NCBI GenBank assembly: GCA_036703175.1 | Contig: DATNPP010000195.1 | Coordinates: forward strand, 1-35,693 | Source of the DNA: Oscillatoriaceae cyanobacterium | GTDB taxonomy: Bacteria; Cyanobacteriota; Sericytochromatia; S15B-MN24; JAQBPE01 | Direction: 5' to 3' | Length of the DNA stretch: 35,693 nt | Shown here: piece after piece, positions 1 through 35,693 of the stretch | How the letters are laid out: each line of letters begins with the position of its first letter | Position numbering within the stretch: position 1 is the stretch's first letter | The notes under the pieces: generated by a model | What the model saw: only the letters and a program-made list of their open reading frames with translations | Database searches by the model: none | Told to the model about the DNA's origin: nothing | Made by a program: the position numbers and the translations under genes

Positions 1-97
1 CGGCGAGCGCGCCGAGCATCGGGTAGAACAGGAATACGGCGTTGAACAGCCAATACGCCTGTATCGCCGCGATCGCGACGATCCCGATCATGAGCAT
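1..97 (-). CDS. N-terminus of a membrane protein (partial, continues beyond window start)
   Basis: ATG at 97 (reverse) preceded by GAGGAGG (rc of 101-108). It translates to the hydrophobic MLMIGIVAIAAIQAYWLFNAVFLFYPMLGALA. It starts 14 nt after the stop of the upstream GT2 gene. Confidence 0.35.
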   Translation of the reverse strand, partial: MLMIGIVAIAAIQAYWLFNAVFLFYPMLGALA

Positions 98-111
98 GCG
101 GCCTCCTCGAA

Positions 112-978
112 TCAGCGGACTTGGACGGGTTGGCGGCGCAGCGTGCCGACCAGGCGCCAAAACGCCATGCCGGCGCCGGCCTTGGCGTTGTAGAACCGCC
201 GTGCCAAAGGCGGATAGTGCTTCTCGACGAACATGCGCCGGCTCTCGTACTCCTGGCGCTTCATCTGCGTGACGGCCTGGCGGCTGCTGCCGCCGCCGTA
301 GTGGATGATGCGGGCCGAGGGCAAAAACCAGACCTGATGGCCGGCCTTGCGCATGCGCAGCTGCCAGTCGATTTCCTCGCCGTACATGAAAAAGCGCTCG
401 TCGAGCAGCCCCACGTCCTGCAACACGCGCCGGCGCAGCATCAGCACGGCGCCCGTCACCCAATCCACATGGCGCAGCGTGGAATGATCCCAGAAGCTCA
501 AAAAGGGCGTGCGCGCATGGCGACGCGGCCAGAGCACCTGCGTGAGGCGATTCTCGAAGATCGAGCGGAACGTGCCGTAGAAGTGATGGGCGCTCGGCTG
601 CAAGCTGCCGTCGCCGTTGAGCAAGCGGCAGCCCAGCGCGCCGACCTCGGGGTGCGCGTGCAGATGGGCCACCATCTTGTCGAGGGCGCCGTCGAGCACG
701 AGCGTGTCCGAGTTCAACAGCAGCACGTACTCGCCCTGGCAGAGCCGCAGGGCCTGATTGTTGGCCGCGGCGAAGCCCTTGTTGTCGGTGTTCGCGATCA
801 GGTGCACATGCGGAAACTCCGCGCGCACCATCTCGGGACTGCCGTCCGTCGAGCCGTTGTCGACGACCCAGACCTCGTGCGACAGCAACGTTTCGGACTG
901 TACGCTCGAGAGGCAATCACGCAGCAGATTGCGCGTGTTCCAGTTGACGATGACGATCGAGAGCACAGGCGCACTCAT
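112..978 (-). CDS. Family 2 glycosyltransferase (GT-A fold, WbbL/rhamnosyltransferase-like subgroup)
   Basis: ORF 112..1116 trimmed to the ATG at 978, which has GGAGGAGG 6 nt upstream. The longer version would run through the terminator hairpin at 1109-1136. Motifs: [36 protein letters not shown]. Confidence 0.85.
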
Positions 979-1101
979 ACCGGACCTCCTCCGCGGGGCC
1001 AGCAAGCCCCGCCAGTCCACTATAGGCAAGCCTGGCTTCGAGTTCCTTGTGCGGAGTGCCCAAGTCGGCTCGGCATCCGGACCAAACCGGCCGAAGCGCC
1101 G

Positions 1102-1136
1102 AAAAAAAGGCCCCACGAGGCATGCCTCGTGGGGCC
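1102..1136 (-). terminator. Rho-independent terminator ending the minus-strand glycan operon
   Basis: Perfect 12-bp stem GGCCCCACGAGG / CCTCGTGGGGCC (1109-1120 and 1125-1136) with loop CATG. It is followed on the minus strand by T7 (A-run 1102-1108) and lies 15 nt after the methyltransferase stop. Confidence 0.85.
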
Positions 1137-1150
1137 CGCAAAAGCGCGGA

Positions 1151-1975
1151 TCAGGAAACCTTGTCCGCCACCACGGTCCAGCTCATGCCGTTCGTGTGCG
1201 TGAGGCGAACGTTCGTGAGAGGCAAGCCCGCGATCAACTGCTCGACCTCGTCCTTGCGCCAGTAGTGGGCAATGCTCGGAATCAGCTGATCGAAGACGAT
1301 CGCCTCGAGGTGCCGGAACGTCATCTGCCGCAGCAATTGCAGATAGGGCTTCCGATGCGGCAGCTGCAGATATCCGCGCAGCACGACGGTCATGGCCCGC
1401 GCGAGCCAGCGCGTGGCAGGCGGCGGCAGCTTGTTCGTGACGTAGCGGCGCAGCGGATCGATCACGGCCAGATAGCGCTCGTTGCCCTCGTGGCCGTAGA
1501 GCCACAGGATCAGCGACCCACCCGGCTTGAGGGCCGTCACCATGCGCTCGACGGCTTGGCGCGGATCCGCGAGGTGGTGAATGACGCCAATTGAAAAGGC
1601 GATGTCCAGCTCGTTTTGAAGATCGAGCTCGTAGACCGACTGAAAGCGCACCTCCGCGTTCTCGAAGGACGCGAGGTTCGTTTTGGCCACCGCGACCGTG
1701 CGCTCGTCGTAATCGATCGCCAGGCAGCGCGACGCGCCGGCCTTCAACGGCCAGTAGCTGTTGCGCCCCACGCCGCAACCGACGTCGAGGAAGCTCTTGC
1801 CCGCGAAGAACTCCGGCGTCAGCGGCTGAATCCAGCGCCGGAACTGCTCTTCGTGCATCGGCAGAATCTCGCGGTACCAGTCCCACTCGTTGCCGAACTC
1901 GTGTTGCGTGCCGGTGGCGATCGTCTGGGGAGCGACGGCGGTCGTGCTCAAGGGCGCATCTCCTTGCTGGGGCAT
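1151..1975 (-). CDS. Class I SAM-dependent methyltransferase
   Basis: 274-aa ORF with SAM motif [13 protein letters not shown] and the downstream acidic/hydrophobic motifs (LAIDYD, IGVIHHL, LKPGG). Confidence 0.8.
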
Positions 1976-2011
1976 GTCTACTCTACTTTCTCGACAGGTC
2001 CTGCGCGAACT

Positions 2012-3010
2012 TTACGCCAAGCTTCGGGCGTCACGCGTCGCGCGGAACCATTCCACGAACGCGGCAATGCCGGCCTCGAACGGCGTATCCGGCGCATAGC
2101 CCAACAGTGCGCGGCTCTTGGTCGTGTCCGCGTAGGTGCGCGGCACGTCGCCCGGCTGCATCGGCTGGCGATCGAGCATGGCCTTCTGGCCGAGCGCCGA
2201 CTCGAGCGTCCAGACGAGCTGGGCGAGCGAGATGGTGCGCGAGTTACCCAGATTGAAGACCTCGTAAGGCGTCTTCTCGTAGGCCAGCGCGGCCCGCACG
2301 CCGGCGATGATGTCCGCGACGAAGGTGTAGTCGCGCTCGGTCGAGCCGTCGCCGTAGAAAGGCAGCGGCTTGCCCTCGGCAATCAGGCGCGCGAACTTGT
2401 GAATCGCGAGATCCGGCCGCTGGCGCGGGCCGTAGACGGTGAAGAAACGCAAACACACGCAGCGCAGGCCGTAAAGGTGCGCGTAGGTGTGGCAGAACAG
2501 CTCGCCGGCCGCCTTGGTGGCCGCGTAGGGGCTGATCGGCGCGGGAATCGGATCGGCCTCGGCAAAAGGTACCTTCTCGTTGATGCCGTAGACGCTCGAG
2601 CTCGATCCGAAGACGAACTTGTCGACGCCATGCCGCTTGCAGGCCTCGAGCAGATGGAGCGTCGCCGTGATGTTGGTGGACTCGTAGAGGTAGGGCTCGC
2701 TCAACGAGGGCCGCACCCCGGCGCGGGCCGCGAGGTGCACGACGCGGCCGAAGCCGTGCTCGACGAACAGGCGCTCGATGAGGTCGGCGTCGCGAATGTC
2801 CCCTTCGATCAGGGTGTAGTGCGGGTGCTGGACATGCGTCCGCACGTTCTCCCGCTTGATCGCCGGATCGTAAAAATCGTTGAAATCGTCGACGACGACC
2901 ACCCGCTCGCCGTCCGCGAGCAGGCTATCGACCAGATGGCTGCCGATGAATCCGGCGCCGCCGGTCACGAGAATCGGCCCGTTGGCCTTCGGAATGCGCT
3001 GTTCGAGCAT
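2012..3010 (-). CDS. NAD-dependent extended-SDR sugar-nucleotide epimerase (UDP-glucuronate 4-epimerase-like)
   Basis: ORF trimmed to the ATG at 3010 (AAGGAG upstream). Motifs: [11 protein letters not shown] Rossmann, catalytic YAATK, and [13 protein letters not shown] as I recall it from the uronate 4-epimerase subgroup. The substrate assignment is inference. Confidence 0.75.
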
Positions 3011-3071
3011 CGGATCTCCTTGGACTCCCAATATACCCGTCATCCGGCCGCGATTGGAGCGGCCGGCGACC

Positions 3072-4994
3072 TCAGGCACGGGCGGCTTGCAACGGCCGGG
3101 TCAGATATGCCTCGCGCCAGAACTCGAACATCAACATGGTCCAGAGCAGCTTGCGGTGGTCGTGCGTGCCCGCCAGGTGCTCCCGGACGAGGCGTTCCAC
3201 CTCGCGCACCTCGAAGATGCCCGCCTCGCGCAGCCGCTCGGGCGCGAAAGCATCGAGCATGGTCGAACGCAGCTCGCCTTTCAGCCACTTCGCCACGGGA
3301 ATGCCGAAGCCCTTCTTGGGGCGCTTGAGGATCGCTTCGGGCAAGTAACGCGCCGCGACCTCCTTGAGGGCGTGCTTGGTGCGCTTGCCCTTGAGCTTGT
3401 AGTGGCTCGGCAAGCCGGCGATGTATTCCACGAGCGTGTGATCGAGAAAGGGCGCGCGCGCTTCGAGGCTCGTCGCCATCGAGGCCCGATCGACCTTCAC
3501 GAGGATGTCTTCCGGCAGATAGGTGACGGCGTCGAGGTGCAGATAGCGCGCGATCGCATCCCATTCGGCGCTCGCGCCCCAAACCGCGCGGTGCTGGTCG
3601 TAGAGGTCGTCCTCGGCGATCGCCGCGCGCGCCTCCGCCGTCAACAGCGATCGCTGCGCGTCCGGCGAGAACGAGCCGAGCCATTGCAGATGCCGCTCCA
3701 GATGGGGGCGATCGAGCCCGTTGGCGAAGCGCTTGAGCTTGAAGTCGAGGCTCAAATTGTTCGGATTGACCGGCAGTCGGTTGGCGATCGCCCTTCCCGC
3801 ACCGCCGACGAGCGCCCGAAGCGGCCCCGGCAGCGCGTCGTAGACGCCCGCCAGGCTTTGCGCCTGATACGTCGGATAGCCCGCGAAGAGCTCATCGCCG
3901 CCGTCGCCGCCCAGGGCCACCGTGACGTGCCGGCGCGCGAACGCCGAGAGCAGATACGTCGGCATCACCGAGGCGTCGCCGAAGGGCTCGTCCAGCAGCT
4001 CGGTCAGCCGCGGCACCAGTTCGAGCAAGCGCGCGGGCGAGAGGATCTCCTCGTGATGCTCGGCGCCGATGTGCCGCGCGACCAATCGCGCGTGCGCCGA
4101 CTCGTCGAACGAGGGATCCTCGAAGCCGATCGCGAAGGTCTGCAGCTTGCCGGGCACCTCGCGCGCCGCGAGCGCCGCGATGGTGCTCGAATCGATGCCG
4201 CCGGACAGAAAGACGCCGAGGGGCACCTCCGAGAGCAAGCGCATACGCACGGCCTCGGCGAGGCGTGTCTCGAGCTCGGCGATCGCCTCGCGCTCGTCTT
4301 GCACGGGCTCGCGGCGCGTGAGGTCGAGCCGCCAGTATGGCGAAACGCGCCACGATCCGTTCTCAGCCACCAGCAGATGCGCCGGCGGCAGCTTGTGCAC
4401 GCCCTCGAGAATCGCGTGCGGCGCCGGCACGTACTCGAACTGCAGATAGCGGGCGAGCGCCGGCAGCGAGAGGCGCCGGCTCAAGGCCGGATGCGCGAGC
4501 AGGCACTTGAGCTCGGAACCCCAGAGCAGCTCCTGGCCCACCTGGGCGTAATAAAGAGGCTTCTCGCCCAGGCGATCGCGCGTCAGAATCAGCTTGCGAC
4601 GCCGTTCGTCCCAGAGGGCGATCGCGAACATGCCGTTGAGATGCTGTACGAAGTCCTCGCCGTGGTCCTCGTACAGGTGCACGATCACCTCGGTGTCCGA
4701 GCCGGTGGCGAAGCGATGGCCGCGCGCCTCGAGCCGCTCGCGGAGCGCGGGATAGTTGTAGATCTCGCCGTTGAAGACCACCCAGACCGTGCCGTCCTCA
4801 TTGGCGATCGGCTGCTTGCCGCCGCCCACGTCGATGATCGAGAGCCGGCGCATGCCGAGACCGACTGGCCCGTCGAGGCGCAGCCCCTCGTCGTCCGGCC
4901 CGCGATGGACCATGGCCCGGCACATCGCGCTCAGCGTCGCGAGCTCACCGCGCGGCGCGTTATCGAGCGAGAAGAACCCGGTGATGCCGCACAC
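3072..4994 (-). CDS. Asparagine synthase (glutamine-hydrolysing) family amidotransferase
   Basis: GTG start gives MCGITGFF, with Cys2 as the Ntn nucleophile. PP-loop FLSGGIDSS is present. 640 aa. The start lies 3 nt after the stop of the upstream GT2. Confidence 0.9.
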
Positions 4995-4997
4995 GGG

Positions 4998-5996
4998 CTA
5001 GTCTTCCACGTTCAGCACGTTGCGCAGGGTGTAGGTCGCCTTGCCCTGGGATTCGTGGTAGGTGCGCATGATCATCTCGGCGAGCAGGCCCATCAGCAGC
5101 AGTTGCACGCCCAGCACGACGAGCGTCACGGTCAACAGCGGCAGGGGCGTCTGAATGAAGTCCGCGTAGTGCATGAGCTTGAGGTAGACGGCGTACGAGC
5201 CTGACAAAAAGGCCAGCAGGAACGCGAAGAAGCCCGCGCCGCCGAAGACGTAGATCGGCTTGGTGGCGTAGGTGCCCATGAACTTCACGGTGACGAGGTC
5301 GAGCATCACCTTGAAGACACGATTGAGGCCGTACTTGCTCTTGCCGTGAATGCGCGGCAGGTGGTTCACGGGCAGCTCGGTGACGCGCGCGCCGGCCCAG
5401 CTCGCGTAGATCGGAATGAAGCGGTGCATCTCGCCGTAGAGCTGCACGTCTTTGAGCACCTCGCGGCGGTAAGCCTTGAGCGAGCAGCCGTAGTCGTGCA
5501 GGTGCACGCCGCTGATCTTCGAGATCAATCGATTGGCGACCATGCTCGGCAGCTTACGCGTGACGGCCTTGTCCTGGCGCTGCTTGCGCCAGCCGGAGAC
5601 GACGTCGTAGCCTTCTTCGAGCTTGGCGATCAAGGCGGCGATGTCGGCCGGATCGTTCTGCAGATCGGCGTCCATCGGAATCAGGATCTCGCCGCGTGCG
5701 AAGCGAATGCCTGCGGACATGGCGGCCGTCTGGCCGTAGTTGCGGCGAAAACGGATCACCTTGCAGCGCGGATCCGCGGCGGCAATCTCGGACAGCACTT
5801 TGTAACTGGCGTCGGTCGAGCCATCGTCGACGAAGATGACCTCGTAGGTGCGCCCGAGCCCGGCCATCGCGGCCGTGAGCTTCTCGTGCAGCGGGCGGAG
5901 GTTGTCTTCCTCGTTGTAGACGGGCAGGAAGACCGAAATCTGTGGATGGCCGATGATCTCACCGACCGGAGGCGCGGGAATGGACCGCTCGAGCAT
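4998..5996 (-). CDS. Polyprenyl-phosphate glycosyltransferase (GT2, GtrB/ArnC/DPM1-like)
   Basis: Trimmed to the ATG at 5996 (AAGGAG upstream). Motifs: ISVFLPVYNEEDNL, FVDDGSTDAS, MDADLQNDP. Two C-terminal TM helices (IYVFGGAGFFAFLLAFLSG; LLTVTLVVLGVQLLLMGLLAEMI) are characteristic of lipid-carrier GT2 enzymes. Confidence 0.8.
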   Translation of the reverse strand: MLERSIPAPPVGEIIGHPQISVFLPVYNEEDNLRPLHEKLTAAMAGLGRTYEVIFVDDGSTDASYKVLSEIAAADPRCKVIRFRRNYGQTAAMSAGIRFARGEILIPMDADLQNDPADIAALIAKLEEGYDVVSGWRKQRQDKAVTRKLPSMVANRLISKISGVHLHDYGCSLKAYRREVLKDVQLYGEMHRFIPIYASWAGARVTELPVNHLPRIHGKSKYGLNRVFKVMLDLVTVKFMGTYATKPIYVFGGAGFFAFLLAFLSGSYAVYLKLMHYADFIQTPLPLLTVTLVVLGVQLLLMGLLAEMIMRTYHESQGKATYTLRNVLNVED

Positions 5997-6248
5997 GGGG
6001 CGCTCCTTCTCAATCAGGACTGCGAATGCACTTTTCCCGGCGACGGGAGATTCAAAATGCGCTACTCGCTTGGTCATGATTTTTTATCGGAACCCATCGA
6101 TAGAAACTCAAGCGCGCCCGGTCCAAAGGAGGCGATTCTCCCGGCCCCAGGCGCGCGCGACAAGGCGCTGAAATGCTACCCCCGGCGTCAAGGAGTAACC
6201 GATTGCCGGTCTCCGAGCAGAAGCCGGGAGTCTCTTGCCGACCGCCGC

Positions 6249-7061
6249 TTACATCGTTGAACTCGCGCCGGAGGCCGGCATCGCGGGGTCTGGCACCGTG
6301 AGGAGGGCCGCTTTCACGTAATCGAAGGTCATTCGCGCCCAAATATTGGGGGCAACGTCCTTGGGCGGATTGGTGCCGATCCAGAACTTCATCGGCCGGC
6401 GATCGGAGTGGAAAGTGCCGAGCTCAGTCTCGTCGGCAATGGCACGGTAGTTCCCGGAGCCGTCGTCTTCAAGGCGGATGCGGTGCGTGGCACCAATGAC
6501 AGCGCCATTCGGAATGACGTAGGATCGCGTCCCGGACTCGAGGTTGAACACCAACATCACGTTCGAACCGCTCGTGGCCAGCGCCATGAAGGGCTGCGTC
6601 ACGGGCGCTTCGTTGGGTTGCGGTGCAGGCAAATAATCAAGACAGAACGCGGGGATGAGACCTTGGCTCATACGCGTGTACTTGGTCTCGAAGAAGAATG
6701 GGCCATCCTGGGGAATGACGTTCGACTTGGTGACGATGTAAGGACAGTTTCGCACGTTGGGCGGGGTTACCACATCCAGCAAGCCGTCGTGGACGCTCAC
6801 GACCCCGCTCTGTGAGAAGACGGCCCATTGCGTGGAATCAAGGCTGGAGCCATCAAACTCGTTATCGAAGCCCGCCGCGCTCGGCTCCTGCGTGCTGGTG
6901 GCATCGCCTGCGGAGGCACTCGGTGAGGGCGATGTCGCGCCGATTAGCGGCTGGTCTGACGATTGGGGCAGATCAGGCGTGCCGCTGGTGCAGGCGGCGA
7001 GGGACACGAAAAGGAGCAAGGCCCCCCCCATGACGTGACCACGAAGCTGGATTTGTTTCAC
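6249..7061 (-). CDS. Lipoprotein with putative ConA-like lectin/glucanase (LamG-like) domain
   Basis: GTG at 7061 follows GAGAGGAAA and gives MKQIQLRGHVMGGALLLFVSLAAC (lipobox LAAC). A Ser/Pro-rich linker follows. FDNEFDGSSLDSTQW resembles the start of ConA-like/GH16-like domains. Confidence 0.6.
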   Translation of the reverse strand: MKQIQLRGHVMGGALLLFVSLAACTSGTPDLPQSSDQPLIGATSPSPSASAGDATSTQEPSAAGFDNEFDGSSLDSTQWAVFSQSGVVSVHDGLLDVVTPPNVRNCPYIVTKSNVIPQDGPFFFETKYTRMSQGLIPAFCLDYLPAPQPNEAPVTQPFMALATSGSNVMLVFNLESGTRSYVIPNGAVIGATHRIRLEDDGSGNYRAIADETELGTFHSDRRPMKFWIGTNPPKDVAPNIWARMTFDYVKAALLTVPDPAMPASGASSTM

Positions 7062-7316
7062 GAAGATTTCCTCTCGATGCTGGATTGTCCGAAGTGTAGC
7101 TGTTGACAACCCAATCGGCTAAGACCATCGTCACACCGATTGCCTCGTCCACGTATCACCGGAAGGTCGCCTCGTCTCCATCGCGCACCGAGCAGGAGCC
7201 TGCGCGAGTCCGGGCGCCTGATTCCCCCAGATTGCTTTTTCCCAGGGCGCCGCCCGCCGAAACCGCGGCAACTGCACGCTTCAATCGAAGCGCGTGCCAC
7301 GGACTCCGACAACAAC

Positions 7317-8873
7317 CTAGTGCGACGTCCGCACGAAAAAATAGTCGAGCTTCAGGGCCGGCTCGCTCGCCACCCGCGCATCCAGATCATCGAGCGGCTT
7401 GGGCTTCGGCGTGCGTCCGATTCGAATGTAAGGATCGTCCAGGCCCTTATAGGTGAACCCGTCGTCCATTTCCGCGAGGATGTACTTCAAGCGCCGGCTC
7501 TCGGGGTGGTCCAGTCTTACTTGCCGCCGAATACGCAGATAGTCGTCCAAGTAGCGATCGCAGAATTGAGCGGTTGCCTTCTCAAGTCCGAGGGCTGTCG
7601 ATCCCTCGCGCGGATAGAGCATATTCAGCTCCCCGGAAACCACGAAATCATCGACCACCACGCGATCGGGGTCGCGTCGCAGGTCGTGCAACAAGGCGGG
7701 CGTGAGCGGAAGCTCCGCGCACACCGCCTGGTTCGCACGAAAGGACAACACCACGTCGCGCAAATAGAGCACCATCGCGAATGCGAAGATCACTTGCCAT
7801 ACCCTGGCAGGCAGCTTCGTCGCCGTGACCAACATCAGGGCGAACAACACGCCGCCGGCATAGCGCTCGAAATTGATGGGCTGTGCGATATAGCCGGCCA
7901 AAATCTGGTGGTTGCTGACGGCGAGGGGGGCCAGCGCGAGCGCGAGGCCCCAAAATCGCCAACGGGCATCGGAACGGCGGCATAGCGCCATGTAGACGGT
8001 GAGCATGAGCGCGCCCGTCAACGAGAACAACGGCAGGTGCGTCGGCACGAGAAAGAGGTGCGTCGTCGCCCCGACGAAAAAAGCGCCGTACGCCCAAGAA
8101 AGCGCCCCGAGCACCGCGTAGGCGAACAATAAGGGGCCGGCGGTCGCCCAGCGCTCACCCCAAGGCCAGCAGCTGCGCGTATGGCAAGCCAACAACACGA
8201 AACCGGCCGGCAGCGCGATGAAAGGATACATGAAGGGCAACACGAAATAGACCGGCCAATAGCGCCGGATGCGCACGGCCAGGCCAATTGCAAGCGCCAA
8301 CATCAGCAACGAGAACTGGGGCTCGGGCGATCGCCAGAACGGCGAGGACGTCATGTCGGGCACGTTGAACCAAAACCGCAGGCCATGTTGCATCGTCCAA
8401 GCCCAAAAGCGGTGCACGAGGGGGTTCGAGCTGAGCGCCAACTCGGGCAGCACGAGCAGCGCCAAGGCACCGCCGTTCGCCTGCTCGACACTCCAGTTTA
8501 GCCCCCGCAATACCGCCCGCGCCGCGAGCACGAAGGCCAGCGGCATCGTGAGGTCCAAGAGCAGGTTGATCTGACCGCCCGCGAGCCCGGCCTGGTGTAG
8601 CAGCGTAACGAGGTATTGCCCGGGCCGCGCGATGCCCTGGATGACCCGCGAGTAGTCGTATTGAAGATAGGCGGTTTCGTCAAATCCGTTGAGATAATAG
8701 ATGTGCCCGCCCGTCATGACGAACTGCGTCAGCGGAAAAGCCACGGTCGCTGCCAACAAGCCCGCCAACACCAACCAAAACGCGCGCGAACTCACTGAGA
8801 AACCTGGCCGCAGCGAACTTGTCGGACGATCCTCCACCTTTTCCCTCCGCGACTCGGTCTCCAACCTAGCCAT
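7317..8873 (-). CDS. Polytopic integral membrane protein, possible GT-C-fold glycosyltransferase
   Basis: 518-aa ORF with many hydrophobic segments over the first ~400 aa. The first predicted loop carries YLNGFDETAY. The soluble C-terminal ~120 aa is charged. No family was recognised with certainty. Confidence 0.55.
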   Translation of the reverse strand: MARLETESRREKVEDRPTSSLRPGFSVSSRAFWLVLAGLLAATVAFPLTQFVMTGGHIYYLNGFDETAYLQYDYSRVIQGIARPGQYLVTLLHQAGLAGGQINLLLDLTMPLAFVLAARAVLRGLNWSVEQANGGALALLVLPELALSSNPLVHRFWAWTMQHGLRFWFNVPDMTSSPFWRSPEPQFSLLMLALAIGLAVRIRRYWPVYFVLPFMYPFIALPAGFVLLACHTRSCWPWGERWATAGPLLFAYAVLGALSWAYGAFFVGATTHLFLVPTHLPLFSLTGALMLTVYMALCRRSDARWRFWGLALALAPLAVSNHQILAGYIAQPINFERYAGGVLFALMLVTATKLPARVWQVIFAFAMVLYLRDVVLSFRANQAVCAELPLTPALLHDLRRDPDRVVVDDFVVSGELNMLYPREGSTALGLEKATAQFCDRYLDDYLRIRRQVRLDHPESRRLKYILAEMDDGFTYKGLDDPYIRIGRTPKPKPLDDLDARVASEPALKLDYFFVRTSH

Positions 8874-8958
8874 TTTGGCCGCGTCGACTGCCTTCCTATA
8901 CCCCCCAGCGCCGTGCCCCCACCGTTATACTGCGAGGCCCCGCGGGTACCTCACAGGC

Positions 8959-11301
8959 ATGTCCGGCATCCCCCTCGCACCACGGCCCAGCTGGCGCCGC
9001 CTGGCCCCTTGGCTTGGAGCGCTCGGCCTGCTCTTCACCATGCTCGGCGTGGTGTTCGGACCGGGGCTCGTCGGCACGGCCGGAATCGACGGCGCCTCAT
9101 TGTTGCCTTACGAGGATGCGCTATACCAGCCCAAGGTGCCGTGCACCTCGCCGATTCTGAATCAAGACACGACGCCCGAGACTTACAACCAGCCATGGGA
9201 CACGCTCGCCTGGCGAGAGATCAGCGCCGGAGAATGGCCGCTGTGGGATCCGAACAACGGCTTTGGAATGCCGCTTCTGGGCAGCGGACAATCCGCGCCG
9301 TTCAATCCCCTCAAGTTGTTGCTGGCGGGCGGCGCCGTGGGGGTGCCGGAGGCATGGTTCTTGGTCTCCCGGCTCGCGGTCGCGGGCATCGGCGCCTTGT
9401 TGCTCGCGAGAGCCCTCGGCCTCGGCGCGATCGCCAGCACCCTCGTCGCCGTCGCATTCATGGGCAACGGCAACTTCGCCTACCACTTTCACTACAGTGA
9501 CGTCCATGCGCTCGTGATGCTGCCTTGGCTACTCTTGGCGGGTGAGCGAATGCTGGACGTACCGAATGCGCGGAATGCGACGATCTTCGGAGCCACAATC
9601 GCCCTAACCGGGGCGCTGGGGCATCCCGAGGCGGCCCTGTATGCGGCCGCGGGCGCCGTCGTTTCGGTGGCGTTCGGAGCGATCGCCCGGCGCCGGCAAG
9701 GCTCGCGCGTGTGGGCCTGCCTTGGGGTAACCTGCCTGCTGGCAATCGGTCTTTCCTGTGTGACGCTGCTGCCCTTCCTCGAGCTGGTCCACAACGGAAA
9801 TGGCTACATGTTCGACCCCCAGCAGGCCAACCCGGCGCGCTGGTACGGCTTCCGCGCCAAGCTGGCCTTAGTGGGGCTGCACCTGCTCTCGCCCACGGCC
9901 CGGCCGGACGCCTTCACGTTCAACGCCTTCGCGGGCATCGTGCCGCTCGGTCTCGCACCCCTCGGCTGGCGCTCACGCGCCTTGCGGCCGGCCCTATCGC
10001 TCGTCGCCGTGTCCGTCACGCTCTTGATTTTGGGCTACCCCGGCCGTTACGTGCCCCTCGTCACCCCGGCGCCCGACGCAGGCTACGTGCCCGCTCTTAT
10101 CGCGATGGCCGTGGCCCTGCTGGCCGGCGGGGGGCTTCAACGCCTCGAATCGAAGCCTTGGGGGAGGGAGGTGATTCTCGCCGGAATCGGCGCCGGGACC
10201 CTGACGCTCGCGTCCGGATGGCTTGCGCACACGGCGGCCGTCCGGCACCTCGGAGACTTTCGAGCCGCCGCCGCCGCCGCGCTGATCGCCACGCTGACCC
10301 TATTGCTCGTGCGTGCGCCACGGGCCCGTGCGTTGACGATGCTGGGCGTGACCGCGCTCGAGCTCGGTTGGTGCCTGCACACCGCCAACCCGCCGCAGCC
10401 GCCTTTCGCCTACCCGAGCACCCCGATTCTGCGCTACCTGGCCGACCAGCCGCGCCCCTTCCGGGTCACCGGCGGGCTTTCCGCGCTATTGCCCAACACC
10501 AACGTCGTCTACGGCATCGATTCGCTCGACGCTGAGGACGCTTTTCACAGCGGGCGCTACGCCGCGTTCATGAGCGCCCTTCTGGGCAAGTCGGTTCCCG
10601 CCAGCAACTTGTTCGCCCTCTATGTGCCGACGCCCGGCGAGCGGCCGCTCCCATTCAGCGCCCCCCTGCTCGATCTGGCGAATGTGCGGTACGTGCTCGA
10701 TGCGCCGGACCGGTACCACCTGGATCACCTGCGGCCATGGCTCACGCACGATCCCGTTGTGATGCGTCAAGGCAGCGTGACGCTGTACCGAAACCCCGAT
10801 GTGATGCCGCGCGCCTTTGTGGCGTACTCCGCAGACTACACGCTCCAAGGCGTCGTCGGCGCTGAGCGCCGCCTCGCAGCGACCCCTTCGCGTTGGCTCG
10901 ACCACGCCCTCATCGAGACGCCGGGCGGCCTCGCGCCGCGTGGCTACGCCAACACTGCCGCCCCGATCACCCCCGCTCGCGTCATCCGGCACGGCACGCA
11001 ATCCGTCAGCGTGGAAGCGACATTGCCACGGCCCGGCTGGTTGATCCTTACAGACGCCTTCTATCCCGGCTGGCAAGCACGGGTCGATGGCGCCCCCGCG
11101 ACCATCTATCCGGCCGACGTGGCCTTTCGAGGCGTCTACCTTCCAGCCGGACGACACCGCGTAGACTTCCGCTACGCGCCCAGGAGCTTCCGCCTCGGCC
11201 TGTGGGTGAGCTTGGCGTTCGCCGCGTTCGCGGCGCTTCTGCTGGTGCGGCTGGACCGCGTGCGCTTTGGCCTGCCGTTAGCGCCAACTTCGCGCGGGTA
11301 A
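8959..11301 (+). CDS. YfhO-family membrane protein (putative GT-C glycosyltransferase), copy 1
   Basis: ORF 8701.. trimmed to the ATG at 8959 (MSGIPLAPRPSWRRLAPWLGALGLLF). It is polytopic. The C-terminal YPGWQARVDGAPATIYPADVAFRGVYLPAGRHRVDFRYAP block matches my recollection of the YfhO family C-terminus. Confidence 0.65.
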   Translation: MSGIPLAPRPSWRRLAPWLGALGLLFTMLGVVFGPGLVGTAGIDGASLLPYEDALYQPKVPCTSPILNQDTTPETYNQPWDTLAWREISAGEWPLWDPNNGFGMPLLGSGQSAPFNPLKLLLAGGAVGVPEAWFLVSRLAVAGIGALLLARALGLGAIASTLVAVAFMGNGNFAYHFHYSDVHALVMLPWLLLAGERMLDVPNARNATIFGATIALTGALGHPEAALYAAAGAVVSVAFGAIARRRQGSRVWACLGVTCLLAIGLSCVTLLPFLELVHNGNGYMFDPQQANPARWYGFRAKLALVGLHLLSPTARPDAFTFNAFAGIVPLGLAPLGWRSRALRPALSLVAVSVTLLILGYPGRYVPLVTPAPDAGYVPALIAMAVALLAGGGLQRLESKPWGREVILAGIGAGTLTLASGWLAHTAAVRHLGDFRAAAAAALIATLTLLLVRAPRARALTMLGVTALELGWCLHTANPPQPPFAYPSTPILRYLADQPRPFRVTGGLSALLPNTNVVYGIDSLDAEDAFHSGRYAAFMSALLGKSVPASNLFALYVPTPGERPLPFSAPLLDLANVRYVLDAPDRYHLDHLRPWLTHDPVVMRQGSVTLYRNPDVMPRAFVAYSADYTLQGVVGAERRLAATPSRWLDHALIETPGGLAPRGYANTAAPITPARVIRHGTQSVSVEATLPRPGWLILTDAFYPGWQARVDGAPATIYPADVAFRGVYLPAGRHRVDFRYAPRSFRLGLWVSLAFAAFAALLLVRLDRVRFGLPLAPTSRG

Positions 11302-11311
11302 ATCTGAGGGT

Positions 11312-13636
11312 ATGACTCTCTCGTCGGGCGTCGCCCCCGCCGCTGTTCGCTCCCGTGGCTGGCTCTGGGCATTCCTCTTCGTCACCACGCTGCTGGTCGG
11401 GGTCTATGCCCAGGGCCTCGTCGGCGCCAAGAGTATCGACGGCGCGGGGCTGCTGCCTTACATGGACACGCTCTATGGACCGTTGCACAACTGTCCCTCG
11501 CGTCTCGCATTCAAAGACCCGACGCCCGCGGTATACAACCAGCCTTGGGACAGCGTCGCCTGGCGCCAGTTGCGCGCGGGGCACTTTCCGCTGTGGCAGC
11601 CCCATAACGGCTTCGGCGTTCCCTTGCTTGCGAGCGGCCAGGCTGCTCCGTTCAATCCGCTCAAATTGATCCTCGGCTTTGGCGCCACCGGCATCGCCGA
11701 GGCCTGGTTTCTGCTGCTACGACTCGAATTGGGCGCCTTGGGCATGTTGCTTTTGGCACGACGTTTCCGCTGGAAAGCGAGCACAGGCGTGCTCGTCGCG
11801 ACCGGCTTCATCTTCAGCGGCAACTTCATCTACCACGTCCAGTACTCGGATACGAGCACCTTCGTGGCCCTGCCCTGGCTGCTTTTGGCCGGTGAGGCCC
11901 TGCTCGACACCCCCAGCGCCCGCAACACCGTGCTGTTCGGGGCCGCCATCGGACTCGCCGGCTTGCTCGGGCACCCGGAACCCGCCGTGCTGGCGGCCGC
12001 TGGCACCGTACTCGCCGTGTTGCTCGGCGTGAGGCAAGCGCAGGCGCCTTGGCGCACCCTCCTCGCCTGTGTCGGAGCGTGCGGGCTCGGGATGGCTTTC
12101 GACGCCTTCACCCTGTTGCCCTTCTTCGAGTTGGTGCGCCACAGTGACAGCTACCTCTACGACGTCGCCCACCGCGTCGCCGTCACCGCGCAAGACACCT
12201 TCAAGGCCAAGTTCGTATTGCTCACCGTACACCTGTTCTCGCCCGACGCGCGGCCGGAGTTCATGAACTTCAACGACTATGCCGGCGCGGCGCCTTTGGC
12301 GCTCGCGCCGTGGGGATTCTCGGATCGGCCCGCGCGGCGCCTCGCGATCGCCCTCGGCAGTGTGGCGGCCCTCGTCCTGCTGACTTGCCCGCCTGGCCAG
12401 CATTTGAGCATCTTGCCCGTTTCGCCGAACTCGAACTATGTCTCGGCCCTCCTGGTGACGGCCCTCGTGCTGCTCGCCGGTGCCGGGTTGGAGCGTCTGC
12501 GCGCCACCCCGCAGCAAGCGCCGGCTTGCGTCGTCTTCGGGGGCGCCCTGACGCTTGTCGCCGTTGCGCTGCAGTGGCAGGCCCAACGCATGCACCTCGG
12601 AGATTTCCGGGTTTTCCTCGTGACGGCCCCCGCCTGCGCCGTCGCGATCGCCGCCCTGCGCTGGAAGCCGCGTGCGGCCACCGCCAGTCTCCTGCTCGTC
12701 TCCAGCCTCGGCCTCGCCTGGCAAGCCAACGCGGCGACGCCTGCCTTGCCGCGCTTCGATTACGCCAATACGCCCATCCTGAACTACCTCGAAGCCCACG
12801 CGGGTGACGCCCGCGTCACCGGAGGTCTGCGCTGCTTGCTGCCCGACACCAACCTCATGCACGGGCTGGACTCGCTCGACAGCTACGAAGTGTTTCACCC
12901 CAAGCGCTACGTCGCCTACATGCGGAAGCTGCTCGGGCGTACGCCACACGAAATGGGCTGGCTCGGCGTCGACGGCCCGTTCGACCCCACCTTGCTCGAT
13001 CTCGCCGGCGTGCGCTACCTCGTGCTCGCGAGCCCGGACCTGAACCTCGACGGTGCGATCGACCGCTTCCGCGCCGAAGTGCGAGAGTTGAGAGGCTATC
13101 CGCTCCTCATGCGGCAGGGGCGCGCGATGCTCTTCGAAAACCCGCATGCAATGCCGCGCGCCTTCACCGTCTCGGCCGCCGACTACGTGAGCGACTTCAA
13201 CGCCGCCGTCCTTCGCCTCGACGCAACGCCCGCGCGCTACAGAGCGCGCGCGCTCATCGAATCCCCCGGGGGCGCTCCGCCGAACTGGCGAGACGATGCT
13301 GCCTCCCCGCGCCCCGTGCGCATCCGCCGTGGCGACGACGGCTCGGTCGACGCCGCCGTCACCTTGCAATGCCCTGCCTGGTTGGTGCTCAGCGACCTCG
13401 CTTACCCCGGCTGGCGCGCTGAGGTCGATGGCGTCCCTGCGGCGATCCGTCCCGCCGACGTCGCCTTTCGCGCCGTCTATCTCGGCGCCGGCGCGCACCG
13501 CGTGCGGTTCTACTATCGACCGACCAGCTTCGCGCTCGGCGGACTGATCTCGTTGCTCGCGTGCGGACTGGCGGTAATCTTGCTGATCGCGAAGCCGCTG
13601 CTCGCCCTCGGGCGAGTCTCCGAACCATCCCTGTGA
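11312..13636 (+). CDS. YfhO-family membrane protein (putative GT-C glycosyltransferase), copy 2
   Basis: Starts 10 nt after copy 1 (GAGGG RBS). It is collinear with copy 1 (NQPWD.AWR, PLW.P.NGFG.PLL.SGQ.APFNPLKL, YPGWRAEVDGVPAAIRPADVAFRAVYLGAGAHRVRFYYRP). Confidence 0.65.
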   Translation: MTLSSGVAPAAVRSRGWLWAFLFVTTLLVGVYAQGLVGAKSIDGAGLLPYMDTLYGPLHNCPSRLAFKDPTPAVYNQPWDSVAWRQLRAGHFPLWQPHNGFGVPLLASGQAAPFNPLKLILGFGATGIAEAWFLLLRLELGALGMLLLARRFRWKASTGVLVATGFIFSGNFIYHVQYSDTSTFVALPWLLLAGEALLDTPSARNTVLFGAAIGLAGLLGHPEPAVLAAAGTVLAVLLGVRQAQAPWRTLLACVGACGLGMAFDAFTLLPFFELVRHSDSYLYDVAHRVAVTAQDTFKAKFVLLTVHLFSPDARPEFMNFNDYAGAAPLALAPWGFSDRPARRLAIALGSVAALVLLTCPPGQHLSILPVSPNSNYVSALLVTALVLLAGAGLERLRATPQQAPACVVFGGALTLVAVALQWQAQRMHLGDFRVFLVTAPACAVAIAALRWKPRAATASLLLVSSLGLAWQANAATPALPRFDYANTPILNYLEAHAGDARVTGGLRCLLPDTNLMHGLDSLDSYEVFHPKRYVAYMRKLLGRTPHEMGWLGVDGPFDPTLLDLAGVRYLVLASPDLNLDGAIDRFRAEVRELRGYPLLMRQGRAMLFENPHAMPRAFTVSAADYVSDFNAAVLRLDATPARYRARALIESPGGAPPNWRDDAASPRPVRIRRGDDGSVDAAVTLQCPAWLVLSDLAYPGWRAEVDGVPAAIRPADVAFRAVYLGAGAHRVRFYYRPTSFALGGLISLLACGLAVILLIAKPLLALGRVSEPSL

Positions 13637-13699
13637 GCCAGAAACCGCCCTTCGATTGCGATTGAGGCGGCAAACGAACGGGTAAACGAAACGAGCACG

Positions 13700-15322
13700 A
13701 TGGCCGACTCCGATACCTCCAACACGCCCAAACGCCACCTCGCCAGCGAGTTTGCCCTGCTGGTGATCTTGGGCGTCTGGCTCGTTCCGTTCGTGTTTTC
13801 CACCTACTTCCGCCCGGACGAGTTCACCCTGCTGAGCGGCGCGTTGCGCCAGCTCCATGGTCAGGTCGTCTACCGGGACTACTTCGAATTCACCGCGCCC
13901 CTGGTCACATGGCTACCTGCGGCGCTCTATTGGCTGGCAGGTCCCAGCTTGTTGGAGGCGCGCTTATTACAGGCCGCGTGCCTGTGCCTGGCCGGCTGGC
14001 AACTCTACGGCCTCGCGCGGCGCGTCGGCTGTGGCCCCTGGAGCGCGACGATACCCGGGCTCGCACTCGGCGTGGTGTTCTATCCCATCTGGCCCGGCTA
14101 CAGCCACCATTGGATCACGCTGGTCTTTCTATTCGGCGCCTTGCACGCCCTGTTTCGCGCGCTGGAGAGCCGCGGCGCGCGGTGGTGGGGGCTCGCCGGC
14201 GCCTGCGGCGCCCTCGATCTCTTGACGATGCAGTCGGATGGCGTGGCCCTGTTGCTCTTTCTGGCGGCCACGCCGCTCGCTGACTGGGCGATGGGCGCGC
14301 GTTCGCTGCGTTCCGCGCTCATGCAGACGCTTGCGGTGCTGACCGGCGCCCTGCCGCCGCTCCTTGCGTGCGCCGCGTACCTCGCGGCGCACCATGCGCT
14401 GCGCGCCGCCTACGTGAACGTCTTCGTCTGGCCGCTCACGCACTACAAAACGCCCGGCAACGTCAACGACATCAAGTGGGCCACCATGCTGCCGGGCGAG
14501 ATCGCGACCAACACCCCGCATTGGGTCAACCTGCCGACTTGGTACATCTCGCTGTTCCACGCCGTCACACTCTACGCCCTGCTGCCGGGCGTCGCGGCGA
14601 TCGCGGTTGCCTGGGGTCTCGGCCTCGTTTATCGGCGCCTCCGCACGCGTGTCCCGTGGCGCGCCGACGAGCGGCGTCTGGCACTCGTCGGCGCGCTGGC
14701 AACGGGGCTATCTCTCGTGATGCTCAAGGGCAGCGGCGACACCGTGCACACGGCCCAGTACGCGATCTTGCCGCTCCTGTTCGTGACGGCGATCGCCGCG
14801 CGCAGCCTCGACGTATGGACCGCGCCACAGTTCGCGCTCATCAAGCGCCTACCGCTATTCGCGTTGCTCACCTTCGTGGCCTCGGGCGCCTGGCTTTTCG
14901 TGTGCCAAGCACGACAAGCACCGAAGCTTTGGCTTTCGTTCGGCAATCCAGACGCCAAACTGGCCCACAGCCCGATCTTCGAGTACCTCATGGCCCATAC
15001 CGACGCCCACGACACCATCGCCGCGATGCCCTTCGGCGGCCTCTACAACTTCTACACGCGCCCGGCCGCCACGCGCTACACCTTGATGGGCCCGCTCACC
15101 GAGCACTACTACACGCTCGCCGAGGTACTCGACTTCGAGCAGGAAATCGAACGGAACCGGCCCAAATTCGTCGTGATCGACTTCCCCTACCGCACGATTC
15201 GCGACCCCGCCCTGTACCTGCCCAAACCCCTGCCGGGCTACCACTTCGTCGCTTGCTTGCCGGACGCCGACGCGGAGAATCGCTTCCCCGTCAGCATCTT
15301 CGAGCGAAACGACGCACGCTGA
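13700..15322 (+). CDS. Polytopic membrane protein, ArnT/PMT_2-like GT-C glycosyltransferase candidate
   Basis: 540 aa with about 10 or more hydrophobic segments. The first loop carries YFRPDEFTLL and YRDYFEFTAPL (GT-C-like acidic loop). The C-terminal domain is soluble. Confidence 0.5.
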   Translation: MADSDTSNTPKRHLASEFALLVILGVWLVPFVFSTYFRPDEFTLLSGALRQLHGQVVYRDYFEFTAPLVTWLPAALYWLAGPSLLEARLLQAACLCLAGWQLYGLARRVGCGPWSATIPGLALGVVFYPIWPGYSHHWITLVFLFGALHALFRALESRGARWWGLAGACGALDLLTMQSDGVALLLFLAATPLADWAMGARSLRSALMQTLAVLTGALPPLLACAAYLAAHHALRAAYVNVFVWPLTHYKTPGNVNDIKWATMLPGEIATNTPHWVNLPTWYISLFHAVTLYALLPGVAAIAVAWGLGLVYRRLRTRVPWRADERRLALVGALATGLSLVMLKGSGDTVHTAQYAILPLLFVTAIAARSLDVWTAPQFALIKRLPLFALLTFVASGAWLFVCQARQAPKLWLSFGNPDAKLAHSPIFEYLMAHTDAHDTIAAMPFGGLYNFYTRPAATRYTLMGPLTEHYYTLAEVLDFEQEIERNRPKFVVIDFPYRTIRDPALYLPKPLPGYHFVACLPDADAENRFPVSIFERNDAR

Positions 15323-15350
15323 CGCGGAACTGGCCCTTCCACGCCGCGCG

Positions 15351-15359
15351 TGCTAGAAT
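15351..15359 (+). promoter_or_regulatory. Extended -10 promoter element TGCTAGAAT upstream of mce-sucCD
   Basis: TGnTAGAAT lies 40 nt upstream of the mce ATG. The -35 is weak (TGGCCC at 17-nt spacing). Confidence 0.4.
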
Positions 15360-15398
15360 CCCTTGGCTCAAGCGCACTAGCGGCTTCGGAGGAGGGTT

Positions 15399-15845
15399 AT
15401 GTTCAGCGAATGGACCATCGGCCCGATCGACCACGTCGGCATCGCCGTGGAGAACCTCGAACGGTCGCTGGTCATCTATCGCGACACCCTGGGCCTGCCG
15501 CTCGCCGAGATCGAGGAAGTGCCGGATCAAAAGGTCCGCACCGCCATCTTTTCCGACGGCACGGGCCGCGTCGAGCTTCTCGAGCCGACGAGCCCCGACA
15601 GTCCGATCGCCAAGTTCCTCGCCAAGCGCGGCGAGGGCATCCATCACCTGGCGCTGCGCGTGACGGACATCCAGCAGAAACTGGAGGAGCTTGGCGCGGC
15701 GGGCGTCCAGCTGATCGACACGACGCCCCGCATCGGTGCGGGCGGCCATCTGATCGCCTTCGTGCACCCCAAATCCATGGGCGGTGTGCTCCTCGAGCTC
15801 ACGCAGCCCTGCCCCCACGCGGACAGCGAACTCTCCCGCCACTAG
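15399..15845 (+). CDS. mce: Methylmalonyl-CoA epimerase (VOC/glyoxalase-fold)
   Basis: 148 aa with [24 protein letters not shown] and [14 protein letters not shown] are metal-ligand blocks typical of MCE. It sits directly upstream of sucCD. Confidence 0.75.
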
Positions 15846-15865
15846 ACAAAGGAGACTCCGGCTCA

Positions 15866-17002
15866 ATGAAGATCCACGAATACCAGGGCAAGCTCTTGAT
15901 GGAGAAATTCAACATTCCCACCACCAAGGGCCGCGTCGCCGACACTCCGGACGAAGCCAAGACGATCGCCTCGGACATCGGCAAGCCCGTCGCCATCAAA
16001 GCCCAGGTGCATGTGGGCGGCCGCGGCAAGGCCGGCGGCATCAAGCTCGCCAACAACCCGCAAGAAGCCTACGACGCCGCGCAGCAGATCCTCGGCATGA
16101 ACCTCAAGGGCCTGACGGTCAAGCGCGTGCTGGTGGAAGAGGCGATCCAGATTGAGACCGAGTACTACATCGGCATGCTCGTGGACCGCGACGCCCGCCG
16201 GGTGATCGTGATGGCCTCGGCCGAGGGCGGCGTCGAGATCGAAGAAGTCGCCGAGAAGACCCCCGAGAAGATCGCCAAGCTCTGGGTCGACCCCGCCGTG
16301 GGATTGCAGGACTACCAGATTCGCGACCTGATCTTCGGCGCCGGCTTCGATCGCAAGTACGTCAAGGAGGCCACGAGCTTCCTGCGCAACCTCTACGCGT
16401 GTTTGATCGGCACCGATGCGGACCTCGCCGAGATCAACCCCCTCGCGGTCACCAAGGACGGCCGCATGGTCGCCGCCGACGCGAAGATCACGATCGACGA
16501 CAACGCGCTCTTCCGCCATTCGGATCTCGCCGGCTGGAAGGAATCCGAGGAAGGCAACGAGCTGGAGGAAGAGGCCGGCCGTCGCGGGCTCACCTACGTC
16601 CACCTGGGCGGCAACATCGGCATCATCGGCAACGGCGCGGGCCTCGTGATGACGTCGCTCGACGTCGTCTCGCGCGAGGGCGGCAAGCCGGCGAACTTTC
16701 TGGACATCGGCGGCGGCGCGAAGGCCGACGTGGTGCGCAACGCCCTCGACGTCGTGCGCCAGGAGCCGGGCCTCAAGGGCATCATGATCAACATCTTCGG
16801 CGGCATCACCCGCTGCGACGAAGTCGCCAAGGGCATCATCGAGGCCACCAAGACGATGGATCTGAACGTGCCCGTCGTCGTCCGCCTGGCCGGCACGGCC
16901 GAGGCCGAGGGCCAGAAGATCCTCGAAGGCACGAAGTTCACCCCTGCGAGCAGCATGCAGGACGCGGCCCAGAAGGTCGTCTCCCTGGCCGGTCTGAAGT
17001 AA
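15866..17002 (+). CDS. sucC: Succinate--CoA ligase (ADP-forming) beta subunit
   Basis: The in-frame ATG at 15866 gives [18 protein letters not shown], the canonical SucC N-terminus. The upstream 172 codons of ORF 15350.. overlap mce and were discarded. Confidence 0.95.
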
Positions 17003-17012
17003 GGAGCCGAAA

Positions 17013-17897
17013 ATGAGCATTCTCGTCAACAAAAACACCAAGCTGCTGGTCCAGGGCATCACCGGCCGCGAGGGCGCGTTCCACACCGCCAAGATGATCG
17101 AGGTGGGCACCCAGGTGGTCGCCGGCGTCACGCCCGGCAAGGGCGGCCAGACCGACCCGAACGGCGTGCCGATTTTCAACACCGTCGCCGAGGCCGTCGC
17201 CAAGACCGGCGCCAACGCGAGCATCATCTTCGTGCCGCCGCCGTTTGCGGCCGACGCCATGCTCGAGGCCTTCGCGGCCGAGATTCCGCTGGTCGTCTGC
17301 ATCACCGAGGGCGTGCCCGTGCACGACATGATCAAGGTCTACGACCGCATGCTCGTGAGCAAGAGCCGTCTGATCGGCCCCAACTGCCCGGGCCTGATCA
17401 CCCCCGGCGAGGCCAAGCTGGGCATCATGCCGGCGCACATCTTCAAGGACGGCAACGTCGGCATGATCAGCCGCTCCGGCACGCTGACCTACGAGCTCGT
17501 GGCCGAGCTGTCGAGCCGCAACCTCGGCATCAGCACCTGCGTGGGCATCGGCGGCGACCCGATCATCGGCACCACGTTCCTCGACTGCCTCAAGCTGTTC
17601 GAGGCCGATCCCGAGACCGAGATCGTCGTGATGGCCGGTGAGATCGGCGGCGCGATGGAAGAGATCGCGGCCGAGTACATCAAGACCATGAAGACCCCCG
17701 TGATCGGCTTCATCTCGGGCCGCACGGCGCCTCCGGGCAAGCGCATGGGCCACGCCGGCGCGATCGTCAGCGGCGGCAAGGGCACGGCCGAGGCCAAGGT
17801 GAAGGCCCTCACCGAGGCGGGTGTGCCGGTGCCGTTGCGCATGCACGAGGTGATCGACGAGGTCGAGAAGAAGCTCAAGTCGCTCGCCAAGGTGTAA
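17013..17897 (+). CDS. sucD: Succinate--CoA ligase alpha subunit
   Basis: AAGGAG RBS. Motifs: [30 protein letters not shown], and [14 protein letters not shown] (phosphohistidine loop). Confidence 0.95.
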
Positions 17898-17908
17898 ACC
17901 GAAGCAGC

Positions 17909-17940
17909 AAGCCGGTCGAGGCAACTCGGCCGGCTTTTTT
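17909..17940 (+). terminator. Rho-independent terminator after sucD
   Basis: GCCGGTCGAG-GCAA-CTCGGCCGGC stem (one G:U pair) followed by TTTTTT. Confidence 0.8.
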
Positions 17941-17964
17941 CATGCGTGCGGTGTCAAGGGGCTC

Positions 17965-17993
17965 TTTACAAGCTGACAGGGGTTGGTTAAGAT
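17965..17993 (+). promoter_or_regulatory. Sigma70-like promoter TTTACA-N17-TAAGAT
   Basis: The hexamers are spaced by exactly 17 nt in an AT-richer spacer, 48 nt upstream of the ATG at 18041. Confidence 0.45.
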
Positions 17994-18040
17994 AAGATTA
18001 GGAGTTGGATAACCAGAGCTTAATTTACATAGGAGGTCTC

Positions 18041-18733
18041 ATGACCCGGATGCACCGCGGAATCGCGCTCGCTCTCGTCGCCACCATGCTCGCAGGCTGC
18101 GGCCAGGCGGCCTTCGTTCCTCCGGCGCAGCCGGGCGTCACGGGCATGGCGGGCATGGCCCTCCGTTCGAGCAGCGCCACGGCGCTCGCGACGTCCTTCG
18201 CGAAATCGGTCGAGAACCAGGCGCCGGATCGCGTGACCCGCAACGGGGCGATAGTGACGATCGAGAGCGGCGATTCGACGACGCGCTACGACTTCACGGC
18301 CACGCCGCGCACGCAACAGGTCACGATCACGGCCGACGGCGTGTCGGTCCAGGTCTCCTACGCCACGCTCACGGCCCAGGCGACCTCCTCGCAAATCAAG
18401 TTCGCGCCGCTCGTGTTGCTGCCGATCGCCCTTGACGTGGCCTTCGCCGGCGCCAAGGCCTATGCGGTGTACTGGTTCACGCACCGCCACGACTTCAACA
18501 AGCACGACGCGATCCAGGCCGTCGTGACGGGCATGGGCCAGGCGCTGGTCGGCTATCTGCCGATGGGCTTCCTGCTGAAGTGGCTGGTGCCGATCGTCGT
18601 GAAGTTCGTGATGAACACCAGCGCCTCGGACTACACGCACGCGCTGCACGACCTCATGTCCCAGCTCGACGACATCGTGCACGCCATCAAGCACATGCTC
18701 GCCGGCGATCCGGCGCCGCAAGTGTCGTACTAA
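18041..18733 (+). CDS. Hypothetical lipoprotein with hydrophobic C-terminal segments
   Basis: AGGAGG sits 5 nt before the ATG at 18041. MTRMHRGIALALVATMLAGC has lipobox LAGC. The C-terminal third has hydrophobic stretches (FAPLVLLPIALDVAFAGA; LVGYLPMGFLLKWLVPIVV). Confidence 0.6.
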   Translation: MTRMHRGIALALVATMLAGCGQAAFVPPAQPGVTGMAGMALRSSSATALATSFAKSVENQAPDRVTRNGAIVTIESGDSTTRYDFTATPRTQQVTITADGVSVQVSYATLTAQATSSQIKFAPLVLLPIALDVAFAGAKAYAVYWFTHRHDFNKHDAIQAVVTGMGQALVGYLPMGFLLKWLVPIVVKFVMNTSASDYTHALHDLMSQLDDIVHAIKHMLAGDPAPQVSY

Positions 18734-18744
18734 GCCTCGTTCTC

Positions 18745-18773
18745 GCCCCGCCCTCGGCGGGGCTCTTTTTTTT
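18745..18773 (+). terminator. Rho-independent terminator
   Basis: GCCCCGCC / GGCGGGGC stem followed by TCTTTTTTTTT. Confidence 0.8.
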
Positions 18774-18901
18774 GCTCATCGTGGAACCGGACGGGCGAGG
18801 CGCGCGTCAAAGAGACCATCGGAACCTCCGTTACGGGCGCTTGCTTTTGGGCACATGACACGAGCCGTCGCCCGCGCTCACACCGCCGTCAGGAGCCCGC
18901 C

Positions 18902-20386
<1,485 letters not shown>

Positions 20387-20394
20387 GAGGCCCC

Positions 20395-21639
20395 GTGAAC
20401 CGCCGCGAATTCCTGAAAACCGCCGCCACGCTCGGCCTGTTCACCGTGATCCCGCTCGGCACGGGCGGCTGGGCCGTCGGCGGTCCGGGCCCTGCACGCA
20501 AGCGTTTGATCGTGCTCTTTCTGCGCGGCGCCGTCGACGGATTGAGCGTGGTCGTGCCGCACTTCGAGTCCGCCTACTACGACGCGCGCCCGACCATCGC
20601 GATTCCGCGCCCCGGCGGCACGGACGGCGTGCTGGATCTCGACGGCCGCTTCGGACTGCACCCGGCGCTCGAGGCCGTGATGCCGCTCTGGCAGCAAGGC
20701 AGCCTGGCCTTCGTGCACGCCTGCGGCTCGCCGGACGCGACGCGATCGCACTTCGACGCGCAGGACTACATGGAGTCCGGCACCCCGGGCGACAAGAACA
20801 CGCCCGGCGGCTGGCTGAACCGCCTGCTCGCCGTGCTGCCAGGCACCCACACGCCGACGCAGGGCGTGAGCGTGGGCGAGACGATTCCGCGTATCTTCTC
20901 CGGGCCGATTCCCGTGGCGAACCTGTCCCTCGGAAAGGATGCCGCGCGCAAGCTCCCGCTTGACCGCCCGGCCATCAAAGAAGCGTTCGCGCGCATGTAC
21001 CAGGGCACCGACCCGCTCAGCGTGGCCTACCAGAAGGGTAGCGCGCAGCGTGAGGAGTTGCTGAAGCAGCTAGACGCGCTGGACGAAGAGCAAAAAATCG
21101 CCGACCACGGCGCGCCATCGCCCCTTGGTTTCTCGCTGGAAGCCCAAAAACTCGCCGGCTTGATCCAGCGCGATCCGAGCATACAGCTCGCGTTCATGGA
21201 CCTCGGCGGCTGGGACACGCACGTGAACCAGGGCGCCGTTCATGGGCAGCTCGCGGGGCATCTGCGGCCATTGGCCGACGGGCTTTCGACGTTGGTGAAA
21301 GGCCTCGGAGACACGTATCAAGACACGACCATTTTGGTGATGTCCGAGTTCGGTCGAACGTTTCGCGAAAACGGCAACGCGGGTACCGACCACGGACACG
21401 GCAACGTCATGTGGGCGCTCGGAGGACGCGTGCAAGGGAAAAGAATCTACGGCGATTGGCCGGGGCTGACAGACAGCCGGCTATATCAAGGGCGAGATCT
21501 CGCGATCACGATGGACTTCCGGCAAGTGTTGACCGAGGTCTTGGCTGAACACCTCGCACTGAACGAGCAGCAACTTGCCACGGTATTGCCAGGCGCGCCG
21601 GGGCGATCGCCGCTTCTGCAGGGGCTTGCAAAAGCCTAA
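20395..21639 (+). CDS. DUF1501 domain-containing protein (Tat-exported, sulfatase/alkaline-phosphatase-like)
   Basis: GTG start after AGGAGG. Twin-arginine leader MNRREFLKTAATLG. MSEFGRT..ENGNAGTDHGHGN is characteristic of DUF1501. Confidence 0.8.
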   Translation: MNRREFLKTAATLGLFTVIPLGTGGWAVGGPGPARKRLIVLFLRGAVDGLSVVVPHFESAYYDARPTIAIPRPGGTDGVLDLDGRFGLHPALEAVMPLWQQGSLAFVHACGSPDATRSHFDAQDYMESGTPGDKNTPGGWLNRLLAVLPGTHTPTQGVSVGETIPRIFSGPIPVANLSLGKDAARKLPLDRPAIKEAFARMYQGTDPLSVAYQKGSAQREELLKQLDALDEEQKIADHGAPSPLGFSLEAQKLAGLIQRDPSIQLAFMDLGGWDTHVNQGAVHGQLAGHLRPLADGLSTLVKGLGDTYQDTTILVMSEFGRTFRENGNAGTDHGHGNVMWALGGRVQGKRIYGDWPGLTDSRLYQGRDLAITMDFRQVLTEVLAEHLALNEQQLATVLPGAPGRSPLLQGLAKA

Positions 21640-21668
21640 GGTGCCCCACCAACCTTTGTAGACGCGCC

Positions 21669-22796
21669 CTAAGTCTCCAGGGAACCCTTCGTTTGCATCG
21701 GGGTCATATGGCGTTCAAGTGTTTGAATGCGCGCCGCTAGCCGGCGGCCCAAGAACACGCCAGGTCGCTCGAACAAGTAGTAATACAACGTAGCCAGAAG
21801 CAAACTCGTGCACAGAGAGCAAGCGACTACAATCGGCGGGTGCGCTCCAAGATGGAAGGGACTCCAGTAAGCAAAAAAGTGTATCGTCAGAATATGGAGC
21901 AGATAGAAACTGTAAGAGATACGTCCCAGGAAACGTAGCGGCGCCAAGCCCAGGAAGCGCTTGAATCGCCCCGGTGCCAATGCCGCCACCACGAAGATGG
22001 CTGCCGCCAATGTCACGAGCGCTTCTTTAAGGAGCAAGCCGGCAACGTCGTAAGTCAGGTGATCGACGATCCGGAAGCTGAAGGTGAACATCAACAGGCC
22101 ACCGAGCAGGATCAGCAGGCGCCAGGCGAAATGCCGCGCGCTCCACCAATTCGCCAGACGATCGCGGTGGCGGGCCAGGGATATCCCGATCATGAACATT
22201 CCCATGTACATCAAACCGATCGGAAAAGTATCCGGCGCGCCGATGCGGATGAGCCAGCGGTCGAGAACCGCGCCCGACACGAAAGCCAGAATAACCGCGC
22301 CCGCCCAAGTCCACGATGAGGACTTCAGATAGCCACGCATCAGCCAAGGAAACACGAGCGAGATGCGCATCTCGTAGACGAGCGACCAGGCGACGGGCAG
22401 GACGGACACCCCCACGGGTCCAATCAGCTCCGCGTACGCCCCTAGTAACCCCAAGCTCGGCAAATGCCAGGGCTTCCCGGACGCGACCAAGCAAAGTCCA
22501 GGAAGTATCACCGCCAGAGCGAGCGCCGCCAAGTAGGCCGGGTAGATCCTCAGGACACGCTTGACCAGGAATCCAGGGGCGGAAACCGGGCCGTCGAGAA
22601 AGGGAAGGGCAAGCACGAACCCAGACAAAACGAAGAACAATCGCACGGCCTCAAGGCCACATGCGAACGGCGTATAATCCCAGAAGGACGAGTGGGGCAG
22701 TATCGTCAGGTGATAGCCCCACACAACGAGCGCCGCAAGGCCCCGCAGCGAGTCCAGCGCCTCGTAGCGTGGGGATGTGGATTGGTTTGAGATCAA
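21669..22796 (-). CDS. Acyltransferase family 3 (OafA/YrhL-like O-acyltransferase, membrane domain only)
   Basis: 375 aa, polytopic, with an apparent TTG start. N-terminal YEALDSLRGLAALVVWGYHL resembles the conserved start of acyltransferase-3 proteins. The gene is visibly AT-richer than its neighbours. Confidence 0.75.
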   Translation of the reverse strand: MISNQSTSPRYEALDSLRGLAALVVWGYHLTILPHSSFWDYTPFACGLEAVRLFFVLSGFVLALPFLDGPVSAPGFLVKRVLRIYPAYLAALALAVILPGLCLVASGKPWHLPSLGLLGAYAELIGPVGVSVLPVAWSLVYEMRISLVFPWLMRGYLKSSSWTWAGAVILAFVSGAVLDRWLIRIGAPDTFPIGLMYMGMFMIGISLARHRDRLANWWSARHFAWRLLILLGGLLMFTFSFRIVDHLTYDVAGLLLKEALVTLAAAIFVVAALAPGRFKRFLGLAPLRFLGRISYSFYLLHILTIHFFAYWSPFHLGAHPPIVVACSLCTSLLLATLYYYLFERPGVFLGRRLAARIQTLERHMTPMQTKGSLET

Positions 22797-23085
22797 TTCG
22801 CCCCCGGCTGCTGAAAACCTCCCTGCGGGGCACCGTCAATCGCCGTAGCCATCGCCCGTCAGGGAATCAACATGAGACCTATCGACAAGCAACACGCTTC
22901 GCATTAGGTTCGCCAGGACGCTCGGTCATTCGCGAGAAACGACGCCTTGCATCGTTGACGGCGTGCAAACTGAAGCGGTTGGTCCCGGCTTCCTTTACCG
23001 GCGAAGGCGAGCACGATTGGCTGTCACCATCAAAATGTAACGAGCAGCCCACACAGGAAACGAGATTCAAGTACACGGTACGAAG

Positions 23086-23122
23086 ACAAAAACGCCGGCA
23101 GATAACAAAGTATCTACCGACG
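23086..23122 (-). terminator. Rho-independent terminator after the Fn3-like lipoprotein gene
   Basis: On the minus strand, CGTCGGTAGATA-CTTTGT-TATCTGCCGGCG (one mismatch) is followed by TTTTTGT. It begins 19 nt after the stop. Confidence 0.65.
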
Positions 23123-23140
23123 TATTGGCGATTGGTTCGG

Positions 23141-23893
23141 TTAACTGCCCTGGCTGAAAGTCTGCGTCGTCGACGGGTTTACGTCGATCGCCGTCAACTT
23201 GGTCAGATCGCTGTTGTCGCCCCGAATCGCCTCGACGTTCCACGAATAGACGATGCCGTTCGTGATGCTCTCGTTCGAGCCCGTCGGGAAAATCGTCGTG
23301 AACTTGTCCAGCTTCACGGTGCTGTCCGCGCCGAACTTCAGGCTGGTATTGTCCGTCAACGCGCTCCAGGCCACCTTGCCGCTCGCGCCGTTGGTGACGG
23401 TCACGTAGTACCAGTTCGCGCCCGACACGGCGGACCAGCTGAAGGTCGGCGTGTCGCCCACGTTGATGGTCGCCTTGTCCGCGGGTTGCAGCCCGGTCGG
23501 CTTGCCGACCTGTTGCTTGAGAATCGCCACGGGCTCGGGGTTCGAGGTCGTGAGCTCCTTTTGATCGCCGGAGAGCGCCCGCACGGTGAAGCTGGCGGCC
23601 ATGCCGACGTCGAGCGAGCTGTCCGTGTAGCTCGTGTTCGAGGTGGTCGTGACCACCTTCGCGGTGCCCGTCGCCAGCTGGCGGATGACCTCGTAGGTCT
23701 TGGCGCTCAGGGCCGAGTTCCAGCTGAGCATCGCCTCGGAGGAGACCTTCTGCGTCGCCGGATCGACCTGGGTGACGCCCAGGGCGGTCAAGGGCAGCGG
23801 GCCGCCGCCCACGTAGGTGCCGTTCGGCAGCGTGCAGGCGGCGAGAAGCGTGACGGCGAGGGTTGCGGAGACACGGAGGGCGGGTTTGAACAT
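23141..23893 (-). CDS. Lipoprotein with two fibronectin-type-III-like repeats
   Basis: MFKPALRVSATLAVTLLAAC has lipobox LAAC. Two Fn3-like patterns are present: SWNSALSAKTYEVIRQ...TSYTDSSL...FTVRAL and FSWSAVSGANWYYVTV. GGAAGGAAG RBS lies 22 nt after the crp-like stop. Confidence 0.6.
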   Translation of the reverse strand: MFKPALRVSATLAVTLLAACTLPNGTYVGGGPLPLTALGVTQVDPATQKVSSEAMLSWNSALSAKTYEVIRQLATGTAKVVTTTSNTSYTDSSLDVGMAASFTVRALSGDQKELTTSNPEPVAILKQQVGKPTGLQPADKATINVGDTPTFSWSAVSGANWYYVTVTNGASGKVAWSALTDNTSLKFGADSTVKLDKFTTIFPTGSNESITNGIVYSWNVEAIRGDNSDLTKLTAIDVNPSTTQTFSQGS

Positions 23894-23915
23894 GGTGGGA
23901 TCTTCCTTCCGATGG

Positions 23916-24602
23916 CTAGACCATCATCTCGCGGAGCTTGTCTTCGTTCTTGAGCGTGAGGCGGTTCTTGTCGAGCACGATGAGGCCGCGGTCCTGATAG
24001 TCCATCAGCACGCGCGTCAGCGTCTCGCGGCTGGTGCCGGCGAGGCTCGCCAGTTCCTGGCGGGTCATGTTGTGCGTGAAGGTGAGGCCCTCCGGGCTGC
24101 GCTCGCCGTTCTGGCCGAGCTCGAGCAGCAAGCGCGCCACGCGGCCGGGCGCCGAGAGGAAAGCCAGGCTCTCCATATTGCGATCGGCCGCGCGCAGACG
24201 CTGGGAGAGGGTGACGAGAAGCTTGAAGGCAATCTCGGGCGTGCTGCGCAGCAAGCGCCAGAACTCGTCGCGCTGGATCATGACGAGTTGCACGTCGTCG
24301 ACGCAGATCGCCGTCGCCGAGCGCGGCTCGCCGTCGAGCAGCGACATCTCCCCGAAGAAGTCGTTCTCGCCGAGCATGCCGAGGATGTGCTCGCGGCCGT
24401 CGTCGGCGTTCACGACGATCTTCACCTTGCCCGAGAGGATGATGTAGCCGCTCGTGCCGGGATCTTCCTCGTAGAAGATCACGTTGCCGCGCGAAATCGC
24501 GCGCGGCCGGCAAAGCTGGGCCAGCTGGGCCAGCTCGGCCTCGTCGAGATCCGCGAAGAGCGGCACGCTGCGCAGCGAGTTGTTGACGTCTTGCGCTCTC
24601 AT
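23916..24602 (-). CDS. Crp/Fnr-family transcriptional regulator
   Basis: Trimmed to the ATG at 24602 (GGGAGGG upstream). cNMP-binding signature FFGEMSLLDGEPRSATA and C-terminal HTH RQELASLAGTSRETLTRVL. Confidence 0.85.
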   Translation of the reverse strand: MRAQDVNNSLRSVPLFADLDEAELAQLAQLCRPRAISRGNVIFYEEDPGTSGYIILSGKVKIVVNADDGREHILGMLGENDFFGEMSLLDGEPRSATAICVDDVQLVMIQRDEFWRLLRSTPEIAFKLLVTLSQRLRAADRNMESLAFLSAPGRVARLLLELGQNGERSPEGLTFTHNMTRQELASLAGTSRETLTRVLMDYQDRGLIVLDKNRLTLKNEDKLREMMV

Positions 24603-24648
24603 CAAGCGGAAACCCTCCCATCGTGCGGCCGAGGCCGATTTCAGGCTC

Positions 24649-24657
24649 ATTTTACCA
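24649..24657 (-). promoter_or_regulatory. Extended -10 element TGGTAAAAT upstream of the crp-like gene
   Basis: The reverse complement of 24649-24657 reads TGGTAAAAT (TGnTAnnnT), 47 nt upstream of the ATG at 24602. Confidence 0.4.
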
Positions 24658-24698
24658 CGGTTGGCTTCGGCGCACGCGGGCGATCCTCACGGCACGAG

Positions 24699-24714
24699 TG
24701 TCAGACGGATCACA
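24699..24714. promoter_or_regulatory. CRP-like palindrome TGTCA-N6-TCACA
   Basis: 9 of 10 positions match TGTGA-N6-TCACA. It is centred roughly 60-65 bp upstream of the predicted start site of the crp-like gene. Confidence 0.3.
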
Positions 24715-24729
24715 CCAAGCGTGAGTTCC

Positions 24730-27555
24730 CTAATACAGCAATCCCACCTGAGGTTTCCAGGTCGCGTTGTAGGTCAATCCGATCGTCGGCGTGATCGCGA
24801 GGCCGTAGGCCTGCGTCTGGGGCACCTTGCCGTTGAAGACGTAGGCGTCGGCGCCGACGCTGAGCGACAGCCCGCCCCAGAGCGGGAACTCGAACGCCGG
24901 CTGGCACTCGCCCAGAAAGCCGATGTCCGCCGGCGTGTCCTGCGTGGTCGGAAGGTACTGCTTGAGATCGAGATCCAGCGTGAAGTCCGCCGGGCCCAGC
25001 GACTGCTTGAACTTCGTTTCGAGCTCGCCGCCGGCCTGCACGCCCGGGCGATCCACGTCGCGCTTGGCGATCGCCCCCAGCCGCAATTCCTTGAACCACC
25101 CGCCCGGCTGCAACACCACGCCGCCGATGCCGTCGTATTCCTGCTCGAGCGGGTTGGCCTTGCCCGTCGAGGCATCGATCGTCGGCGTGAACTGCGTGAC
25201 GTAGTTGCCCTTCACGAACGGCACCAGATCCATCGTGTCCCCCGGCATGTCGAGCTTGAAGACCTTGAGCCGCAGCTCGGTGCCGAGCGCCAGATTGTTG
25301 TCCGGCTCCTGCACGCTGGGACCGCTCGCGCTGTCCAGCTCCTCGCGCTGATAGGCCGAAACGATCGTGTTCTCCCAGTCGATCGACGCCGCCTCGTAGG
25401 CGATCGACACCTTGCCCTTGCCGCCGATCAGCGTGCTGTTGGCGTTGTTGAGGTTCGAGTCCCGCACCTGCCCGAACTCGTCGCGGCTCGTGGCGCGGAA
25501 CGCCTGGAACGTGCCTTCGAGGGGCTTCACCGTCAGCACCCAGCGCGGGGCGATCGCGCTGCCGTCGTCTTGCAGCATGCTCACGAGCGCCTTGCAGTAG
25601 TCCGCCGTGAAGCCGCCGTAGCGCTGTTTCAATCCGACGAGGCGCGCCAGCACCGCGTCGTGCAGGGTCGTCGCTCCGGCCGCCGTCGGCGCCAGGCGGC
25701 CGCCTTGCAAGGCGAGCGGACGCGCATCGGCATCCTGGAAGGCTCTGCGATAGCCCTCGCTGTGCGCGATCCGCGCCGTCGTCACCACGCGGTAGACCTC
25801 GTCGTCCTCCAGCTTGCGCCCACCGACCTTGGCCTTGGCCGCATCCACGCCGGCGGCCACCAGGTATTCGGCGTCGAGCAGCATGCGAATCTGTTTGCCG
25901 GTCAGCTGGGCGCTGACGAGATGCTCGTTGGACAACCAGGCCTCGGCGGTCGATTCCGGCACCGCGCCTTCGAGAATCGAGCCGCCGTCCAGCTTGGGCA
26001 CGATGGCGATCTCGGCGCCCGCCTCGCGCCGCAGGCTGCTGGCCGCGAGGCGCGACCACTGCGGCTGGTTGTACTCGTCGAACTCGGTGTCCTTGTAGAC
26101 GCCGGCCTTGGGGGCGATCGCGAGCAGATCCCGAAAGTCCGGCAACAGGGCCTCGCGATGCTTCGCCAGAAAGGCCAGGCGCGCCTCGCGCTGGCTCCAG
26201 GAGCGCGCCGCGTCGGCGACCGGCACCTCCCGATCGGTCGCGCGCTGCACGTCGTTGTCGACCGCCTGCAAGCCTCGGGCGCCGAAATCCAGCGTGAGCC
26301 GTCCGACTTGCTCGGTCCGCACGCCGGCAACCAGCCAGGGTTCCCCGTCACGCGTGCTCTGCGGATCGGCAGGCTCGAAGCGCTCGTGGTAGCGCCACTC
26401 CGTGTGTTCGGGATGGCACCCCACGATCACCGCGATTCCAGTCGTCTGCCGGCGCAGCTCCGCGAGGTCGCTCTCGCCGAGATTGGTCAGGATCACCACG
26501 GCATCGACGCCCTCCTGGCGTACCGCATCCAGCGCGGGCCGAAGGGCCTCGGCGGGGCTCTTCCAATGCCACCCGGCACGCGCGTTGAGCGCCCCGGTAT
26601 CGAGCAGACGATCCGTGTCCGCGAGGCCGATGATGCCGATGCGACGGCCGTCGCGCTCACCGATGACGTAAGGCTTCAGCTGGACGCCCGCGGGCGGCGT
26701 CAAATTGGCCGCCACCAGAGGGGCGCGCTGCGACAGGCGAACCAGCGCGTCGTGGGGCATTTGCAGCTCGTCGACCCAGGGCACCAGAGCATCGAGATGC
26801 AGCCCCGCGACGCGATCGATCTCGTCGTTGCTCGCGTCCGGTGCGAGCAGCCCGCCGAGGTCCACGCGCAGCGCATGCGATTGCGCGGCCTGCGCCGAGG
26901 CCAGCACCCGGCTTGCCGCGCCGCCCAGCTGGTTGCCGAAGAGGTCGATCGTGCCGGTGTGGAGGTTGCGCGTCAACGTGGCGCTGTCGCGGCTGGCCCA
27001 GTGCCACGCGTACGGCTGTTTGAGCGCATCGCCGCGTGGCGTGCTGCCGTCGTCGCTGAGAATGAACACATGCTGGCCATGGGGCCCGACGGCCGTAAAG
27101 AGGCGCCCCGTCGTGAACCGCACGTCGGGCATTCGGCCGTCCTGGCGGATGCGATCGACCAGCCATCGGACGAGCCAGGGGCGCTGCGCGTCGGGCTCCT
27201 GAAACGCGCTGATGTAGTCCGAGCGCAACTCGGGTACCAACTGACCGCCGGGCTGCACGCGCAGCCCGCCTTGCGCGAAGAGCCCGCTCGCCGTCGCCGG
27301 CTCGAGCGGGTGGCCCGCCGACCACATGACCCAGTCGCCATGGCGCAGTACCGCCTGGTCGACGTCAATGCCGCTCGCGGCCACATCGGTGTCGCCGTAA
27401 AGATACTGGCTCTCGTTGAGCGTGACGTAAGCCGCGTCAAGACCGCCGAGCATCGCGGTATAAACGATCGGCACCTGGGCGTGCGGCGCGGGGGTGGCAT
27501 CGGCTGGAACGGCGAGCGTGGCGAGCAGCAGGGTCGTGAAAAAACGGCGGTACAA
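24730..27555 (-). CDS. Large secreted protein: 5'-nucleotidase/metallophosphatase-like region fused to a C-terminal beta-barrel-like domain
   Basis: Preferred start is TTG at 27555 (GAGG 8 nt upstream), giving MYRRFFTTLLLATLAVPADA as signal peptide. The ORF-track start at 27600 is also TTG but has no SD. UshA-like blocks: IGIIGLADTD, GVDAVVILTNLGESD, GIAVIVGCHPEH, LVSAQLTGKQIRMLLD, EVYRVVTTARIAHSEGY. The last ~270 aa have alternating-hydrophobic strands and end in ...GLTYNATWKPQVGLLY. Confidence 0.55.
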   Translation of the reverse strand: MYRRFFTTLLLATLAVPADATPAPHAQVPIVYTAMLGGLDAAYVTLNESQYLYGDTDVAASGIDVDQAVLRHGDWVMWSAGHPLEPATASGLFAQGGLRVQPGGQLVPELRSDYISAFQEPDAQRPWLVRWLVDRIRQDGRMPDVRFTTGRLFTAVGPHGQHVFILSDDGSTPRGDALKQPYAWHWASRDSATLTRNLHTGTIDLFGNQLGGAASRVLASAQAAQSHALRVDLGGLLAPDASNDEIDRVAGLHLDALVPWVDELQMPHDALVRLSQRAPLVAANLTPPAGVQLKPYVIGERDGRRIGIIGLADTDRLLDTGALNARAGWHWKSPAEALRPALDAVRQEGVDAVVILTNLGESDLAELRRQTTGIAVIVGCHPEHTEWRYHERFEPADPQSTRDGEPWLVAGVRTEQVGRLTLDFGARGLQAVDNDVQRATDREVPVADAARSWSQREARLAFLAKHREALLPDFRDLLAIAPKAGVYKDTEFDEYNQPQWSRLAASSLRREAGAEIAIVPKLDGGSILEGAVPESTAEAWLSNEHLVSAQLTGKQIRMLLDAEYLVAAGVDAAKAKVGGRKLEDDEVYRVVTTARIAHSEGYRRAFQDADARPLALQGGRLAPTAAGATTLHDAVLARLVGLKQRYGGFTADYCKALVSMLQDDGSAIAPRWVLTVKPLEGTFQAFRATSRDEFGQVRDSNLNNANSTLIGGKGKVSIAYEAASIDWENTIVSAYQREELDSASGPSVQEPDNNLALGTELRLKVFKLDMPGDTMDLVPFVKGNYVTQFTPTIDASTGKANPLEQEYDGIGGVVLQPGGWFKELRLGAIAKRDVDRPGVQAGGELETKFKQSLGPADFTLDLDLKQYLPTTQDTPADIGFLGECQPAFEFPLWGGLSLSVGADAYVFNGKVPQTQAYGLAITPTIGLTYNATWKPQVGLLY

Positions 27556-27589
27556 GGCAGGACCTCGATTGGAACCTACGCCTTGTACC
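27550..27589 (-). promoter_or_regulatory. Hairpin spanning the TTG start (27553-27555) of the large gene, terminator-like
   Basis: Perfect 10-bp inverted repeat GGTACAAGGC / GCCTTGTACC with a 20-nt loop that contains the GAGG. The TTG start lies in the 3' arm. On the minus strand the hairpin is followed by GCCG and TTTTTT. Confidence 0.4.
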
Positions 27590-27606
27590 CTAGCAGGCAA
27601 GTAAGC

Positions 27607-28503
27607 TCACGGCTTGGGGGTGAAGGCTTCCAGGCGCGCGAGCTCGCGCCAGAGCGGCAGATCCGCCTCGGGCACGTGCGGCGGCAGCATCAATCGCACG
27701 CGAATCAGCAGCGCGCCGCGATCGCCCCCCTTGAGCCGCGGCGCGCCCTTGCCCTTGAGCCGAAAGGTCTTGCCGCCCTGCGTGCCCGCCGGAATTTTGA
27801 GCTTGATTTCGCCGTCGAGCGTCGGCACCGACAACTCGGCGCCCAGCAAGGCATCGAAGACGCTCACGGGCAGATCGAGAACCAGGTCGTCGCCCTCGCG
27901 CGTGAAGCGCGCATGCGGCTTGACCGTCACCTTGACGAAGAGATCGCCCGGCGGCGAGCCCGGGTCGCCCTCGCGCGCCACGCGCACGCGCGTGCCGCTC
28001 ACCACGCCGGCCGGAATCGGCACGCGCAGCTTCTTCTGGCCGTGCGGACGCGACACGGCGAGCGTCAAATTCGTGCCCGCGACGGCCTCTTCGAGCGTGA
28101 TCTCGGCCTCGACCTCGACGTCCTCGCCGCGCGCCGTGCGCGGTTGGCCGCCGTTGCGGAAGAGCGTCTGCAGAATGTCGTCGAGCCCGCCGAAGCCGGC
28201 CGCGCCGCCCATGCCGCCGTAGGGATCGTGCCCGGCCTGGCGGTGCATGCCGCTTCGGGCGAACGGGTTCGTGCGCAGCATGTCGTACTGCTTGCGCTTG
28301 TCCGGGTCGGAGAGCACCTCGTAGGCCTCCGAGACCTCCTTGAAGCGCGCCTCGGCGGACGCATCGCCCGGATTGGCGTCCGGATGATACTGACGCGCGA
28401 GCTTGCGAAACACGCGCTTGATCTCGGCCTCGTCGGCGTTCTTGGCGACGCCCAGCACCTGGTAGTAGTCTTTCACGCTCGGAGCCCTCGTGCCGAATAG
28501 CAT
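27607..28503 (-). CDS. cbpA: J-domain co-chaperone lacking the zinc-finger region (CbpA-like, class II DnaJ)
   Basis: KDYYQVLGV...YHPDANPGD is the J-domain HPD motif. A G/F-rich linker and DnaJ C-terminal domains follow, with no CxxCxGxG repeats. The start is ATG 28503 or the GTG at 28476 (GAGGG upstream). Confidence 0.8.
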   Translation of the reverse strand: MLFGTRAPSVKDYYQVLGVAKNADEAEIKRVFRKLARQYHPDANPGDASAEARFKEVSEAYEVLSDPDKRKQYDMLRTNPFARSGMHRQAGHDPYGGMGGAAGFGGLDDILQTLFRNGGQPRTARGEDVEVEAEITLEEAVAGTNLTLAVSRPHGQKKLRVPIPAGVVSGTRVRVAREGDPGSPPGDLFVKVTVKPHARFTREGDDLVLDLPVSVFDALLGAELSVPTLDGEIKLKIPAGTQGGKTFRLKGKGAPRLKGGDRGALLIRVRLMLPPHVPEADLPLWRELARLEAFTPKP

Positions 28504-28546
28504 AAGTCGCGCGCGGGTTGCTGCCAAGTGACATCGGGACGAATCG

Positions 28547-28579
28547 CAAAACCGCCCGGCCATACGGCCGGGCGGTTTG
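28547..28579 (-). terminator. Hairpin terminator after the small ORF
   Basis: ACCGCCCGGCC-ATAC-GGCCGGGCGGT 11-bp stem. A short T-run (TTTTG) follows on the minus strand. Confidence 0.55.
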
Positions 28580-28612
28580 CAGGTAGCATGCAGGAAAGGA
28601 GAAACCGGGAAA

Positions 28613-28903
28613 TCAGCGCGGAATGATGTGCTTGAAGGTATCTTCGAGCACCGAAACGAGCTTCTGTTTGAGGTCCACCGTACCGCTCTGATGGAACAAA
28701 TTGGCCTCGCCATAGGGATTGCGCTTGACCATGTCGGACTCGAAATTGAACAGGCCGTTGCCCTGGTCCGCCACCGACAGGGACAGGAGATCGCGGTCCA
28801 TCTTGCCGGGGGGCATCAGCTGCTGCTTGACGAGCTTGCTCGCGAGCTGCGTGTTCGAGAGCGTGGGCTGCAGATTCGCGGGAACGTTCACGGGGTTGGG
28901 CAT
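28613..28903 (-). CDS. Small hypothetical protein (96 aa), no recognisable family
   Basis: GGAGG sits 5 nt before the ATG at 28903. It begins MPNPVNVPANLQPTLSNTQLASKLVKQQL. It has no signal peptide. It has its own promoter-like hexamers and terminator. Confidence 0.45.
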   Translation of the reverse strand: MPNPVNVPANLQPTLSNTQLASKLVKQQLMPPGKMDRDLLSLSVADQGNGLFNFESDMVKRNPYGEANLFHQSGTVDLKQKLVSVLEDTFKHIIPR

Positions 28904-28951
28904 GACGACCTCCATCTCACAAGCGTGTTATCGGGCTGTCATGACGAAAAT

Positions 28952-28980
28952 TTCTTATCTTGCGCTTAAGCTTGCGCCAA
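28952..28980 (-). promoter_or_regulatory. Sigma70-like promoter TTGGCG-N17-TAAGAA for the small ORF
   Basis: Hexamers at 28975-28980 and 28952-28957 (reverse). The spacer contains the direct repeat GCGCAAG-N5-GCGCAAG (plus strand CTTGCGC at 28959-28965 and 28971-28977). Confidence 0.4.
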
Positions 28981-28986
28981 ATTCAG

Positions 28987-29019
28987 AAAAAGAAGCCGCC
29001 CGGCGAACCGGGCGGCTTC
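28987..29019 (-). terminator. Rho-independent terminator of ffs
   Basis: Perfect 12-bp stem GAAGCCGCCCGG / CCGGGCGGCTTC with loop TTCG (minus-strand sense), followed by TTTTT on the minus strand. Confidence 0.85.
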
Positions 29020-29025
29020 AAACTC

Positions 29026-29132
29026 AAGGTGACCGGGCTTCCCCACAACACCCGCGGCATTCCGCTTATCGTTGCTCCCTTCCGGGCCTAGCGAAGTTCA
29101 CGGCGCCACGCCGCGTGGGACCCAGCCACCAG
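29026..29132 (-). ncRNA. ffs: Signal recognition particle RNA (small bacterial 4.5S type)
   Basis: The minus strand reads ...CUAGGCCCGGAAGGGAGCAACGAUAAGCGG..., matching the conserved domain IV core (E. coli CAGGUCCGGAAGGAAGCAGCCAAGGCAG) with a GGAA tetraloop. The 5' GGUGGCUGGG pairs with the 3' CCCGGUCACC as a closing helix. It is flanked by a TGGTATAAT promoter and a strong terminator. The ends are approximate. Confidence 0.85.
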
Positions 29133-29138
29133 ATCCCG

Positions 29139-29147
29139 ATTATACCA
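29139..29147 (-). promoter_or_regulatory. Extended -10 promoter TGGTATAAT of ffs
   Basis: The reverse complement of 29139-29147 is TGGTATAAT, about 7 nt upstream of the start of the SRP RNA helix. Confidence 0.6.
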
Positions 29148-29177
29148 TGGCGTCAACGCGCGGGAGCAGGCAGGGGT

Positions 29178-29210
29178 GGCGAATTGTTAAGCAGTCTGTT
29201 ACAATTCGCC
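29178..29210 (+). promoter_or_regulatory. Perfect 10-bp inverted repeat GGCGAATTGT-N13-ACAATTCGCC upstream of htrA
   Basis: It lies in the ffs/htrA divergent region, 30 nt before the htrA ATG. The right arm overlaps a candidate -10 TACAAT (29200-29205), with TGGCGA at 17-nt spacing. Confidence 0.4.
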
Positions 29211-29239
29211 CGAACAGGCAACTGCGGATGGGAGGAGAC

Positions 29240-30325
29240 ATGCGTCGGATTCTCGCTTATACGCTCGCAATGACGCTGGGACTGGTCGGCGGGGGGCTGC
29301 TCGAGCATGCCTACATGCCGGTCGAGGCGCAAACGCCCGTTTCACACCCGGTCGTGGTGAAGCCCGCGGCCTACGGGCAACCGGCGATCGTCGGCAGCAA
29401 CACGATCGCCGACCTGGTGCAGCGGGTGTCGCCCGCGGTCGTGAACATCGACACGATCGAGCGCGGCATGGTGGTGGATCCCTTCGCCCAGGTCTTCGGC
29501 AACGGTACGCCCGAAGAATACGAGGAAAAGGGCGTCGGCTCGGGGTTCTTCGTCGACGGCAACGGGCTCATCATCACGAACAATCACGTGATCCGCGACG
29601 CCCAGAACATCACCGTGACGACCTCGGACGGCAAGACGTACAAGGGCAGCGTCGTGGGCGCGGATCCGGCGACGGACGTCGCGCTGGTGCAGATTCATGC
29701 GCACGGCACGCATCCGCTGGCGCTCTCGAACGGCAACGGCCTGCGCGTGGGCGATTGGGTGCTCGCCATCGGCAGCCCGCTCGGCCTCTCGCAGACCGTC
29801 TCCGTGGGCATCATCAGCGCGATGAACCGCGAGGTGTCGATCAACGAGCGCGTGAACTTCATTCAGACCGACGCCGCGATCAACCCCGGCAACTCGGGCG
29901 GCCCGCTGATCGACATGCAGGGCCAGGTGGTCGGCATGAACACGGCGATCGCCGCCCGCGGCCAGAACATCGGCTTCGCGATCCCCGCCTGGACGATCAA
30001 CAACGTGGTGTCGCAGCTGCGCACCCGCGGCCACGTCGAGCATCCCTGGCTCGGCATCTCGATTCGCGACCTGCCGGACAAGAACGGCGTGCTGGTGATG
30101 GGCATCGTCTCGAGCGGTCCGGCGGCGAGCGGCGGCTTGCGGCCGCGCGATCGCATCGTCGGCATCGACGGCCGCCCCGTGCACGACGCCCGCGATCTGC
30201 TCAGCTACCTGACGGACCGCAGCATCGGCGACACGGTCAAGGTCGACGTGCTGCGCGACAGTCAGCATCTGACGCTGTCGATCCACCTGGCCCCCATGCC
30301 GCAGGGCGCGATGCAGCCCTCGTAG
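29240..30325 (+). CDS. htrA: HtrA/DegP-family serine endoprotease with one PDZ domain, N-terminal membrane anchor
   Basis: GGAGGAG precedes the ATG at 29240. Catalytic-triad contexts: ITNNHVI, DVALVQI, GNSGGPL. The C-terminal PDZ-like region is GVLVMGIVSSGPAASGGLRPRDRIVGIDG. The upstream 56 codons of ORF 29072.. overlap ffs and were discarded. Confidence 0.9.
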   Translation: MRRILAYTLAMTLGLVGGGLLEHAYMPVEAQTPVSHPVVVKPAAYGQPAIVGSNTIADLVQRVSPAVVNIDTIERGMVVDPFAQVFGNGTPEEYEEKGVGSGFFVDGNGLIITNNHVIRDAQNITVTTSDGKTYKGSVVGADPATDVALVQIHAHGTHPLALSNGNGLRVGDWVLAIGSPLGLSQTVSVGIISAMNREVSINERVNFIQTDAAINPGNSGGPLIDMQGQVVGMNTAIAARGQNIGFAIPAWTINNVVSQLRTRGHVEHPWLGISIRDLPDKNGVLVMGIVSSGPAASGGLRPRDRIVGIDGRPVHDARDLLSYLTDRSIGDTVKVDVLRDSQHLTLSIHLAPMPQGAMQPS

Positions 30326-30482
30326 GGCCTCGCCGGCTCGGTATGCGGCGTTCGGCTGCCGGGTACAAGCCTTTTGGCCATTCTGAACGGTACCCGGTTC
30401 CGCGCATCCGGTAGAATGGGCACCAGCGGCCATGCGGCCGTCAGGAATGGCACGGGCCAAGCCCCGACAGGAGGACGTTCCC

Positions 30483-31493
30483 TTGCGCATCATCGTGACC
30501 GGCGGCGCCGGCTTCATCGGCTCGAACTTCGTCCGTATGCTGCTCAACGAGCACCCCGAGCACGAGGTGACGGTGCTCGACGCGCTCACCTACGCCGGCA
30601 ATTTGGCGAGCCTGGAAGATCTGCAATCGATCCCGCGCTTCCGCTTCGTGCACGGCGACATCTGCGACGCGCCGCTCGTCGATTCGCTGGCCGCCAAGGC
30701 GGACGCGATAGTCCACTTCGCCGCCGAGAGCCACGTCGACCGCTCGATCAGCGATCCGGGCATCTTCGTGCAAACGAACGTGCAGGGCACGCTCACGCTG
30801 CTCGAAGCCGCCAAGAAGCATAAGCTCACGCGCTTCGTCCACGTCAGCACCGACGAGGTATACGGCTCTCTCGGCCCCACGGGACTCTTCACCGAAGAGA
30901 CTCCTATAGCGCCCAACAGCCCCTACTCGGCCTCGAAGGCCTCGAGCGACCTGATGGCGCGCGCCTACCACGAGACTTTCGGCTTGCCCGTGATGATCAC
31001 GCGCTGCAGCAACAACTACGGGCCTTACCAGTTCCCCGAGAAGCTGATTCCGTTCTTCATCGCGAGCCTGCTCGACGGCGCTTCGGTGCCGGTCTACGGC
31101 GACGGGCTGAACGTGCGCGACTGGCTGCACGTCGAAGACCACTGCCAGGCGATTTCGCTCGTGCTGCATCGGGGCGTGCCGGGCGAGGTCTACAACATCG
31201 GCGGCAACAACGAGCGCACCAACCTCGCGATCACCCAGCTGCTCATCGAGAAGCTGGGCCGCGACGAGCGCGCGATCAAGTACGTGCAGGATCGCCCGGG
31301 GCATGACCGGCGCTACGCGATCGACGCGAGCAAGATCACGCGCGAACTGGGCTGGAAGCCCAAGTACACCTTCGAGACGGGCATTGCCCAGACGATCGAA
31401 TGGTACCTCGCCAACCGCGACTGGTGGGAGCCGCTGCGCAGCCGTGGGCTGGACAGCAAGCGCGCCGCGGCGAACCAGGTCAGCGCGAAGTAG
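30483..31493 (+). CDS. rfbB: dTDP-glucose 4,6-dehydratase
   Basis: TTG start at 30483, 8 nt after AGGAGGA, gives (M)[15 protein letters not shown]. Motifs include YSASKASSD and the DRPGHDRRYAID signature. Confidence 0.9.
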   Translation: MRIIVTGGAGFIGSNFVRMLLNEHPEHEVTVLDALTYAGNLASLEDLQSIPRFRFVHGDICDAPLVDSLAAKADAIVHFAAESHVDRSISDPGIFVQTNVQGTLTLLEAAKKHKLTRFVHVSTDEVYGSLGPTGLFTEETPIAPNSPYSASKASSDLMARAYHETFGLPVMITRCSNNYGPYQFPEKLIPFFIASLLDGASVPVYGDGLNVRDWLHVEDHCQAISLVLHRGVPGEVYNIGGNNERTNLAITQLLIEKLGRDERAIKYVQDRPGHDRRYAIDASKITRELGWKPKYTFETGIAQTIEWYLANRDWWEPLRSRGLDSKRAAANQVSAK

Positions 31494-31505
31494 AAGGAGA
31501 CCGAC

Positions 31506-32399
31506 ATGGCGTACAAGGGCATCATCCTCGCGGGCGGCTCGGGCACGCGCCTGCATCCGCTGACGATTCCGCTCTCCAAGCAGCTGATCCCCGTCTACGA
31601 CAAACCCATGATCTACTATCCGCTCTCGGTGCTTCTGCTGGCGGGCATCCGCGAGATCCTCATGATCACCACGCCGCACGACCAGGAACTGTTCCAGCGA
31701 TTGCTGGGCGACGGCAGCCAGTGGGGCATCCGGCTGGAGTACGCCGTGCAGCCCTCGCCGGATGGCCTCGCGCAGGCTTTCTTGATCGGCGAACAGTTCA
31801 TCGGCAACGATCCGGTCTGTCTGATTCTGGGCGACAACCTCTACTACGGCGAGGGCCTCTACGACATTCTGCGCCGGGCCGCCGAGCGCGAGACCGGGGC
31901 CACCGTTTTCGGCTACTACGTCAAGGATCCCGAGCGTTACGGCGTGGTGGCTTTCGACAAGGACGGGCACGCCACTTCGATCGAGGAGAAGCCCAAGCAT
32001 CCGAAGAGCAACTACGCGGTGACGGGCCTTTACTTCTACGACAACGACGTGGTGGCGATCGCCAAGAGCATCGAGCCGAGCCCGCGCGGCGAGCTCGAGA
32101 TCACGGACGTCAACAAGGTCTACATGCTGCGCGGCGATCTGAACGTCGAGCTTCTGGGCCGCGGCATGGCCTGGCTGGACACGGGCACGCACGACTCGCT
32201 ACTCGCCGCGAGCAACTTCGTCCAGGTGGTCGAAGAGCGCCAGGGCCTCAAGATCTGCTGTCCCGAGGAGATCGCCTACCGTTCGGGCTACATCGACGCC
32301 GCGCAGCTAGAGAAGCTGGCGCGGCCGCTCGCGAAGAACCAGTACGGCCAGTATCTGCTCAATCTGCTCGAGCGCGAGCACACCGAGGTAAGGGCATGA
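31506..32399 (+). CDS. rfbA: Glucose-1-phosphate thymidylyltransferase
   Basis: AAGGAG RBS. Motifs: [43 protein letters not shown]. Confidence 0.95.
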
Positions 32400-32986
32400 A
32401 CGTCGTTCAGACGGCCCTGCCCGGCGTGGTGATCCTCGAGCCGAAGGTGTTCGGCGACGCGCGGGGCTTCTTTCTCGAGACCTATCGCGAGAACACCTAC
32501 CGCGAAGCCGGCATTCCGCAGCGCTTCGTGCAGGCCAACCACTCCCGCTCGCGCCGCGGCGTGCTGCGCGGGCTGCACTACCAGCTCGTGCAGCCGCAGG
32601 GCAAGCTGGTCTCGGTCGCTCGCGGCCAGGTCTTCGACGTGGCCGTGGACGTGCGCCGCGGCTCACCGACCTTCGGACAGTGGGTCAGTTGCCTGCTGGA
32701 CGACGAGACTCACCGGCAGATGTACATTCCGCCGGGCTTCGCGCATGGCTTCGCCGTGGTGTCGGAGGTCGCGGACTTTCTGTATCAGTGCACGGATTAT
32801 TACCATCCGAACTCGGAGGCGGGTATCGCCTGGAACGATCCGGATCTCGCGATCACGTGGCCGGAGCTGGACACCGTGCTGTCGGAGAAGGATCTGAACA
32901 ATCCCCGTCTGAAAGACCAGTCGGAAGACCGGCTGCCCGTTTACGGCGGCACGTCCGTACTCGTTCGCGCCCCCGAACGCAGCTAG
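32396..32986 (+). CDS. rfbC: dTDP-4-dehydrorhamnose 3,5-epimerase
   Basis: The ATG at 32396 overlaps the rfbA stop (ATGA). Motifs: [24 protein letters not shown]. Confidence 0.9.
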
Positions 32987-32993
32987 AACTTTA

Positions 32994-33024
32994 TTCGCCC
33001 TCTCCCCGGCGGGGAGAGGGCGAA
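32994..33024. terminator. Perfect 14-bp palindromic hairpin between convergent rfbC and the 6-TM gene (bidirectional terminator / REP-like element)
   Basis: TTCGCCCTCTCCCC-GGC-GGGGAGAGGGCGAA. No clear T-run on either side. Confidence 0.55.
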
Positions 33025-33038
33025 GTTCTTGGGGTGCT

Positions 33039-33731
33039 TTATGCCGCTTCGGCTGAAGGCGCGGGCGTCTCGGCGCCGATCGCCGCCTGGCGCGCCCGGT
33101 AGCGCTTCACCAGCCAGCGCGGGTAGGTGAAGGCAAAGACCATGAAGCCGCCCCAGAGCGCCTTGGCATAGAAGGGCAGCACGAGCAGGTAGAGCCCCTT
33201 GGGAAGGTAGAGATTGCCGAACAGGACGAAGAGGTTCTGCACGGTCATCACCAGCACGAAGCCAATCTCGATGTGCACGACGACGCGCCGCGCGTAGGGG
33301 TTCTCGTCGAACTTCGCAGCGTTGTCGGGTGAAAAGTGCTTCGCGAAGCCGACGAAGAGGGGCGCCTTGAACATGGCGTCGACCGCGTAGGCCGCCGCGA
33401 TGCCCAGGCCGACGAGGCCGAAGATGCTCAAGCCGTGGACGAAATGTCCGAAGCGCAGCGGAATCAGCGTCCCGACCAGCAGCAGAACCAATTGCTGCAG
33501 CGTGTACGAGCTCCACTCGCGTTTGCGCCAGTAGATCCAGGCCGTCTGCGCCACGCCGATGACCAGACCGATGAGCATCGCCGCGCTGAAGGCGTAGGGC
33601 TTGAGCGCCTCGTCGAGCTGCTTGGCGATCGCCCAGTGCGAGATGAGCCAATCGCCGAGCGTGTAGCCGACGACGGGCAGAAACATGGCAACGATGGTCA
33701 GAACGGTCCGCAGCTTGGGCGAGAGGGTCAT
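33039..33731 (-). CDS. Integral membrane protein of unknown family (about 6 TM)
   Basis: AAGGAAG RBS, 230 aa, repeated hydrophobic helices. It sits 56 nt downstream of rfbD on the same strand. Confidence 0.6.
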   Translation of the reverse strand: MTLSPKLRTVLTIVAMFLPVVGYTLGDWLISHWAIAKQLDEALKPYAFSAAMLIGLVIGVAQTAWIYWRKREWSSYTLQQLVLLLVGTLIPLRFGHFVHGLSIFGLVGLGIAAAYAVDAMFKAPLFVGFAKHFSPDNAAKFDENPYARRVVVHIEIGFVLVMTVQNLFVLFGNLYLPKGLYLLVLPFYAKALWGGFMVFAFTYPRWLVKRYRARQAAIGAETPAPSAEAA

Positions 33732-33787
33732 GGCACTTCCTTTAGGCTTTGCGCTCTTATACCCTCGCGCGCCCCGGAGTCAAACGG

Positions 33788-34648
33788 TCAGCGAACGCTC
33801 GCCTCGTACGGACAGAGCGCCAGGTAGCTCGCCAGGCTTTCTTCCCACGGCGGTAGCAACGGCTGCCCGATCAACCGCAGATGCTGGTTGTCCAACACCG
33901 AATAGGCCGGCCGCGGCGCGGGGCGGCCCAGCTCGGCCGTCGTGATCGCGCGAACGGGCGTGTCGACGCCCTCGAGCTCGAGAATCTTGCGCGTGAAGTC
34001 GCACCAGGTGGTCTCGCCCTGCCCGGTGGCGTGGTAGATGCCGTAGCGCCCCGTCTCGATCAACCTCGCGAGCGTGTGCGACAAAGGCACCGTCCAGGTC
34101 GGGCTGCCATGCTGATCCGCCACGACCGCGAGCTCGGGCTTCTCGCGGCCGAGCTTGCGCATGGTCTCGACGAAGTTCTTGCCGTGGCGGCCGTAAAGCC
34201 AGCTCGTGCGCACGATGTAGAACTTGTCCAGCAACTGCTGCACGAACTGCTCGCCGGCCAGCTTGCTCTGGCCGTAGACGCTCTGCGGGTTCGGGCGATC
34301 CGTCTCGCGGTAGGCGCGCCCCAGCGTGCCGTCGAAGACGTAGTCCGTGCTGATGTAGAGCAGCGGCACGTCGTGCGCCTGGCAGGCGAGCGCCACGTTC
34401 TGGGCGCCGACGCCGTTGATCAAAAAGGCTGTGTCGACCTCGGTCTCGCAGGCGTCGACGTTCGTGAAAGCGGCGCAGAGGATCACCACGTCGGGGCGAT
34501 CGCGTTCCATGCGCTCCCGCACGGACGCGAGATCGGTGATATCCATTTCGAGGCGATCGGTCGCGATCGGCTGGTGCCCGTGGTCCGCGAGAATCGGCAC
34601 GAGATCGCGCCCCAACATGCCCTGGGCACCGCTGACGAGTACCTTCAT
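33788..34648 (-). CDS. rfbD: dTDP-4-dehydrorhamnose reductase
   Basis: AGGAGG RBS. Motifs: MKVLVSGAQGMLGRDL, NVDACE, YGQSKLAGE, and RPAYSVLD at the C-terminus. Confidence 0.9.
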   Translation of the reverse strand: MKVLVSGAQGMLGRDLVPILADHGHQPIATDRLEMDITDLASVRERMERDRPDVVILCAAFTNVDACETEVDTAFLINGVGAQNVALACQAHDVPLLYISTDYVFDGTLGRAYRETDRPNPQSVYGQSKLAGEQFVQQLLDKFYIVRTSWLYGRHGKNFVETMRKLGREKPELAVVADQHGSPTWTVPLSHTLARLIETGRYGIYHATGQGETTWCDFTRKILELEGVDTPVRAITTAELGRPAPRPAYSVLDNQHLRLIGQPLLPPWEESLASYLALCPYEASVR

Positions 34649-34716
34649 AGTCGCCTCCTGTCGTGCTTTTCCCGCATTCTAGCACAGGTTCCCCCGCCTC
34701 CCGGGGCCAATTCTAC

Positions 34717-34745
34717 TTGTCATTTTCGCGCTTTACCGCTAGAAT
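34717..34745 (+). promoter_or_regulatory. Sigma70-like promoter TTGTCA-N17-TAGAAT
   Basis: Near-consensus hexamers with exact 17-nt spacing, 37 nt upstream of the ATG at 34782. Confidence 0.55.
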
Positions 34746-34781
34746 ATTAACGTCAGGTTATCTTCTGGTTAGAGGACGGTA

Positions 34782-35612
34782 ATGACGTACACCCAGCGCG
34801 CCCTGGTTCTGCTCAGCCTTCTGCTCGCCGGATGCGGCACCGCAGGCGGCCCCGTGCCGTATGCGCCCGTCAACAACGACGCGCCCGTGCAGGTGATCGG
34901 CATCCCGACGCTCGGCGCCGCGCCGATGGGCACGACGCCCATTGGCTCCGCTCCCGTCGGTTCGGCACCCCAGGGCCAGGCGCAACAGGCCCTGATGGCG
35001 ATGGGCGCGGCCGTGCGCGCCCTTTCGAGCGCGCGCTACGACGGCGTGATGTACTGCCGCGGCTCGGTCGGCAATCGCCCGGCGGCGCTGCCGCAGCTGC
35101 CGGACGGCACCTGGGAGGCGACGACCAACTACCACATCGAGTTCCGCCAGCCGCAGACCTACCGCATCCAGGTCACGACCTGCACGAACCCCAAATCGAA
35201 CGGCATGAAGATGGTCGTGCAGGGCGATCAGGCCTCGATCAAGCTCACGGGCCTGCTGGGCCTGGCAACCTTCCACAAGTCGCTCGGCGACTCCCAGATG
35301 CTTAACTTCCGTGGCGCGCGGCTCGATCAAGGCTCGCTCGACGGCCTGGCGAGCCGCTTCGGCAGCGGGCCCGTGCCGGACGCCCGTTGGATCGGCATGA
35401 CGCCGGTCGACGGCCAGCCGCTCGAGCTGATCGAGATTCCGCACGCGCCGCCGGGCGATCCGGCGATCGTGCGCGAGGTGATCGGCCTCGATCCGCAGAC
35501 GCACCTGCCGCGCCTGGACGCCGAGTTCACGGCGACCCAGAAGGTCTACGAGATGAAGATCCAGAACTGGATCGCGAACCCGTCGCTGCCGGACTCGGAT
35601 TTTACGCTGTAA
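34782..35612 (+). CDS. Hypothetical lipoprotein
   Basis: GAGGA RBS. MTYTQRALVLLSLLLAGC has lipobox LAGC. A Pro/Gly/Ala-rich low-complexity linker (GIPTLGAAPMGTTPIGSAPVGSAPQG) precedes a globular domain. Confidence 0.65.
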   Translation: MTYTQRALVLLSLLLAGCGTAGGPVPYAPVNNDAPVQVIGIPTLGAAPMGTTPIGSAPVGSAPQGQAQQALMAMGAAVRALSSARYDGVMYCRGSVGNRPAALPQLPDGTWEATTNYHIEFRQPQTYRIQVTTCTNPKSNGMKMVVQGDQASIKLTGLLGLATFHKSLGDSQMLNFRGARLDQGSLDGLASRFGSGPVPDARWIGMTPVDGQPLELIEIPHAPPGDPAIVREVIGLDPQTHLPRLDAEFTATQKVYEMKIQNWIANPSLPDSDFTL

Positions 35613-35624
35613 AGCCAACGCGCG

Positions 35625-35660
35625 CGCCCTCTCCCTGGCGAGGGGGGGGTTAGGTGGGGG
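35625..35660. repeat. Degenerate second copy of the CGCCCTCTCCC...GAGGG element
   Basis: It shares the 11-mer CGCCCTCTCCC (35625-35635) with 32996-33006. A G-rich partial complement follows (GAGGGGGGGGTTAGGTGGGGG). It lies just after a gene stop, as does the first copy. Confidence 0.35.
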
Positions 35661-35693
35661 CCCCGTCCAGGGGCGAAAACGGGGTCGGGGAGT

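Follow-up and report, generated by a model that had tools for sequence, protein, structure and literature searches.

The question raised by this locus is whether its sugar-modifying genes and the membrane proteins encoded beside them form one envelope-glycosylation system and, if so, which sugar is transferred and to which acceptors. The window (the whole stretch of DNA that was analysed, 35,693 nucleotides) comes from a bacterium labelled as a cyanobacterium. On balance, we favour the view that the locus charges a lipid carrier with a modified acidic sugar, and that three or four membrane enzymes then attach this sugar to surface targets. The combination of a lipid-carrier donor with GT-C transferases was proposed in the original prediction, and this reading is supported overall by the GT2 subgroup, the SDR, the amidotransferase, the YfhO and PMT_2 proteins and the co-conservation of the genes.

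Organization of the locus and its conservation

The nine genes between positions 1151 and 15322 were all confirmed in the positions and of the types originally given, on the basis of their open reading frames, profile searches and third-position GC content (GC3 of 0.74-0.88, high as in real genes). The features are collected in Table 1. A family or fold could be assigned to eight of the nine proteins. The strong terminator that had been placed at the end of the minus-strand string proved to be real, and the 85-bp divergent region holds for the ATG starts adopted here; NCBI places the starts of the 518-aa and first YfhO-like genes a little more to the inside, which gives products of 515 and 753 aa, respectively. 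No sigma-70-like site was found in this region by a consensus scan. From the GT2 gene onward, the genes of the minus-strand operon overlap or lie 3-36 nt apart, and the amidotransferase gene begins 3 nt past the GT2 stop. Just past the terminator, at 112-1116 on the minus strand, there is another GT2 gene.

Table 1. Coordinates of the genes and intergenic features of the locus, with the evidence for each
Feature	Position	Strand	Evidence
Intrinsic terminator	1108..1137	-	Closes the minus-strand operon; 13-bp stem, 10 G-C pairs, 4-nt loop, T7 tail
Class I SAM-dependent methyltransferase	1151..1975	-	Methyltransf_11 62 bits, Methyltransf_25 55 bits
SDR, UDP-glucuronate 4-epimerase-like	2012..3079	-	Epimerase 207 bits; PDB matches; carboxylate-binding residues kept
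Glutamine-dependent amidotransferase, AsnB superfamily, WbpS-like	3072..4994	-	Asn_synthase 359 bits, GATase_7 163 bits, TIGR03108
ArnC/GtrB-type GT2, putative polyprenyl-phosphate sugar synthase	4998..6077	-	Glycos_transf_2, ArnC/GtrB alignments, C-terminal TM pair
Lipoprotein with S/P/T-rich linker, then predicted ConA-like beta-jelly-roll domain	6249..7109	-	Lipobox, AlphaFold, Foldseek
518-aa polytopic protein, unclassified family, candidate GT-C-type transferase	7317..8873	-	Model, conserved motif, context
Divergent intergenic region	8874..8958		ATG of 518-aa gene at 8873 (-); ATG of YfhO-like 1 at 8959 (+)
YfhO-family membrane protein 1	8959..11301	+	PF09586 46.5 bits; copy conserved in relatives
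YfhO-family membrane protein 2, tandem paralog	11312..13636	+	PF09586 38.3 bits
PMT_2-family (ArnT/PMT-like) GT-C membrane protein	13700..15322	+	PF13231 30.3 bits

The gene neighbourhood is conserved among related loci. In 35 of the 64 such loci with enough flanking sequence, the GT2 homolog is directly followed by an AsnB gene; in 19 it is abutted by a polytopic ORF of at least 430 aa, and 51 loci show at least one of these two arrangements. Eight of ten such polytopic neighbours are PMT_2 proteins. The GT2-AsnB pair occurs in several phyla, as does the larger set of SDR, PMT_2, methyltransferase, GT2 and AsnB genes, which is found together in acidobacterial loci. The Pyrinomonadaceae locus L029, for example, has the order methyltransferase, SDR (66% identical), PMT_2, methyltransferase, SDR, methyltransferase, GT2 (66%), AsnB (54%). 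No similarity was detectable between its PMT_2 protein and that of the window, and the GT-C partner differs between lineages. Locus L090 combines GT2 (71%), AsnB (66%), lipoprotein (40%) and YfhO (45%) genes with a PMT_2-like gene (38%). In L006, PMT_2 (78%) and YfhO (58%) genes are divergent from AT3, lipoprotein (62%) and GT2 (93%) genes. The proposed check of co-conservation thus gave a positive result, complete for these five genes in L090 and partial in L006.

The idea that four transferases on one donor constitute a fixed design did not hold, since L006 has a single YfhO gene, with an AT3 acyltransferase gene occupying the site of the 518-aa gene; the presence of the 518-aa gene and of the second YfhO copy varies. 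Nor is the combination of parts without precedent, as had been suggested: the Pgf locus of Streptococcus mutans combines a GT2 with an epimerase and a pair of YfhO proteins, and GT2-AsnB sets occur in acidobacterial loci and in several phyla. The conserved GT2-amidotransferase pair is worth following up.

Proposed formation of a lipid-linked sugar donor

The GT2 protein scores 128.8 bits with PF00535 (Glycos_transf_2), the cut-off of which is 23.3, and a GT-A GT2 catalytic domain is therefore present. Its scores with the NCBIfam models for ArnC (NF007986, 220.6 bits, cut-off 529; residues 46-357 against 7-314 of 316) and PgfS (NF047588, 156 bits, cut-off 500) fall far below both equivalog cut-offs, so that these models do not assign its sugar specificity. 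The solved ArnC structures 9hwj, 9bhc and 8vxh align with about 195 bits (query 18-328 of 332 against 8-314 of 322), and the GtrB structure 5ekp (sll0501) aligns over its full length with 145 bits (query 19-327). The C terminus shows two hydrophobic helices in its sequence, and the ArnC and GtrB alignments extend over this TM pair. The homology thus supports membership in the polyprenyl-phosphate subgroup, of the predicted ArnC/GtrB type. The true start is probably M28, near position 5996, as in the L006 ortholog.

The best PDB matches of the SDR are 5u4q (280 bits), the Bacillus cereus UDP-GlcA 4-epimerase 6zl6 (210) and MoeE5 (6kv9, 176). The protein contains the Rossmann GxxGxxG motif (GGAGFIGS) and a catalytic Y..AATK, the latter aligned with Y149/K153 of BcUGAepi; its S-S-S aligns with T126-S127-S128, and an 11-residue stretch around T178 and R185 is identical. 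Arg185 of BcUGAepi has a carboxylate-binding role (PMC12338863), and both this residue and the Ser/Thr network are kept here. By sequence comparison, the SDR appears closest to the UDP-glucuronate 4-epimerases, as anticipated. Its true start is probably M13 or M24. SDRs that neighbour the same GT2 in Acidobacteria are 60-69% identical to it.

The amidotransferase begins with fMet-Cys-Gly-Ile (Cys2, class II glutaminase) and carries the PP-loop SGGIDSS. It matches TIGR03108 over the full length with 612.8 bits, under the cut-off of 816.9, and passes the generic asparagine-synthase model TIGR01536 (508.9 bits, cut-off 267.1). The members WbpS, WbqG and PGN_1234 of TIGR03108 convert sugar uronic acids to uronamides (PMC7468200). 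The predicted AsnB-family assignment stands, and the match to TIGR03108, its best-scoring family, supports a WbpS-like protein and putative uronamide former. The predicted SAM methyltransferase was likewise recovered; we found no specific NCBIfam equivalog for it. Methyltransferase genes accompany the GT2-AsnB pair in many related loci.

Taken as one pathway, these enzymes would act as follows. The SDR would act in the cytoplasm on UDP-glucuronate, the synthesis of which would be encoded elsewhere in the genome, and yield UDP-galacturonate; no UDP-sugar 6-dehydrogenase (including UDP-glucose 6-dehydrogenase) was found in the window, and the latter is present in only two of 80 related loci. The GT2 would transfer the uronate to undecaprenyl (polyprenyl) phosphate, also in the cytoplasm, and the amidotransferase, the gene of which is translationally coupled to that of the GT2, would convert the carboxylate to a carboxamide. 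Amidation may take place before loading, at the level of the nucleotide sugar, or after it, when the sugar is already lipid-linked, as the analogy of ArnD and NaxD would suggest; for its stage, as for the acceptors, we infer rather than observe. The methyltransferase may further decorate the sugar, which would presumably be galacturonate or its amide.

Candidate membrane transferases

The two tandem YfhO-like proteins were correctly predicted, both passing the gathering score of PF09586 (28.5). The match covers the last ~70 residues (profile positions ~758-835 of 835), and a search with the N-terminal 646 residues alone gave no match. Among the matches listed, nearly all of the 120 homologs of YfhO-like 1 carry PF09586. 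The N-terminal domain is polytopic, with at least 10 hydrophobic segments, and D70 in the first loop of YfhO-like 1 is near-invariant in 24 homologs. YfhO-like 1 is 46% identical to YfhO-like 2 and 58% to the single YfhO of L006; tandem pairs are also found in L087 and L088. Some YfhO homologs are fusion proteins, with a GT2 (P0037), a Wzx-type flippase (P0056, P0070) or a methyltransferase (P0059) as the partner.

The ArnT/PMT-like protein is assigned by a marginal match to PF13231 (cut-off 26.1, residues 66-210). Just after its TM1 lies D40-E41, which is invariant in the orthologs from L006 and L090. A conserved acidic residue or pair in this position is common to all four polytopic proteins of the locus.

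For the 518-aa protein, the predicted polytopic character was borne out (about 10 membrane helices, AF2 model with pLDDT 84, short helices following TM1), whereas its assignment to the GT-C enzymes was not backed by HMM or profile searches. No Pfam or NCBIfam match was found for the protein, nor any Pfam match for 46 distant relatives; a PDB profile search was empty, and hhalign gave probabilities of 0.6% against the YfhO family and 1.3% against the PMT_2 set. The family comprises 315 representative clusters. Among 54 sequences, E66, P183 and N321 are invariant and N62, D65, Y69, R181 and Q186 near-invariant. In a Foldseek search with the model, the GT-C enzymes AglB, ALG12 and PimE occupied ranks 1, 2 and 5, and Pmt1/2 rank 33. 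No match reached E<=1e-3, and the top GT-C enzymes were at only E 0.013-0.4 and TM <=0.38 (AglB 3wak, E 0.013, probability 0.94; ALG12 9s6t, probability 0.97, TM 0.36/0.38; PimE 9dm5, E 0.36).

These weak fold matches lend themselves to another explanation, namely that the locus is a mosaic of independent envelope genes, in which the 518-aa protein is not a glycosyltransferase (e.g., associated with polymerase, ligase or acyl transfer) and the divergent GT-C enzymes use other donors. We regard this explanation as improbable. Consistent with it, the two sets of genes are transcribed as separate units, MBOAT and SGNH/SASA genes adjoin 518-aa homologs in L002/L003 and L093, AT3 takes the place of the 518-aa gene in L006, and the homologs in L004/L005 have no glycan context. 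The GT-C matches nevertheless stand out, with TM-scores of 0.25-0.38 for AglB, ALG12 and PimE compared to about 0.1 for the other top matches (unrelated transporters), and the Asp-Glu pair that follows TM1 is kept, without exception or nearly so, in members that share only 16-22% identity. The context of several homologs also argues against a mosaic: in L091 the start of the 518-aa homolog overlaps a 121-aa EamA-like 4-TM gene, with a GtrB-type GT2 in the locus, and L002/L003 encode a UbiA/DprE1/DprE2-like polyprenyl-P-pentose module and a small SMR/EamA gene. The joint retention of five of the genes in L090 points the same way. The L001 homolog lies with GT2, methyltransferase and AsnB genes. 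The fold matches, the Asp-Glu pair and the genomic context make the 518-aa protein a candidate GT-C transferase, and its unclassified family is worth following up. In the preferred reading of the locus, the transferases might conceivably all draw on one donor.

Possible acceptors and comparison with known systems

The lipoprotein has the lipobox L-A-A-C followed by an S/P/T-rich linker. Its AF2 core, built from a four-sequence alignment, is predicted to be all-beta (pLDDT 78-95), and 456 PDB matches were obtained by Foldseek at E<=1e-3, the best of which are PL7 alginate lyases, calreticulin, LNS, galectin and CBM66 (E about 1e-6). The best 50 of the 456, consisting of beta-sandwich lectin, lyase and CBM domains, we take to be ConA-like; the model is thus in keeping with the ConA-like lipoprotein of the original prediction. 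Only four homologs were found among 5.8 billion proteins, and tblastn adds two (L090 and L002/L003). Four homologs in readable loci adjoin this GT2, a YfhO gene or a 518-aa homolog. The lipoprotein may be a periplasmic glycan-binding or -trimming accessory, or else an acceptor via its linker.

The latter role leads to a possible but rather doubtful version of the pathway, in which the same machinery would O-glycosylate the Ser/Thr/Pro-rich disordered linkers of lipoproteins, in the manner of Pgf or PMT enzymes, with the ConA-fold lipoprotein as a dedicated substrate. The near confinement of the lipoprotein to such loci would fit, as would the L090 homolog, with a linker of about 65 S/T/P/A residues and four more lipoprotein genes alongside, although S/P/T-rich linkers are common in lipoproteins, glycosylated or not. 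We know of no protein that carries a single O-linked uronate or uronamide residue. Protein O-mannosyltransferases belong to the PMT_2 family (Pfam description), and the YfhO-family enzymes PgtC2 and PgfM1 add sugars to disordered, Ser/Thr-rich stretches of membrane-associated proteins (PMC11092751), but both families also act on other acceptors, i.e., teichoic acids and lipid A.

Addition to the lipid A or core of LPS, like that of the Rgt and Arn systems, is a similarly tentative version, in which galacturonate or galacturonamide would change the charge of the envelope. The GT2 is closest to ArnC, PMT_2 is the Pfam family that holds ArnT, and across diderm phyla members of this GT2 subfamily are widely accompanied by PMT_2-type partners. 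The carboxylate would lose its charge on amidation, an effect comparable to the alteration of charge by Ara4N or GalN. Against this version, no lipid A or core biosynthesis genes were found in the window, our literature search found no report of a lipid-carrier-borne uronamide on lipid A or core, and to our knowledge YfhO-family enzymes have no LPS role.

Whichever the acceptors, it seems rather probable that the locus represents 'three-component' extracytoplasmic glycosylation of the Arn/Gtr/Rgt/Pgf kind, in which a lipid-carrier donor serves GT-C transferases. The S. mutans Pgf locus encodes PgfS (GT2), PgfE (epimerase) and PgfM1/PgfM2 (YfhO), with its own substrates encoded next door (PMC11092751). 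Like Pgf, the present locus joins a putative lipid-carrier sugar synthase of the GT2 family to an SDR of the 4-epimerase type and to a pair of YfhO-family proteins that are predicted GT-C enzymes, with a candidate substrate protein alongside. PgfM2, as well as PgfS, is among the NCBIfam matches, again far under the equivalog cut-off (20 against 1500). Unlike Pgf, the host of which is a Firmicute, it belongs to a high-GC bacterium labelled as a cyanobacterium, and it adds the WbpS-like amidotransferase, methyltransferase, PMT_2, 518-aa protein and ConA-fold lipoprotein. The sugar here is probably a uronate, as opposed to the HexNAc of Pgf.

Teichoic-acid glycosylation by CsbB/GtlA, GtcA and YfhO/GtlB (PMC5836110, PMC7389260) likewise joins a GT2 and a YfhO GT-C in a three-component mechanism. 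The window differs in that no recognisable flippase (GtcA-, GtrA- or ArnEF-like) was found in it. Teichoic acids are not expected in a bacterium labelled as a cyanobacterium.

The Arn pathway (ArnA-B-C-D-T-E-F, L-Ara4N on lipid A) shares with the present locus an ArnC-type GT2, a PMT_2/ArnT-type transferase and, presumably, a UDP-GlcA-derived sugar. In Arn the sugar is edited by ArnD once it is on the lipid carrier, a model for where the amidotransferase may act. Homologs of ArnA, ArnB, ArnD and ArnE/F are lacking here, the editing enzyme is an amidotransferase instead of a deformylase, and the transferases are several, of three families. The Rhizobium system LpsL-RgtE-RgtA/B/C/D comprises a UDP-GlcA 4-epimerase, a GT2 that makes polyprenyl-P-GalA and several GT-C enzymes with different acceptors, a parts list that the present locus appears to reproduce. 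In both, one donor would feed many transferases. Rgt lacks the amidotransferase and the methyltransferase, and has neither a YfhO-type enzyme nor a lipoprotein with a lectin fold. WbpS, WbqG and PGN_1234, the family of which the AsnB-like protein matches best, belong to Wzx/Wzy or A-LPS pathways, in which their sugar substrates are linked to a nucleotide or to Und-PP. They are not paired with an Und-P monosaccharide synthase, whereas such a pairing is seen here in 35 of the 64 related loci.

Organization of the locus

The nine genes of the divergent glycan locus, as placed in the original prediction, are real, judging from the ORF listing and a third-position GC of 0.74-0.88. They lie in a window of 65% G+C, a complete contig of 35,693 bp, which carries locus tags of the form V6D47_060xx and which NCBI labels 'MAG TPA: Oscillatoriaceae cyanobacterium'. 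The proposed boundaries were also borne out: a strong hairpin with a T-run closes the minus-strand unit, and the plus-strand unit starts with an ATG 85 nt from that of the 518-aa gene. From the GT2 gene to the methyltransferase gene the spacing (3 nt, an 8-nt overlap and 36 nt) is that expected of a single operon.

Features of the locus and of other genes on the contig
Feature	Position	Strand	Assignment
Second GT2	112-1116	-	Glycos_transf_2 (99 bits), Glyco_tranf_2_3 (74 bits); no C-terminal TM pair
Terminator	1137-1108	-	Strong hairpin and T-run
SAM methyltransferase	1151-1975	-	Generic
SDR	2012-3079	-	UDP-glucuronate 4-epimerase-like
AsnB-family amidotransferase	3072-4994	-	Best family TIGR03108
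GT2	4998-6077	-	ArnC/GtrB alignment
Lipoprotein	6249-7109	-	No family; lipobox L-A-A-C, then S/P/T-rich linker
518-aa polytopic protein	7317-8873	-	No Pfam or NCBIfam family
YfhO-like protein 1 (780 aa)	ATG at 8959	+	PF09586 above gathering score
YfhO-like protein 2 (774 aa)	Directly after YfhO-like 1	+	Paralog of YfhO-like 1 (46% identical); PF09586 above gathering score
540-aa PMT_2-family protein	After YfhO pair	+	PF13231, narrow pass (30.3 bits vs 26.1)
DUF1800 and DUF1501 gene pair	18902-21639	+	471 and 139 bits, respectively
AT3 acyltransferase	21669-22796	-	OafA-like
956-aa protein	24730-27600	-	No Pfam match
RmlB-like dehydratase, RmlA nucleotidyltransferase, RmlD-like reductase	30432-32399; 33788-34648	+; -	dTDP-rhamnose type

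Four GT-C-like membrane proteins had been proposed; three of these stand at the family level, whereas the assignment of the fourth, the 518-aa protein, is a matter of interpretation. In the two YfhO-like proteins only the last ~70 residues match the PF09586 (YfhO) model; their N-terminal membrane domains had no meaningful Pfam match even at E<=10. PDB sequence searches with YfhO-like protein 1 and with the PMT_2-like protein yielded nothing usable. Among the YfhO homologs, the domain is fused to a GT2 in a protein from Planctomycetes (P0037, 1101 aa), to a methyltransferase in P0059 (1100 aa) and to Wzx-type flippases in two proteins from Chloroflexi (P0056 and P0070, ~1360 aa). The methyltransferase domain of P0059 resembles the window methyltransferase only at the generic class I level, which is weak support.

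Just past the operon terminator lies a second GT2 gene. Its homolog in the relative locus L088 (36% identical) is found in the order GT2, GT2, 15-TM protein, sulfotransferase, YfhO, YfhO. An extension of the glycan locus beyond its assigned left edge, and beyond that of the contig, is thus possible.

The putative donor module and its distribution

The alignments of the GT2 with the three solved structures of ArnC (~195 bits) and with GtrB of Synechocystis (145 bits) run from end to end, C-terminal membrane helices included, which places the GT2 in the polyprenyl-phosphate monosaccharide synthase subgroup; its scores for the ArnC equivalog (221 bits) and PgfS (156 bits) are both far under the cut-offs. 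The best solved relatives of the SDR are PDB 5u4q (deposited as a dTDP-glucose 4,6-dehydratase), the UDP-glucuronate 4-epimerase of B. cereus (BcUGAepi) and MoeE5. In the residue-level alignment the Ser/Thr carboxylate network, the catalytic Tyr and Lys, and the 'GPRQRPD' segment are all kept, the latter with Arg185, which in BcUGAepi binds the UDP-GalA carboxylate (PMC12338863). The amidotransferase begins with Met-Cys-Gly and contains the PP-loop SGGIDSS, and on these motifs it would appear catalytically competent. It matches TIGR03108 over its full length (613 bits, under the 817 cut-off), a family that includes WbpS, WbqG and P. gingivalis PGN_1234, the last of which is required for sugar uronamide formation (PMC7468200). 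The methyltransferase is of a generic type.

Taken together, the GT2, SDR and amidotransferase point to galacturonate or galacturonamide on undecaprenyl phosphate as the best inference for the donor, as far as sequence can tell. The general mechanism, i.e., an undecaprenyl-phosphate-linked sugar used by GT-C enzymes in the periplasm, is reasonably probable; the identity of the sugar is less certain. Candidate acceptors are LPS or a polysaccharide on the one hand and S/T/P-rich envelope proteins on the other. The window codes for no UDP-sugar 6-dehydrogenase (UDP-glucose dehydrogenase included), and just 2 of the GT2 loci described below carry one; a small GtrA/ArnEF-like flippase ORF was likewise sought in the window and not found.

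The distribution of the module was assessed in 80 loci from GTDB representative genomes, whose GT2 is 53-70% identical to that of the window. Of these, 64 extend 2.5 kb or more downstream. In 35 of the 64 an AsnB homolog lies immediately downstream of the GT2, in 19 a polytopic ORF of at least 430 aa adjoins it on the same strand, and 51 have at least one of the two. Eight of ten such polytopic neighbors are PMT_2 proteins. The GT2, AsnB, SDR (at least 50% identical) and methyltransferase occur together in 14 loci, and the pair of ArnC-like GT2 and WbpS-like amidotransferase genes is conserved in at least eight phyla. Carriers of the module that can be cultured include Azospirillum oryzae (L052), Fundidesulfovibrio agrisoli (L039) and isolates of Chloracidobacterium or Pyrinomonas. 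These counts, and the gene order of the Pyrinomonadaceae locus L029 (MT, SDR, PMT_2, MT, SDR, MT, (Uma2), GT2, AsnB), argue for a widespread cassette in which the donor module is linked to a GT-C enzyme; our literature search found no paper characterizing it. The PMT_2 proteins of the window and of L029 show no BLASTP similarity and were therefore ruled out as orthologs, indicating that the transferase partner varies between lineages. Similarly, HMMs of the YfhO clade and of the 518-aa family, run against all ORFs of the 80 loci, recovered a single additional YfhO (in L053), so that beyond close relatives the GT2 is not accompanied by these exact families.

The closest GT2 homologs in the 80 loci belong to Acidobacteriota (Pyrinomonadaceae), not to cyanobacteria. 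Either the donor module was exchanged across phyla or the Oscillatoriaceae label is doubtful. In the closest homologs from Acidobacteriota (Pyrinomonadaceae and Chloracidobacterium), identities to the window proteins are 64-70% for the GT2, 60-69% for the SDR and 47-55% for the AsnB.

The 518-aa protein and the lipoprotein

A word-indexed search found only 10 relatives of the 518-aa protein; when a profile was run against 1.84 billion cluster representatives, 315 were recovered for its family at E<=1e-3. Profile comparisons do not connect the family to known enzymes: the protein had no meaningful Pfam match at a relaxed cut-off (E<=10), 46 distant members yielded only three chance-level matches and no Pfam domain, a PDB sequence search with the family profile produced nothing usable, and hhalign was negative against both the YfhO clade and a 14-member PMT_2 set. 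In the fold search GT-C enzymes come out on top, but with weak scores. Compared with the PDB, its AlphaFold model (pLDDT 84, pTM 0.85) has AglB, ALG12 and PimE at ranks 1, 2 and 5 (E 0.013-0.36, TM 0.25-0.38) and Pmt1/2 at rank 33 (E 2.2); the remaining top matches are all unrelated transporters (TM ~0.1). In 54 members, with identities as low as 16%, the invariant residues are E66, P183 and N321, and N62, D65, Y69, R181 and Q186 are nearly invariant. The family motif N-x-x-D-E-x-x-Y-L directly follows TM1; the catalytic acidic residues of GT-C enzymes are located just after TM1.

The genomic context is divided. In L091 (GCA_036675505.1, 9639-11482) the start of the 518-aa homolog overlaps a gene for a 121-aa, four-TM EamA-like protein resembling ArnE/F. 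Other products of the locus are a DegT aminotransferase, WbqC, PhyH, two methyltransferases and a GtrB-type GT2 whose C terminus has two TM helices. This layout is Arn-like, with the 518-aa family at the position of ArnT. In L001, an EPS locus, two tandem homologs lie beside methyltransferase and AsnB genes, and L002/L003 contain a UbiA/DprE1/DprE2-like polyprenyl-P-pentose module with a small SMR/EamA gene. Against a GT-C function, homologs in L002/L003 and L093 adjoin MBOAT and SGNH/SASA genes, and no glycan context was found around those of L004/L005. The leading reading, which we consider somewhat favored, is that the 518-aa protein is a candidate GT-C-type transferase.

In L002 (9140-15046, 17831-20922) the lipoprotein and 518-aa genes form a pair, followed by an MBOAT gene and an SASA/SGNH gene, 6 kb from UbiA, short-chain dehydrogenase, FAD oxidase and small SMR/EamA genes in a module resembling that of decaprenyl-P-arabinose synthesis. 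An MBOAT-like gene again follows the 518-aa homolog in L093 (3362-6109).

Homologs of the lipoprotein are rare: four were found among 5.8 billion proteins, to which tblastn added two (L090 and L002/L003). The four that could be placed in a readable locus are each neighbors of a window-type GT2, a YfhO gene or a homolog of the 518-aa gene. For the lipoprotein, too, Pfam gave no meaningful match at a relaxed cut-off (E<=10). Its modeled core is all-beta (pLDDT 78-95) and strongly matches ConA-like jelly rolls (456 matches at E<=1e-3), with PL7 alginate lyases, which cleave polyuronates, ranking first, followed by calreticulin, LNS, galectin and CBM66 domains. The family invariants Q75, H184, R187, Y196, R213, K216 and Y239 and a C-terminal 'YVKAG' are reminiscent of the PL7 Gln/His/Arg/Tyr set and 'YFKAG' motif. 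The lipoprotein could serve as a lectin-like partner, act in trimming or, via its S/P/T-rich linker, be an acceptor. The L090 homolog (2523-3377) has a linker of ~65 residues, nearly all S, T, P and A, far longer than that of the window protein.

Relatives of the locus and known systems

Among the close relatives of the whole locus, the metagenome contig L006 carries on one strand glyoxalase, PMT_2 (78% identical) and YfhO (58%) genes and on the divergent strand AT3 acyltransferase, lipoprotein (62%) and GT2 (93%) genes; there is a single YfhO, and the acyltransferase takes the place of the 518-aa gene. L090 combines GT2 (71%), AsnB (66%), lipoprotein (40%), YfhO (45%) and PMT_2-like (38%) genes with four more lipoprotein genes, and in L087 and L088 tandem YfhO pairs lie beside GT2 genes, an LtaS-like sulfatase-domain gene, a sulfotransferase gene and a PMT_2 gene. 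A core of GT2, AsnB, lipoprotein, YfhO and PMT_2-like genes is co-conserved. The second YfhO and the 518-aa genes are variable additions of the kind usual in surface-decoration loci. The window also has an AT3 acyltransferase gene, 6 kb from the locus, which was rejected as a displaced ortholog of that in L006 (4725-5987) because the two are only 34% identical.

The proposed scheme works like those of the Arn, Gtr, Rgt, CsbB/YfhO and Pgf systems, in none of which the locus has equivalog-level membership. Decoration by these systems determines the charge of the envelope, the susceptibility to phages and antibiotics, and the function of adhesins; to our knowledge, nearly all that is known of lipid-carrier monosaccharide decoration comes from Proteobacteria and Firmicutes. 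The original prediction, whose observations held and whose interpretation was borne out in part, stated that no characterized system was known to have such a combination and did not mention the closest published parts list, the Pgf locus of S. mutans (PgfS GT2, PgfE epimerase, and the YfhO proteins PgfM1 and PgfM2), in which the substrates are encoded next door (PMC11092751). The window locus differs from the known systems in that its GT2 is tightly coupled, with wide conservation, to an amidotransferase of the WbpS type, in bringing together transferases of three families, in the unclassified 518-aa family and in a dedicated ConA-fold lipoprotein.

The limited collection of literature searched contained no report of a lipid-carrier uronamide pathway. 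In a joint reading that we regard as rather unlikely, the GT2-amidotransferase pair would represent an undescribed donor pathway, in which undecaprenyl phosphate receives a uronate that is then amidated on the carrier to a neutral polyprenyl-P-uronamide, used by several periplasmic transferases to alter envelope charge; the 518-aa protein, as one of these transferases, would found a new GT-C-like family (315 clusters without a Pfam model), with the ConA/PL7-fold lipoprotein as a dedicated periplasmic partner. The locus and its relatives carry a known scheme into poorly studied phyla and do not overturn current understanding. They raise the questions of what the GT2-amidotransferase pair produces and whether amidation occurs on the lipid carrier, what role the YfhO family plays in diderm bacteria, and whether the 518-aa family is an unrecognized glycosyltransferase family.

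Elsewhere on the contig, the Rml genes lie 15 kb from the locus, and the DUF1800-DUF1501 pair follows sucCD and a small lipoprotein gene. The gene for the 956-aa protein is flanked by dnaJ and the gene of a Crp-family regulator; its product is possibly the beta-barrel-like protein mentioned in the earlier description.

Follow-up and report, generated by a model that had tools for sequence, protein, structure and literature searches.

The closest described relatives of the N-terminal part of the protein studied here, which is encoded in a 35,693-nucleotide stretch of DNA (the window), belong to the UshA/5'-nucleotidase family (PF00149 plus PF02872; 1ush, 2z1a, 3ivd, NadN 3ztv, CD73, and SoxB 2wdc). 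The protein shares with them the two-domain fold, the order of the domains, the long linking helix, and the secreted location. However, six of the seven metal-ligand positions, the catalytic histidine, and the substrate-binding motifs are gone, a subdomain of ~165 residues follows motif I, and a membrane barrel of 270 residues forms the C-terminus. The Metallophos model finds no match here, and PF02872 stays below its threshold.

The barrel is similar in size to the proteins of Pfam DUF3078 (PF11276), and the barrel fragments of 11 of 27 relatives match that model. DUF3078 proteins are uncharacterized outer-membrane proteins mostly known from Bacteroidota, and they occur in outer-membrane-vesicle proteome papers. 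To our knowledge, they consist of the barrel alone and carry no large N-terminal module.

The part order of the protein has two kinds of counterparts. Type Va autotransporters, especially EstA with its globular enzyme passenger (3kvn), share the signal peptide, the soluble N-terminal module, the helix, and the 12-stranded barrel. In contrast to them, the present protein has no PF03797 match, a linker helix of only 11 residues, no beta-helix, and no autochaperone, and the long-range Cys pair and the OmpA-like insert of its relatives argue against export of the module. FapF, PgaA, BcsC, LptD, and BamA place a periplasmic module under a C-terminal barrel, the topology that we propose here, and FapF, a plugged barrel of 12 strands, gave one of the better structural matches to the barrel. 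Their modules are, however, TPR, POTRA, coiled-coil, or beta-jellyroll structures as opposed to the apparently dead enzyme fold found here, and no export-system partner genes lie near the gene.

We consider the protein, with a probability of about 0.6, to be a secreted outer-membrane protein of an uncharacterized family, in which a periplasmic, non-catalytic nucleotidase-like module is carried by a 12-stranded barrel.

Gene and signal peptide

The ORF listing contains an open reading frame at 24730..27600 (-), whose 941-codon version, 24730-27555 (-), is a real gene (Table 1). Its start codon is TTG (27555-27553, read from the sequence), and translation from this codon yields MYRRFFTTLLLATLAVPADA followed by TP, a Sec-type signal that shows no lipobox and confirms the signal peptide recognized in the sequence-only reading. 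The N-terminal hydrophobic region and PAxA are kept in relatives, and 104 of the 117 full-length members have a signal-like h-region. Lipoprotein anchoring of the N-terminus was considered and rejected, as lipobox-like matches occur in 3/117 members, which is the chance level. The peptides on which the sequence-only reading was built lie where it had placed them, namely VPIVYTAMLGGLD at residues 28-40, IGIIGLADTD at 306-315, GVDAVVILTNLGESD at 349-363, GIAVIVGCHPEH at 373-384 (26404-26439), LVSAQLTGKQIRMLLD at 546-561, EVYRVVTTARIAHSEGY at 586-602, and the terminal QVGLLY.

Table 1. Features of the gene and the encoded protein, with positions in the window
Feature	Position	Strand	Basis or remark
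Shine-Dalgarno-like GAGG	27563..27566	-	Read from sequence; 7 nt before the TTG start
TTG start and Sec signal peptide MYRRFFTTLLLATLAVPADA, residues 1-20	27496..27555	-	A-x-A cleavage site, no lipobox Cys
First beta-strand and remnant of metallophosphatase motif I (IVYTAMLGG for VLHTNDxHG), residues 26-40	27436..27480	-	Model strand E26-33
Family-specific alpha/beta subdomain of ~165 aa inserted after motif I, residues 41-206	26938..27435	-	Confident model
Remaining degenerate metallophosphatase (5'-nucleotidase N-terminal) domain, residues 207-445	26221..26937	-	phmmer/profile, MAFFT, hhalign, Foldseek
Motif II, VDLGG (Asp ligand replaced by Gly235)	within 26221..26937	-	
Motif III, PWVDE (Asn replaced by Val261, catalytic His by Asp262; Glu263 kept)	within 26221..26937	-	
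Motif IV, LTN (His replaced by Asn358)	within 26221..26937	-	
Motif V, GCHPEH (His381 kept; Gln/His replaced by Glu383)	26404-26439	-	
Long inter-domain helix as in UshA-type enzymes, residues 446-468	26152..26220	-	Model H449-465; inside the hhalign-aligned region
5'-Nucleotidase C-terminal-domain fold without substrate-binding motifs, residues 469-650	25606..26151	-	PF02872 sub-threshold; Foldseek, hhalign
Linker, residues 651-670: 11-residue amphipathic helix DYCKALVSMLQ, then DDGSAIAPR, into barrel strand 1	25546..25605	-	AlphaFold2 model
Predicted 12-stranded outer-membrane beta-barrel, DUF3078-like, residues 671-941	24733..25545	-	AlphaFold2, Foldseek, hydropathy, DUF3078 matches in relatives
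Stop codon	24730..24732	-	ORF listing

Two-domain nucleotidase fold

The AlphaFold2 model of the protein had a pLDDT of 90.7 and a pTM of 0.86. When it was searched against the PDB with Foldseek, the top 50 matches were all members of the 5'-nucleotidase family, with 2z1a as the best (E 8e-18) and 3ivd, NadN, UshA, and CD73 also among them; about 500 columns were aligned, with a TM-score on the target of about 0.55-0.63. Sequence comparisons gave the same picture. phmmer matched 2z1a with an E-value of 9e-7, a two-sequence profile matched 3ivd with 4.6e-8, and hhalign aligned a 14-member family profile to seven true 5'-nucleotidases with a probability of 99.4% (E 2.1e-21), spanning residues 207-644 against 47-527 of the enzymes and covering both domains. 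The resemblance is far beyond chance, and the residues from about 26 to 650 form the two-domain UshA/5'-nucleotidase fold. The hhalign and Foldseek results bear out the earlier suggestion that the module is nucleotidase-derived.

PF02872 scored 16.3 bits for the full protein and 19.5 bits for the fragment, below its cutoff of 23.6; it was matched by 20 of 47 relatives, and some relatives passed the cutoff (P0125 with 26.0 and P0150 with 45.9 bits). PF00149 had no match in sub-fragments of this protein (E<=10) or in any of the 47 relatives (E<=0.01). At the N-terminal end, YTGxxxG is conserved across the family at the motif I remnant, and global hhalign after removal of the insert paired residues 26-40 with motif I, although as a weak match. 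The subdomain that follows (41-206) had no Pfam match and no meaningful match among PDB sequences, and it lay outside the hhalign coverage of the 5'-nucleotidases; by these three comparisons it has no recognizable relative.

C-terminal barrel and linker

AlphaFold2 models of the full protein and of the barrel alone both showed twelve long strands over residues 671-934. The first strand begins at residue 671, in agreement with the boundary proposed from the sequence (about 25548, residue 670). Hydropathy alternates in most strands, and the barrel ends with WKPQVGLLY, an aromatic, beta-signal-like C-terminus; in 81 of the 117 members, at least one of the last 3 residues is aromatic. Among the Foldseek matches listed against the PDB, all were outer-membrane barrels (OmpG, NalP, EstA, FadL, FapF, and OMPLA), with TM-scores of 0.57 for OMPLA, 0.40-0.46 for FapF, and 0.21-0.37 for autotransporter barrels. 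With the signal peptide, the even number (12) of antiparallel strands, and the terminal aromatic residue (GLLY), the features of an outer-membrane barrel are present, and the models predict that residues 671-941 form a transmembrane outer-membrane barrel rather than a soluble sandwich, in agreement with the sequence-only reading.

The modeled loops are 17, 2, 16, 5, 10, and 8 residues long on the outside and 3, 12, 5, 2, and 2 on the inside. A charged signature is conserved in the barrel, and the predicted extracellular loops L1, L3, and L5 hold several of the residues with the highest conservation. A barrel profile found no meaningful match among PDB sequences. The best of the DUF3078 matches among the relatives' barrel fragments (E<=1) had an E-value of 3e-6; among full-length members, 3 of 47 matched (E<=0.01), and the window protein's own barrel did not. 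These profile matches suggest that the barrel is related to DUF3078, but only distantly.

Placement of the module relative to the membrane

The sequence-only reading had left two options, a module anchored to its barrel or one exported through it. Since the strand number is even and the C-terminus periplasmic, strand 1 would start at the periplasmic rim, and the loop-length pattern of the model fits this. In the model, only about 20 residues, the 11-residue helix included, separate the module from strand 1. The linker had a pLDDT of 91-95 in the full model but of 73-75 when the barrel was modeled without the N-terminal module, and this loss of confidence suggests that the linker packs on the module and not inside the barrel.

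Two observations in relatives bear on the same question. At two columns about 200 residues apart, equivalent to positions 38 and 245 of the modeled protein, Cys is present at both in 30 of 117 members, at neither in 85, and at one in 2; the covarying pair joins the motif I loop to the helix after motif II. In member P0087, an OmpA-family domain lies inside the module (29.2 bits, cutoff 27.2). In our own reading of its sequence, the Asp and Arg that usually bind peptidoglycan seem to be missing from this insert. Neither the window protein nor its nearest relatives have the Cys pair.

In the arrangement of type Va secretion, the barrel would export the module through its own pore, as in EstA, and the protein would be a non-catalytic surface adhesin or binding protein. 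The order of signal peptide, passenger, helix, and 12-stranded C-terminal barrel is the same, and the translocators of NalP, EstA, Hbp, and AaaA are among the Foldseek matches. The high pTM implies a fixed arrangement of module and barrel, and a surface-exposed module that docks on the long outer loops L1, L3, and L5 would likewise agree with the conserved residues found in them. However, the TM-scores to autotransporter barrels are low, and PF03797 was matched neither by this protein (E<=10) nor by the barrel fragments of 27 relatives (E<=1). The pre-barrel helix has 11 residues, as opposed to the 20-30 typical of pore-spanning linkers, and a stretch of ~20 residues overall would need to cross a barrel whose strands reach 19 residues. 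Moreover, one face of the helix is hydrophobic, and the confidence with which the helix is modeled depends on the presence of the N-terminal module. Large long-range disulfide loops block type Va export, with which the Cys pair of the 30 members is in conflict, and the OmpA-like insert of P0087 also speaks against passage of the module. We regard surface display as unlikely, albeit as the strongest of the competing explanations.

From the barrel topology, the short linker, the covarying Cys pair in 30 members, and the OmpA-like insert in one member, we infer that the enzyme-like module probably is periplasmic, and we prefer this placement to export. Of the two options above, anchoring at the periplasmic face is thus favored and passage through the barrel disfavored.

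Loss of the active site

The alignments with 5'-nucleotidases showed the following replacements at the seven metal-ligand positions (UshA numbering given first): D41 by M35, H43 by G37, D84 by G235, N116 by V261, H217 by N358, and Q254 by E383, with H252 (H381) as the only ligand kept. The catalytic His117 is replaced by Asp262. The degenerate motifs and possible inactivity noted from the sequence hold for this protein and extend beyond it, since GNHE or GHxH was found in 0 of 117 full-length relatives, compared to GNHE and DxH in 11 of 11 true 5'-nucleotidases examined. In the C-terminal domain, the nucleotide-binding motifs (the Arg of GGIR, the Phe/Asn of PFxN, and F..GGDGY) are replaced or deleted family-wide. 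What is conserved in the module is a set of core positions (Gly, Pro, and hydrophobic residues) and not a polar site; Glu263 and Asn284 are the only polar positions conserved across the family, the former being Glu or Asp in 113 of 117 members.

The position of the lost DxH requires comment. MAFFT placed the DxH of the references opposite residues about 185-206, a placement that we rejected. The conserved YTGxxxG, the start point of the hhalign alignment, and the covariation of the Cys pair led us to prefer residues 28-38. The earlier assignment of this motif to VPIVYTAMLGG thus gains indirect support from the Cys pair.

Taken at the level of sequence, these losses strongly support a catalytically inactive module. 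The scaffold could still be an enzyme with a different active site, for example a mono-metal or metal-independent one, acting on a non-nucleotide phosphoester or a sulfur substrate. SoxB is a precedent for divergence inside the same superfamily, and it is the best NCBIfam match of the protein (E 4e-8, below the model threshold). Besides the nearly invariant acidic position 263, this protein retains Asp232, Asn358, His381, and Glu383 in the vicinity of the former site. However, SoxB keeps the di-metal motifs that the present family lacks, and conservation of His381 and Glu383 does not extend even to the 39%-identical relative, which has SHQP instead. Apart from Glu263 and Asn284, there is no conserved polar constellation family-wide, and the loops of the former metal site hold a probable disulfide in 30 members. 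A remodeled enzyme is improbable on this evidence. The five remaining residues (Asp232, Glu263, Asn358, His381, and Glu383) may allow weak binding of a single metal.

Family, distribution, and annotation

An exhaustive HMMER search yielded at least 146 clusters (50% identity) at E<=1e-30 with the same layout and lengths of mostly 900-1050 aa; full-length relatives are 37-41% identical. In all, 1242 hits to the family were obtained. The combination of nucleotidase-like module and barrel is a family trait. Other searches returned little: a word-indexed homologue search found one relative from the single sequence and, with a 47-member profile, true 5'-nucleotidases and not the family, and genome and metagenome scans with a two-sequence alignment found no relatives. 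With the later family alignment (A5), the scans found three loci. The named hosts are MAGs labeled Sericytochromatia, Cyanobacteria, and Myxococcales, together with one contig that is Bacteroidota-like in look. The family is not rare, and its members add up to a sizeable set of outer-membrane proteins without annotation in soil and groundwater bacteria.

The G+C content of the region (66-71%) and its long antisense ORFs, such as 24484..28500 (+; 1338 aa), might suggest an artifact, be it a spurious ORF of high-GC DNA, a chimeric assembly, or a pseudogene in decay that unites nucleotidase and porin genes. This explanation is effectively refuted by the relatives of full length, of which independent metagenomes and MAGs supplied more than 100 with the same layout and without frame breaks, and by a structure model that is confident over the domain junctions. 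The start context and the signal peptide, both intact, also speak against it.

No Pfam or NCBIfam model reached its threshold on this protein, and the relatives that we looked up were named 'hypothetical protein' or carried one generic 5'-nucleotidase-family label, in line with the earlier impression that the architecture lies outside catalogued families. One member had been named as of the '5'-nucleotidase' or 'cyclic-nucleotide phosphodiesterase' type by JGI; such automatic annotation is probably wrong family-wide. Our literature search found no nucleotidase-barrel or nucleotidase-autotransporter fusion, no inactive outer-membrane metallophosphoesterase, no function for DUF3078, and no outer-membrane work on Sericytochromatia of relevance. 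These results are consistent with a fusion and a family-wide active-site loss that are undescribed in the Pfam and NCBIfam models, the source names found, and the searchable papers. Both building blocks are textbook folds.

Proposed role of the module and barrel

In the reading that we prefer, Sec would take the protein across the inner membrane, the nucleotidase-like module would fold in the periplasm, and the barrel would be inserted by BAM. The module would then remain on the periplasmic side, where the short linker would hold it against the rim of the barrel. About a quarter of the relatives appear to have a long-range disulfide in place of the metal site, which would lock the module. Judging from its motifs, the module, a putative former hinge-bending 'clamshell', would not hydrolyze phosphoesters and may have a non-catalytic binding, gating, or scaffold role. 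Among the charged residues of the family, those with the highest conservation map to the barrel lumen and the outer loops, and for this reason the barrel is probably the functional core, either as a small gated channel or as a structural anchor. Should the module serve to bind a ligand or to gate the barrel, the family would be a clear case of pseudoenzyme recruitment to an envelope function and would provide a handle on DUF3078 barrels.

A bolder version of the same idea is that the family is a new class of outer-membrane machine across diderm phyla, in which the dead UshA 'clamshell' in the periplasm opens and closes on a ligand and thereby gates or feeds a conserved 12-stranded channel of the DUF3078 type that is lined with charges. 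We hold this to be speculative and, as a whole, unlikely. If true, it would mean that the hinge motion of an enzyme has been reused as a receptor or valve for outer-membrane transport, and it would give DUF3078 barrels a first function.

Gene neighborhood

The neighborhoods in the window and in the contigs of seven relatives were compared, P0092 by its called-gene table alone. No recurrent gene neighborhood was found among them, no genes for export-system partners lay nearby, and the neighborhoods examined give no support for any specific function. A functional link to the envelope-glycan genes of the window (YfhO-like, PMT_2, rmlA/B, and acyltransferase) was rejected. In a promoter and terminator scan, no terminator separated this gene from its upstream dnaJ-like or its downstream crp-like neighbor. 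An ABC-F ATPase gene adjoins the gene in two loci and DUF4332 is nearby in two loci, both of which we treat as lineage synteny.

Overall structure of the window protein

The 941-residue protein showed limited similarity to single family models. PF02872 scored 16 to 19.5 bits against a cutoff of 23.6, PF00149 gave no match in the Pfam search, and NCBIfam returned weak SoxB and UshA-like matches. A PDB sequence search found 2z1a (E = 9e-7), and a two-sequence profile found 3ivd (E = 4.6e-8). When a 14-member family profile was compared with seven true 5'-nucleotidases in hhalign (probability 99.4%, E = 2.1e-21), residues 207-644 paired with residues 47-527 of the enzymes, thus spanning both domains. 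An AlphaFold2 model built from 47 family members had a mean pLDDT of 90.7 and a pTM of 0.86. Its best 50 Foldseek matches in the PDB all belonged to the 5'-nucleotidase family, including the Thermus 5'-nucleotidase, E. coli c4898, NadN, UshA, CD73 and SoxB (best E = 8e-18, ~500 aligned columns, TM-score on the target ~0.55 to 0.63). The N-terminal 650 residues accordingly have a 5'-nucleotidase fold, and the hhalign and Foldseek scores bear out the sequence-only reading that the protein is nucleotidase-derived.

A second AlphaFold2 model, of residues 625-941 alone (pLDDT 86.6), agreed with the full model in showing 12 long antiparallel strands between residues 671 and 934. Foldseek gave 61 PDB matches to it at E ≤ 1e-3, and all 50 matches listed were outer-membrane barrels, including OmpG, the NalP/EstA/Hbp translocators, FadL, FapF, PorB and a COG4313 channel. 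This region forms a transmembrane barrel, as the sequence-only reading had anticipated. OMPLA had the best TM-score among the listed barrels (0.57); such modest scores indicate no specific solved barrel family. Hydropathy alternated in most strands, the composition shifted toward Gly, Thr, Asn and aromatics, and the chain ended in WKPQVGLLY, with an aromatic within the last three residues in 81 of 117 relatives. The target's own barrel matched no Pfam model. Since 11 of 27 relatives' barrels matched DUF3078 (best E = 3e-6), the barrel is, by profile similarity, a distant DUF3078 relative.

Conserved charges and membrane side

Among the 117 full-length members, R698, R701, D753, D754, E760, R762, E788, R825, D833, D873, D903 and K910 formed a near-invariant charged set, and the L3 motif YDTEFTPT was likewise kept, so that the barrel is probably the functional core. 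The target itself has N701, N753, N754 and Q788 (window ~25192-25455, minus strand) where almost all relatives have Arg, Asp, Asp and Glu, which looks like a coordinated neutralisation of the conserved barrel charges. The joint loss of R701 (loop L1) and D754 (strand 4) in the target's clade weakly suggests a salt bridge drawing L1 into the lumen, although it may reflect a single evolutionary event.

Outer-membrane barrels generally have their C-terminus in the periplasm, and with 12 strands, strand 1 would thus begin at the periplasmic rim. The modelled connections (17, 2, 16, 5, 10 and 8 residues outside; 3, 12, 5, 2 and 2 inside) agree with this topology. Where the nucleotidase-like C-domain ends in its last helix, a linker of only ~20 residues, just 11 of them helical in the model, leads to strand 1, and the strands beside it are up to 19 residues long, so that threading through the lumen would demand a nearly fully extended chain. 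The linker pLDDT fell from 91-95 in the full model to 73-75 without the module, which suggests that the linker packs on the module and not within the barrel. We place the module (residues ~26-650) in the periplasm rather than on the cell surface with a probability of about 0.7.

The main alternative, autotransporter-like surface display, appears distinctly less likely. Type Va pores tolerate only closely spaced Cys pairs, and export through such a pore conflicts with a probable disulfide that spans ~200 residues in 30 members (see below). We also counted toward the periplasm the 1229-residue member P0087, which aligns with the family end to end and carries between its two nucleotidase-like domains a ~260-residue insertion (residues ~450-715) holding an OmpA-family domain (29.2 bits, cutoff 27.2). 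Read by eye, however, this insert seems to be without the usual peptidoglycan-binding Asp and Arg, and the most conserved polar residues of the family occupy the barrel's outer half together with loops L1, L3 and L5; both observations weigh against periplasmic placement.

Motif I and the inserted subdomain

The hhalign alignment with 5'-nucleotidases began only past motif I. Immediately after the signal peptide, the family keeps V-x-V-Y-T-G-x-x-x-G, similar in shape to VLHTNDxHG. A forced global hhalign with residues 44-205 deleted paired it with motif I, a weak result because it was forced. Cys occurred at both the G38 column ('VYxxPGC') and the E245 column, at the start of the helix following motif II, in 30 of 117 members, at neither in 85 and at one only in 2. 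Such nearly perfect pairing argues for a disulfide joining the two loops that once held the metals, and it supports the site proposed earlier for the lost DxH motif more strongly than the forced alignment does. We rejected the MAFFT alignment, in which the reference DxH falls opposite residues ~185-206, because the conserved motif and the Cys pair favour the post-signal site. The Cys-pair placement implies a family-specific subdomain of ~165 residues (41-206) inserted after strand 1 of the module, with no relatives in Pfam or among PDB sequences.

Loss of the active site

The comparisons established the loss of catalysis as well as the architecture. Mapped through profile alignments, the UshA metal ligands D41, H43, D84, N116, H217 and Q254 correspond to M35, G37, G235, V261, N358 and E383 of the target, respectively, and the catalytic H117 to D262. 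Only one of the seven metal ligands, H252, is retained, as H381, and even this one is lost in a 39%-identical relative, which reads SHQP there. GNHE or GHxH occurred in none of the 117 full-length relatives and a DxH-like string in only two; all 11 true enzymes examined had GNHE and DxH. Motif II read GN in 40 members, GG in 32, GD in 15 and GE in 11. The nucleotide-holding signatures of the C-domain (Arg of GGIR, Phe and Asn of PFxN, and F..GGDGY) were replaced or deleted. The positions kept in the module were mostly core Gly, Pro and hydrophobic residues, plus Glu263 and Asn284. Judged from these motifs, the module is a pseudoenzyme scaffold, its active site gone in the target and throughout the family, as the degenerate metal motifs had hinted; a re-invented enzyme is improbable.

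We propose that the protein would be exported by Sec and its barrel then inserted into the outer membrane by BAM, keeping a dead UshA-type clamshell in the periplasm beneath a charge-lined, conserved 12-stranded DUF3078-like barrel. From there it might serve in binding, gating or scaffolding. Both folds are already known. The databases and literature searched contained no description of the nucleotidase-barrel fusion or of its family-wide pseudoenzyme state, in line with the earlier failure to place the architecture in a described family.

Family and relatives

A word-indexed search found one relative only. The count rose to 1242 representatives at E ≤ 1e-3 in an exhaustive profile search, and the weaker of these may include true 5'-nucleotidases. 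The 146 at E ≤ 1e-30 were mostly 900-1050 residues long and aligned end to end; that the fusion is an artefact is scarcely credible. Members looked up had no name or were 'hypothetical protein' (e.g., Myxococcales MAG MCB9535143.1), and one JGI member was labelled '2',3'-cyclic-nucleotide 2'-phosphodiesterase (5'-nucleotidase family)'. Such homology-derived '5'-nucleotidase' labels are likely wrong for this family. The nearest genome matches (37-40% identity) were a pair of paralogues from one Candidatus Sericytochromatia MAG and a protein from a groundwater 'Cyanobacteria' MAG. Judged by this single gene, the window probably derives from a related lineage.

No gene neighbourhood was conserved between the window and the contigs of the seven relatives examined. 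ABC-F type ATPase and DUF4332 genes each lie by a family gene in two loci, probably through lineage synteny and not a functional link. The gene next to P0087 encodes a TonB-dependent receptor with a CarboxypepD_reg domain, which suggests a Bacteroidota-like host. Another member, P0150, has a complete PdxA (residues 56-289) at its N-terminus; PdxA is a cytoplasmic enzyme, and P0150 most likely represents two adjoining genes fused by the gene caller.

Gene and genomic context

The target ORF runs from 27600 to 24730 on the minus strand. Its 941-codon version starts at TTG 27555, with GAGG 7 nt upstream; this start lies 51 nt past the stop of the dnaJ-like gene. The N-terminus, MYRRFFTTLLLATLAVPADA/TP, is a Sec-type signal without a lipobox, and a sequence scan found no other segment hydrophobic enough for a further membrane helix. 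Every peptide quoted in the sequence-only reading was found at its position. By public read data, the sequence belongs to a soil metagenome.

Features of the window and of relatives' loci
Feature	Location	Strand	Remark
DUF1800 / DUF1501 genes	18902-21639	+	side by side
250-aa ORF	23141-23893	-	lipoprotein-type signal (TLLAAC); sub-threshold GH85 C-terminal domain match
Crp/Fnr-type regulator	23916-24650	-	cNMP_binding + HTH_Crp_2; start 79 nt downstream of target stop
DnaJ + DnaJ_C protein (CbpA-like)	27607-28713	-	upstream of target; no zinc-finger match
Terminator-like hairpin, strong	28992-29019	-	12 pairs (10 G-C), then T-run; between htrA-like gene and minus-strand genes
htrA-like gene	29072-30325	+	
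Envelope-glycan genes	8701-15322; 21669-22796; 30432-32399	+; -; +	window rich in them
Full-length paralogues of target, 37% and 40% identical	L007 5908-8829; L008 5926-8805		different contigs of MAG Candidatus Sericytochromatia bacterium LC083
ABC-F type ATPase	L001 5152-6522; L007 4237-5877	-; +	adjoins family gene
DUF4332 protein	L001 269-874; L004 3547-4305		near family gene
P0087	L010 685-4374		

No terminator was found between the dnaJ-like gene and the target, and no terminator-like site between the target and the Crp/Fnr-type gene. Since the J domain begins only at residue 82 of the dnaJ-like ORF, the real start of that gene probably falls close to 28500; there is a sigma-70-like site at 28527-28499. 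The envelope-glycan set comprises two large YfhO-like membrane proteins, a PMT_2 glycosyltransferase, an Acyl_transf_3 acyltransferase and rmlB/rmlA, and none of these genes adjoins relatives of the target. The 250-residue ORF probably encodes a small lipoprotein of the cell surface or periplasm. An opposite-strand ORF of 1338 codons (24484-28500, plus strand), antisense to both the target and the dnaJ-like gene, has an Arg/Ala-rich translation of low complexity and was rejected as the usual antisense artefact of high-GC DNA (66-71% G+C).
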